Source: a virus
Length of the DNA: 36,935 nucleotides
IMG/VR virus record: IMGVR_UViG_3300038859_000015
Location: 1-36,935 of that record
Direction: 5' to 3' (one strand)
Shown here: positions 1 through 36,935 of the stretch, in pieces
Layout: each line of letters starts with the position of its first letter
Position numbering within the stretch: position 1 is the stretch's first letter
Translations under genes and position numbers: made by a program
The notes under the pieces: model-generated
Database searches by the model: none
What the model was told of the DNA's origin: nothing
Seen by the model: the letters and a program-made list of their open reading frames with translations, nothing else

Positions 1-99
1 ACGATCTCAGCACCGCGAACGTAGATCTTTCCCTCCTCCAAGGTGATTGTGTCCGCATCTTGGACATTAAAGTCATCAAGTCGATTGATGCGAACAACA
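1..99. repeat. 99-bp terminal direct repeat, copy 1. Assembly overlap marking a circular or circularly permuted genome.
   Basis: Bases 1-99 (acgatctcagcaccgcgaac...tcgattgatgcgaacaaca) recur exactly at 36837-36935. The repeat lies inside a coding sequence. Confidence 0.95.
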
Positions 100-125
100 T
101 TATTTAGCTTATCACGATAGCTCAT
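1..125 (-). CDS. 5' end of the tail fibre / receptor-binding gene that continues at 36935 across the contig junction
   Basis: The minus-strand ATG at 125..123 overlaps the TGA stop (124..122) of the upstream gene as ATGA. It reads MSYRDKLNNVVRINRLDDFNVQDADTIT and runs in frame into LEEGKIYVRGAEIV, the start of the track ORF 35441..36877. That track 'M' is actually a TTG codon. Confidence 0.8.
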   Translation of the reverse strand, partial: MSYRDKLNNVVRINRLDDFNVQDADTITLEEGKIYVRGAEI

Positions 126-514
126 ATCTTTGACCAATCCCCAGGTTTTGTGTAAACAAGTTGTAGCGCCTCTCTCATGGCCTCGAGCACCACGTCAGCT
201 TCACCATCGATAGTTCCCACAATAGTAACCAAGGCACCACGTCGCTTAACAATGGCACGCTCCCCCACCTCAGGGGATGGGTTAAGCGTCACCGAAATGG
301 GGTCGACATTGTTGCATACCACGACCTCGTTCTTACCAGTGGTGTGATCCTGTGTAACCACGAAAACATCAAACTTAAGCTTCTCGATCTCTTCCTGAAG
401 CTCAATAAGATTATCAGGAATCAGATCAAATAACTTTTCAAAGGCGCGTATTGCCCGATGATCGGGTAGAAACCGGGCAAATTCCTTTCTAAGAAGCGGA
501 CGGGGATCAGCCAT
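122..514 (-). CDS. hypothetical virion/tail-associated protein (130 aa)
   Basis: Intact ORF packed tightly between the gp10-like gene and the tail fibre gene. Its stop overlaps the downstream start (ATGA). No motif recognised. Confidence 0.6.
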   Translation of the reverse strand: MADPRPLLRKEFARFLPDHRAIRAFEKLFDLIPDNLIELQEEIEKLKFDVFVVTQDHTTGKNEVVVCNNVDPISVTLNPSPEVGERAIVKRRGALVTIVGTIDGEADVVLEAMREALQLVYTKPGDWSKI

Positions 515-516
515 AG

Positions 517-1917
517 TTATACCACCAATGGCTCAAGACGAGCCTCCAATCGTGACACTGCTAATCGAGCATCGCTGGTACCTTGGAAACGTTGTATCCG
601 CCAATGGCGCATGGGCCCTTGGCTCAGCCAAACTAACCGCTTATCACGTCGTCCACGGCGACCCGCGCTGATGCCCTTGGGCATGCTCCACGCCTCTCCG
701 TCTAATGAGTACTGTGTCCACACAGTAGATGTCTTACCAAGCTCTGATCGTCCTGACAGGGCCACAAGCTCAAGCTCATGGAAAATAGCGCCATTGCCCT
801 CGTTATAAATAATAAGGGTGCCAAACTCCCACCCCACCGTCTCACCCCAGTGCTCCCCTGAGGCCCGGTTCATTGAACCAATATTAGGTTTCTGAGTATC
901 CCCCACCAACCACTGATCGTAGCACCACACCAGGTGACGAGCGCGGTACGTAGAACCGCGTTCTAAGGACGACCCCAACTCAAACCAGACGGGCTGCCCA
1001 ATAGTTGCTGAAGCTGCAGCATCGTATACCAGCGTGCGATCTGGAAGATGGATAAGGAGAAGCTGGTGGCCCTTGTCAACGCGGGCCTCTACAAAGGAGG
1101 TCTCAAGCTGCTCCTCAGTGTACTCGGCCAGTATCAGATCGATCTCACGGGTGGCCAATCGTGTGCTGCTCCCATTTGCGCCAAGCCACACAGAGATTGA
1201 CTCATGCCTGCCACCGCCAACAAAGGCCACAGCCTCCAAAAATACTGCGCACATGTGAGTGCCAATTACGCCACGCTGGATCTGGGCACCATCAATGCGC
1301 TGGAAAGGGAACCCAGTGCCGCCGATGTTATCAAAGACCTCAATGGTGTAACGGTTGAGGGCATAGGGCTCGTTACGTAGCTTTAACAATGCCTTTATCG
1401 GGTCAGGATCTGCCTCAGATGAGCCGTACTTTAGGGGATCAATCGCAAACGGGTCGTTGAGCTCGGTCACCACCAAGAACTCACCATCAGTGGTCATGAA
1501 GTAACCATCAACCCAGATAACATCCAGTGCGTCACCCAGGTCAGGATCAGTCACTTGCTGCAACTCGCTCCCATCGTAGTAAAACAAGTTCTTATTAGAC
1601 ACCACTGCCAGTCGGTCAAATGAGTAATCAAGGGTAGCGGTGCCCCCTGATCCTACATCACCAATCACAGTAGTTGTTCCGTCGGCATTAACTACTACCA
1701 ACTTGCTCCCCATTACTGAGTAACAGATGTCATTCCAGTTGATGGTAGCACGGGCAACTCCTGGACCACCGGCAAACTGATCAACGCCCTCAGCGTACTT
1801 CAGGTACCCGCTACTGGTCCCCTGAGATACAGGCACAGGCACCATATTAAACGGGTATGACGTCCTAAAATCAGAGGCCTCGTCCGTGTAGATGCCACTA
1901 AGCACTGGGATCTGCAT
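517..1917 (-). CDS. P22 gp10-like tail accessory / packaged-DNA stabilization protein (466 aa)
   Basis: Size and position match P22 gp10. Remembered gp10-like stretches are present (LLLIHLPDRTLVYDAAAS vs P22 LLIIHLPRHVLVYDASSS), and the C-terminal end is similar. Confidence 0.7.
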   Translation of the reverse strand: MQIPVLSGIYTDEASDFRTSYPFNMVPVPVSQGTSSGYLKYAEGVDQFAGGPGVARATINWNDICYSVMGSKLVVVNADGTTTVIGDVGSGGTATLDYSFDRLAVVSNKNLFYYDGSELQQVTDPDLGDALDVIWVDGYFMTTDGEFLVVTELNDPFAIDPLKYGSSEADPDPIKALLKLRNEPYALNRYTIEVFDNIGGTGFPFQRIDGAQIQRGVIGTHMCAVFLEAVAFVGGGRHESISVWLGANGSSTRLATREIDLILAEYTEEQLETSFVEARVDKGHQLLLIHLPDRTLVYDAAASATIGQPVWFELGSSLERGSTYRARHLVWCYDQWLVGDTQKPNIGSMNRASGEHWGETVGWEFGTLIIYNEGNGAIFHELELVALSGRSELGKTSTVWTQYSLDGEAWSMPKGISAGRRGRRDKRLVWLSQGPMRHWRIQRFQGTSDARLAVSRLEARLEPLVV

Positions 1918-1920
1918 AAC

Positions 1921-2403
1921 TTACCCCACTCGGTACCAAGTTTGGGTTGGAAGATCGTACTTCAATCGAAAGAAGTCGTCTGCTGCCAGCGCTGATGGCT
2001 CACCAGTTACCGCTGTGGCACCGTTGCCGTCAACAGTCAATGCAGTAAGCTGTTGCGTGCAGTTAACAAGCACCTCTTGCTTATTAACCACCCCAGCCAC
2101 TGGTGGCAGTGTGATGGTTCCAGCAGCAAAACCTGCCGTGGGGGTGAGGATCAAATGGACATTAGTGTTATCGTCAGCCCCATCGGTGATAGTGATATTG
2201 AACCCAGTGCTTGATGGTGATGCGTACTGGGTGGCGTATTCACCCTGCGAGTTGGCATCAGGAAATACTAAGTTGTCCTGCATGAACTGCAGCATTACAC
2301 TCATTGCTGCCTTACGTGCGTCCCCGTTGTTTGTGCTGAAGATGGCAACCAGGTCTCCTAGTTGAAGCTTATCAACAGCACTAAGTTGGTTTATCTGAGG
2401 CAT
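1921..2403 (-). CDS. hypothetical virion protein (160 aa)
   Basis: ORF with an AGGAGG RBS, located between the gp4-like and gp10-like genes. No function recognised. Confidence 0.6.
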   Translation of the reverse strand: MPQINQLSAVDKLQLGDLVAIFSTNNGDARKAAMSVMLQFMQDNLVFPDANSQGEYATQYASPSSTGFNITITDGADDNTNVHLILTPTAGFAAGTITLPPVAGVVNKQEVLVNCTQQLTALTVDGNGATAVTGEPSALAADDFFRLKYDLPTQTWYRVG

Positions 2404-2415
2404 TGAAAGCTCCTC

Positions 2416-2898
2416 CTAGTAAAGATCAATTTCACCATCAGGACCAGCGTCAACCGGATCCTTAGGTGGTCGAATAAATGGGCTGTCGCGGTAGCGCCAG
2501 GGCTTGTTGCCCTGTCCAGCCGGGAGTGTTTCTGGGAATTGCATCTCGTGCGGCATCGCAGCGCGCTTAAGCAGCTCCTTGTAAGCATCTCGAGCAGAGG
2601 ATTTAGTCTCCATGGATGCGGTCTTGCCCACGATAGGTGCAATCCGAATTGCCAGGTTAAGGTAAATGGCCTCGTTGGCGATGTCAGGCACACTGGTCTC
2701 CATCTCGAGGCTGGCATCCTCAGGAGAAGACGGGAGGGGATAGCCGAGGCGTATCGTCCTCCCGTTCCAGGTGGCCATCATGGCGTCCAAACGCCGCATT
2801 GCCGACTCGAGCTGCTCGGGCTCCAGGTCATAGGCATACGACGCGTAGCCGATCTCCTCGAAAGCTTGTTCAACAAATTGGCGTTTGGTCCAGCCCAT
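2416..2898 (-). CDS. P22 gp4-like head-to-tail adaptor / tail accessory factor (160 aa)
   Basis: Position downstream of the coat gene, size, and the LESAMRRLDAMMATW pattern resembling P22 gp4 (LEAMMAEW). GGAGGA RBS. Confidence 0.55.
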   Translation of the reverse strand: MGWTKRQFVEQAFEEIGYASYAYDLEPEQLESAMRRLDAMMATWNGRTIRLGYPLPSSPEDASLEMETSVPDIANEAIYLNLAIRIAPIVGKTASMETKSSARDAYKELLKRAAMPHEMQFPETLPAGQGNKPWRYRDSPFIRPPKDPVDAGPDGEIDLY

Positions 2899-2900
2899 GA

Positions 2901-3221
2901 TTAGTCCTCCTGAGCCGCTAAGGCCTCAGCGATTTTCTTGACCAAGGTCTTGTCACGAGTTCCATCAGTGAACTCAATGCCAAGCTCAGCGGCCTTCGCC
3001 TCCAGCTCCTCGCGAGTTGGTGCTTCGTCGTCAGTAGGAACACCTTCCAACGCCTCAGCAGGGGTGCGGAACCAACCATCAGACAATGCCTGATCCAGTT
3101 CCGACTCGGCATCTTCAGCTGCGCCTTCAGGGAGCTCTGCTTCAACGATTTGATAATCGAAGAGCTCACCATCCACCTTCAGCTTTTTGCCTTTTTTGTA
3201 GACCATAGTTGGGGTGCTCAT
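2901..3221 (-). CDS. acidic head-module protein with a C-terminal HeH/SAP-like (Rho-N-like) helix-extended-helix motif (106 aa)
   Basis: C-terminus TREELEAKAAELGIEFTDGTRDKTLVKKIAEAL. The ATG overlaps the stop of the upstream mini-ORF (ATGA). Confidence 0.6.
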   Translation of the reverse strand: MSTPTMVYKKGKKLKVDGELFDYQIVEAELPEGAAEDAESELDQALSDGWFRTPAEALEGVPTDDEAPTREELEAKAAELGIEFTDGTRDKTLVKKIAEALAAQED

Positions 3222-3331
3222 TTTTTATAGCCTCCCATCTTCTTTTTACCCTTTTTCTTCACACCACCCTTGGACTTCTTACCGCCCTTGGAGTTCTGAG
3301 GAAGCGGGTAGGATTTTCCGCCGTATGGCAT
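3218..3331 (-). CDS. 37-aa Lys/Gly-rich basic mini-protein (MPYGGKSYPLPQNSKGGKKSKGGVKKKGKKKMGGYKK)
   Basis: Translated by hand; too short for the ORF track. GGAGGT RBS 5 nt upstream of the ATG at 3331. The stop is coupled to the next gene by ATGA. Confidence 0.5.
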   Translation of the reverse strand: MPYGGKSYPLPQNSKGGKKSKGGVKKKGKKKMGGYKK

Positions 3332-3357
3332 AATACACCTCCAGTCATTTAGACTTA

Positions 3358-3381
3358 GTGAAAGAGCGGCCGAAGCCGCTC
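3358..3381 (-). terminator. intrinsic terminator/attenuator after the major capsid gene
   Basis: Minus strand reads GAGCGGC-TTCG-GCCGCTC (7-bp GC stem with a UUCG loop) followed by TTTCAC, 10 nt after the coat stop codon. Confidence 0.6.
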
Positions 3382-3391
3382 AGGTTAGGGA

Positions 3392-4660
3392 TTACGGCTG
3401 GCTAAACAGCTCAATACCAGACATTTCAGGTTGCTTGTTCACCACACCAAATAAACAGTCCAAGCGGTACTTGGTCTTCGAGGTGTTGATGTCAAACTGC
3501 TTCTGCCACACGATCTCAATACCATTATCAGTGGTACCTCGCATCACAGCTGCACCTGCGTCTGCCGGAACCGCCAAGCGGCCAGGCAAAATCTCCAAGG
3601 CGTCCTTCTGCCAGAACGGGTTGATGTATGCATCAGCCGTGTTCAGGAAGGTCAGTGCTGCGCCATTGGCCGGGGTCGCATCCACATTCTGATAGATGGT
3701 TTCAGCCTTCGTACCGCCACCGTTAGAGATAATCGGAGGTGAGATCTGGATGGTACCAGTACCACCACCGCCGGACACGATGCCGGTGACCCGGAAGGTC
3801 TTCGGCTGACCTGTAGCCTGCTTCGTGATCAGGTGCACGGAATCCACACCAGCGATCGTGAAGCAGTCGCCCACCGCGATGGTACCACCGGTGACCGTCA
3901 CTGCCAGATCCTGGTAACGATTATCGACGTTGGCGGTCTCGCCCGTTGCCGCGGTGCTGGTGGCCTGTGGGGTGTAGTACTGGCCTGCACCGTTCACCGT
4001 CACACCAGTGGCAGTCGCTGCTGCCAGGCGGTTCGCGTAATCCATCTTAAACATATCGAAGGAGGCGATGCGACCAACGTACGAGTTCTCATACGCAGAT
4101 TGGACCGCGCCTTGGACGGTGTTACGATTCGCCAGGTTCTCAGCCATGCCGTTGTAATCACGAGTAGAGGCCGCGAAGTAACGATCAAACGGTTGCACAC
4201 CGATCTCGTTCATCAGGGCCTCAGCCTGTGCTACATCAGTGAAGCCGGCAGCAGCGGTTGATTGGGCAACAACCAAAGTGCCTTGTTGCGAGGCGACATT
4301 GGTGATAGCCACGTTGATGTCGGAAGCAAGCTTCTGACGTGCGGCATCGCCAAGACGACCCTCTTGTAAGGCGTCACGTAGCTCTTTGGAGTCCATGATC
4401 CAAGGCACTGACTTGGTAAAGCCCAGTGTCGCTGGAACGGACATCTGGGTGTAGTCCTCAAAGTTACCAGACTGGTCCAGACCATCAAATGATTCCGCGA
4501 TGTAGGGCTGAGGACGCCAAATGGTGTCGTTCGAGCGCTCCATCTCAGTGGAATCGGTGTTGTACATCGACACATTACGTGAGAGCACCAGGGCGTCGTT
4601 GAAGCCCTCTAAGATGTCCTCAAACGCAACGCGTTCTTCTTTGGAAAATGCATTAGCCAT
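3392..4660 (-). CDS. major capsid protein, P22 coat (gp5)-like (422 aa)
   Basis: ERSNDTIWRPQPY and LGDAARQKLASDINVAITNVASQQGTLVV resemble P22 gp5 ([41 protein letters not shown]). The gene follows the scaffold gene. Confidence 0.8.
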   Translation of the reverse strand: MANAFSKEERVAFEDILEGFNDALVLSRNVSMYNTDSTEMERSNDTIWRPQPYIAESFDGLDQSGNFEDYTQMSVPATLGFTKSVPWIMDSKELRDALQEGRLGDAARQKLASDINVAITNVASQQGTLVVAQSTAAAGFTDVAQAEALMNEIGVQPFDRYFAASTRDYNGMAENLANRNTVQGAVQSAYENSYVGRIASFDMFKMDYANRLAAATATGVTVNGAGQYYTPQATSTAATGETANVDNRYQDLAVTVTGGTIAVGDCFTIAGVDSVHLITKQATGQPKTFRVTGIVSGGGGTGTIQISPPIISNGGGTKAETIYQNVDATPANGAALTFLNTADAYINPFWQKDALEILPGRLAVPADAGAAVMRGTTDNGIEIVWQKQFDINTSKTKYRLDCLFGVVNKQPEMSGIELFSQP

Positions 4661-4685
4661 TGCTAAGCTCCTCTATTTAAGTTAG

Positions 4686-5591
4686 CTAACTGGCCTGTTG
4701 ACGTTTCTTCTGACGCTTGTACTGGTGCACCTTTGAGTAGTCACCAGTGCGCGAAGCCTCGTCGCGAAGCCGCTCTAGTTCTGAGTCAACCGATCCTGAT
4801 TTGGGAGCGGTACCTGTTACCGTCTTCTCAGGCGGTGGTGCTTTACGATTTTTCACTTTGAGTTGGGTCTCCAGTTTGGCAACCGCAAAGCTAAACTTCA
4901 CGGGGTCTTTAATAGCAGCGAGTTCCTTAAGCTTGGCCTCATTCTTGCCAAGGGCGTAAATTGTTAAAGCTGGGTCATCTGCGCCCTGCACCACGATTCC
5001 CTGCTGAGTTTGGTCAAACACCCCAAGGACGTTGGCCTCAGCGTCATCGAAGTCCTTTACCTTCAATTTCGATTTCTTCTCAGCATACACGTTCAACTTC
5101 TCTTGCCAAGCCTTTTGTTGGGCCTCCTGAGCAGCCTCAGCGTCAGCAGCTTGCTGATCAGCCTGGCGTTTCTTGTCGTACCAACTAGCCAGCTCAGCCT
5201 CGTATTTCTCCGTGTCGTAGTCGTGATCCTCTAACTTCGGCTTAGGGCCAAGCTTCACCTGAGTTGCCTCTGGTTGATTCATGGCCTCGAGCTTCTGCTT
5301 CAGCTCACGGTTCTCGCGTTGGGTCTCACGGTGCGATTTACGGAGTTCTTTCACCCATGCAGGTGCTTTCTGCTCCTCGCTCTCCTCTGGGGATGGCGTA
5401 TCCCCAATTGTCACAATCACTTCATCCGCGTCATCAGATGTTTCTTCCTCTTCACCAGGCTCCGAGGTACTCTCGGCCTCTGCTTCAGTGGTTTCCTCAT
5501 CTTGTTCCTCAACCTCAGAAGTTTCCTCTTCGGTTTCAGTTTCTTCGATGACTACGTCTTCAGTTTCTTGATCTTCTGCCTCTGTTCCCAT
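4686..5591 (-). CDS. scaffolding protein (301 aa; Glu/Asp-rich N-terminus, coiled-coil body)
   Basis: Located between portal and coat. Strongly acidic low-complexity N-terminus and a Lys/Glu-rich helical remainder. Confidence 0.7.
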   Translation of the reverse strand: MGTEAEDQETEDVVIEETETEEETSEVEEQDEETTEAEAESTSEPGEEEETSDDADEVIVTIGDTPSPEESEEQKAPAWVKELRKSHRETQRENRELKQKLEAMNQPEATQVKLGPKPKLEDHDYDTEKYEAELASWYDKKRQADQQAADAEAAQEAQQKAWQEKLNVYAEKKSKLKVKDFDDAEANVLGVFDQTQQGIVVQGADDPALTIYALGKNEAKLKELAAIKDPVKFSFAVAKLETQLKVKNRKAPPPEKTVTGTAPKSGSVDSELERLRDEASRTGDYSKVHQYKRQKKRQQAS

Positions 5592-5679
5592 TTCAGACTC
5601 CGTTAATTAACTCACCCACTAAAGCGGCTGGGTGGTTGGCCGCGTTCAACTAAGTATCGGATTTGGACTCAATACTCAG

Positions 5680-7734
5680 CTATTCTTGAACAGGTGATCC
5701 TGGCACATCGGGCGGGGTAACTCGTGGCCCCAACTTCTCAATGACCTCCATCGCCTGTTGTTGCTCCTTACCGTCGATGTCCACAATTGTCTCGGCGGTC
5801 TCAGCTCGGGCCTTATCGGCCTGTGCTTGCTTCAATATTGTGTTCGCTTGCTTCTCACTGGCCTCAGCAAGCTCCTTCGCAGCGGCGGCCTCCAGGTACT
5901 GGTCCTGGGCTGATGGTTCAGCGTTGGCCTGCTCCTGCGCCAGTTGCTGCGCCTCCTCCTCGGTGGGCTTGATCACGCCCATACGCAGCAACTTCATGCG
6001 AAAGTACTCGCGCACGTCCTCAACACCCTCGCCCTCCATGTTCATCATGGTCATGGCACCAAGCACCTGCTTGGTCTCCGGGTCGTCGGTCTTCTCCATC
6101 ATGGTGGTTAGGGCACGAACCGTGGCCATCCGTCGCGTGGAGCTGGATGGGCCAACTGAGGTGACGACCTTCATTTTAGCATGGCTAAGGTCGTTTTCGT
6201 ATATTACCTCACCACCCTCACCCAGGGCGGGACGATTGAGTTGCACCGCACCGGCAGCCCCGTCCTCAGTCAGGGTCTCCATCTCTCGGTCATCCTCAAC
6301 ATAAGTGTCCTTGGCCATACTGAGCCACACCTCACCGCAGCGCTTCATGGCCTTCGCAAAGTTGGACATATAAATGAACGTCTGCATATCAAGTCGGTTC
6401 TGAATCAGGTGCGCTGTCTCGGTGGAGATGCCGCCTTGCATCTGCTCGCCCTGTTGGTTGTTACCAAGCAGGTCATTGATGTCATCCTCAGTCAGCTGCA
6501 GCAGCGCCGCCAGGGCCTGAGGAATCATCGCTGTCTTGGTGTACGCAATCGGTCCCATGGACTGCTCATTGCCGTTCAGGTCCTCAATGGGATTGATCAG
6601 CAGGTACGGGTAGTTCTTGATGTTGTCCTCTTCCCACATCAGTTGGTGGCCAGCGATCTGCTCCGGGGTCAGGATCGGCTTTTCCACTGAACCGAGAGCG
6701 CTGATCTCACCCAGCTTACTCAGTTGCATGTTCTTCAACATCTGCGGGTCCTTGGCCAGACGTACCTGACCCATGCAACGCTCGACGTTATCAATGAACC
6801 ACCGCTTGCCGTACACTGGGATGATGGGAATGCAGTTGCCAGCAATGTAACCACAGTCCTCAAGCACCGCGGCCCCGGACATGATGTACTTATGGATGCG
6901 CTTCTTGCGGATCTTCTTGGTGCGAACCTCCTCGGCTCCAACGGACTCGAGCACCTCAAGCTTCTCCTCAAGTTCCTCATCAGTGAGCCGCTCCTCCTTA
7001 CCATCAAGATGCTGCCAGATATGGATGGTTTGACGCGTCTCCTCGACCTGGTAATACTCAGCAACGTAGACGACATCGGGCGTGGCCCAATCAAACTCGT
7101 GGTCGTATACCGTCTTCGGCCAGGATGAGACGTCGTCATTCCACTCCTCCTCATAGGCCTCACGGGTCATGGAGGTCAGCACCCAACAGCGTTTGGCATC
7201 AGACTTATCCTGACGCTTGGCCTGTAGATCAAAGTACACCGAGGAATCAGCGTCGAAGATGGGCTCAATCATGATGCGCTGTTGGTCATCATCCGGGTCC
7301 TCATCGTCCTCGTACTCAGTACGAAGCCGCCAGGCGCCAAAGCCACCCCCAACCGCCTCCTCAAAGGCGTTGTCATAGGCCTCATCGGCCACTGAATCAT
7401 TCTCATCCGCGCGGTACAACCCGTCACAGGTATCAGCCAACCGATCGTTGACCTTACCGCCCTTGGCCTTGAAATCAACTGAGATGCGGTTGTTGCGGTA
7501 CTCGTTGATGATACGGATCACCGACAGATGGATCTTGTTCACCTCGAACTTCGGCTTGTTCTCAAACTGCTCGGTCAGTGGTCCCTCCCACTGCGCACCT
7601 GCGATTGAGTAGAACCGTCGATCTTTCAGGCACTGTAGCCGCTCATCGCGCAAAGCAGATTGGGTGTCATCAAACTCAGTGATGGCACTGTAATGAACAT
7701 CTTTAAGGCGTTCTGCTTTCGTTTGTCTAGGCAT
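5680..7734 (-). CDS. portal protein, P22-like (about 684 aa)
   Basis: Size and position immediately after TerL, plus an N-terminal KDRRFYSIAGAQWEG-type motif. The ATG at 7734 is preferred to the TTG at 7749 given in the track. Confidence 0.85.
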   Translation of the reverse strand: MPRQTKAERLKDVHYSAITEFDDTQSALRDERLQCLKDRRFYSIAGAQWEGPLTEQFENKPKFEVNKIHLSVIRIINEYRNNRISVDFKAKGGKVNDRLADTCDGLYRADENDSVADEAYDNAFEEAVGGGFGAWRLRTEYEDDEDPDDDQQRIMIEPIFDADSSVYFDLQAKRQDKSDAKRCWVLTSMTREAYEEEWNDDVSSWPKTVYDHEFDWATPDVVYVAEYYQVEETRQTIHIWQHLDGKEERLTDEELEEKLEVLESVGAEEVRTKKIRKKRIHKYIMSGAAVLEDCGYIAGNCIPIIPVYGKRWFIDNVERCMGQVRLAKDPQMLKNMQLSKLGEISALGSVEKPILTPEQIAGHQLMWEEDNIKNYPYLLINPIEDLNGNEQSMGPIAYTKTAMIPQALAALLQLTEDDINDLLGNNQQGEQMQGGISTETAHLIQNRLDMQTFIYMSNFAKAMKRCGEVWLSMAKDTYVEDDREMETLTEDGAAGAVQLNRPALGEGGEVIYENDLSHAKMKVVTSVGPSSSTRRMATVRALTTMMEKTDDPETKQVLGAMTMMNMEGEGVEDVREYFRMKLLRMGVIKPTEEEAQQLAQEQANAEPSAQDQYLEAAAAKELAEASEKQANTILKQAQADKARAETAETIVDIDGKEQQQAMEVIEKLGPRVTPPDVPGSPVQE

Positions 7735-7736
7735 AA

Positions 7737-9089
7737 TCAACGGTTCCAATGGTGTTGGCTGCCCTGCGGAGCAGCGAGCTTAGTCTCTTTCTTCATGGTC
7801 ACCGGCCAGATGTGATCAATGCAGTAACCGATGGCGGTCGTGATGTGCTGATACTCACCATCCTCTTCTAAGAAGGTACTGCCTTTCTTCGTCTGCACAG
7901 TGGCCAAACCCTTATGGCAGTACGGCGCCAACTTGGTATTCACGAACAGTGACACCTCATCAGCCGCATTCCGGATCTTGGCGCGCACTGCGTTCTGCCG
8001 ATCACGAATGGCAGGGGCAGCGGGTTTGATCTGGCGTTGCACGTGCCAACCATGCTTCTTTAGCACTGATTCAATCTCAGTGTAGTCAGAGGCGTGACCA
8101 TGCTTCTCACCAGCCTTACCAGCGGGGTCGCCAAACAATAACAACTTCTTGTTCTCATGATCTTTATACCGATCACAGAACTCCAAGGCTGACTGACGCG
8201 CCACCGCTGACGTTAAGATGACCTCATCCAAGATATAAAGGTCCTTACCCTTGTTGCGACGCACCCCGACCCCTGAGCTCAGAGGTGTATAGTTAAAGTC
8301 ATGGAACCAATGCAGCTGCTCATGGGGCTTAATCGTCTCATCGGTGTAGTTGTCAGCTGAGTAGTCCTCATAGATCTTGCCTGAGGCGGTCTCAAACGAG
8401 GCCTCGTACTCCTGCTTGTACTGCCGCTTAGACATCCGTCGCTTCGCTGCATCGATCACATCAGGCGGCAGAATATCGGCGGAGTGCCAGGTGAACAGAT
8501 CCCATTCAGGATCATTAGCGGTCTTAGCATACTCTGCCATCTCGTAATAGTGGTTTAATCCATCAGGCACACCCAGCAACCAGCACCAGGCGCGGTAATC
8601 CGGTTTCAGTGGGTTGAAGGTGTCAAGCGCTGGAGAGATGTTCTCAGCCCAGGCATTCTCTTTAACGTCAGCAATCTCATCAATGCCGCCGCCCGCCCAG
8701 AACGTACCCTCAATACGCTGTGGTTGATCAAGACCAATGAGTGTGACAGATGCGCCATTAGGTAATTTGATCGTCAGTTCAGATTCAGAGATAGCATCAC
8801 GGGACAGCAATGGGGCGAAGCACAACAGCTTCATGTCTTCCCAGTAGATCTTCTTGACCTGGTTCCGGGTAGGTGCCGCGATGAAGTACGGCTCACCAGG
8901 GTTAGCCATCATGGTCTTAGCCATGAAGCGCTTGAATCTTTCTGTCTTGCCAGAGCGGCGACCAGCAGGTACCACCTTAAACCGTGAAGGGCTATTGATG
9001 AGACGAAGTTGCTCAGGATGGTCAATAAGATCGTACCACCGTTGCATACAGCGTAACTGGGCTGGACTCATCTTCTCTGCAGCTGTCAT
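7737..9089 (-). CDS. terL: terminase large subunit (450 aa)
   Basis: Walker A-like VPAGRRSGKTE and a C-terminal nuclease-type region. ATGA overlap with TerS. Confidence 0.85.
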   Translation of the reverse strand: MTAAEKMSPAQLRCMQRWYDLIDHPEQLRLINSPSRFKVVPAGRRSGKTERFKRFMAKTMMANPGEPYFIAAPTRNQVKKIYWEDMKLLCFAPLLSRDAISESELTIKLPNGASVTLIGLDQPQRIEGTFWAGGGIDEIADVKENAWAENISPALDTFNPLKPDYRAWCWLLGVPDGLNHYYEMAEYAKTANDPEWDLFTWHSADILPPDVIDAAKRRMSKRQYKQEYEASFETASGKIYEDYSADNYTDETIKPHEQLHWFHDFNYTPLSSGVGVRRNKGKDLYILDEVILTSAVARQSALEFCDRYKDHENKKLLLFGDPAGKAGEKHGHASDYTEIESVLKKHGWHVQRQIKPAAPAIRDRQNAVRAKIRNAADEVSLFVNTKLAPYCHKGLATVQTKKGSTFLEEDGEYQHITTAIGYCIDHIWPVTMKKETKLAAPQGSQHHWNR

Positions 9090-9481
9090 CCTGGTAGTTT
9101 ACTCGCTAGTTGCTTCATGACTTCAGTTAAAGCATCGGCTGTGTTCTCATCAGTACCGATTGTCTGCGCTGCGAGTCGTGGCACGTAGTACGGTGCCGCT
9201 GCTTTGGCAGCATCTATCTGCTCAGGCACGGTGGGCCAATAATCTTCTTCAACCCATTTCCGTTCTTTCTCCTGACCTTTCTTTGGGCCACGACCGTGGT
9301 AGATAATATGCAACTTCTTTTGCTTAAAGCATTCGCCGTTTGCAGCTCTTAGTAAGATTTCATGTGGAAGTAGTCTTCCCTCTTCATTTGCTTTGAGCTT
9401 GGCAGCTTCTTGTGCTTTAGCTGTGATGCGCTTTGTGCCGCGCTTGGGTCCAGATCCAGGCCGTGGGCCGCCTCGTGACAT
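9086..9481 (-). CDS. terS: terminase small subunit (about 131 aa)
   Basis: N-terminal GGPRPGSGPKRG and the AAKAAAPYYVPRLAA motif typical of small terminases. Lies directly upstream of TerL. Start is ATG 9481 (the track gives GTG 9496). Confidence 0.7.
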   Translation of the reverse strand: MSRGGPRPGSGPKRGTKRITAKAQEAAKLKANEEGRLLPHEILLRAANGECFKQKKLHIIYHGRGPKKGQEKERKWVEEDYWPTVPEQIDAAKAAAPYYVPRLAAQTIGTDENTADALTEVMKQLASKLPG

Positions 9482-9570
9482 ACTGCCATGCTCCACAATG
9501 GTAGGTTAATCGAATTCACATGCTTGGGATTATGGCGCGCGAAAACGATTCCGTACACACGATTTATGGC

Positions 9571-9881
9571 CCGCTACACATAAATACACCTGCTACAGAA
9601 TAATTTGGCATATTTGTAGCAGGTTTTGGGAGGTGTAAGTTATTGATTTATATAAAATTATTAGATATATTACTACAAATACTACTCTTTTTACTATAGA
9701 AGAGTATTAAAATAGAAATAAGTAAGAGAGAGGAAATAGAAGGGGGGGGGAGAATAGAGATTGGTGTAGCGTGTAGCAAAGTGTAGCGGGCAAAATTCGT
9801 AGCAATTAACCTAAGTTATTGATTCCAAATGCATTTCTCACAGTTTATAACTCCAAATTTACAGCTACAGATTATTGTAGT
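9571..9881. repeat. array of (G/T)TGTAGC heptamer repeats (iteron-like) in both orientations
   Basis: GTGTAGC at 9764-9770, 9771-9777 and 9781-9787; TCGTAGC at 9797-9803; TTGTAGC at 9614-9620. Reverse copies: GCTACAC 9573-9579, GCTACAG 9592-9598 and GCTACAG 9864-9870. Confidence 0.75.
9589..9623. promoter_or_regulatory. operator-like inverted repeat CCTGCTACA-N17-TGTAGCAGG
   Basis: Perfect 9-bp arms at 9589-9597 and 9615-9623 in the divergent intergenic region. Confidence 0.6.
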
Positions 9882-9886
9882 AGTAT
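9858..9886 (+). promoter_or_regulatory. sigma70-like promoter for the plus (early/replication) arm: TTTACA-N17-TAGTAT
   Basis: -35 at 9858-9863 and -10 at 9881-9886. Same architecture as four other intergenic sites in this genome. Confidence 0.55.
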
Positions 9887-9895
9887 CTCTTCTCA

Positions 9896-9984
9896 GCAGC
9901 TTCGGGCCTGTCATGACCCTCAAGGTACCTGCCATGTGGTCCTCATGTCACCATCCCTCAGCAAGTTGGCGTGCCCGAAGCTGC
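9896..9984 (+). promoter_or_regulatory. structured 5' leader: 12-bp long-range stem GCAGCTTCGGGC / GCCCGAAGCTGC followed by TTCCTTTATT
   Basis: Arms at 9896-9907 and 9973-9984 are perfect reverse complements, with a T-rich tail after the 3' arm. The element lies between the promoter and the primase-helicase ATG. Confidence 0.5.
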
Positions 9985-10071
9985 TTCCTTTATTGCGCTG
10001 AGGTAAATAAAGAACGGTTCCCGACACGCTGAGGGCGGGGTAATTGGTGACACTTATATAGAAGACATTAC

Positions 10072-12159
10072 ATGGCAAGACGTAATCGAACAACTGACCA
10101 TAAGGCGCAGGGCCTGGGCGAGAAGAAACTCGCTACCTCTGGTCTCACTATGGATGATGCTAAACTGCTTCACATGCAGTGCTTAGGCAGTCAACAAACC
10201 TCACGGCTTCACCCCTCATTCAAGCAGCTTTGCTCGCTCAAGATCTCATACTTAGGGCCAGATGGTGAGCCCCTCCCAGACTGGCATGAGGCCGATCCTT
10301 TCTATCGTCTTCGCTATTTAGAAACCCCTACTGATTTCGATGCCGTTACCCAGAAGAAGCCGGTCCGCTACGTGCAGGCACCCAATACTGCTCCCGTGGC
10401 CTATTACCCACAGAACTTCGATGGTTGGGTGGACCTGTGCATGAACCCTGATGAGCCGTTGATCATCACTGAAGGCGAGCTCAAGGCCGCCAAGGCGTGC
10501 AAGGAAGGGTTTCCCACACTGGGTTTGGGTGGCGTGTACAATTGGCGTAGCAACCGCCTTGGTATAGAGTGGCTGCCATCACTGGCGCCCATTGAGTGGC
10601 GGAAGCGGAACGTCTACCTCTGCTTTGACTCCGACTACAAGACCAACCCCATGGTGTGCGCCGCCTTAAGAGACTTTGCCAATGAGCTACAACGGCGCGG
10701 CGCGTTCTGCTACTTAGTGGCCCTGCCGCAGCTTCCTGGTCTCGATAAAATCGGTCTTGATGACTTCCTAGTTCATGCTGGCCCATCGGCGAATGAAATG
10801 TTCAGAGAGCTTTTGACACTGGCTGAGCCGTTAGGGCTGGCAGCACCGCTGTGGGAGTACAACAAACGGTACGTGTACATCCGGAAGCCCGGTCTCGTGG
10901 TTGACCAACAGGACATGGAGAACAAGGTCTCACCTGGCGCCTTTAAGGATCACCTTGAATCAACAGCTAATTATCAAGAACGGCAGATTAAGGCCGATGG
11001 TAGCATCTCATTTAAGGCCGTCTCCGCCGCCGGTGCTTGGTTGAAGTGGCCACTCCGTTTAGAGGCCATGCGGCTAACATACGAGCCAGGTGACGAGCGA
11101 TTCACTAAGAAGAACGAGCTGAACACCTGGCCGGGTTGGGGGTGCGAGGCGAAGGCCGGGAAGGTTGAGCTGTTCCTTAAGTTGTTAGAGCATCTGTTCA
11201 ACGGCACGGAACCCGAGGCAATGCAGTGGTTTCTCAGATGGTGCGCGCAACCGTTGCAGACCCCTGGGATCAAGATGTTCAGCTCAGTCGTGATTCATGG
11301 TATTAAGCACGGTACAGGTAAGTCGTTGGTCGGTTACACCTTGGCCCGGATCTACGGCAAGAACTTTACCGAGATCAACCAGATGGACCTGCATAATAAT
11401 TTTAATGAGTGGGCCGAGTCCAAGCAGTTCGTGATGGGTGATGACGTCACTGGTTCAAACAAGCGGCAGGATGCGGACTTCTTGAAGAAGATGATTACCC
11501 AGAAAGAGCTCAGGATCAATGCCAAGTACACCCCCAGCTACGTTGTCCCTGACTGCATCAACTACTTCTTTACCTCCCAGCACCCGGACTCGTTCTTCTT
11601 AGAGGACGATGACCGCCGGTTCTTTATCCATGAGGTGTTGGTGGGGCCGCAGGACGAGGAGTTCTACACTGACTACATGGGATGGCTTGAAAACGGCGGG
11701 GCTGAGGCGGTGTTCGATTATCTGCTCAAACTGGACCTTGGTGACTTTAACCCTGCGGCCCCAGCTTACCGCACTGCGGCGAAGGAGCGGATGATTAACA
11801 CTGGCCGTTCCGATCTCGGGTCATGGGTCCGTCAGCTGATCGCCACCCCTGATCAGGTGCTTCGAGTCGGGGACGTAGTGTGCGATAAGGACCTGCTGAC
11901 CTCGAAGGAGTTGCTGTTGTATTATGATCCTGAAGGCCGAACTGGTACCACGGCCAACGGCTTGGGACGGGAGCTGTCACGGGCAGGGATCCGCCAGGTA
12001 AGTGACGGGAAGCCGATCCGTCTGCCTGATGGGTCACAAGCCCGGTACTACGCCGTCAGGAACGCGGACCAGTGGTTGACGGCGCAGCCGCAGGCTTTGG
12101 TGAGTCACTTGACTGGGGATGAGAAACCCACACGGCGGAAACGGCGTCGAAAGTATTGA
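10072..12159 (+). CDS. bifunctional primase/helicase: N-terminal Toprim-like domain plus SF3 (D5/P4-type) helicase (695 aa)
   Basis: Toprim-like LIITEGELKAAKA...LCFDSDY. Walker A GIKHGTGKS, Walker B FVMGDDV, and a D5-type C-terminal region. Confidence 0.8.
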   Translation: MARRNRTTDHKAQGLGEKKLATSGLTMDDAKLLHMQCLGSQQTSRLHPSFKQLCSLKISYLGPDGEPLPDWHEADPFYRLRYLETPTDFDAVTQKKPVRYVQAPNTAPVAYYPQNFDGWVDLCMNPDEPLIITEGELKAAKACKEGFPTLGLGGVYNWRSNRLGIEWLPSLAPIEWRKRNVYLCFDSDYKTNPMVCAALRDFANELQRRGAFCYLVALPQLPGLDKIGLDDFLVHAGPSANEMFRELLTLAEPLGLAAPLWEYNKRYVYIRKPGLVVDQQDMENKVSPGAFKDHLESTANYQERQIKADGSISFKAVSAAGAWLKWPLRLEAMRLTYEPGDERFTKKNELNTWPGWGCEAKAGKVELFLKLLEHLFNGTEPEAMQWFLRWCAQPLQTPGIKMFSSVVIHGIKHGTGKSLVGYTLARIYGKNFTEINQMDLHNNFNEWAESKQFVMGDDVTGSNKRQDADFLKKMITQKELRINAKYTPSYVVPDCINYFFTSQHPDSFFLEDDDRRFFIHEVLVGPQDEEFYTDYMGWLENGGAEAVFDYLLKLDLGDFNPAAPAYRTAAKERMINTGRSDLGSWVRQLIATPDQVLRVGDVVCDKDLLTSKELLLYYDPEGRTGTTANGLGRELSRAGIRQVSDGKPIRLPDGSQARYYAVRNADQWLTAQPQALVSHLTGDEKPTRRKRRRKY

Positions 12160-12187
12160 TCCACATGAAATAATTTGAAACCACATG

Positions 12188-12216
12188 TTTACAAACCGCA
12201 CTCTCTATAGTAGAGT
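12188..12216 (+). promoter_or_regulatory. sigma70-like promoter TTTACA-N17-TAGAGT
   Basis: -35 at 12188-12193 and -10 at 12211-12216, in the 118-nt gap after the primase-helicase gene. Confidence 0.5.
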
Positions 12217-12277
12217 AACTACCAGCTGAGGGACATGCCCGAGGCATTTACTTTAACCACAACTTGAGGAATCCACC

Positions 12278-12700
12278 ATGGACCTGAACAAGATTCAAAA
12301 CACTATTGAGGCCGAGATCGAGAAGGCCAATGCCGCGGAGCGCAAGCGCATTGTGAGCCTGATCAAGGACTTTAGCAAGGACCTGATCGATGCCATCGTG
12401 AACGGTGAGGAAGACGAGGCCCCGGCTAAGAAGCCCGCTGCCAAGAAGCCTGTTAAGAAAGAGGAACCGGTTGAGGAGGAAAAAGAAGAGGCCGCTGATG
12501 CTGAGCCGGTTGATGGTAACGAGTACGTGGATGACATCGACGACGTTGAGGACGACGAGATCGAGGAGTCTGAGTATGCCGATAAGAAGGTCGGTGAGCT
12601 GCGTGCCATCTGTAAGGAGCGGAACATCACGATTCCGAAGGGCTTCAAGCAGAAAGAGATTCAAAAGCTGCTGATTCTGATCGATGAGGACCAAGAGTAA
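12278..12700 (+). CDS. acidic/lysine-rich protein with a C-terminal HeH/SAP-like motif (140 aa)
   Basis: C-terminus KKVGELRAICKERNITIPKGFKQKEIQKLLILI; low-complexity KKPAAKKPVKKEEPVEEEKEE linker; GAGGA RBS. Confidence 0.65.
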   Translation: MDLNKIQNTIEAEIEKANAAERKRIVSLIKDFSKDLIDAIVNGEEDEAPAKKPAAKKPVKKEEPVEEEKEEAADAEPVDGNEYVDDIDDVEDDEIEESEYADKKVGELRAICKERNITIPKGFKQKEIQKLLILIDEDQE

Positions 12701-12721
12701 TTGCTCTGAGTTAATCGTGAG

Positions 12722-12754
12722 AGGGTGGTCGTGAGATCACCCTTTCTTTTTCTT
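12722..12754 (+). terminator. rho-independent terminator
   Basis: AGGGTGGTC-GTGA-GATCACCCT (9-bp stem including one G.U pair) followed by TTCTTTTTCTT. Confidence 0.75.
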
Positions 12755-12779
12755 CCCGCAGTAACTAAGGACTTTCACA

Positions 12780-13508
12780 ATGAAGGAGACTTACTCACAC
12801 GAATTTAATTGGTGGCAGAAAATTGTTTCTATACTAACCACTATGTGGCGCATCAATAAGGATTCTATAGATTTTAAATGGGGATATTTCGCACCTCGGT
12901 TTGGTTTCGAATTTATGGTTCACCGCGGTGGATATTTTGATCAGCATTATGCCATCAGTTGGTGTTTGATCTGGGGCCAATTTCATATTAAGGTTCCATT
13001 CAAAACCCGAATTCCTGGGTCATGTGATACTCCCAACTACGGCATTCAAATTCACAACAATACCTTTTGGCTTCACCTTGGTGGGAAAATGAATGATTGG
13101 GAGCAGTGTGATTCTAAGTGGATCACTTGGGACTTACCGTTCTTTAGTTGGATTCATGATCTCCATCAGGTCTGGACTGGTAAGAAGTGGGTCAACCCAG
13201 GTGGCGAGTATTCTGAACCCTATAGCGATGGACGATTAGTAGAAAAACACCAATACATCTATGTCCTCAACTCCGGTGAAATTCAAGACCGAATTGCCAC
13301 CTGCTATATTGAACGGCGTATCTGGCATCGGAAGTGGTTTCCATTTTTTGAAATGGTTCGCATCTCCTTAAATATCGATTTTAATGATGAGGTAGGCGAA
13401 GAAACCGGGTCCTGGAAGGGTGGCACTGTTGGCTGTGGCTGGGAAGTGGAACCTGATGAAACTATAGAACAAGCTTTGCGACGTATGGAAGCTATCAGAA
13501 AATTTTAA
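12780..13508 (+). CDS. Trp-rich orphan protein (242 aa) in a low-GC patch
   Basis: Long intact ORF with an AAGGA RBS. Hand-counted GC is 35-40% in 12781-12900, against about 60% in 12301-12360. No family recognised. Confidence 0.65.
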   Translation: MKETYSHEFNWWQKIVSILTTMWRINKDSIDFKWGYFAPRFGFEFMVHRGGYFDQHYAISWCLIWGQFHIKVPFKTRIPGSCDTPNYGIQIHNNTFWLHLGGKMNDWEQCDSKWITWDLPFFSWIHDLHQVWTGKKWVNPGGEYSEPYSDGRLVEKHQYIYVLNSGEIQDRIATCYIERRIWHRKWFPFFEMVRISLNIDFNDEVGEETGSWKGGTVGCGWEVEPDETIEQALRRMEAIRKF

Positions 13509-13517
13509 GAGGTTGGT

Positions 13518-13847
13518 ATGGCAGAACTTACCCAAGAGCAAAAAGATTCAATTATTGAAAATCACCCCCTATATTCGGTATATCGTGCTGCGATTGAGCA
13601 AGCAGCATTCGGTAAGGGTGAGCGACATGGTGGGTGTGAGACCCCATTCTTAGATCAGCGTTGGAAACGAATTGCTGATGGACTGTGCGGACCACGAGGT
13701 CTCGCCTTTCAGGCCATTAAAAAGCTTGAAGAGGCGCTTGATAAACCAGATAAAGAGAGCTTTGAGCGGGAGCTGCTGGGTGCTATGGTCTACATGGGAA
13801 TGATTCATATCACTGAAATGGGCGTTCAAGGTGACAACACCGTTTGA
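13518..13847 (+). CDS. hypothetical protein (109 aa)
   Basis: Intact ORF with a GAGG RBS. The helical GKGERHGG...FLDQRWKRIADGL pattern is only vaguely reminiscent of small all-alpha phage NTPase-like domains. Confidence 0.5.
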   Translation: MAELTQEQKDSIIENHPLYSVYRAAIEQAAFGKGERHGGCETPFLDQRWKRIADGLCGPRGLAFQAIKKLEEALDKPDKESFERELLGAMVYMGMIHITEMGVQGDNTV

Positions 13848-14109
13848 GGTCCTGAACCTTCCTACTACTGCCACCGCTGATGAGATCAAGTCCCGTTGGC
13901 GGGAACTGGCGGGCACTCACCACCCCGATCGTGGGGGTGACGCCACTACTTTTCACACTATGCGCCAGGCCTATCAGGCCGCACTGAAGCTCGCTGACCG
14001 CCCTAAAAAGTGCCCTGAGTGCAACGGGGCCGGGAAAATCCAACAACGCTCTGGGTTTCATACCATCATGGTAATGTGCCCAACCTGTAAAGGAGCAAAA
14101 CGTCAATGA
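13831..14109 (+). CDS. J-domain (DnaJ-like) protein with a CxxCxGxG-type zinc finger (92 aa)
   Basis: PFEVLNLP...ADEIKSRWRELAGTHHPDRGGD contains the HPD tripeptide. The C-terminus is CPECNGAG...CPTCKGAK. GTG start. Confidence 0.8.
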   Translation: MTTPFEVLNLPTTATADEIKSRWRELAGTHHPDRGGDATTFHTMRQAYQAALKLADRPKKCPECNGAGKIQQRSGFHTIMVMCPTCKGAKRQ

Positions 14110-14993
14110 AACCTATGCTTGCTGCCGCGACCGACGGCACAAATCTTTCTTATCCATTGCTCGCCTCGCCAAAACTCGACGGCATCCGTGCCCTGGTCAT
14201 TGATGGCGTGGTAGTTAGCCGCTCATTGAAGCCGATCCCAATGAGCACGTGCAGCGCATCTTTGGACACACCATGTACAACGGGCTTGATGGTGAGCTCA
14301 GTGGGCGACATGACGGCACCGGATGTCTTCAATAAAACCACCTCGGGTGTCATGAGCCGTGAGGGCAGCCCTGACGTGACCTATTATATCTTTGATGACT
14401 TCACCGATTCTGAGCTACCATTTAGAGAACGGCTTATCAGTGCCATTGAACGAATCACTCAGACCAAGGGGAAGTTTCATCAGTACTTCGCACCAGTGGG
14501 GCACGTGATCATTGATAACCACGAAGAACTTGACCAGTCAGAGAACAATGCCCTGCGCATGGGCTTTGAGGGACTGATGACCCGTGATCCTGAGGGTCAA
14601 TACAAGCACGGGCGCAGTACCTTGAAACAGGGCTGGTTGCTGAAGCTAAAACGGTTTGAGGACTCAGAGGCTGAGATCATCGGGTACCAGCAGCTGATGC
14701 ACAACACCAACGAGGCCAAGAAGAACGAGCTCGGCTACCAGGAGCGCTCTTCCAAGAAGGCGGGTAAAGAGGGCAAGCCCATGATCGGGGCCATTAAGGT
14801 GCGTGATCTAAAGACCGGGGTGGAGTTTGACATCGGCACCGGCTTCGATCGGAAGCAGCGACGGAAGCTGTGGCGCGGGCGTGAGTTTCTGAATGGAAAG
14901 ATCGTGAAATACAAGTACCAGCCCACTGGCATGAAGGACAAGCCGCGGTTTCCAGTGTTCTTGGGCTTTCGTGACACGAGGGACATGTCGTGA
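14106..14993 (+). CDS. ATP-dependent DNA ligase (295 aa) with an internal frame-scrambled segment covering motif III
   Basis: Motif I SPKLDGIRA, motif IV EGLMTRD and motif V WLLKLK are in frame. The expected motif III (LDGEL) is encoded only in the -1 frame at 14240-14299. Confidence 0.8.
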   Translation: MKPMLAAATDGTNLSYPLLASPKLDGIRALVIDGVVVSRSLKPIPMSTCSASLDTPCTTGLMVSSVGDMTAPDVFNKTTSGVMSREGSPDVTYYIFDDFTDSELPFRERLISAIERITQTKGKFHQYFAPVGHVIIDNHEELDQSENNALRMGFEGLMTRDPEGQYKHGRSTLKQGWLLKLKRFEDSEAEIIGYQQLMHNTNEAKKNELGYQERSSKKAGKEGKPMIGAIKVRDLKTGVEFDIGTGFDRKQRRKLWRGREFLNGKIVKYKYQPTGMKDKPRFPVFLGFRDTRDMS

Positions 14994-15253
14994 GCATTAA
15001 ATCAATGGCAGACCATACCAATGACGGCACCAAGCGATCACCTGAACAATGTTTACAGGACTGTCTTGAGGACATTGGCAAGCGCGGGGCATTTAAGAAT
15101 GGTAAAAAGTTGTTGGTTATCGCGTTGGATGATTTTGATGGTTATCAAATGAACTGGGCGCAAGCTGGTATGAAGATGAGCGAATGTCTCGCCCTGTGTG
15201 AGGTAGCTAAGACATCATTCCTTGAACAGATGGAGTACATCAACAATGGATGA
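14990..15253 (+). CDS. hypothetical protein (87 aa)
   Basis: Intact ORF whose GTG start overlaps the ligase stop. No motif recognised. Confidence 0.5.
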   Translation: MSIKSMADHTNDGTKRSPEQCLQDCLEDIGKRGAFKNGKKLLVIALDDFDGYQMNWAQAGMKMSECLALCEVAKTSFLEQMEYINNG

Positions 15254-15452
15254 TGCCGAACGGCTCGACGCCATTGGCAACTACGGGTTGTGTGTTGCCA
15301 CCCACGACACCCTGCAGCACGGTGATTGGGAACGGGTGTGGGTCTGTCAGTACGGTCCAGCTATGGAGCGGGTGGTAATGGCACCTACCATCCGTGAGGT
15401 CATTGACGCCGCGGTGATGGACATCCATACTCTGGGCCAGCAGAAACATTGA
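15246..15452 (+). CDS. hypothetical protein (68 aa)
   Basis: The ATG at 15246 overlaps the upstream stop region. The track start at 15222 is a TTG. Confidence 0.5.
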   Translation: MDDAERLDAIGNYGLCVATHDTLQHGDWERVWVCQYGPAMERVVMAPTIREVIDAAVMDIHTLGQQKH

Positions 15453-15461
15453 AATTAGGTG

Positions 15462-15490
15462 TTTACAAATTTGATTCAACGTACTACTAT
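15462..15490 (+). promoter_or_regulatory. sigma70-like promoter TTTACA-N17-TACTAT inside a 22-nt block repeated at 22512
   Basis: TTGAAATTAGGTGTTTACAAAT at 15449-15470 is identical to 22512-22533. -10 at 15485-15490. Confidence 0.65.
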
Positions 15491-15525
15491 TAACCTACAC
15501 AAATCAACTTGCTGAGGAAATTATC

Positions 15526-15924
15526 ATGACCACCGAAAAGAAAATCCGTCTCCCCCGTGCTATGGGTAAGTGCGCTGACAAGCTTTATGAGGTGCGGCAA
15601 AAGCGCCTTGCTCTTCAAAAAGAAGTCGATGCTCTCAAGGCTGAAGAAACCGCCATCAAGAATCATATCATCAATAAGCTGCCGAAGTCCCAGGCATCAG
15701 GTATTGCCGGCAGTTTGGCGCGTGCGACAGTGATTACCAAGGAGCAACCCCAGGTTAAAGACCAAGAAGCATTCCGCAAATATATGAATCGCACCAAGCG
15801 GTTTGACCTGGCCAACAACCTCCAGCCCTCCGCCCCTGCCATTCGTGATATGTGGGAGGAGGGTAAGGACATCCCGGGTGTTGAGAAGTTCAACGTTGTT
15901 ACCGTGTCACTGAACAAGGTGTAA
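15526..15924 (+). CDS. hypothetical coiled-coil protein (132 aa)
   Basis: First gene after a promoter, with a GAGG RBS. N-terminal coiled-coil LALQKEVDALKAEETAIKNHI. Function unknown. Confidence 0.6.
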   Translation: MTTEKKIRLPRAMGKCADKLYEVRQKRLALQKEVDALKAEETAIKNHIINKLPKSQASGIAGSLARATVITKEQPQVKDQEAFRKYMNRTKRFDLANNLQPSAPAIRDMWEEGKDIPGVEKFNVVTVSLNKV

Positions 15925-15928
15925 GGCC

Positions 15929-16075
15929 ATGGAAACCTATCACGGGTACTACGCCGCCAAGTTTGCTCGGGAGGCAAAGCCCAATCCTTGCGATTGGATC
16001 ATTCTTTCTAAGCGAAATCGTGGGAAGGTGGTTCTGCAGTACATCGGAACCAGAAAAAAGAATAAGGCCCAATAA
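15929..16075 (+). CDS. possible 48-aa basic mini-protein (METYHGYYAAKFAREAKPNPCDWIILSKRNRGKVVLQYIGTRKKNKAQ)
   Basis: Translated by hand. Starts 5 nt after the upstream stop, and the RBS is weak. Confidence 0.35.
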   Translation: METYHGYYAAKFAREAKPNPCDWIILSKRNRGKVVLQYIGTRKKNKAQ

Positions 16076-16274
16076 GCCTTGTAGTTCTACGTCTTCAGAA
16101 CCGGCTCTGCCCAGACCCGCTAGCGCGAGGTATCCGGTCTCAAGTAGTAACTGCCAACACAGCCTGATCTAGGATAGAGGTTATGGCGCCGTACAGACGG
16201 CAAAGGCGAGGAGTAGACAGCGGGTGGTCGCTGCCAATCCCACACCAACTAACTTAACTCTGAGGACAAGTAAC

Positions 16275-17084
16275 ATGTCACGTAGAACTCGTAAATCTAG
16301 TTCAAAAGAAGTCGCCACCTGGGATGAGGAGCTCGCCAAACAGGCGGAGGTCGCCGCGTCCATGGAGGCTGTCGCTGGCGGTGGTCAGTTCTTCTCTACC
16401 AAAGGTGGTCAGCTTTCCTGGCAGGACGCACCACTCCCTGATAATGAGATGGCGGTTGTGATTCTTGACCACATCTTCGAGACCGTCTATTACGAGGGTC
16501 GTTACGATCCTGATACCCCGCAATCACCCACCGCCTTTGCCTTTGGTCGTGATCAGGATGAGTTGCGTTGGCACGAGAACTCTGATCCTGAGTTTGCTGG
16601 CGAGCTTTGCGCCGACTCTGAGGTCTGTGAGTGGGGATCAGCTGACACCGGCAAGGGCAAAGCTGCACGTGAGACCCGTCGCCTGGCGATGATTCCAGCT
16701 GGTCAGTTCAATCGTAACGGCGAGTTTGAGCTGTTCGATGAACCTGATCACTACGCCACCACGACTGTGGGCTTCATGAAGTTGCCAGTGACGTCAGTCA
16801 AGGGCTTTGCCAACTTCGTGAAGCAGGTGGCAGGTGCGTTGAAGCGCCCACCGTTCGGGATCATCGCCCGTGTGGCTGTGGTACCCGACGCGAAGACACA
16901 GTTCAAGGTTACCTTTGAGGTTATTGACAAAGTGCCTGATGAGTTGATGGGTGCCATCATGCAGCGTCGTGAGGAGGTCATGGAGATCATCGACTTCCCG
17001 TATCAGCGCGATGACGAGGAGGCTGAACCAGCACCAAAGCGTGGCGCGAAGAAGCCTGCCCGTCGCAGCCGTCGTAAGTACTAA
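16275..17084 (+). CDS. hypothetical protein, possible ssDNA-binding/recombination accessory protein (269 aa)
   Basis: The ATG at 16275 with a GAGGA RBS is preferred to the track start at 16224. Basic C-terminal tail KRGAKKPARRSRRKY. The functional call rests on position only. Confidence 0.6.
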   Translation: MSRRTRKSSSKEVATWDEELAKQAEVAASMEAVAGGGQFFSTKGGQLSWQDAPLPDNEMAVVILDHIFETVYYEGRYDPDTPQSPTAFAFGRDQDELRWHENSDPEFAGELCADSEVCEWGSADTGKGKAARETRRLAMIPAGQFNRNGEFELFDEPDHYATTTVGFMKLPVTSVKGFANFVKQVAGALKRPPFGIIARVAVVPDAKTQFKVTFEVIDKVPDELMGAIMQRREEVMEIIDFPYQRDDEEAEPAPKRGAKKPARRSRRKY

Positions 17085-17096
17085 TCTAACTAGGGT

Positions 17097-17116
17097 CCGG
17101 TGGCGCAAGCTGCCGG
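17097..17116 (+). other. GNRA-loop hairpin after the 16275-17084 gene
   Basis: CCGGTGGC-GCAA-GCTGCCGG (8 bp including two G.U pairs). No T-tract follows, so a terminator role is doubtful. Confidence 0.3.
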
Positions 17117-17125
17117 GTTGACTTA

Positions 17126-17329
17126 ATGAAGAAAGAAATCGAGAACCCTGCCTTACGCACCTGGATCGCTCTCAATGATAAGCTTCGTGATGCTGACGAG
17201 GATCAGTGCCAGCAGCTACTCGATGAGGAACTTGCAGGACGTAAGCGCAAGCAATTTATCAAACGCATTCACAGCCGTCTGAATAAGGTGCGGGCGGATC
17301 GTGAACGCAAAGAACTAGGAGCTGGGTGA
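17126..17329 (+). CDS. hypothetical protein (67 aa)
   Basis: Intact ORF encoding a charged helical protein. Confidence 0.5.
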   Translation: MKKEIENPALRTWIALNDKLRDADEDQCQQLLDEELAGRKRKQFIKRIHSRLNKVRADRERKELGAG

Positions 17330-17514
17330 TGCAATCAACTCATCTACAAGGTTCAGAGGAAGTACAACGTGCCGCTAATCAGATGGTGGCAGCTGCAGAA
17401 CAGATTACCCGGGCAGTTAACCAATTTGATTCTACCATTGAACGACTCGCCGTTATTGCACAACAATTTGAAGACTCAGTTGAACGTCTAGTTATGGACG
17501 AACCTACAGTATGA
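17329..17514 (+). CDS. hypothetical protein (61 aa)
   Basis: The ATG overlaps the upstream TGA, and the stop overlaps the polymerase ATG (ATGA). Confidence 0.5.
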   Translation: MQSTHLQGSEEVQRAANQMVAAAEQITRAVNQFDSTIERLAVIAQQFEDSVERLVMDEPTV

Positions 17515-19436
17515 GACAACCTAAGCCTGTCACCATTGACTTTGAGACCTTCGGTATTGAGGGTCGTCCCAAGTACCCACCTATCCCAGTTGGTGTCTCC
17601 ATCAAGGTGTGGGGTCGCAAGTCCAAGTACTACGCCTTTGGCCACCCGACTGAGAACAACTGCTGTTGGTCGGAGGCCGCATCCGCCCTTGAAGAGGCCT
17701 ACCAGTGCGAGGACGGGGTGCTCTTCCAAAACGGTAAGTTTGATGTTGATGTGGCGGAGGAGTGGTTCGGTCTTGCGGTACCTGAGTGGGGCAAGATCCA
17801 TGACACCATGTTCCTGTTGTTTCTTGATGACCCCCACCAGCGTGAGCTCGGCCTAAAGGAGGCGGCAGCACGACTGCTCGACTGGCCCGCTGAGGAGCAG
17901 GATGCCATCGGTGAGTGGCTCATTGCCAATCAACCAGTACCAGGGGTCAAGATCAGCAAGAGCAAGTCCAGCGAGCACTACTTCGGCCGCTACCTCTGCT
18001 TCGCGCCAGGCAAGCTCACCGGCGCCTACGCCAACGGTGACGTGGACCGCACCGAGGGGCTGTTCAAGTTGCTCTGGAAGAAGACCCGGGATCGTGAGAT
18101 GCTTGAGCCCTATGATCGCGAGCGGCGTCTCATGCCCATCCTGCTTGAGATGGAGCGTCAGGGATTGCCTGTTGACCTGGATCGGTTGCGTGCCGATGTT
18201 GAGAGCTACAGCCAGTGGCGCGAGCGGTTAAATGAGTGGCTCATTGAGAAGCTGCAGTGTGGTCCTGGCATCAATTTCAACTCCGGGCAGCAGCTCTTTA
18301 AGGCCATGCTCGAGGCGGGTTTGGTTGATGAGGCCAAAGCACCACTCACTCCCACCGGGAAGTACCAGACCAACAAGGAGGCACTGCTCGTCGCGGTCAA
18401 TGATAAACAGCTCCTGGCCGTGCTCAAGTACCGCACCCAACTGAACACCTGCCTCAATACGTTCATGGCGCCGTGGCTGCACACCGCTGAGCAGTCAGGC
18501 GGGCTCATCTTCACCAACTGGAACCAGGTGCGGTCCCCCAAGGGCGCGGACAACGCCGGCACCAGAACGGGACGGCTGTCCTCCACCCCCAACTTCCAGA
18601 ACATTCCCAATGAGTTCAAAGCGATCTTCAAGCACGACACCGCCGATCGCAAGCTGCGACGCGGACTGCCAAGGTCGCCATTTGATGACCTACCACCGCT
18701 GCCCAAGGTGCGGAGCTACATTGTGCCGTTCCCTGGCGAGATCCTGATCGATCGTGATTACAGCCAACAGGAACCGCGAATCCTCGGTCACTTTGATGGC
18801 GGACAGATCTTGGAAAAGTACCAGGCCGACCCGTGGATTGACTTCCATGACTCCGCCAAGGAGGAGCTGGCCAAGGTCGGTAAGCACTACGAGAGGAAGC
18901 CGGTAAAGAACACCAACCTCGGCATCATCTACGGCATGGGCGTCGGGAAGATGGCCGAGAAGAACGACATGGCGGTGGATGAGGCGAGCGCCCTGAAGAA
19001 GGCCATCCTGCTGCTCTATCCTGGCATCAAGGAGATGTACCGTGACATGAAGGCGCGAGCGGCCAACAAGCTGCCCATCCGCACCTGGGGCGGGCGGGAG
19101 TACTACTGCGAGGAGCCGAAGCTGGTGCAAGGTCGTCTCCGCCACTTTGATTACAAGATGGTGAACGTGCTGATTCAGGGCTCCGCTGCTGACTGCACCA
19201 AGGAGGCAATCATCCGCTACCACGCGGTGAAGCACCCGTCGTCGAAGATCATTCTCAACGTGCATGATCAGATCACTGCCTCGATTCCCAAGCGGATCCT
19301 CAAGAGCGAGATGCAGGTGCTGCGTGAGACCATGGAATCGGTTGAGTTTGACGTGCCCATCCTCAGTGAGGGCGACATCTCTGATACCAACTGGGATGAA
19401 CTTAAAACATACGACAAGAAAGGAGTAATTCAATAA
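17511..19436 (+). CDS. polA: family A DNA polymerase with 3'-5' proofreading exonuclease domain (641 aa)
   Basis: Exo I TIDFET, Exo II NGKFDVDV, Exo III YANGDVD. Motif A DRDYSQQEPRIL, motif B RKPVKNTNLGIIYGMG, motif C NVHDQI. Confidence 0.9.
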   Translation: MRQPKPVTIDFETFGIEGRPKYPPIPVGVSIKVWGRKSKYYAFGHPTENNCCWSEAASALEEAYQCEDGVLFQNGKFDVDVAEEWFGLAVPEWGKIHDTMFLLFLDDPHQRELGLKEAAARLLDWPAEEQDAIGEWLIANQPVPGVKISKSKSSEHYFGRYLCFAPGKLTGAYANGDVDRTEGLFKLLWKKTRDREMLEPYDRERRLMPILLEMERQGLPVDLDRLRADVESYSQWRERLNEWLIEKLQCGPGINFNSGQQLFKAMLEAGLVDEAKAPLTPTGKYQTNKEALLVAVNDKQLLAVLKYRTQLNTCLNTFMAPWLHTAEQSGGLIFTNWNQVRSPKGADNAGTRTGRLSSTPNFQNIPNEFKAIFKHDTADRKLRRGLPRSPFDDLPPLPKVRSYIVPFPGEILIDRDYSQQEPRILGHFDGGQILEKYQADPWIDFHDSAKEELAKVGKHYERKPVKNTNLGIIYGMGVGKMAEKNDMAVDEASALKKAILLLYPGIKEMYRDMKARAANKLPIRTWGGREYYCEEPKLVQGRLRHFDYKMVNVLIQGSAADCTKEAIIRYHAVKHPSSKIILNVHDQITASIPKRILKSEMQVLRETMESVEFDVPILSEGDISDTNWDELKTYDKKGVIQ

Positions 19437-20173
19437 TGGGCAAACGAATTCCAGCGACGCAGATCACCTCATGGTCCTTCAGTCGCTACAACACCTACAA
19501 GCTGTGCCCGCTCAAGGCCAAGCTGCAGTTCATTGACAAGATCAAGGAGCCGCCCAACCCGGCCATGCAGCGTGGGGCCGATGTTCACGACGCCTGTGAG
19601 GCCTACATCAAGGGTCAGCTTAACAAGCTGCCAGAGGAGGCGAAGCAGTTCGCCAAGATGTTCCGCCGTCTGAAGCGTCAGTACCGCAAGGCCATCAGCG
19701 GCATGGTGGTTGAGGACACTTGGGCCTTTACCAAGGACTGGGATGAGACCACCTGGAACGACTGGGTCGGCTGTTGGGTACGGATCAAGCTGGACTGCGC
19801 TGAGCACGAGGATGAGACTACCATGCTTATCAATGATTGGAAGACTGGTAAGTTCCGTCCAGAGAAGAACGAGGAGTATGTCGAGCAGCTGGAGCTCTAT
19901 GCCTTAGCAGCGTTGCTGCTCCATGACCACATCGAGGTGGTGAAGCCGCGCCTTGTCTATCTGGATATGGGCATCATTTACCCTGAGGACAGTAAGAAAG
20001 AGAAGCTGGTCTTCACCCGTGAGGACATCCCGCGGCTGCAGAAGCTCTGGGCGAAGCGGGTTAAGCCGATGCTCAATGATAAGGTGTTCGCGCCGCGGCC
20101 CAACAATCTGTGCCACTGGTGCTTCTTCCGTAAGTCCAATGCCAGCAATGGCGGCGGTCAGTGCAAGTACTAG
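19436..20173 (+). CDS. PD-(D/E)XK nuclease, Cas4/RecB-like with four-Cys cluster (245 aa)
   Basis: N-terminal Cys in YKLCPLKA; KLD...INDWKTGK; EQLELYALA (QxxxY); C-terminal CHWC...C. Confidence 0.75.
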   Translation: MGKRIPATQITSWSFSRYNTYKLCPLKAKLQFIDKIKEPPNPAMQRGADVHDACEAYIKGQLNKLPEEAKQFAKMFRRLKRQYRKAISGMVVEDTWAFTKDWDETTWNDWVGCWVRIKLDCAEHEDETTMLINDWKTGKFRPEKNEEYVEQLELYALAALLLHDHIEVVKPRLVYLDMGIIYPEDSKKEKLVFTREDIPRLQKLWAKRVKPMLNDKVFAPRPNNLCHWCFFRKSNASNGGGQCKY

Positions 20174-20182
20174 GAGGCAATT

Positions 20183-20254
20183 ATGCACCCGGTATTACTC
20201 GTGATCTTTATGATCTTACTGTTAGTTGCAATTGAAAAAGGATGGATAAAATGA
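20183..20254 (+). CDS. 23-aa hydrophobic mini-protein (MHPVLLVIFMILLLVAIEKGWIK)
   Basis: Translated by hand. Consensus AGGAGG lies 5 nt upstream (20172-20177). The stop overlaps an in-frame ATG of the exonuclease gene (ATGA at 20251-20254). Confidence 0.45.
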   Translation: MHPVLLVIFMILLLVAIEKGWIK

Positions 20255-20808
20255 AACCTCAACTTAAAGAACAACGCAAAGTCTTCCATGATGTCATGAT
20301 CGATCTTGAGACCTTGGGCACCACCCCGGGCTGCGTGATCCTCTCCATCGGGGCCGTGGCCTTCGATCCCATGACAGGTGAGCTCGGTGATGAGCTCTAT
20401 GTGGTGGTTAATACCCAATCTTGCCTGGAATCAGGGCTCACCATGGATGACGCCACCATCGAGTGGTGGAGCCAACAGTCAGCTGAGGCCAAAGTGGTGC
20501 TTGATGAGGCCAAAACCGGTGGTGAGATGCTTGATGCCGCTATGACTCAGCTCACTGACTACCTCGAAGCGTTGGGTATTAAACAGGTGCGCATCTGGGG
20601 CAACGGAGCGGATTTTGACAACGCCATCCTGTCTTGCTGCTACCGGGCGGTGAACCAGGTTGTCCCTTGGGTACCGTGGAACAATCGCTGCTACCGTACC
20701 CTAAAGAACCTTATCAAAGGGCCGCGACTGAAGCGTGAGGGCACCTATCACAATGCCCTGGATGACGCTAAGACCCAAGCAAGGCATGCCGTTCAGCTCC
20801 TGCGATGA
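20251..20808 (+). CDS. DEDDh 3'-5' exonuclease (DnaQ / Rv2179c-like), about 185 aa
   Basis: VMIDLETLG (DxE), GADFDNA and YHNALDDAK (H-x4-D). The start may instead be ATG 20242. Confidence 0.75.
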   Translation: MKPQLKEQRKVFHDVMIDLETLGTTPGCVILSIGAVAFDPMTGELGDELYVVVNTQSCLESGLTMDDATIEWWSQQSAEAKVVLDEAKTGGEMLDAAMTQLTDYLEALGIKQVRIWGNGADFDNAILSCCYRAVNQVVPWVPWNNRCYRTLKNLIKGPRLKREGTYHNALDDAKTQARHAVQLLR

Positions 20809-21170
20809 ACCCCGAGACCAAGATTGAGCTGGAGGCCTGTGACCTGGTGTGGAAGCACCTAGGAATCGAGGGCTCCAAGTTGCAGATCACTGGTGACAAC
20901 GGCTATCCGGACCGGATCTTCTGGCTGCCAGGTGGTCACCCACTTCTTATTGAGTTCAAGTGCCCAGGTGAGGAGCCTAGGCCAAAACAACTCCATATCC
21001 ACAACCAGCTCCGTGGGCTGGGTTATGAGGTACAGGTACATGACAACGCAATTACCGCTTTTCAGGCAGTCATCGACGCCGTGGGAGCCACACGACTACC
21101 AAAAGACGGCCGTAAAGTTCTTGCTCGAGCACGCCGCCGCTGCGCTGTTCTTAGATCCGGGGCTGGGTAA
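20805..21170 (+). CDS. VRR-NUC domain nuclease (121 aa)
   Basis: GYPDRIFWLPGGHPLLIEFKCPGEEPRPKQ matches the PD...ExK...Q pattern of VRR-NUC. Confidence 0.75.
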   Translation: MNPETKIELEACDLVWKHLGIEGSKLQITGDNGYPDRIFWLPGGHPLLIEFKCPGEEPRPKQLHIHNQLRGLGYEVQVHDNAITAFQAVIDAVGATRLPKDGRKVLARARRRCAVLRSGAG

Positions 21171-22515
21171 GACCTCCATCACTCTTGCTGCTATTAAGCT
21201 ACTTAAGCGGAAGAAGGTACTGGGTAAGGTATTACTGATTGCCCCACTTCGTGTCTGTCACTCAGTTTGGCCCAATGAGATCAGTAAGTGGCGAGACTTT
21301 CGTCGTCTTAAGGTGGTGGTCCTTCACGGTCCCAATAAGGACGAGCTGCTGAAGCAGAAGGCGGACATCTATGTCATCAACCCTGAGGGGCTCGATTGGT
21401 TACTTCAGGTCAAGAAGGAAAAGACACCAAGCGGCAAGACCCGGGTCAGCGTTGACCTGAGACGGTGGAAGTCACTGGGCTTCGACACCCTGGTCATCGA
21501 TGAGCTATCAAAGTTCAAGCACACCAACACCAACCGCTTCAAGGCCATGAAGCTGGTGTTGCCTACCTTTGCCCGGCGCTGGGGTCTTACCGGCTCACCC
21601 GCTTCCAACGGGCTCATGGACCTGTTTGGTCAGTGCTACATCCTGGATCAGGGCAGAACATTGGGTCAGTACATCACCCACTACCGCATGACCTACTTCG
21701 ACCAAGGTCATGACGGGTTCAGCTGGACCTTGAAAGAAGGTGCTGATGAGGCCATCTATGAGCGGCTTCGTCCACTTGCCCTACGCATGGGCGATGACCT
21801 GCTTGACATGCCCAAGGTGGTAGAGAACAACATTAAGATCGCGCTGCCTGATAAGGTCATGAAGATTTACGACGCAGTCGAGGACGACCTGGTGGCGAAG
21901 ATTGATGAGGGCATCATCACTGCCAAGACAGCTGCCACGGCCAGCATGAAGTGTCGTCAGATCGCTAATGGTGGCATCTATCTCGACCCGGAGGTACAGG
22001 CCCTGGTGAAACTGCCATCGACCAAGAAGGAATGGGTTGACCTTCATGAGGCCAAGTTGGATGCCCTGGAGGAGCTTGTTGAGGAGCTGCAGGGGTCACC
22101 GTTACTGGTGGCCTATGACTTCCAACACGATCTGGAGCGCATCAAGAAGCGGTTTGGCAAAGACGTACCCTTTATCGGTGGTGGTGTCTCAGTGAAGCGT
22201 TCAACCGCCTTAGAACAGGCCTGGAACCGCGGTGAGCTGCCCATCCTGTTTGGCCACCCGCAGTCCATGGGGCACGGGTTGAACTTGCAGGAGTGTGGTC
22301 ACCACGTGGCATGGCACTCGTTGACCTGGGACTACGAACTCTACGACCAGTTCAACCGTCGGGTGCTCCGTCAGGGGAACAACGCCAAGCGGGTATTCAT
22401 CCACCACCTGATTGCTGAGGGCACCATCGATGAGGCCGTGTTCGGGGCCCTGAAGATGAAGCGCCGAGGTCAGAATGCTCTGTTCACTGCGCTCAAAAAG
22501 ATCAAAAAAGTTTGA
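21040..22515 (+). CDS. SNF2-family (SF2) helicase/ATPase (about 491 aa)
   Basis: DPGLGKTS (motif I), VIDELSKFK (DExx), HGLNLQ and RRVLRQGN (motif VI). ATG 21040 with a GAGGT RBS. The track start at 20893 lies inside the VRR-NUC gene. Confidence 0.85.
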   Translation: MTTQLPLFRQSSTPWEPHDYQKTAVKFLLEHAAAALFLDPGLGKTSITLAAIKLLKRKKVLGKVLLIAPLRVCHSVWPNEISKWRDFRRLKVVVLHGPNKDELLKQKADIYVINPEGLDWLLQVKKEKTPSGKTRVSVDLRRWKSLGFDTLVIDELSKFKHTNTNRFKAMKLVLPTFARRWGLTGSPASNGLMDLFGQCYILDQGRTLGQYITHYRMTYFDQGHDGFSWTLKEGADEAIYERLRPLALRMGDDLLDMPKVVENNIKIALPDKVMKIYDAVEDDLVAKIDEGIITAKTAATASMKCRQIANGGIYLDPEVQALVKLPSTKKEWVDLHEAKLDALEELVEELQGSPLLVAYDFQHDLERIKKRFGKDVPFIGGGVSVKRSTALEQAWNRGELPILFGHPQSMGHGLNLQECGHHVAWHSLTWDYELYDQFNRRVLRQGNNAKRVFIHHLIAEGTIDEAVFGALKMKRRGQNALFTALKKIKKV

Positions 22516-22524
22516 AATTAGGTG

Positions 22525-22553
22525 TTTACAAATCCTTAGTAGTGTTGTATTAT
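22525..22553 (+). promoter_or_regulatory. sigma70-like promoter TTTACA-N17-TATTAT inside the 22-nt repeated block
   Basis: 22512-22533 is identical to 15449-15470. -10 at 22548-22553. Confidence 0.65.
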
Positions 22554-22593
22554 TACCTCATGATCACAAAACAACCTTGCTGAGGGTTCAATT

Positions 22594-23046
22594 ATGACTA
22601 AACAAGCTGATACCGTTAAGATCTTCAAGCGGCGCGACTCCGCTACTGCGGTGCTTCGCAAGATGGGAATCAACTCCCGCGACTACGGCCTCTTCATTGA
22701 GAAGATGGAAGACGGCCGCTTTACCTGTCAGGTGGCCCTCGCTGAGGGGCATCTTGAATCTCTCAAAGAGCAGACCAAGCCAAAGCCCAAGAAGAAAGCT
22801 ACTAAGGTCAAGAAGGAGAAGCGGGTCACCATCTCCAGCCTGTGCCGTGACATGATCCTGGACGGTGCAGACAACGCTGCCATCTTCAAGGCACTGCAGG
22901 AAAAGTATGGTGAGGAGCGGTTCGGGCCAGAGAAACGCCACTATCCTGCCTGGTACCGTTGTGAGCTGCGTCGCAAAGGTGAGTTGCCACCGGCCTTTGA
23001 TCCCATCAACCAGGACCCTACTGCTGTTCACGTAGTGGAGGACTGA
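22594..23046 (+). CDS. hypothetical protein with Lys-rich linker and a C-terminal 'WYR' module (150 aa)
   Basis: First gene after a promoter. KPKPKKKATKVKKEKR linker. The C-terminus resembles that of the 23471-24091 product. Confidence 0.6.
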   Translation: MTKQADTVKIFKRRDSATAVLRKMGINSRDYGLFIEKMEDGRFTCQVALAEGHLESLKEQTKPKPKKKATKVKKEKRVTISSLCRDMILDGADNAAIFKALQEKYGEERFGPEKRHYPAWYRCELRRKGELPPAFDPINQDPTAVHVVED

Positions 23047-23048
23047 CC

Positions 23049-23252
23049 ATGAACAACCGTAAGTTGGTCCTCATTTTGGTGGTTATTGCAATGGCACTTC
23101 TTGTCGTTGACCAATCAGATTACGAGGATGAGATGACTCAACGTCAGCACTACTGTGAGATGGTTGAGCTGTGGCACGATCATGACCACTTGCCACCTGA
23201 GCAGCGGCCTGGGTGGCCACCCTACAAAGGAGGTTGTGATGGACAGGATTGA
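23049..23252 (+). CDS. small membrane protein (67 aa), one N-terminal TM helix
   Basis: KLVLILVVIAMALLVV hydrophobic segment and a His/Asp-rich WHDHDH stretch. Confidence 0.55.
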   Translation: MNNRKLVLILVVIAMALLVVDQSDYEDEMTQRQHYCEMVELWHDHDHLPPEQRPGWPPYKGGCDGQD

Positions 23253-23502
23253 GAACATCAATATCCGCGACGAGAGCACCGATACCGAGAAGCGGTTTCA
23301 GTTCTACGTGGGTGATTGTCGTCGTGGTCTGGTCACAATGGGCCCAGATAGGCGAGTCAAATTTCACTGGCAAACTGCCGGCCCATCTCAGATCGAGGAG
23401 GCGCGCATCTGGATTCAAGGACTGTTGGAACTTTCAATGATTGCAGAACAACTAGAAGTGGAGGCCAAACATGGCAAGAAGAAAACGCGCCGGCGCAAGT
23501 AG
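23239..23502 (+). CDS. hypothetical protein (87 aa)
   Basis: ATG 23239 with an AGGAGG RBS. The track start at 23155 is upstream and in frame. Confidence 0.55.
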   Translation: MDRIENINIRDESTDTEKRFQFYVGDCRRGLVTMGPDRRVKFHWQTAGPSQIEEARIWIQGLLELSMIAEQLEVEAKHGKKKTRRRK

Positions 23503-24091
23503 CAAGGGCGTTTACCGGGACCATAACGGACGAACCTGTCTGCTGGTGAAGGATGGCGATGAGGTTGAGTTCATCCCGCTTGACATCTCAGAGGGCTTTC
23601 AGGTGCACACCACCACACGGGTGTCATTTGACAAGCGCTATCTACCCATGGTAGACTACCCGCTAGACAAGGCCGCTGCGCTGTATCTTAACTATGCCTT
23701 AGCGGTCGGCGCCAGTGAGGCGGTTGTTGAGCACTTGGCGCAGATCATTGAAGTGAGCACCATCGACCGTGAGACGATCATCTTAAAGCGGGCACCAACC
23801 AAAGTGGAGAAGCCAAAGCGGCAACGTAAGGTGAAGGATGCGCCCAAGGCACCTGACTCAACCACCAAGCGAAAAGCACGGCGGGCAGTGAAGAAAGCCA
23901 AGAACAGCTCAGGCTACCCATCTGCTGCTCAGATGTTCCAGGCACTGATCATGGCGGGTGAGCTCACTGATGATGAGATCTTCGCCCAGGTGCAGGCTGC
24001 CTTTGACCTCGAGGACAAGAAGCGCAGCTACGTGAAGTGGTACCGTAACAATTTAACTAAACAGGGGAAGAACCCACCGGAGGCAAAATGA
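23471..24091 (+). CDS. hypothetical protein with Lys-rich linker and a C-terminal 'WYR' module (206 aa)
   Basis: KVEKPKRQRKVKDAPKAPDSTTKRKARRAVKKAK linker. C-terminus ...IFAQVQAAFDLEDKKRSYVKWYRNNLTKQGKNPP. Confidence 0.6.
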   Translation: MARRKRAGASSKGVYRDHNGRTCLLVKDGDEVEFIPLDISEGFQVHTTTRVSFDKRYLPMVDYPLDKAAALYLNYALAVGASEAVVEHLAQIIEVSTIDRETIILKRAPTKVEKPKRQRKVKDAPKAPDSTTKRKARRAVKKAKNSSGYPSAAQMFQALIMAGELTDDEIFAQVQAAFDLEDKKRSYVKWYRNNLTKQGKNPPEAK

Positions 24092-24276
24092 AGTTAAGAT
24101 CCGCTGGCCAAGCAGTCGTTGACTCAGGTCTTGTCAATGAGGTTGGCCACAAGGGCGTCTTTGTACCAACCCCTCGCAAGGACCGAAACCGCCCGCAGTG
24201 CCATTTGCAGTACGTCCACCCATCTAACCTAACCAAGGAGAAGAATGATGCCAAAGACGCGTCAAGTGAAGCGTGA
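24088..24276 (+). CDS. questionable small ORF (62 aa)
   Basis: ATGA-coupled to the upstream gene and fills an otherwise 153-nt gap. It overlaps the methyltransferase start by 32 nt and has no recognisable motif. Confidence 0.3.
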   Translation: MKLRSAGQAVVDSGLVNEVGHKGVFVPTPRKDRNRPQCHLQYVHPSNLTKEKNDAKDASSEA

Positions 24277-25060
24277 TGAGCGCGATTTCGACACCACCCA
24301 ACTGAAGATGTCCGGCCACGGCCGCACGCTGCACCGGGACTACTCAGCCCACTTCTGGCGTTGGAGCTTTGCACGCCGCTTCATCACTGCCAAGGATTCA
24401 GTGATTGAGATCGGGTGCGGTGAGGAGAAGCCACTGAGCAAGATCCTGACCGGCGGTGCCGCTGCGCATGTTGATCGCTATGTGGGAGTGGATCTAAACA
24501 AGCTCAAGGAGTCAAAGTCGCAACGCTTGGACTTCTACGGTGAGGTTGATTTCACCAATCCACGTGTCCGTAAGAAAATCCTAGAGCAGCACGGTGAGTT
24601 CGACATCGCAGTGCACTTTGAGGTCATTGAGCACATGCAGGTGGCCAGCGGGCGTAAGCTGCTTAAGGGTTGCCTTGAAGCATTGAAACCAGGCGGCGTC
24701 ATGCTAATGTCCACCCCTGTCTACGATGGTAAGCGCCATGCCGCTAACCATATCCATGAGTACTATGCTGACGAGCTCCAGGAGGAGGTTGAAAAGGCCG
24801 GCTTCGTTGTTGAGCGCCGCTTCGGTACCTTCATGGACATCAAACACATTGGTAAAGCAGATACCGACCGTTGCTCAACCGAAGCCATCAAAGAGGTCTC
24901 TGACGCCCTGCGTGAGTACTTTGACAACGACGCCATCAGCAACATCTTCGGCCCGTTGTACCAGGACCACTCACGCAACAACCTCTGGGTTTGCCGTAAG
25001 CCAAAGGCAGCCAAGTCGTCACGCCGCAAGCGTCGCGCCAAAGATAAGGCTCCGTTCTAA
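24245..25060 (+). CDS. class I SAM-dependent methyltransferase, small-molecule/UbiG-like type rather than an obvious DNA MTase (271 aa)
   Basis: Motif I VIEIGCGEE, post-I VGVDL, HFEVIEHM and LKPGGVMLMSTP. No DPPY or PC-type DNA-MTase motif. AAGGAG RBS. Confidence 0.75.
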   Translation: MMPKTRQVKRDERDFDTTQLKMSGHGRTLHRDYSAHFWRWSFARRFITAKDSVIEIGCGEEKPLSKILTGGAAAHVDRYVGVDLNKLKESKSQRLDFYGEVDFTNPRVRKKILEQHGEFDIAVHFEVIEHMQVASGRKLLKGCLEALKPGGVMLMSTPVYDGKRHAANHIHEYYADELQEEVEKAGFVVERRFGTFMDIKHIGKADTDRCSTEAIKEVSDALREYFDNDAISNIFGPLYQDHSRNNLWVCRKPKAAKSSRRKRRAKDKAPF

Positions 25061-25551
25061 TGAGCAACTTCAACGATGTTAAAACCTTTCACAAGAAGTT
25101 CGGGCTGCTTAATGGCGATGCCCCTCGCCGCCTCACTGATCGTAAGCTCCAAGAGCGGATGGAGTTCCTCTTTGAGGAGTTTCGCGAGTTTGCCATGGGG
25201 TGCGGTTGCATCCTGACCGTCGATGGGAACCCACTGGATTACCCTGACGATCCATCCACTAAGGTCAAGTTCTATAAGATCGACGACCAGGACCTGGCTG
25301 AGCAGGCTGATGCTCTCATCGACCTGGTTTACGTGGCCATGGGAACAGCTGTGATGCTCGGTCTGCCGTGGCAGGAGCTTTGGGATGACGTGCAGCGCGC
25401 CAACATGGACAAGGAGCGCGGGGTTGGGAAGCGTGGTCACCCAGTTGATTGTATCAAACCAGAGGGCTGGGTCGGACCTAAGACCCAAGAGATCTTATTG
25501 ACCAGTGGCTATGATGAGTCAGCCGAGGAGGTGGACGATGAGATCAAGTAA
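25060..25551 (+). CDS. MazG/HisE-like all-alpha nucleoside triphosphate pyrophosphohydrolase (163 aa)
   Basis: FHKKFGL...RMEFLFEEFREFA...EQADALIDLVYVAMG matches the EExxE/D acidic helix pattern of this superfamily. Confidence 0.65.
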   Translation: MSNFNDVKTFHKKFGLLNGDAPRRLTDRKLQERMEFLFEEFREFAMGCGCILTVDGNPLDYPDDPSTKVKFYKIDDQDLAEQADALIDLVYVAMGTAVMLGLPWQELWDDVQRANMDKERGVGKRGHPVDCIKPEGWVGPKTQEILLTSGYDESAEEVDDEIK

Positions 25552-26437
25552 GCTTACCATCTTCGAGGGCCCTGATGGATCAGGCAAGACCACTGCCGCT
25601 GTCGAATACGCCAAGGCCACTGGTGCTAAGTACGTGCACTTTGCCAACCTACCGCAGGTTGGCAAGAACCTGGCACGAATGTACGTCGAGGCCATGCTGC
25701 CCGCGCTGCTCGGTTACCAGGGTGTGGTCTTCGATCGCTGCTGGCTCAGCGAGGTGCCTTATGGCACCGCCTTCCGTGAGGGGCAGGATCGTTTGGGCTA
25801 CGCCACCTGTCGGATGCTTGAACGACTTGCCATGCGGTGCGGTGCGGTGGTGGTGCACTGTCGCCCACCCTGGGCCAAGGTCAAGCAGACCTACCTCAGT
25901 CGCCGTGAGGAGGAGTACCTCGAGAACGACAACCAGCTCCGGGTGGTTTACGACCTGTATGGCAAGAACCGCACCGGGCTGCCTGAGCTGATGTACGACT
26001 ATACGGCGGAACCAGAACTACGCCCCATGCTGGTCGATGCCCTTCGCATGCCCCAACACCCGCTTGACGTCCAATCAGCTGGGAACTGGGGTGCCAGGAC
26101 GGTGCTGGTTGGGGAGGGGTTCGCCTACCAAAAGGACTGTGACGCCCTGTATCAGTGGCCATTCGCGTCGTTCAGCAAGTTGGGGTGCAGTCAGTGGTTG
26201 ACTGAGCAGCTTGGTGATCATGACGTTTGGGAAAAGGACCTGCTCTGGATCAACGCTGATCAGGACCTGTCCGTGCTCTATGACCTAGAACCAGAGCGTA
26301 TCGTGGCGCTGGGCAAGGAGGCGTGCACCCAACTTTATCGGTTGAAGATCATGGCAGCCACCGTGCCGCACCCGCAACATCACAAGCGCTTCAATATCAC
26401 GAAGCCCTATGAGCTCTTTGACTATATCGGAGGATAA
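25538..26437 (+). CDS. fusion protein: thymidylate-kinase-like dNMP kinase (N) plus UDG-superfamily fold domain (C), about 299 aa
   Basis: N-terminal part: IFEGPDGSGKTT P-loop and VFDRCWLSEVPYG (the Tmk DR motif). C-terminal part: VLVGEGFA...WPF...WL...IVALGK...VPHPQHHKR, matching family-4-like UDG motifs A (GEGPG...PF) and B (HPS..R). ATG 25538 with a GAGGAGG RBS. Confidence 0.7.
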   Translation: MRSSKLTIFEGPDGSGKTTAAVEYAKATGAKYVHFANLPQVGKNLARMYVEAMLPALLGYQGVVFDRCWLSEVPYGTAFREGQDRLGYATCRMLERLAMRCGAVVVHCRPPWAKVKQTYLSRREEEYLENDNQLRVVYDLYGKNRTGLPELMYDYTAEPELRPMLVDALRMPQHPLDVQSAGNWGARTVLVGEGFAYQKDCDALYQWPFASFSKLGCSQWLTEQLGDHDVWEKDLLWINADQDLSVLYDLEPERIVALGKEACTQLYRLKIMAATVPHPQHHKRFNITKPYELFDYIGG

Positions 26438-26439
26438 TC

Positions 26440-27231
26440 ATGACAAAAGATCTGCCCTACGTGTGGCTTGAGGCCATCAATGACATCTTAACCAACGGCG
26501 ATGAGGTAGCGCCGCGCGGCCAGTTAACCAGGGAGCTGCTGCAGCGAACCATGGTGGTGGACATGCGCCGTCCGGTACTGACTGTGCCACAACGAAAGTT
26601 GAGCTACCAGTTCATGGCCGCTGAGGCCTACTGGATTCTGACCGGTGACAATCGGGTCAGCACCATCGCCCCGTACAACAAGCACATCAGCCAGTTCAGC
26701 GATGACGGCGAGACCTTCTTCGGTGCCTATGGGCCCAAGATTATGTCGCAATTGCAGTACGTGGTATCGAAGCTGCTACTGGATCTCGACACCCGTCAGG
26801 CTGGGCTCACCATTTGGCGTGAGTGCCCACCTGCGACCAAGGACGTGCCGTGCACCGTAGCGGTGTTCTTTAACATTCGCAACAACAAGCTGAACTGCCA
26901 CACCTTCATGCGTTCATCTGATGTTTGGTTGGGGGTACCATACGACGTCTTCAACTTCAGCATGCTCAGTCACATGGTGTGCTGCTTGTTGAACGGTGAC
27001 CTCAACGCGGATGGCCCTATCACACCTGGTGATCTTCACCTAACCGCAGCCAGCTCCCACCTTTATGAGCGCAACTTCGAGGCGGCGCGTGAGTGCCTGA
27101 CCGCGGAGGTCCTGGATCAGCAGCTGACCCCGGAGGCGTTGTTTACAGACAGCGAGAAGTTCTCCAAGTGGTTGAAGGACCTGCGTGATACTAAACCTGG
27201 CACCACCTTTCTGCGCTGGTGGGAAAACTGA
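26440..27231 (+). CDS. ThyA-family pyrimidine-nucleotide C5 transferase. Predicted dCMP-specific (hydroxymethylase or methylase) rather than canonical thymidylate synthase (263 aa).
   Basis: Gap-free match of NKLNCHTFMRSSDVWLGVPYDVFNFSML to E. coli [28 protein letters not shown]. Catalytic Cys in DVPCT. Asp (26944-26946) sits at the Asn177 position, as in T4 gp42. Confidence 0.75.
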   Translation: MTKDLPYVWLEAINDILTNGDEVAPRGQLTRELLQRTMVVDMRRPVLTVPQRKLSYQFMAAEAYWILTGDNRVSTIAPYNKHISQFSDDGETFFGAYGPKIMSQLQYVVSKLLLDLDTRQAGLTIWRECPPATKDVPCTVAVFFNIRNNKLNCHTFMRSSDVWLGVPYDVFNFSMLSHMVCCLLNGDLNADGPITPGDLHLTAASSHLYERNFEAARECLTAEVLDQQLTPEALFTDSEKFSKWLKDLRDTKPGTTFLRWWEN

Positions 27232-27256
27232 TGAGCATCAGGCGGGGGTGGGAGCA

Positions 27257-27766
27257 ATGAGGCCGTCACGAGAGACCTGGGCCATGGGGTTAGCTCAGCT
27301 CACTGCCCAACGGTCTACCTGTTATCGTCGTCAAGTGGGGTGCGTGCTCCTGAATAGACGAGGCCACGTGCTATCGACTGGCTATAATGGGGTGGCCGCC
27401 GGGTTGCCTCATTGCAACCAACCAGAGCTGGTGCCAGTGGTTGAGAACCACCAACTGGCGGTGGAACATGACGTGCCGTTAGTGGCGGATAACAGAAATA
27501 TCTGCAGCGGCGCGCGGTCAGCTAGTGGCACCGATCTTGATGGGTGCCAGGCCATCCATGCCGAGCAGAACGCGTTGCTCCAGTGCGGCGACGTCCACCA
27601 GATCCACACCGCCTTTGTGACAGCGTCGCCCTGCATGACCTGCACCAAGTTGCTGCTTAACACAGCCTGTGAACGTATCATCTTTGTGGAGGAGTATCCC
27701 CACAATGAGGCGCAGGCTTTGTGGGAATCATCAGGTAGGAAGTGGTTAAAATTTGATCAGCTCTAG
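27257..27766 (+). CDS. dCMP deaminase (about 169 aa)
   Basis: HAEQNAL and SPCMTCTKLL zinc-binding motifs. N-terminus WAMGLAQLTAQRSTC. ATG 27257 with a GGGAG RBS. Confidence 0.85.
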   Translation: MRPSRETWAMGLAQLTAQRSTCYRRQVGCVLLNRRGHVLSTGYNGVAAGLPHCNQPELVPVVENHQLAVEHDVPLVADNRNICSGARSASGTDLDGCQAIHAEQNALLQCGDVHQIHTAFVTASPCMTCTKLLLNTACERIIFVEEYPHNEAQALWESSGRKWLKFDQL

Positions 27767-27788
27767 GACCTTCAGAGCTCATCCGTAG

Positions 27789-27830
27789 CGCGCCCCAACC
27801 CAGGCATATAGGCTAACCTAGGTTGGGCGC
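27789..27830. terminator. bidirectional hairpin terminator between the convergent arms
   Basis: GCGCCCCAACCCAGG ... CCTAGGTTGGGCGC, about 13 bp of pairing with one bulge and one mismatch. It sits between the stops at 27766 (+) and 27857 (-). Confidence 0.6.
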
Positions 27831-27856
27831 TTCTGTAAGACCTGGTACGGTTCCTG

Positions 27857-28258
27857 TTAACCTCTGGTACGTTCAATAATGACATCGACCTCATCAGGGA
27901 CCAGGTCAAGCAGCTTAGACAGGGTGGCGCGCGAGTTGGTGACATCTGGGACACCATCCGCATCTAAGTACTTGATACCATCTCCCACAAGCAGGCATCC
28001 CTCGATCTGGCGGGTGTAGTTCCCCGCGTGGACCTCAATATAAGTCCGGTTGTGGACATTATGAAGCAACAGCACAGCGCCGTGCTTCGGCGACCCATAC
28101 TTTGTGGCTTTATAGGTACCAGCTGGGATGCAAGAGATGTTACGACTGTTGCCCAACCACGGCAGCTCCAAGGTAAAGCAACGGAAATCACCGTACTGGA
28201 GCCGGCCCAGGGTGCACTCCGGTTGGTTCCAAGAATCTATTAAGATCTTTGTTTTCAC
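27857..28258 (-). CDS. putative cell-wall hydrolase, DUF5675-like with a YkuD-like H...GC motif (133 aa)
   Basis: Last gene of the lysis cassette. YIEVHAGNYTRQIEGCLLVG is reminiscent of the His/Gly-Cys signature of L,D-peptidases. GTG start with an AGGAGG RBS. Confidence 0.45.
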   Translation of the reverse strand: MKTKILIDSWNQPECTLGRLQYGDFRCFTLELPWLGNSRNISCIPAGTYKATKYGSPKHGAVLLLHNVHNRTYIEVHAGNYTRQIEGCLLVGDGIKYLDADGVPDVTNSRATLSKLLDLVPDEVDVIIERTRG

Positions 28259-28392
28259 TTCTTCCTCCTTGTCTTGCCGGCCTCAATGGCGCGTAGTTGG
28301 GCCAACGCTTTGACGCGAGTGGGATGACTACCTAACTTCTTCTTACCGGTTTTATTGTACACGTTGTAGTTCTTACCGACCTTCTTAATCAT
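28255..28392 (-). CDS. 45-aa basic mini-protein (MIKKVGKNYNVYNKTGKKKLGSHPTRVKALAQLRAIEAGKTRRKK)
   Basis: Translated by hand. ATGA-coupled to the holin stop and GTGA-coupled to the downstream gene. Confidence 0.5.
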   Translation of the reverse strand: MIKKVGKNYNVYNKTGKKKLGSHPTRVKALAQLRAIEAGKTRRKK

Positions 28393-28784
28393 TTGGAAAC
28401 CCCTTTATATTTTTCAAACGTTCTTAAGGATCCAAGACCCAGCAACCCGCCCAATACCGTGAGCAAAGATGCCATATCAAACTCGGGTAATGTTGGAAGC
28501 TGTACACCTGAGATGGCCACGATGAAAAGCAGCAGAGGCTGTAGCACAAAGTGGTAAGCAAAGGCGACACCGCAGGTCCATCCAATGAACGGGCGCCACC
28601 CGCCACGGAATGTTGAACCTGAGGCGGCATCGGCTTTATTGATCTCAATCTGGGCAAGTGCGATCTCATGAGCCTGTCGCTCGGCCATGGTGGCGATCTC
28701 GTGGGCTAGCCTGGCCTTCTCATCAGCATCAGGCACGAACTTGTCAAGCAAGTTCGAGATCGGGTTAACAAGCAGCTCAATCAT
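28389..28784 (-). CDS. holin, GTA-type three-TM family (131 aa)
   Basis: LDKFVPDADEKARLAHE...AQIEINKADAASGSTFRGGWRPFIGWTCGVAFAYHF plus further hydrophobic segments, matching the remembered pattern of the 3TM holin of gene transfer agents. Confidence 0.75.
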   Translation of the reverse strand: MIELLVNPISNLLDKFVPDADEKARLAHEIATMAERQAHEIALAQIEINKADAASGSTFRGGWRPFIGWTCGVAFAYHFVLQPLLLFIVAISGVQLPTLPEFDMASLLTVLGGLLGLGSLRTFEKYKGVSK

Positions 28785-29035
28785 TGTTTATCCTCCTTAT
28801 CATCAAGCTTGTCCTCAATCCGATCAAGCTTCTTGAAGATAGCGTCACTGAGCCGGTTGAACTCATCCTGCTTCACGTACTGACCAGCGACAAGCACCTC
28901 AATCGAGTTGACCTTCTCGACAAGCTCCTTGTCTGATGTTTGAAGATCCTTTACAGCCTGCCAGAGTGATTTTACCAAGATACCAATCAACGTGCCAAAC
29001 AAGCCAAGAAGCCAATTAATAATTGTTTGATCCAC
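28781..29035 (-). CDS. membrane-anchored coiled-coil protein (holin partner or i-spanin-like), about 84 aa
   Basis: One N-terminal TM (IINWLLGLFGTLIGILV) followed by a charged coiled coil. GTG at 29035 with an AGGAGG RBS 4 nt upstream is preferred to the track start at 29062. Confidence 0.55.
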   Translation of the reverse strand: MDQTIINWLLGLFGTLIGILVKSLWQAVKDLQTSDKELVEKVNSIEVLVAGQYVKQDEFNRLSDAIFKKLDRIEDKLDDKEDKQ

Positions 29036-29043
29036 TGTGCCTC

Positions 29044-30996
29044 CTAGGTTGATGATGTCCACATCCCGTCGAACTGGACGCTGATGTTACGTAAGGTGGC
29101 GGCTGAACCCGCCGTGTTATTTAGCGCCACAGCTAGCTCACCGGCGTTGTTGACAAAACCAGAAAATGCCACGCTACCAGAGCCGTTACGCTGCCGCTCC
29201 GTGTCAGTAACAGTAGCGCCGTCATATTCAAGCTGTGAGATGCGGTGCTGATATGACGTGGGAGAAACATACACCTGCGCGGTGGCGTGCCCCCAGAACT
29301 CGGCACCGACATCAATACCTAGATTTACGTTGGTGGTAGTGGTCGCAGGCAAGTTAGTATCAACATCAACATATACCTTGAACCCGGTCATTGACAACTT
29401 CTCACCATTTAAGGTGGTTGCCACCGTGGTGCAATCCTTGAATGAGTTGTTACCAAACAGCCCGCCGTTGCTGACCGAGTAAAGCGCCGTAGCAACATTA
29501 ATGAACGCGTTATCAGTCACCGTAGGTGTCGCGTGATTAATTCGACAACCAAAGTCACAATTAATGATCGTGTTGCCAGTAATTAGCTTGGGCGCGAAAT
29601 CAAGTGAGACCGCCTGTTCGTACCCCTTGATAGAGTTGCCCGTGATGGTGACAGATTCGAATGACTGAATCCCAGTACCATCAGCTACGCCTCGGATGGC
29701 ACGATTGGCTCGCGTTAAAGAACCATCAAAAAAGACGTTTGATGAGATCACTATGTTTTGGGGTTGTTCAAACGTACCGCCTATGTTGTTGTCGGTAAGA
29801 AAGATACCATCTGCGTTGGCCACGATTTCATTACCTGTGATGGCGATGTTCTCAGCCTCCTCCTCAAGATGGACACACTCATTGGCATCGCCCTCAAATA
29901 CGTTGGAAGCAATTACCATATTTTGTACACTGGCACCACCACAAAAGATCTGCTCAGTGCCTGCAGTAAAGTCCTCAAAGTGGTTTGAGACAATACGAAT
30001 ATTTTTTGCAGATCCTGTGGGAACGTTAAATTGAACACCGCCTTGACCCAGATCATGGATGTAGTTACCTTGGTACAGCACGTTCCTAATGTTCCCCGTT
30101 CGCGTGTTGCTCCTTAGCTGCACGCGCTGCACACCAGAAATCTCGTTATCCACTATACGAATATTGGACGTATCAACGTCCAAGTACTCAATAAAGTTGT
30201 ATAAGTTACTGCCAGCGACATTACCGCCGTCGATTTTACAACCTACCACAGTAAGATCATTGGCTGTTAAGGAGATAAACTGAGTAGAGTCTGAGGCCAC
30301 GCCTGAGAAGGTGCTTCCTAGGCCCTTGATAGAGAACCCGTCGTTGGTTACATTAAAAATGGACTTGTATGACGAAGTGGCGGACTCAAACGCGAGCACC
30401 GCTTGGTGAGGGTCATCTGCGATTAACGCAGTATTTGCCGACGGCGTAAAGTTCGCACCAGCAGTGAGCACCACTCGGTACGTACCATCAGGAAAATAAA
30501 TATCGCGCCCAGATGCTAACGCTGATTGAAATGCTGGGGTGTCATCAGCCACCCCATCACCCACAGCCCCGAAGTCCTTGATGCTAAGAAGATCTGATAA
30601 GCGTGCCTCCAAGGTGCGCGAGCTTGACCCACCAAAAGGCGCCAGATAATCAACTCGTTCCGAATCAAGCTGGCCGCTAATAAGGCTGAAGGGAATGCGA
30701 TCAGTGGAGTTTAGTGACGAGTAAACCAACGAACCGTTCTTATTTCTCACGGTAATGGAATAGTCATCAGCGTCTACAAAAAGTCGCCCAGGTGTTCCAC
30801 TGCGTGATGGGAACCCGTTGATCGTACGTACTGGTTGTGCAGCCGGGATAGAAAGTGCCGCGTCCCAATACGCGTTAATAGGGTTAGCTTCAGGGTTGAG
30901 GCCTGCCGTGCCAAGATAAATAAACCCGTCCTCAAGCGGGTCGCCTGCTGTGTTAGGAAACACATCAAAAGGCGGTGTAACTGAAAATGCAGCCAT
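29044..30996 (-). CDS. tailspike with right-handed beta-helix (pectate-lyase-3 type), probable polysaccharide depolymerase (650 aa)
   Basis: IKDFGAVGDGVADDTPAFQSALASGRDIYFPDGTYRV is the hallmark start of pectate-lyase-superfamily tailspikes. Repetitive N/G/I/V-rich beta-helix body. Confidence 0.8.
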   Translation of the reverse strand: MAAFSVTPPFDVFPNTAGDPLEDGFIYLGTAGLNPEANPINAYWDAALSIPAAQPVRTINGFPSRSGTPGRLFVDADDYSITVRNKNGSLVYSSLNSTDRIPFSLISGQLDSERVDYLAPFGGSSSRTLEARLSDLLSIKDFGAVGDGVADDTPAFQSALASGRDIYFPDGTYRVVLTAGANFTPSANTALIADDPHQAVLAFESATSSYKSIFNVTNDGFSIKGLGSTFSGVASDSTQFISLTANDLTVVGCKIDGGNVAGSNLYNFIEYLDVDTSNIRIVDNEISGVQRVQLRSNTRTGNIRNVLYQGNYIHDLGQGGVQFNVPTGSAKNIRIVSNHFEDFTAGTEQIFCGGASVQNMVIASNVFEGDANECVHLEEEAENIAITGNEIVANADGIFLTDNNIGGTFEQPQNIVISSNVFFDGSLTRANRAIRGVADGTGIQSFESVTITGNSIKGYEQAVSLDFAPKLITGNTIINCDFGCRINHATPTVTDNAFINVATALYSVSNGGLFGNNSFKDCTTVATTLNGEKLSMTGFKVYVDVDTNLPATTTTNVNLGIDVGAEFWGHATAQVYVSPTSYQHRISQLEYDGATVTDTERQRNGSGSVAFSGFVNNAGELAVALNNTAGSAATLRNISVQFDGMWTSST

Positions 30997-30998
30997 AG

Positions 30999-32918
30999 TT
31001 ATTCTCCCAATGATTGTTTAATGCGAGCCTTCAATCTCGCATCTTTAATTTGCCCAGTTAAAAATTTAAAGCTGGTTGCCACAGGCGCCGGCACCCCAGT
31101 GGTGCCAGTCAAGGCCACGTCCATCAGACCTGCTAGCACAGTGGCGGTATTTGAGGTGTTCACCGCGCCAGGCGGGGCTGTCAGTACTGTCTTGGCCACG
31201 TCATTGATGGTACGAAGCTGCTCCGCCCCCTTCTTGCCAAAGATAAAGTCCAGCTTACCGGTCTTGTCTAGATTGGTGACGGCGCGATCCAATTGGGCTG
31301 GTGATACAATGCGATCGCCACGCTGATTAGTAGTGACGCCTTTCAGCATCTGATCCTGGATGTGTCGCAGGGTAGCACCTTGCAGCTCACGCCAAGCTTG
31401 CTTGCCCTCGTCACCGGCCTTGGTTTGGAGCAGACGACGTAGCTGTCGTACTGAATCAAGCGAGGAGGATGGTTCAAGGATTGATTTGCGTACTACATCC
31501 TCAAGCGCAATGGCACGATCCTCCGAACCACGCCTCAAGCCGATTAAGTTCTTAACCAGGCCAATGTTCTCATAATCCTGGGCATAGCGCGCACGAGCAC
31601 GCCGTGCCTGACGGTACTTATCGCCCCCTAAGCCCGCGGTGGTCTCATCAATCAACCCCTTCATAATAGCCGCTTGACGGATGTTAGTTGGTTCAGCATT
31701 GGTAGCGTTGTTAATAGAACGGCGCAGCAGCTCAGCGTCCTTCAGTGAAATGGCGCCAGGCACCAGCTGCCCATCAGGGCCCTCAGTGGCAGCACCCAGC
31801 TGGATGGCCTTGGCGCGCACTGCCTTGAGCACATTTGCCACCTCAGCCTCAGGCGCCGAGTCATTCAGGTGCTTAATAAAGGTAGTCAGCGCCACTGGCG
31901 CCTCCATCTCACCTGCTTTCTCGGCCTCCTTGTACAGGGAGCGGATCCGCCTTTTATCATTGGCGGCACGGTTGCGCAGCGCCTTATCAACGATCTCACC
32001 CACCCCGCGCAGTTCAGTAAGCTCAGCCCCAGTGGCGTCGATGAACTCATCCAGGTTCTGCTGCAGCTGCATGTTCTGCTCCTCAAACCGTTCACGGATG
32101 GGCGCACCCTCCTCAGGTAGCTTCGCGGTCTCACGCTCAAAGCGCTGCGCCTCAAAGTCACGTGTGCGTTGCCCTTCAGTAAGTTGAATAGGCACCGGGA
32201 GCTCATCTGCCTGGGTCTGGCGTAACGTTGTTTGATCAACAGCCTGGGCACCAGCTGAGGTACCAGTGCCAGGAGTAGGTCTTGCATCATCATCACGTGC
32301 CGGTACGGCTTGCTTGATGCGCTCCACTACCTGTTGTGTTGCTTGCTGGGCTGGTTGCACAACGCGACGGCCAACTGTAGCACGCGCAACAGGTGCAGCG
32401 GCACGAGTTGAAGCCGCCACCGGTTGAAGCTGAGCCGCCATAGGAGCAACCGCGACTAAAGGTTCAGTTACCTCGCCGATGGTCTCAACGATCTCTTGAC
32501 CCGCCTCAGTCCGCGGTGCGTATGTCAGCGCCTGCATGCCCTCCATCGCCTGCTGCTCGATCCGATCGGCCGCCTCTCTCGTGCCAAACTCGCCAGCGAG
32601 CAGCTCCTCAGCGATCCCCTTAAGGGTCCCGCCGATCATTCCAAGGGTGCCTCCTGTGGCACCAGTTACTGTGGTCAGAGCGGCCTCGCCAGCGCCTGTT
32701 AACTGATCACCAAGCGTGGGGTCAGGGGCCTCAGGTACGGTGCCCAGCACCACAGTTGGGCCCATATCCGGGATCTGCTCAGTAAGTTCAATACTTGGAT
32801 CTGCGGCACGCCGTTCTCGCTCACGGTTGATGACCGTGGCGAGCCGCCGTGCTGCTTCCTGATCACCGGCCTTATCAGCGTTTACTAGAGCTCGCTCAAG
32901 TTCAGGTAGTGTGGCCAT
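30999..32918 (-). CDS. internal virion / DNA-ejection protein (639 aa)
   Basis: Large Ala/Gly/Thr-rich protein in the ejection-protein block. No enzymatic motif recognised. Confidence 0.55.
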   Translation of the reverse strand: MATLPELERALVNADKAGDQEAARRLATVINRERERRAADPSIELTEQIPDMGPTVVLGTVPEAPDPTLGDQLTGAGEAALTTVTGATGGTLGMIGGTLKGIAEELLAGEFGTREAADRIEQQAMEGMQALTYAPRTEAGQEIVETIGEVTEPLVAVAPMAAQLQPVAASTRAAAPVARATVGRRVVQPAQQATQQVVERIKQAVPARDDDARPTPGTGTSAGAQAVDQTTLRQTQADELPVPIQLTEGQRTRDFEAQRFERETAKLPEEGAPIRERFEEQNMQLQQNLDEFIDATGAELTELRGVGEIVDKALRNRAANDKRRIRSLYKEAEKAGEMEAPVALTTFIKHLNDSAPEAEVANVLKAVRAKAIQLGAATEGPDGQLVPGAISLKDAELLRRSINNATNAEPTNIRQAAIMKGLIDETTAGLGGDKYRQARRARARYAQDYENIGLVKNLIGLRRGSEDRAIALEDVVRKSILEPSSSLDSVRQLRRLLQTKAGDEGKQAWRELQGATLRHIQDQMLKGVTTNQRGDRIVSPAQLDRAVTNLDKTGKLDFIFGKKGAEQLRTINDVAKTVLTAPPGAVNTSNTATVLAGLMDVALTGTTGVPAPVATSFKFLTGQIKDARLKARIKQSLGE

Positions 32919-32921
32919 TAT

Positions 32922-34181
32922 CTAGCCTCCGTACTTCTGAAGCAGTGCTTCAATGTCTTCAGGTGAGGTCTCAACTGCGGGGGTATCTGGGGTCGTGGAC
33001 GGCACCCCATGACGACGAGCAATGTTCTCACGGGCTTTTAAAAGCAGTCGCTGCGCCTCACGCACATTGGACATCAATCGTTGTGGACTTTGCTTGAGGT
33101 TAAAGTTCTGGAGCGCGGCTGTGATCTTCTTACCCTCAGCGTCAGATAACGCCCCCATTCCCTTCAGGTTGGGGATCTGCGCTAAGAACGCTTGAGCGTC
33201 TAGATTTTCGATCAGCGCCTCGAAGTCAGCTGTATCCTGATCAAGTGTCGGAAGGCGAGCACTAATGGGACCGGTGGCATCCTCTACCACCCCAATTGGT
33301 GTCTGTAAAATTCGATCAGCCGTATTAAGCATGTTATCAATGTTCGTATTGGCTGTTTCAACGTCGGCCACCTTAGCGCGCACCTCTGCGTCCCGCTTAT
33401 GTTGCGCATCAGCCACCTTCTGCTCAAGCTCCCGCCGCTTAAGCTCATTGGTTTCACGAGCAAGTTGTGCCTTCATAGCAGCAATGCGACTGTTTTCCCG
33501 GGAGATCTTAGCATCCTCCTGAATCTTGAAGATGTCCCAGCCTTTTTTCTGGAGGTCGAGAGCAGCCTCCGATTCCGCAAAATCAGCATCAACGGCAGCC
33601 TTTCTGGCTTTTGACTGGGCGGCAGATAATTCCTCAGGAGCAAGTGATGCCTCACGCCGCTCTGATTGAAGCTTGGTAAAGGTCTCAGTAAATTCCTCAG
33701 GTCCCATCATGCTCGATAATCGAAGTGCCACTGATGTCTTAGCAGCGTCAGGATTGATGTTAATGGTCTCAGCAAGCGTTCGTGCAGCCCTTGCAGACTG
33801 AGTATCACCAGTGTTCTCCGCTGCCTGAGCCTGGGTTTCAAGCAAATCACGAGCGATCTCAGGTCGACCAGCTTCAAGCGACGCGTAAATCTCAGAGGCT
33901 TGAGAAACTCGATTTGATCTTTGTTCATCACTAAGCATATTCCAAGCTTGTTGAAACTGCTCGTTAAATTGTGGGTACTTCACTGTAAGTGCTGCGTAAT
34001 CAGAGGCAGTAGGGGTTTCTTTTGAGAGAACTGTTGCCAAATCATTCCTCATCGCTTGTTGGGCAGCCAGCGCGCGATCTCTATCAGCCCGTTGTTGACG
34101 AGCCTGGTTAATTGCTGACCCAATTTGAAACCCGCGAGCTACTGCTGCACTAGGATCCTGAAAATTATAGTTAACTGGCAT
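32922..34181 (-). CDS. internal virion / ejection protein, coiled-coil (419 aa)
   Basis: Long Ala/Glu/Arg/Gln-rich helical sequence. Call based on position. Confidence 0.5.
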   Translation of the reverse strand: MPVNYNFQDPSAAVARGFQIGSAINQARQQRADRDRALAAQQAMRNDLATVLSKETPTASDYAALTVKYPQFNEQFQQAWNMLSDEQRSNRVSQASEIYASLEAGRPEIARDLLETQAQAAENTGDTQSARAARTLAETININPDAAKTSVALRLSSMMGPEEFTETFTKLQSERREASLAPEELSAAQSKARKAAVDADFAESEAALDLQKKGWDIFKIQEDAKISRENSRIAAMKAQLARETNELKRRELEQKVADAQHKRDAEVRAKVADVETANTNIDNMLNTADRILQTPIGVVEDATGPISARLPTLDQDTADFEALIENLDAQAFLAQIPNLKGMGALSDAEGKKITAALQNFNLKQSPQRLMSNVREAQRLLLKARENIARRHGVPSTTPDTPAVETSPEDIEALLQKYGG

Positions 34182-34879
34182 TAGAACAGTCCTCCAATAG
34201 CTCCACCAAGGCCGCCGAGTATGCCGCCCCCGCCTCCTCCACTACCACCTCCACCACTTGGAGCAGGGGCATCTTCACGGGCAGCCACCAACCCAACCAA
34301 GTTGCCCAAGGTGTTACTGTAGATCTGGCCTTGACCCAATCTAGCAGCTGCTTGTGCGGCGCCACCCTGGGTTGCAAATTGACCAATGTTGGCAGCGGTC
34401 TGCATACCACCAGCACCGGTCATAGCCGCCGAACTTTGACCCAGACCTGTGATACCGCCAAGGTTGGCGTACTGCTGCTGCACCAAGTCACTAAGCATCT
34501 GTGGGCGAAACTGGGCAAGAGCTGCTTGGGTGTTCCCGCCTCTGAGACCCCCAGTGGCGGCGGCATTTTGTAATATGGCCTCTTCGCCTTGCTCTACCAT
34601 TGCTTGGAATTGAGGAGAAACCTCTAACTGAGCAATTGCCGCGTCCTGCGCCTCTGGCCCCGCAAGACCAATCAATGCCCGCTGAGCTGCCAGTGATTCC
34701 TCACCGGCCTCAGAGTACGGGCGAAGCAGCTCTTGCATCGCGTCAAATTGCCGTCGTTGTTCATCAATAGCAAGAGCCGTCGCTGAACCTTGCTCTTTTG
34801 CTGCACTTTTAGTTGCGTCACTTTGCAGGTACCCAGACACGACGGTCCCAGCTGCAACTGCTACGTATCCCCAGCTCAT
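34181..34879 (-). CDS. internal virion / ejection protein with Gly-rich C-terminus (232 aa)
   Basis: N-terminal hydrophobic segment, Gln/Ala/Gly-rich body, and C-terminal SGGGGSGGGGGGILGGLGGAIGGLF. Confidence 0.5.
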   Translation of the reverse strand: MSWGYVAVAAGTVVSGYLQSDATKSAAKEQGSATALAIDEQRRQFDAMQELLRPYSEAGEESLAAQRALIGLAGPEAQDAAIAQLEVSPQFQAMVEQGEEAILQNAAATGGLRGGNTQAALAQFRPQMLSDLVQQQYANLGGITGLGQSSAAMTGAGGMQTAANIGQFATQGGAAQAAARLGQGQIYSNTLGNLVGLVAAREDAPAPSGGGGSGGGGGGILGGLGGAIGGLF

Positions 34880-35328
34880 TTTAATAGCCTCCGAATATCC
34901 TCGTGGTACTCAAGTTGAAAGTTTTCATCTTCAATGTGCTGCTCCTCAATGGCTTCCAGGTCTAACTCATCATCAGGGTTATGATGAACGGTCATAAATA
35001 CCGTATCTTCTATAGCAAGTACAACACGCTTCGCGCCAGGTTGTGAAACAGAAACGTGGCCCGCCTCGACCAGATCTCGACCAAACTCGGTAACGATCTC
35101 AGCTCGGCCTTTAAGGACCATCATTAGGTGTGCATGCTTATGAATTTTTCCGACGACAAGCATACCAGCGGTCATGGAAAAGCGGCGGCCGTACATTCCA
35201 GGAGCAAAGAAGTGCTCAGCCTCAGGCATGTCAGTGCGGAGCTCAAGCATGGTCTCCTGAAGCCGTTGGATTTTTTCTCTTGTGGAAGGTCCTTGTGAGG
35301 ACCTGTTTGAATTGGCTTCTACCAACAT
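34876..35328 (-). CDS. cupin-like small protein (about 150 aa)
   Basis: GKIHKHAHLMMVLKGRAEI and PGAKRVVLAIEDTVFMTVHHN resemble the two cupin motifs. ATG 35328 with a GAGGAG RBS; the track start at 35352 is a TTG. Confidence 0.5.
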   Translation of the reverse strand: MLVEANSNRSSQGPSTREKIQRLQETMLELRTDMPEAEHFFAPGMYGRRFSMTAGMLVVGKIHKHAHLMMVLKGRAEIVTEFGRDLVEAGHVSVSQPGAKRVVLAIEDTVFMTVHHNPDDELDLEAIEEQHIEDENFQLEYHEDIRRLLK

Positions 35329-35404
35329 ACTATTCTCCTCTAAGAGGGTCAAGGCTGCTGGCTGCCTGGGACTCAGCTATCAACCATTGTGGTTGATTGA
35401 ACTG

Positions 35405-35433
35405 ATCCTAGCACGCCTTCAATCACCTGTAAA
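35405..35433 (-). promoter_or_regulatory. sigma70-like promoter on the minus strand: TTTACA-N17-TAGGAT
   Basis: The minus strand reads AAGGTGTTTACAGGTGATTGAAGGCGTGCTAGGAT. It shares AGGTGTTTACA with the 15449 and 22512 blocks and lies in the gap after the tail fibre stop. Confidence 0.5.
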
Positions 35434-35440
35434 CACCTTA

Positions 35441-36935
35441 TTATGACCTTGAGCAAATCATCCTTGAATCAGTGACCTCATTATCCACACCGCCCATACC
35501 ATTTTCCACATAAATAACAAATCCCTCATCCTCCACGACATCGAGAATATCCACGACCTGTGAAGACAAGGGCACGCCGTTTCGAGCCGAGACGGTGGAA
35601 CCATTAGCATCACGGGTGGCAGCATACGAGGTGTCAGTCTTCATCAATACCGCTCGTACTGGGCTGTCAGCTCCTGATACCTTCTGCACGGTGACCCAGC
35701 CCTCAATGCTCAACGAGGTAGCTACCTCACCGGTGTACACAAACCAGCCCGACGCGCTGTCCCCCGTGGTGTGGCAGTAGTAGTTGGGCTCGGTACCGTC
35801 ATCAGTGAACTCAACTAATGTTGTAAGTCCACTGTCGGCGTACAGTTGAAAGGTGGTGGCAGTAACACTGCCGACGTAGTAAATGACCTTCTCCTGCAGC
35901 TCAGCGGGAAGGCCACCGTTCTCACGCAACTCGATCTTATCCCCATTAGCAAGACCGTGGTTGAACGCAGTCCCACCAGTGGCATCGATGGCGCCATCCA
36001 CTGCCGTACAGGTGTTGGTGGTGTTGTCAAAGGTCACCTTATCACTAAAGCAGATGCGCTCCTCAACATTTCCATCTGACCATAAGGTGTTAATCGGCGT
36101 TGGTACGTTAGGGCCAGACATCACAGTCACATCGGTGTTACCATCAAATTGCAGGATGCCTTTAATGGTTGAATCACTAACCGGCGGACAGTTGTCAAAG
36201 TCATATCGTTTATCGCCGCTTGAGATGTTCTCTAACGGGGTGACTCCGCCAATGAACTCGCAGTCACGTACAGTAGCAATAACTCCGGGGGCGATGTTTG
36301 CAGAATCCTCGTCCCCGGAAATACCAATTGCTCCAGAAGGTGCGACGAAAATGATATTATTGACTTCAAACACCTGGAAGGTAGCCCCTGGGTACTCTAA
36401 TCCCTTAAAAGCTGAGCTCGCACTTCCCAAAGCGAGACGGTTGATGGTAAGAACGGAAAAGTCCCCGATTAAGGTCAGTCCACCATCAAGCCCAAGAGAA
36501 AATGTTTCATCAACAGCTGATACAAACCCGCAATTAACGATCTGAAGGGTTTCAAGATCTGTAAAGGTGCCAAACTTTTGACTAATTTTTTCAAGCCCGG
36601 AGTCAGCAAAACCTCGTACATCTTGTATATAGACAATCGAATCAGAGCCAACATCAGAGAAGTTATAGATCTGATTAGCATTAGGCGCTGAAATGGCGTC
36701 CCACCGATGGCTAAATGTTCTTACGTCCACCCCAGTAAACATGTCCCCTGTCCCGGTGTAGATAAGTCGTTCACCAGCATCAAAGCTTTGATGCGTAAGA
36801 ACCACATTGGGCTCAACAATGAACCGCTTATCGGTAACGATCTCAGCACCGCGAACGTAGATCTTTCCCTCCTCCAAGGTGATTGTGTCCGCATCTTGGA
36901 CATTAAAGTCATCAAGTCGATTGATGCGAACAACA
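35441..36935 (-). CDS. tail fibre / second receptor-binding protein. Its 5' end continues at 100..125 across the junction (about 506 aa in total).
   Basis: Long ORF with beta-rich repetitive sequence. It stays open through 36935 and continues in frame to the ATG at 125 once the 99-bp overlap is collapsed. Confidence 0.7.
   Translation of the reverse strand, partial: VVRINRLDDFNVQDADTITLEEGKIYVRGAEIVTDKRFIVEPNVVLTHQSFDAGERLIYTGTGDMFTGVDVRTFSHRWDAISAPNANQIYNFSDVGSDSIVYIQDVRGFADSGLEKISQKFGTFTDLETLQIVNCGFVSAVDETFSLGLDGGLTLIGDFSVLTINRLALGSASSAFKGLEYPGATFQVFEVNNIIFVAPSGAIGISGDEDSANIAPGVIATVRDCEFIGGVTPLENISSGDKRYDFDNCPPVSDSTIKGILQFDGNTDVTVMSGPNVPTPINTLWSDGNVEERICFSDKVTFDNTTNTCTAVDGAIDATGGTAFNHGLANGDKIELRENGGLPAELQEKVIYYVGSVTATTFQLYADSGLTTLVEFTDDGTEPNYYCHTTGDSASGWFVYTGEVATSLSIEGWVTVQKVSGADSPVRAVLMKTDTSYAATRDANGSTVSARNGVPLSSQVVDILDVVEDEGFVIYVENGMGGVDNEVTDSRMICSRS
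36837..36935. repeat. 99-bp terminal direct repeat, copy 2
   Basis: Exact copy of bases 1-99. Confidence 0.95.

Follow-up and report, generated by a model that had tools for sequence, protein, structure and literature searches.

Contigs of cytosine-modified phages carry a published hallmark, in which a ThyA-family enzyme with Asp at the position of E. coli N177 (ThyA-D177), a PRA-PH pyrophosphohydrolase, a dCMP deaminase and PolA are co-localised. In the ThyA family, N177D leads to dCMP specificity, D169N is the mark of 5-hydroxy-dCMP synthases, and L143D/E correlates with hydroxymethyl products, as a correlation only (PMC13326640, PMC8670742). Restriction data exist for Stenotrophomonas phage AXL3, whose DNA was cut by 2 of 37 enzymes, both at A/T-only sites (AATT and TTAA), and resisted all 35 tested enzymes with G/C in their sites, a pattern that its authors read as pointing to G/C modification. 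KpnI and Eam1105I did not cut AXL3 DNA and partially cut the DNA of AXL1, an Xp12 relative presumed to contain 5-methylcytosine (5mC). Phage AXL3 has its own separate ThyX, and its cassette was annotated as a thymidylate salvage route (dCMP → dUMP → dTMP → dTDP).

We analyzed a window of 36,935 nucleotides of viral DNA that contains a related cassette. The window ends share a 99-bp exact terminal overlap, indicating that the assembly is complete and circular at 36,836 bp. Its genes encode a tail spike and ejection proteins of the P22 type, and neither a tape measure nor a tail tube was found among them, in agreement with the podovirus-type genome of the original prediction. The relevant features are:

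24248-27766, + strand: five-gene module of co-directional genes
24248..25060, + strand: class I SAM-dependent methyltransferase, 270 aa (Pfam Methyltransf_23, E 7.7e-14)
25060..25551, + strand: MazG/HisE-like all-alpha NTP pyrophosphatase, 163 aa (Pfam PRA-PH, E 2e-13)
25538-26437, + strand: fusion of a Tmk-like kinase and a UDG fold (PHROG, AlphaFold, Foldseek)
25538..26038, + strand: Tmk-like P-loop nucleotide kinase domain of the fusion, residues 1-167 (PHROG 761, Foldseek)
26039..26437, + strand: shortened UDG-fold domain of the fusion, residues 168-299 (domain model, PDB matches)
26440..27231, + strand: ThyA-family enzyme, 263 aa (Pfam Thymidylat_synt, E 4e-24)
27257..27766, + strand: dCMP deaminase family protein, 169 aa (Pfam dCMP_cyt_deam_1, E 2.8e-18)
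17511-19436: phage family-A polymerase

Family and structure searches bore out each of the enzymes named in the original prediction: a non-DNA-type SAM methyltransferase, a MazG/HisE-like NTP pyrophosphatase, a Tmk-like kinase fused to a UDG fold, a ThyA-family enzyme with the dCMP-specifying Asp and a dCMP deaminase. The genes are also as tightly packed as it described, all on the + strand and overlapping or separated by ≤25 nt. The methyltransferase stop codon overlaps the MazG start codon by 1 nt (TAATG), the MazG-like and kinase–UDG genes overlap by 14 nt, and gaps of 2 nt and 25 nt flank the ThyA homolog, the second counted to a deaminase start at 27257, an ATG that is the likely start rather than the GTG at 27185. 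For the fusion, database protein P0001 sets the start at 25538 instead of the GTG at 25505. A scan of the window ORFs, several of which lack any family match, turned up no glycosyltransferase, consistent with the earlier remark that a glucosyltransferase is missing. The window ORFs also yielded no true thymidylate synthase (phage ThyA or ThyX), and a search of the window for partners in RNA repair revealed neither Pnkp nor an RNA ligase. A window without its own thymidylate synthase would also fit an Xp12-like route to dT by deamination of 5-methyl-dC nucleotides.

The ThyA homolog finds its best PDB sequence match in the CMP 5-hydroxymethylase MilA (6.9e-19), and every one of its scores against the NCBIfam thymidylate-synthase equivalogs is far below cut-off. 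Alignment with the E. coli enzyme identifies C138 as the catalytic cysteine and reveals that the equivalents of L143, H147 and W80 are all changed, with D135 at L143 and T139 at H147. The counterpart of E. coli Asn177 is Asp169 (codon 26944-26946), and D161 retains the Asp of E. coli D169, which argues that the protein is not a 5-hydroxy-dCMP synthase. The diagnostic signature D143, C146, T147, D169 and D177 (E. coli numbering) is identical in 42 of 42 cassette homologs and in T4 gp42, and these residues lead us to predict that the ThyA homolog works as a dCMP hydroxymethylase, making 5-hm-dCMP.

The kinase–UDG fusion matches PHROG 761 'thymidylate kinase' (1e-13) and gave an AlphaFold model with a pLDDT of 84.5. 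Foldseek places the N-terminal domain with deoxynucleoside kinase, YorR and thymidylate kinases (E 1e-5, probability 1.0), and neither the P-loop FEGPDGSGKT nor a DRxxxSxxxYG motif varies among family members. Stand-alone forms of the kinase adjoin the same ThyA type in other loci, and the domain may act as a 5-substituted dCMP kinase. The fusion is kept in L043, the sole fusion-bearing locus where a methylase-type enzyme replaces the ThyA homolog, as would be expected if the kinase phosphorylates nucleotides and not the hydroxymethyl group. Modelled alone (pLDDT 81.5), the C-terminal domain has family-4 UDG or UdgX structures as all of its 35 best PDB matches (best match 1l9g, E 4.6e-5; TM 0.55-0.59). 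Residues P208, F209, H278 and P279 are invariant and N239 is nearly so, while the Glu of the motif-A-like VGE, which we take to be the catalytic residue of UDG, varies among homologs (E/D/K/Q/H/G). The domain is also ~60 residues shorter than the matched family-4 UDGs (132 versus ~190). Family-4 UDGs hold an Fe-S cluster through four cysteines; a pattern of four conserved cysteines is absent from the UDG-fold domain family, in which one cysteine is nearly invariant. The domain is probably a pyrimidine-binding or base-recognition module and not an active glycosylase.

The MazG-like protein matches PHROG 671 'nucleotide pyrophosphohydrolase' (3.5e-22) and, in the PDB, 3nl9 (1.4e-7) and the DR2231 MazG-like protein (3.8e-6), which the search output names only as a MazG-like NTP pyrophosphohydrolase and which we take to be a dUTPase. 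It may serve as a dCTPase, feeding dCMP to the pathway and clearing the pool of dCTP, and possibly as a dUTPase as well; the resemblance to DR2231 and the lack of sequence similarity to T4 gp56 weigh against the T4-like reading. The deaminase matches PHROG 174 'dCMP deaminase' (3e-37), carries the zinc motifs HAE and PCxxC (as HAEQNA and SPCMTC) and is 61-62% identical to the deaminases of AXL3, PW916 and MW202621. It would supply dUMP for dTMP synthesis, and could conceivably act on 5-substituted dC nucleotides.

Of 40 assessable fusion-bearing loci in related phages, 38 preserve all five genes and their order, which are also seen in PW916, MW202621 and Stenotrophomonas phage AXL3; with dozens of independent phage contigs sharing it, the arrangement is not a product of chance. 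The T4-like logic of cytosine modification put forward in the original prediction is supported by the gp42-matching residues, by the published co-localisation signature and by the resistance of AXL3 DNA. We give a probability of roughly 0.7 to the reading that the cassette encodes a pre-replicative nucleotide-pool pathway of this kind, which would replace C with a base derived from 5-hydroxymethyl-C and use the methyltransferase as a tailoring enzyme. The MazG-like enzyme would hydrolyse dCTP, and probably dUTP, to the monophosphate, and the ThyA homolog, judged by its active-site residues, would convert dCMP to 5-hydroxymethyl-dCMP with methylene-tetrahydrofolate. The kinase domain would then phosphorylate 5-hydroxymethyl-dCMP, with the UDG-fold domain most likely contributing pyrimidine binding, host NDP kinase would complete the triphosphate, and the phage family-A polymerase would incorporate it. 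The deaminase would divert part of the dCMP to dUMP, from which a host enzyme would make dTMP, given that neither a phage ThyA nor a ThyX turned up in the window. The methyltransferase would most likely act last, modifying the hydroxymethyl group either on the nucleotide or in DNA, and is the least certain step.

By its sequence the methyltransferase is UbiG/Hen1-like and not of the DNA-methyltransferase type: a Pfam search gave zero matches to DNA-methyltransferase families, and the NCBIfam matches to UbiG (7e-9) and Hen1 (5e-5) both fall far below cut-off. It has 962 homologs, of which the best 120 are 64-100% identical, and a basic C-terminal tail with the final residues APF. Its family profile matches the Hen1 methyltransferase domain 3jwg (1.7e-5) and UbiG (2.5e-5) in the PDB, making O-methyltransferases its nearest solved relatives. 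The enzyme looks like a candidate tailoring enzyme tied to the hydroxymethylase-type ThyA enzyme, possibly yielding 5-methoxymethylcytosine, because none of the 5 loci whose D177 enzyme is of the methylase type (L043/L105, L106, L107, L158 and PaMx74) carries it, a link drawn from few and phylogenetically non-independent loci, and because some variants without it have sugar-transfer genes. Hydroxymethylase-type L060 carries an NTP_transferase and a Glyco_trans-like gene, and in Bacillus phage G the Kin-UDG, deaminase and ThyA genes adjoin one annotated as an alpha-glucosyltransferase. The methyltransferase position in L034 is taken by a PLP-enzyme-like gene. The O-methyltransferase relatives, the conserved Hen1 metal ligands and the overlap with the MazG start codon also speak for tailoring. 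On this comparative evidence, the undescribed C5-modified product suggested in the original prediction is plausible.

The Hen1-like features could equally fit an RNA ribose 2′-O-methyltransferase, and it is possible, if doubtful, that the phage has plain 5-hydroxymethylcytosine (5hmC) DNA beside a Hen1-like RNA 3′-terminal ribose 2′-O-methyltransferase or another small-molecule methyltransferase; an RNA enzyme would then protect or repair RNA or have an anti-defence role. The best solved relative is the methyltransferase domain of bacterial Hen1, the family-wide invariant residues E125, E128, H129 and H168 fall at the positions of its four metal ligands, and the PHROG label is 'tRNA methyltransferase'. 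Moreover, the Hen1-type metal binds two adjacent ribose hydroxyls, a pair that 5hmC lacks, and hydroxymethylase-type cassettes without the methyltransferase exist, including L052, L070 and L075, whose neighbouring genes have no known function. Against an RNA role, the Hen1 family score is 21.9 bits versus a cut-off of 340 bits, the 270-aa protein aligns only with the C-terminal methyltransferase part (284-397) of the 462-position profile, and Pnkp and RNA ligase were not found in the window. In 38 of 40 assessable loci, on varied phage backbones of 31-72 kb, the gene instead keeps a fixed place directly upstream of the MazG gene, which it overlaps, and its absence from methylase-type loci and the genes seen in L060, phage G and L034 likewise argue for tailoring.

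We consider it unlikely that the cassette serves 5mC replacement of the Xp12/Pamexvirus type, with the ThyA homolog as a dCMP methylase, the deaminase turning part of the 5-methyl-dC nucleotide pool into dT nucleotides and the methyltransferase incidental. Asp at N177 suits a hydroxymethylase and a dCMP methylase alike, the PRA-PH, ThyA-D177 and deaminase neighbourhood is the same in PaMx74 and Xp12 relatives, and PaMx74 gp53, the pyrophosphatase adjoining the PaMx74 ThyA homolog, shares 49% identity with the MazG-like protein over 72 aa. Published deaminases adjoining such enzymes prefer 5mC substrates, and a deamination route would make the thymidylate synthase missing from the window unneeded. 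However, D143 and T147 resemble T4 gp42, SPO1 gp29 (D143) and MilA, whereas the methylase-type enzymes found here have L143/H147 (L043, L106, L107), L143/F147 (L158) or N143/P147 (PaMx74). The PaMx74 enzyme, presumed to make 5mC, weakens the L143 rule, since it has Asn rather than a bulky hydrophobic residue at that position. AXL3, with its own ThyX, does not need the deamination route, and KpnI and Eam1105I, which its DNA resists, partly cut the presumed 5mC DNA of AXL1. The loss of the methyltransferase in L043 together with the swap to a methylase-type enzyme suggests that the two enzyme types are not equivalent.

Thymine replacement as in SPO1, with the ThyA homolog as a dUMP hydroxymethylase, the MazG-like protein as a dUTPase/dTTPase and 5-hydroxymethyluracil in the DNA, is very improbable. 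The PW916 record does annotate its ThyA homolog as 'deoxyuridylate hydroxymethyltransferase', TKD-x-PC and YNK-x-x-x-QFSDDG motifs are common to the ThyA homolog and SPO1 gp29, and both the DR2231 resemblance and a deaminase supply of dUMP would suit SPO1 logic; SPO1 gp29, however, has Asn at 177 where the ThyA homolog and all 42 cassette homologs have Asp, and AXL3 DNA is cut at AATT and TTAA and at no G/C-containing site. Ordinary thymidylate salvage with canonical DNA, as in the AXL3 annotation, is the least credible reading: it can accommodate the family-level labels (thymidylate synthase, thymidylate kinase, dCMP deaminase), but the invariant Asp at N177 shifts specificity away from dUMP, the L143, H147 and W80 equivalents and the equivalog scores depart from thymidylate synthase, and AXL3 combines a separate ThyX with restriction-resistant DNA.

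Comparison with the T4 proteins upholds the proposed hydroxymethylation pathway most closely at gp42, which equals the ThyA homolog at every diagnostic active-site position and shares Asp at 143 with it and with SPO1 gp29. The rest of the parallel originally drawn with the T4 set is functional or at superfamily level only: T4 gp56 has no BLAST similarity to the MazG-like protein, and the kinase domain, the proposed functional counterpart of gp1, has its best fold matches among Tmk/dNK/YorR-type kinases. The core of ThyA-D177, PRA-PH and deaminase is the known cytosine-modification signature, and the methyltransferase and the kinase–UDG fusion are undescribed additions to it.

The first 99 bases of the window (1-99) recur exactly as its last 99 (36837-36935), and this terminal overlap indicates a circular assembly and a complete phage genome of 36,836 bp. 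The gene content is podovirus-like, comprising a portal, major head protein, scaffold, large terminase, P22-type ejection proteins and a tail spike, with no tape measure or tail tube gene found in the window. Replication genes lie in a long rightward block that includes a family-A DNA polymerase, a primase, an ATP-dependent ligase, exonucleases, an endonuclease and a SNF2-type helicase and ends with a cassette of five nucleotide-metabolism genes:

17511-19436, in the rightward replication block: family-A DNA polymerase
24248-25060, + strand: methyltransferase (Pfam Methyltransf_23, 7.7e-14)
25060-25551, + strand: MazG/HisE-like pyrophosphatase (Pfam PRA-PH, 2e-13)
25538-26437, + strand: P-loop kinase fusion (PHROG 'thymidylate kinase', 1e-13)
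26440-27231, + strand: ThyA homolog (Pfam, 4e-24)
27257-27766, + strand: dCMP deaminase (Pfam, 2.8e-18)

Pfam, PHROG and structure models confirmed all five genes of the module named in the original prediction, together with their identifications. Together they span 3.5 kb of the 36.8-kb genome without interruption. The first two pairs of neighbors overlap, by 1 and 14 nt, and the next two are set apart by 2 and 25 nt; no terminator-like site occurs within the cassette on the coding strand, and a promoter and terminator scan gave no signal exceeding shuffled expectation. A nucleotide search of 50,697 phage records found no close relative at the DNA level and returned only a 32-nt exact match, between window 25390-25421 and a Xanthomonas phage Mallos gene annotated 'putative DNA binding protein'. 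Two ORFs without a family match (22594-23046 and 23471-24091, both + strand) immediately precede the cassette, and their final residues follow a similar pattern, W-Y-R-x-x-L-x-(K/R)-x-G-x-x-P-P. The second has a homolog at the same position relative to the cassette in another contig (L043, 4886-5392), and this ORF may be a conserved companion of the cassette. Elsewhere in the genome, an ORF at 12780-13508 (+ strand) strongly matches the Pfam family of the CBASS inhibitor Acb3 (E 1e-47), a sequence match by which the early region may also hold an anti-CBASS gene, and a DUF5675 protein (27857-28258, - strand; Pfam 1.9e-26) lies beside a holin and a lipoprotein-like gene at the expected endolysin site.

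The ThyA homolog is a member of the thymidylate synthase superfamily (Pfam PF00303, 85.6 bits against a cut-off of 24.3), and its aligned and invariant C138, R158, S159 and D161 correspond to the catalytic cysteine C146 and the R166/S167/D169 phosphate-folate motif of E. coli ThyA, whose numbering is used below for positions 143, 147, 169 and 177 (D135, T139, D161 and D169 of the window protein). The dCMP-specifying aspartate that had been proposed for this enzyme holds in three independent alignments (a PDB alignment, a curated eight-sequence alignment and a 45-sequence alignment), each of which places window Asp169 (codon 26944-26946) opposite E. coli Asn177, the position at which Asp marks a dCMP-specific ThyA enzyme. 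According to recent papers, N177D (T4 D179) makes dCMP the substrate in place of dUMP, an acidic side chain at L143, a site of water access, correlates with hydroxymethyl rather than methyl products in T4 gp42 and in the likewise acidic MilA, and D169N is the mark of newly found flavin-dependent 5-hydroxy-dCMP synthases of the RB69 gp48 and DLP3 gp80 type (PMC13326640, PMC8670742). The window enzyme reads D143, C146, T147, D169 and D177; T4 gp42 is identical at all five positions, and all 42 homologs from cassettes of this type carry the same signature. D135 at L143 and D161 at D169 are the residues expected of a dCMP hydroxymethylase, as in T4 gp42 and also in SPO1 gp29, a dUMP hydroxymethylase that reads D143 and N177. 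Because the signature is identical to that of gp42 and uniform across the 42 homologs, and because among solved structures the CMP hydroxymethylase MilA is nearest in sequence, we predict from sequence that the ThyA homolog is a dCMP hydroxymethylase.

A competing assignment is a 5-methyl-dCMP synthase of the Xp12/PaMx74 type, which would share the D177 of the window enzyme; the acidic residue at 143 and the Thr at 147 do not fit it. Enzymes of the methylase type, for which D177, Leu or another non-acidic residue at 143 and H or P at 147 are expected, instead read WLCHDD (loci L043, L106 and L107), WLCFDD (L158) or, in the presumed 5mC enzyme of PaMx74 with N143, P147 and D177, DNCPDD; the L143 rule used here is a correlation only and an imperfect one, as the Asn of PaMx74 shows. 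A 5-hydroxy-dCMP synthase needs Asn at D169, where the window protein and all 42 cassette homologs keep Asp. A canonical dTMP synthase is rejected, as it would need N177/L143/H147 where the window has D/D/T, and against NCBIfam thymidylate-synthase cut-offs of 108-427 bits the protein reaches 63 at best.

Two other cassette genes probably encode enzymes of nucleotide supply. The MazG-like protein falls in the all-alpha NTP pyrophosphatase superfamily (Pfam PRA-PH, 51 bits against a cut-off of 21.3), has 3nl9 and DR2231-type proteins as PDB relatives and resembles the N-terminal part of the PaMx74 pyrophosphatase; from its context we infer a putative dCTPase. The deaminase is a standard dCMP-deaminase-family protein (Pfam PF00383, 66.1 bits against a cut-off of 25), with HAEQNA and SPCMTC zinc motifs (H-A-E and P-C-x-x-C). 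No thymidylate synthase besides the cassette ThyA homolog was found among the scanned ORFs of the window, whereas the cultured phage AXL3, which carries the same cassette, additionally has ThyX; in the window phage dTMP presumably derives from deaminase-made dUMP and a host enzyme. Activity of the deaminase on 5-substituted dC nucleotides is possible, and some deaminases adjoining such enzymes prefer 5-methyl-dC substrates (PMC8670742; bioRxiv 2024.12.05.627091). Five cassettes (L025, L026, L027, L028 and L047) combine the methyltransferase, MazG, kinase-UDG and ThyA genes with no deaminase within the fetched flank, and the deaminase thus appears dispensable for the core pathway.

The third gene encodes a kinase fused to a second domain, which we analyzed in an alignment of 25 homologs and a full-length structure model (pLDDT 84.5). 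In fold, its N-terminal part resembles deoxynucleoside kinase, YorR and thymidylate kinases (Foldseek, probability 1.0), and the GPDGSGKT P-loop and the DR of FDRCWLSE are conserved in the family, with a Pfam Thymidylate_kin score of 15.7-18.2 bits that stays below the membership cut-off of 27. Foldseek searches with the full-length model returned kinases only, the N-terminal domain dominating, and no Pfam match to a UDG family was obtained for the C-terminal half even at E up to 10. Since no sequence profile detects it, the UDG fold that had been proposed for this protein could be demonstrated only by modelling the C-terminal domain separately: for these 132 residues (pLDDT 81.5), the 35 best PDB matches are all family-4 UDG or UdgX structures, with E down to 4.6e-5 and TM 0.55-0.59. 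P208-F209, N239 and a motif-B-like His-Pro (H278-P279) are invariant or nearly so in the fusion family, and we take F209 to be the base-stacking Phe and N239 the base-contacting Asn of the UDG fold.

Family-4 UDG enzymes have a GE[A/G]PG motif A, four Fe-S cysteines and a domain of about 190 aa. The fusion domain shares their fold and falls outside the family in motif A, cysteines, length and Pfam score: the motif-A-like Glu (VGE) varies among E, D, K, Q, H and G, the homolog alignment contains no set of four conserved cysteines, and at ~130 aa the domain is about 60 residues shorter. The short domain, lack of a four-cysteine pattern, unconserved motif-A-like Glu and fusion to a nucleotide kinase together make glycosylase function doubtful, and on the basis of the model we read the domain as a probable pyrimidine-binding module rather than an active glycosylase. 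UDG-like folds are also present in several phage DNA polymerases in a viral structure library. Some thymidine-hypermodification enzymes are possibly glycosylase-like; a paper on these enzymes makes no mention of a relation to glycosylases.

The methyltransferase is a class I SAM-dependent enzyme (Methyltransf_23, 52.2 bits against a cut-off of 27), with invariant G56 and G58 (EIGCGEE) taken as motif I and invariant D82 (VGVDLN) taken as motif II. No Pfam family of N6-A, N4-C or C5 DNA methyltransferases matches at E up to 0.1 and no DPPY-type motif occurs in the family alignment; judged by these features, the protein is not of a DNA methyltransferase type. In family-profile searches the nearest solved structures are the bacterial Hen1 methyltransferase domain and UbiG, both O-methyltransferases, a likeness that fits O-methylation of a hydroxyl. 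Hen1 is metal-dependent, with the ligands E-x-x-E-H ... H, and UbiG is also metal-dependent. In the alignment with C. thermocellum Hen1 (3jwg), the EVIEH ... H of that protein falls opposite the invariant window residues E125, E128, H129 and H168; the E-x-x-E-H motif, which is not unique to Hen1, occurs in the aligned UbiG sequence as well. The C-terminus of the protein (window 24995-25057) is a Lys/Arg-rich tail with a final A-P-F, a terminus shared by many, not all, of its homologs; this tail may be a nucleic-acid-binding or protein-docking peptide.

A methyltransferase that targets RNA ribose and is unrelated to DNA is an explanation we keep alive, as Hen1 is the closest solved structure and all four metal ligands are conserved. 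At the family level the protein scores well under both the Hen1 and UbiG cut-offs: NCBIfam bacter_Hen1 gives 21.9 bits where 340 would be required, over the methyltransferase core alone. The Hen1 domain architecture, with an N-terminal RNA-binding region and a Pnkp partner, is absent, and no Pnkp-like gene was found in the window.

The distribution of the cassette bears on the reading in which the methyltransferase modifies the hydroxymethyl product. In protein searches of annotated phages, all five genes recurred in unchanged order in Stenotrophomonas phage AXL3, Pseudoxanthomonas phage PW916 and a Manatee Spring siphovirus (MW202621), and database searches returned 646 homologs of the fusion and 962 of the methyltransferase, most on 31-72-kb phage-like contigs. 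We compared 42 loci that carry the fusion: 37 from IMG/VR, two from metagenome contigs, and those of AXL3, PW916 and MW202621. In 38 of them the gene directly upstream of MazG is the methyltransferase, and two of the four exceptions are cut by a contig edge. Matches in genome collections were confined to four phage-sized contigs with the cassette (L186-L189, 34-44 kb) in unrelated MAGs, deposited under Lentisphaera, Flavobacterium, Chromatiales and Thiobacillus, which are probably phage genomes mis-binned into bacterial bins.

A wider metagenome scan with profile HMMs built from the cassette proteins revealed natural variants. The hydroxymethylase-signature enzyme usually adjoins this kinase with or without the UDG domain; contig L073, for example, encodes the methyltransferase, MazG, a kinase without UDG, ThyA and the deaminase. 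In L043 (= L105), at 5420-8250, a canonical-looking enzyme (W80, L143, H147, D177), predicted from its sequence to be a 5-methyl-dCMP synthase, replaces the hydroxymethylase-type ThyA homolog, and the methyltransferase is gone while MazG, the kinase-UDG fusion and the deaminase are kept. A search for further methylase-type swaps beside the fusion gave only L043 = L105. Other methylase-type D177 loci likewise have no methyltransferase (L106 and L107, with L143/H147; L158, with L143/F147; and PaMx74). Hydroxymethylase-type loci that lack the methyltransferase offer other candidate tailoring genes: L060 has a nucleotidyltransferase and a glycosyltransferase-like gene nearby, and L034 (2391-5442) holds upstream of MazG a PLP-dependent-enzyme-like ORF (Pfam PALP 1.4e-6, below the cut-off) along with two ORFs, 333 and 380 aa long, that have no family match, and may make a different hypermodification. 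A conserved ~300-330-aa protein beginning MKILITG lies near further methyltransferase-less fusion/ThyA cassettes (L052 5114-6010, L070 10086-11090 and L075 10663-11661); suspected at first to be a glucosyltransferase, it has no Pfam, PDB or T4 beta-GT similarity.

The absence of the methyltransferase beside methylase-type enzymes and the presence of other tailoring candidates where it is missing are suggestive, in a comparison of few and phylogenetically related loci, of a tailoring enzyme that requires the hydroxymethyl product. Retention of the fusion beside both ThyA types is similarly suggestive of a kinase-UDG protein that acts on the nucleotide, whatever the C5 group. The locus L043 also argues against a role like that of the base hydroxymethyl kinase 5-HMUDK, because its methylase-type partner would leave no hydroxyl to phosphorylate; no profile of the 5-HMUDK family appeared in the Pfam output. 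This locus, together with the silence of the thymidine-hypermodification paper on glycosylases, led us to drop the analogy of the fusion to aGPT-Pplase and base kinases.

Published restriction data on AXL3 provide a view of DNA from a phage with this cassette. AXL3 DNA was cut by two of 37 restriction enzymes, TasI (AATT) and Tru1I (TTAA), and the 35 whose sites contain G or C all left it intact; its authors did not identify the modification and took the cassette for a standard thymidylate synthesis pathway (AXL3 paper). KpnI and Eam1105I partly cut DNA of AXL1, an Xp12 relative presumed to contain 5mC, and neither cuts AXL3, a difference that hints at a base other than plain 5mC. Cassette proteins of AXL3, PW916 and MW202621 are 66-70% (methyltransferase), 47-52% (fusion), 57-64% (ThyA) and 61-62% (deaminase) identical to those of the window, although these three phages have siphovirus genomes of 47-56 kb, with a GC content reaching 63%, and the window is podovirus-like. 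The papers on these phages treat the cassette as standard thymidylate synthesis and do not identify the DNA modification. The labels 'thymidylate synthase', 'dUMP hydroxymethyltransferase' and 'thymidylate kinase' in AXL3 and PW916 are probably wrong.

Together, these data lead us to estimate a probability of about 70% that the phage completely replaces cytosine with a base derived from 5-hydroxymethylcytosine. More tentatively, and as the less likely outcome for its final step, the methyltransferase might O-methylate hmC, so that 5-methoxymethylcytosine or another methylated hmC derivative would stand in place of C. In such a pathway the methyltransferase would methylate the hydroxymethyl that the ThyA homolog introduces, the kinase-UDG fusion would serve as the dedicated kinase for the modified monophosphate, and a degenerate glycosylase fold would have been reused as its base-recognition module. 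Searchable literature contains no report of a SAM methyltransferase paired with a dCMP hydroxymethylase, of a kinase-UDG fusion, or of methoxymethyl-cytosine in a phage or as a natural DNA base.

The analysis yields a specific chemical prediction, a 5-hydroxymethyl-dC core that is possibly O-methylated, with a candidate gene for each step. It also points to two protein types that searchable literature does not describe: the fusion of a kinase with a UDG fold, and a methyltransferase of Hen1/UbiG likeness that is linked to a dCMP hydroxymethylase. The cassette is widespread on phage-sized contigs from many environments, and two cultured phages carry it, including AXL3, a phage-therapy candidate whose restriction-proof DNA has been unexplained since 2020. 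If the O-methylation reading is true, this phage, AXL3, PW916 and hundreds of related uncultured phages would carry a methylated hmC derivative for cytosine. Complete DNA-base replacement is a main phage escape from restriction enzymes and CRISPR nucleases, and from earlier modified bases came hmC-specific enzymes, 5mC-selective deaminases, modification-dependent nucleases and other tools.

Comparison with phage T4 supports the T4-like logic of the original prediction. Both systems combine an NTP pyrophosphatase, a ThyA-family dCMP C5-transferase, a dedicated monophosphate kinase and a dCMP deaminase, in T4 the gp56 dCTPase/dUTPase, gp42, the gp1 dNMP kinase and cd, which act with alpha- and beta-glucosyltransferases. 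The division of labor and the gp42-identical ThyA residues stand, although the ThyA homolog is only 25% identical to gp42 overall, and sequence similarity to gp56 does not (BLASTP E 0.097 over 23 residues only). Unlike in T4, the window kinase is Tmk/dNK-like and carries a UDG-fold domain, and a SAM methyltransferase takes the place of a glucosyltransferase; as anticipated, none of the roughly 40 ORFs scanned matched a glycosyltransferase family, a few of them having no family match of any kind.

The core of the cassette, ThyA(D177), PRA-PH and deaminase, is of a known kind. As described in the MetaGPA papers, ThyA(D177), PRA-PH, dCMP deaminase and PolA co-localize specifically on cytosine-modified phage contigs, and a variable tailoring enzyme, a 5hmC carbamoyltransferase, can pair with the hydroxymethylase (PMC8670742; bioRxiv 2024.12.05.627091). 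The window shares this core co-localization and the pairing of a dCMP hydroxymethylase with a variable tailoring enzyme, with a UbiG/Hen1-like SAM methyltransferase and the kinase-UDG fusion where the MetaGPA-type partner is a carbamoyltransferase; neither a SAM methyltransferase partner nor a kinase-UDG fusion is mentioned in the passages of those papers that term searches retrieved (PMC8670742; bioRxiv 2024.12.05.627091).

The 5mC system of Xp12 and the Pamexvirus group (PaMx74, AXL1 and DLP4) consists of DHFR, dCMP deaminase, a ThyA homolog and an NTP pyrophosphatase, and shares Asp at N177 with the window, as well as a neighboring deaminase and a MazG-like pyrophosphatase that is related. 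In both groups the hosts of cultured relatives are Stenotrophomonas or further bacteria of the Xanthomonas group. The systems differ in that the PaMx74 ThyA enzyme, with N143/P147, is 26% identical to that of the window, and PaMx74 encodes no methyltransferase, kinase or UDG domain.

For the UDG-fold domain, the likeness to family-4 UDG and UdgX extends to the alpha/beta fold, the motif-B-like HP and the conserved Phe and Asn, and a fusion of the same architecture is encoded by Bacillus phage G, a 498-kb myovirus of a Gram-positive host. In phage G (NC_023719 228496-239191, locus L185), gp315, annotated 'thymidylate kinase', is the kinase-UDG fusion, gp317 is a deaminase and the ThyA homolog, gp319, bears the D143/T147/D169/D177 signature, with no methyltransferase or MazG profile match among gp314-gp319. 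An annotated alpha-glucosyltransferase, gp313, adjoins these genes and suggests glucosyl-hmC DNA in phage G.

Follow-up and report, generated by a model that had tools for sequence, protein, structure and literature searches.

Does the ThyA-like gene of this uncultured phage make thymidylate, or does its product act on cytosine nucleotides, and what would it then add to the ring? The gene lies in a window (the whole stretch of 36,935 nucleotides that was analysed, IMG/VR record IMGVR_UViG_3300038859_000015) that is a closed 36.8-kb assembly. A nucleotide search of a phage collection with the locus returned no relative, only a 32-bp chance match, and relatives of the locus were found in the collection at the protein level only. 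The gene and its diagnostic codons are:

26440..27231, + strand: ThyA-family gene, predicted dCMP hydroxymethylase (5hmdCMP synthase), 263 aa
26842..26844, + strand: Asp135 codon, equivalent to E. coli Leu143 (alignment)
26851..26856, + strand: catalytic Cys138-Thr139, equivalent to E. coli Cys146-His147 (sequence and alignment)
26920..26922, + strand: Asp161 codon, equivalent to E. coli Asp169 (alignment)
26944..26946, + strand: Asp169 codon (gac) at the pyrimidine-specifying position, equivalent to E. coli Asn177 and T4 Asp179 (alignments)

The open reading frame, whose translation as read directly from the sequence includes TKDVPCTVAVFFNIRNNKLNCHTFMRSSDVWLGVPYDVFNFSML, encodes a ThyA-family protein. 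It matches the Pfam profile PF00303 at 4e-24 (85.6 bits against a cut-off of 24.3) and has the ThyA fold in an AF2 model with a pLDDT of 90, which together place it in the ThyA superfamily. The best PDB sequence match is MilA (7e-19). Foldseek also puts MilA at the top of the PDB matches to the model, including the MilA dCMP complex (TM 0.80), with an E-value of 2e-19 as against about 1e-15 for true thymidylate synthases; 396 PDB chains match at E ≤ 1e-3, and the top 50 are all MilA or thymidylate synthases. A rough neighbour-joining tree sets the query clade beside MilA and SPO1 gp29, and the Xp12 and AXL1 homologues next to E. coli ThyA. The query clade holds 633 clusters (50% identity) with E < 1e-30 and comprises soil, freshwater and marine viruses.

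In ThyA, Asn177 pairs with the O4 and N3-H of dUMP (E. coli positions are given below with the prefix Ec). We aligned the query by MAFFT with E. coli ThyA, T4 gp42, RB69 gp48, SPO1 gp29, MilA and the Xp15 and Xp12 homologues. The stretch from the catalytic Cys to Asp169 is gap-free and brings Asp169 onto E. coli Asn177 and T4 Asp179, as a sequence-only reading of this DNA had proposed, and multiple alignment and fold agree that this Asp occupies the pyrimidine-recognition position. Asp at Ec177 is not a chance substitution, because it is invariant in 45 close homologues (64–87% identity) and present in 150 of 150 cluster representatives (42–71% identity; the best-scoring of the 50%-identity clusters). 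The same reading had noted Cys-Thr in place of the Cys-His of ThyA. Here too the codons agree (tgc at 26851–26853 for Cys138, acc at 26854–26856 for Thr139), Thr139 aligns with His147, and Ec147 is Thr in 143 of the 150 representatives. The Pro of the PCT motif is encoded at 26848–26850, just ahead of where that reading began the motif, and the T4 gp42 motif that it quoted, MRSNDVVFGFRND, is correct.

Positions Ec177 and Ec147 are the best separators of thymidylate synthase homologues from cytosine-modified and unmodified phage contigs in a metagenome association study, so the 177/147 signature is already published (PMC8670742). Together with the alignment and the fold, these discriminators support the earlier claim of specificity for dCMP over dUMP. 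Because the active site matches those of cytosine-nucleotide-modifying enzymes, we infer dCMP as the substrate and 5-hydroxymethyl-dCMP as the most likely product.

A uracil-specific enzyme, either a true thymidylate synthase or a dUMP hydroxymethylase of the SPO1 type, is what the annotations of the related phages AXL3 and PW916 imply. The Pfam family match, the local motifs in common with SPO1 gp29 and a neighbouring dCMP deaminase that would supply dUMP all fit such an enzyme. We nevertheless consider it very improbable, given that Ec177 is Asp in every member examined and Asn in both SPO1 gp29 and ThyA, and that the NCBIfam thymidylate synthase equivalogs all score far below their cut-offs (best scores 63.1, 62 and 61.5 against 174.55, 108.35 and 327).

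For hydride transfer, ThyA keeps the exocyclic methylene behind a shield composed of His147, Trp80/Trp83, Leu143 and the closing C-terminus. All of these, as well as Asn177, are replaced in the query, and canonical ThyA (EC 2.1.1.45) was rejected as its identity. The IWDEW region reads HISQFSDDG, with a gap or Ile at Trp80 (depending on the alignment) and Phe at Trp83, in keeping with the earlier remark that the tryptophan region is not evident; the C-terminus is an extension unrelated to that of ThyA. The catalytic core (Ec positions Cys146, Glu58, Tyr94, Arg166, His207 and Tyr209) is complete in the query and retained in at least 147 of the 150 representatives. Like a dCMP hydroxymethylase, the query combines the Cys and Glu equivalent to T4 Cys148 and Glu60 with Asp at the T4 Asp179 position, an acidic Ec143, and Arg and Ser at Ec126 and Ec167 (Arg119 and Ser159); it has Gln at Ec127 and Met at Ec165. 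Arg/Ser at Ec126/Ec167 is the deoxy-type pair in a study of MilA (PMC5175136), and would point to a deoxyribonucleotide substrate as opposed to the CMP of MilA.

The nature of the product hinges on the fate of the methylene. An acidic residue at Ec143 has been reported to accompany capture by water and formation of a hydroxymethyl product (PMC13326640). Ec143 is Asp in the query and 146 of the 150 representatives, as it is in T4 gp42, MilA and SPO1 gp29, and this points to a probable hydroxymethyl rather than methyl product. The Ec143 rule is a correlation and is not clean, because the sole natural dCMP-methylase candidate, that of Xp12, has Asn there and no hydrophobic residue. Hydroxymethylation does not depend on the loss of Trp80, because T4 gp42 retains this residue. 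A hydroxymethyl product is favoured by the combination of Asp at Ec143 and Ec169, loss of Trp80, the non-ThyA C-terminus, the lack of a DHFR gene and the restriction data for a relative described below.

Reduction of the methylene by a tetrahydrofolate hydride would instead give 5-methyl-dCMP and 5mC DNA, the outcome expected of an Xp12-type dCMP methyltransferase. The exchange of Asn for Asp at Ec177, which the sequence-only reading had invoked as a dUMP-to-dCMP switch, is a published one, and work relayed in PMC8670742 has it that this exchange by itself is enough to make thymidylate synthase a dCMP methylase. The sole ThyA homologue of Xanthomonas phage Xp12, whose DNA is fully 5mC-substituted, likewise has Asp at Ec177, and its cassette also encodes a pyrophosphatase and a dCMP deaminase. 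However, Asp177 is the only element of the Xp12-type signature that the query has in common with it, and that signature is provisional because it is based on one 5mC phage and its close relative AXL1. The Xp12 and AXL1 proteins retain Trp80, Arg127 and a ThyA-like C-terminus and have a DHFR gene adjacent; the Xp12 protein has Asn143/Pro147/Leu165 and is 29% identical to E. coli ThyA, as against 23% for the query. The query lacks the three retained features, has Asp at Ec143 and groups with the hydroxymethylases in the tree. A six-frame tblastn search of the window for DHFR, ThyX, a second ThyA or a T4-type glucosyltransferase gave nothing better than E 0.5. We regard the methylase as unlikely.

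A flavin- and O2-dependent 5-hydroxy-dCMP synthase similar to RB69 gp48 would also show Asp177, an acidic Ec143 and Thr147. The mark of these synthases is Asn at Ec169 (PMC13326640), which RB69 gp48 displays in the same alignment in which the query and 149 of the 150 representatives retain Asp, a residue that argues against such an activity. With an identity of only 24% to RB69 gp48 and no sugar-nucleotide or glycosyltransferase genes found in the genome, this candidate has very little to be said for it.

The surrounding genes form a cassette in the order methyltransferase, MazG pyrophosphatase, kinase–UDG-like fusion, ThyA-like gene and deaminase:

24245..25060, + strand: class I SAM-dependent methyltransferase, UbiG/Hen1-like, with a basic C-terminal tail (Pfam Methyltransf_23, 8e-14)
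25060..25551, + strand: MazG/PRA-PH-type nucleoside triphosphate pyrophosphohydrolase (PF01503, 2e-13; phrog_671)
25538..26437, + strand: P-loop dNMP kinase (N-terminal) fused to a family-4 UDG-like fold (C-terminal, about 26030–26434), 299 aa
27257..27766, + strand: zinc-dependent dCMP deaminase (PF00383, 2e-18; phrog_174)

MazG, the kinase, the ThyA-like gene and the deaminase are kept together in 80 viral loci and in the cultured phages AXL3 and PW916. In 77 of 78 related loci, the deaminase gene directly follows the ThyA-like gene. Among the 69 loci that extend far enough upstream, a MazG gene precedes the ThyA-like gene in 64 and the methyltransferase is present in 55 (51–85% identity). 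The methyltransferase is tightly linked to the cassette and better conserved than the ThyA-like gene itself, and among 50,697 phage records, in which four phages have the cassette, it is confined to these four. We infer the roles of these neighbours, and the MazG-type protein is predicted to be a dCTPase, which would provide dCMP while excluding dCTP. The kinase–UDG fusion starts at the ATG at 25538, as judged from homologue starts, and its AF2 model (pLDDT 89.7) matches YorR and thymidylate kinases (7e-7) and T. maritima UDG/UdgX (about 3e-5) in Foldseek. The 'putative DNA polymerase subunit' beside the thymidylate synthase homologue of Xp15 has no kinship with the UDG-like domain, the only shared stretch being the end of the kinase domain. 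Three further conserved proteins of the window (23471–24091, 22594–23046 and 16224–17084) gave only noise in Pfam, PHROGs, PADLOC and PDB sequence searches.

Stenotrophomonas phage AXL3 gp28 and its homologue in Pseudoxanthomonas phage PW916 are 57% identical to the query, lie in the same five-gene cassette and have every diagnostic residue identical. Both phages are siphoviruses with genomes of about 47.5 kb; AXL3 additionally encodes a ThyX. The public labels of the two homologues, 'thymidylate synthase' and 'deoxyuridylate hydroxymethyltransferase', are at odds with this residue pattern.

AXL3 DNA is uncut by KpnI and by Eam1105I, which we take to be an isoschizomer of AhdI; the DNA of AXL1 is partly cut by both. 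The 5mC DNA of Xp12 is fully cut by AhdI (GACN5GTC) and KpnI, whereas T4gt 5hmC DNA resists both (PMC7653180), a comparison that tells against the methylase. From a panel of 37 enzymes only TasI and Tru1I, which have A/T-only sites, cut AXL3 DNA, and every G/C-containing site tested was left uncut, including G/C-only sites and those of Eam1105I and KpnI (PMC7504290). Cleavage at AATT and TTAA with protection at G/C-only sites, and the separate ThyX that AXL3 has for its own dTMP synthesis (PMC7504290), both run counter to a uracil-specific enzyme. The restriction pattern is that of a 57%-identical relative, and 5hmC, bulkier derivatives or, formally, a guanine modification would not be separable by it.

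AXL3 DNA also resists XbaI (PMC7504290), which partly cuts T4gt 5hmC DNA (PMC7653180), although this contrast could reflect enzyme brands and digestion times. If real, it would fit a scheme in which 5hmdCMP is an intermediate and the SAM-dependent methyltransferase, possibly with other cassette proteins, gives rise to a hypermodified cytosine such as an O-methyl ether. A plain 5hmC pathway does not account for the linked methyltransferase, which leaves room for an additional, undescribed modification. The conservation of this gene above the ThyA-like gene, its presence in 55 of 69 loci and its restriction to cassette-bearing phages are consistent with such a role, as are its basic C-terminal tail and its likeness to the O-methyltransferases UbiG (PDB match at 3e-5), juvenile-hormone acid methyltransferase and Hen1 in PDB and NCBIfam searches. 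However, the gene is missing from 14 of the 69 loci, and linkage leaves its substrate unfixed, with RNA, a small molecule or a host factor as further possibilities. In the paper library searched, no phage or hydroxymethylcytosine paper that mentions 'methoxymethyl' came up, and a search there for a pyrimidine hydroxymethylase with a methyltransferase and MazG found nothing relevant. We hold such hypermodification to be possible but doubtful. It is an equally tentative suggestion that the methyltransferase makes a new cytosine derivative, for example 5-methoxymethylcytosine, with the UDG-fold domain serving as a pyrimidine reader or proofreader.

The best explanation of the locus, to which we assign a probability of roughly 0.7, is thus a deoxycytidylate 5-hydroxymethylase that acts in a nucleotide cassette towards cytosine-replaced phage DNA, an assignment based on residue rules from a handful of characterised enzymes. 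In the proposed mechanism, the enzyme would be folate-dependent and Cys138 would attack C6 of dCMP, with Asp169 hydrogen bonding to and protonating the N3/N4 face of cytosine and so selecting dCMP over dUMP. The methylene of 5,10-CH2-THF would then be moved onto C5. Because an open, acidic entrance (Asp135) takes the place of the shield that Trp80/Leu143 and the closing C-terminus form in ThyA, the exocyclic methylene intermediate would be captured by water, with no hydride reduction, and the output would be 5hmdCMP. At the level of the pathway, the MazG pyrophosphatase would convert dCTP to dCMP, the fused dNMP kinase would take the first step from 5hmdCMP to the triphosphate, and the deaminase would turn part of the dCMP into dUMP for the host thymidylate synthase. 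The resulting phage DNA would contain 5-hydroxymethylcytosine in place of cytosine, possibly modified further, and would be resistant to host nucleases.

Cytosine replacement to escape host nucleases is a known strategy, most likely used here by a new uncultured phage. Routine annotation of the gene as a thymidylate synthase, which extends to AXL3, a candidate for phage therapy, hides the likely rewriting of cytosine. A dCMP hydroxymethylase would explain the near-total restriction resistance of AXL3 DNA and predicts that such phages are sensitive to modification-dependent nucleases; methods that depend on cytosine chemistry may misbehave on their genomes. Because the clade is very large and widespread, the biochemical characterisation of a single member would allow thousands of genes to be re-annotated. 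The methyltransferase and the kinase–UDG fusion offer concrete starting points in the search for possibly new chemistry, and a hypermodified base, if true, would be a new DNA base in a large, environmentally widespread group of podo- and siphoviruses that includes AXL3 and PW916.

Among known systems, SPO1 gp29, a dUMP hydroxymethylase, is 29% identical to the query. Both proteins have lost Trp80, have Gln at Ec127 and contain the motifs YNKxxxQFSDDG, DTRQA and TKDxPC. SPO1 gp29 is uracil-specific because of Asn at Ec177 and at Ec147/165, where the query has Asp, Thr and Met. MilA, the CMP 5-hydroxymethylase of mildiomycin biosynthesis (PDB 5b6d, 5jnh and 5jp9), is the closest solved relative in both sequence and fold, and the active site of both proteins contains the string D-V-x-C-T ... 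M-R-x-x-D ... D-V-F. That MilA prefers CMP, a ribonucleotide, is ascribed to Lys133/Ala176 (PMC5175136). The query has the deoxy-specific Arg/Ser in place of Lys133′/Ala176, and a CMP hydroxymethylase of the MilA/BcmA type was rejected; MilA serves bacterial antibiotic biosynthesis, whereas the query is a phage gene.

T4 gp42 (EC 2.1.2.8) and the query share the ThyA fold, Cys-Thr, Asp at Ec177, Glu58, Tyr94, Arg166, Asp169, an acidic Ec143 and Met at Ec165, and their genomic partners are of the same kinds (dCTP pyrophosphatase, dNMP kinase and dCMP deaminase). The T4 protein retains Trp80 and Arg127, where the query has a gap or Ile, and Gln, and the C-termini are unlike. T4 pairs gp42 with glucosyltransferases, which are absent here, whereas the query is paired with a SAM-dependent methyltransferase. 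With an identity of about 22–24%, a tblastn E-value of 3e-5 and a separate clade in the neighbour-joining tree, the query is a functional analogue of T4 gp42 within the superfamily and not its orthologue.

The ThyA-like gene encodes a protein of 263 residues with a complete catalytic core (Glu58, Tyr94, Cys146, Arg166, His207 and Tyr209 in E. coli ThyA numbering). The sequence-only reading had claimed Asp at the position of Asn177 in a gap-free alignment, Thr in place of His after the catalytic Cys, and no evident IWDEW motif. Every element is borne out by the codons and by alignment with seven other proteins: E. coli ThyA, T4 gp42, RB69 gp48, SPO1 gp29, the CMP 5-hydroxymethylase MilA, and the Xp15 and Xp12 phage homologues.

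26440..27231, + strand, ThyA-like gene (Pfam Thymidylat_synt, 4e-24)
26851-26853, + strand, Cys138 codon, read directly
26854-26856, + strand, Thr139 codon, read directly
26944-26946, + strand, Asp169 codon, read directly

Between the catalytic Cys and the Asp the alignment is ungapped, with Asp169 opposite E. coli Asn177 and T4 Asp179, and Thr139 opposite His147; the IWDEW segment reads HISQFSDDG, with Trp80 lost and Trp83 replaced by Phe. Asp169 is invariant in 45 homologues (64-87% identity), and a scan that placed 633 clusters at <1e-30 supplied the 150 best-scoring representatives of 50%-identity clusters, in all of which the position is Asp. On these sequence comparisons, Asp169 is a character of the clade and no accident.

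Residue rules from three papers, concerning base, product and sugar, were each tested on the protein. Positions 177 and 147 best separate thymidylate synthase homologues of cytosine-modified and unmodified phage contigs, Asn177Asp being the classical switch from dUMP to dCMP (PMC8670742); the alignment gives Asp and Thr. At E. coli position 143 a bulky hydrophobic Leu goes with a methyl product and Asp or Glu with hydroxymethyl, and the recently discovered flavin-dependent 5-hydroxy-dCMP synthases are recognised by Asp169Asn (PMC13326640). The protein has Asp at E. coli position 143. A 5-hydroxylase is highly improbable, as Asp is also retained at E. coli position 169, where RB69 gp48 has Asn in the same alignment. 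In MilA, Lys133'/Ala176 confer preference for CMP, and Arg/Ser for dCMP (PMC5175136); Arg/Ser occupy these positions here.

The best PDB fold matches of an AlphaFold2 model built on 45 homologues (mean pLDDT 90) are seven MilA chains, dCMP and hmCMP complexes among them (TM 0.79-0.80, E ~2e-19), with true thymidylate synthases ranking after them (E ~1e-15). MilA is also the top PDB match by sequence. In a rough neighbour-joining tree the clade sits next to MilA, with SPO1 gp29 following; both of these are hydroxymethylases. E. coli ThyA is the branch neighbour of the Xp12 and AXL1 homologues in that tree.

Five tightly packed genes share one orientation, and the ThyA-like gene comes fourth; the others are:

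24245-25060, + strand, class I SAM methyltransferase, gene 1
25060-25551, + strand, MazG/PRA-PH pyrophosphohydrolase, gene 2
25538-26437, + strand, dNMP-kinase domain plus family-4 uracil-DNA-glycosylase (UDG)-like domain, 299 aa (model, pLDDT 89.7)
27257-27766, + strand, dCMP deaminase, gene 5

This cassette is also present in two cultured phages, Stenotrophomonas phage AXL3 and Pseudoxanthomonas phage PW916, in two Manatee Spring viruses, and in metagenomic contigs whose virion modules differ. Across 80 IMG/VR loci scored by tblastn, counting those with enough flank, the neighbours include dCMP deaminase (77/78), MazG (64/69), the methyltransferase (55/69), the kinase domain (44/69) and the UDG-like domain (28/69). 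In modified contigs, the MetaGPA study likewise linked thymidylate synthase to domains of the PRA-PH and deaminase types. The UDG-like domain (~26030-26434, + strand) yields nothing in Pfam; Foldseek matches it to T. maritima UDG 1vk2 (2.6e-5) and UdgX 6iod, and it has conserved VGExF and HPQ motifs. The fusion is kept across homologues of ~300 aa, and many related loci lack the UDG-like part. Residues 6-144 of the deaminase cover a 102-position Pfam profile, which implies an insertion of ~40 residues after the N-terminal part and ahead of the HAE zinc motif. Among NCBIfam models the top match to this deaminase, far under the cut-off, is an anti-phage dCTP deaminase.

From the residue pattern, fold and linkage observed here we infer substrate, product and division of labour, and give the whole pathway with a dCMP hydroxymethylase a probability of roughly 0.72. 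MazG would hydrolyse dCTP to dCMP, which would be held through Asp169 and attacked at C6 by Cys138. The methylene of CH2-THF would then move to C5, and water passing Asp135 would add to the exocyclic methylene, with 5hmdCMP and THF as the products. The kinase domain would phosphorylate 5hmdCMP, and the deaminase would convert part of the dCMP to dUMP, feeding the host thymidylate synthase.

Public labels would instead favour a uracil-specific enzyme: AXL3 gp28 (L001, 4968-5777) is called 'thymidylate synthase' and the PW916 homologue (L002, 3280-4098) 'deoxyuridylate hydroxymethyltransferase'. Both carry Asp177/Thr147/Asp143, at odds with these annotations, the window protein lies far under every cut-off of the NCBIfam thymidylate synthase equivalogs, and we regard uracil specificity as very improbable. 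AXL3 encodes ThyX, so its ThyA-like gene is dispensable for dTMP synthesis; judged by its residues, gp28 is probably wrongly placed in the published route dCMP to dUMP to dTMP. Earlier work had established Asp177-type ThyA homologues as markers of phages that modify cytosine (PMC8670742, PMC13326640), and close relatives already bear the label 'pyrimidine hmase' from some database annotators. What the finding adds in practice is the re-annotation of a very large clade known from sequence, together with two leads for which cultured models exist: the methyltransferase linked to the cassette, and the fusion of kinase and UDG-like domains.

AXL3 DNA is cut by 2 of 37 enzymes, TasI (AATT) and Tru1I (TTAA), and resists those with G/C-only sites, among them HaeIII, HpaII/MspI, SmaI, NotI and ApaI, which rules out thymine-only modification; Eam1105I, KpnI and XbaI likewise fail (PMC7504290). 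The DNA of Xp12-like AXL1 is partially cut by Eam1105I and KpnI. Eam1105I is, we assume, an isoschizomer of AhdI. AhdI (GACN5GTC) and KpnI cut Xp12 DNA, which is 100% 5mC, completely, and 5hmC-containing T4gt DNA resists both (PMC7653180). Because AXL3 DNA resists as T4gt DNA does, the comparison argues against plain 5mC in AXL3.

A plain 5hmC pathway has no need of a SAM methyltransferase. Conservation of the one at 24245-25060 exceeds that of the ThyA-like gene across the same phages (67-70% versus 57-64% identity). It is similar to O-methyltransferases (UbiG, juvenile-hormone acid methyltransferase, Hen1), carries a basic C-terminal tail and occurs among 50,697 phage records only in the four cassette phages AXL3, PW916, MW202621 and MW202510. 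Its conservation, O-methyltransferase likeness and cassette-only occurrence lead us to propose, tentatively and as a rather unlikely sub-case of the hydroxymethylase pathway and not its competitor, that it may add a further step.

Bases 1-99 are identical to 36837-36935, which points to circular closure of the assembly, or to a terminal repeat, and to a genome of ~36.8 kb (about 36,836 bp).

10072-12159, + strand, primase/helicase, replication module
14106-14993, + strand, ligase, replication module
17511-19436, + strand, family-A polymerase, replication module
20893-22515, + strand, helicase, replication module
Replication module, + strand, exonucleases
Structural and lysis genes, - strand: terminase, portal, scaffold, major head protein, P22 gp7-like ejection protein, tailspike, holin

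This closed genome yielded no DHFR, ThyX, second ThyA or T4-type glucosyltransferase. The product of 12780-13508 (+) matches PF25187, the CBASS (cyclic-oligonucleotide defence) inhibitor Acb3, over nearly its full length (E 1e-47), and 13831-14109 (+) encodes a small protein with a DnaJ J-domain and zinc-finger (AXL3 counterpart gp60). Proteins of unknown function shared with AXL3 are encoded at 16224-17084 (+; gp43, 51% identity), 22594-23046 (+; gp34, 35%) and 23471-24091 (+; gp32, 41%); Pfam, PADLOC and PDB sequence searches with these gave zero matches. The latter two may belong to the modification module, because they lie between helicase and methyltransferase in both phages.

Xp12 has a single ThyA homologue, with Asp177, Asn143/Pro147/Leu165, Trp80, Arg127 and a ThyA-like C terminus, and dCMP deaminase and DHFR directly downstream (L016, 3016-4834), an arrangement repeated in AXL1 (L015, 7674-9564). 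Reductive methylation, the thymidylate synthase reaction, oxidises tetrahydrofolate to dihydrofolate, and hydroxymethylation involves no such oxidation; the adjacent DHFR therefore makes chemical sense. Asp177, Asn143, Pro147, Leu165, Trp80, the ThyA-like C terminus and deaminase plus DHFR may serve as a signature of natural dCMP methylases, and Asn143 in this 5mC phage shows that the rule equating hydrophobic 143 with methyl is inexact. In Xp15 (L006, 1378-3021), a carbamoyltransferase lies two genes upstream of an Asp177-type ThyA homologue and dCMP deaminase, which fits the described 5-carbamoyloxymethylcytosine pathway (PMC8670742). The window protein shares Asp177 with the Xp12 homologue but lacks its Trp80, Arg127, ThyA-like C terminus, Asn143/Pro147/Leu165 and adjacent DHFR gene, and a methylase of the Xp12 type is unlikely. 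For the favoured dCMP hydroxymethylase, the MazG, kinase and deaminase of the cassette mirror, in functional logic, the T4 set of gp56, gp1 and cd that accompanies gp42.
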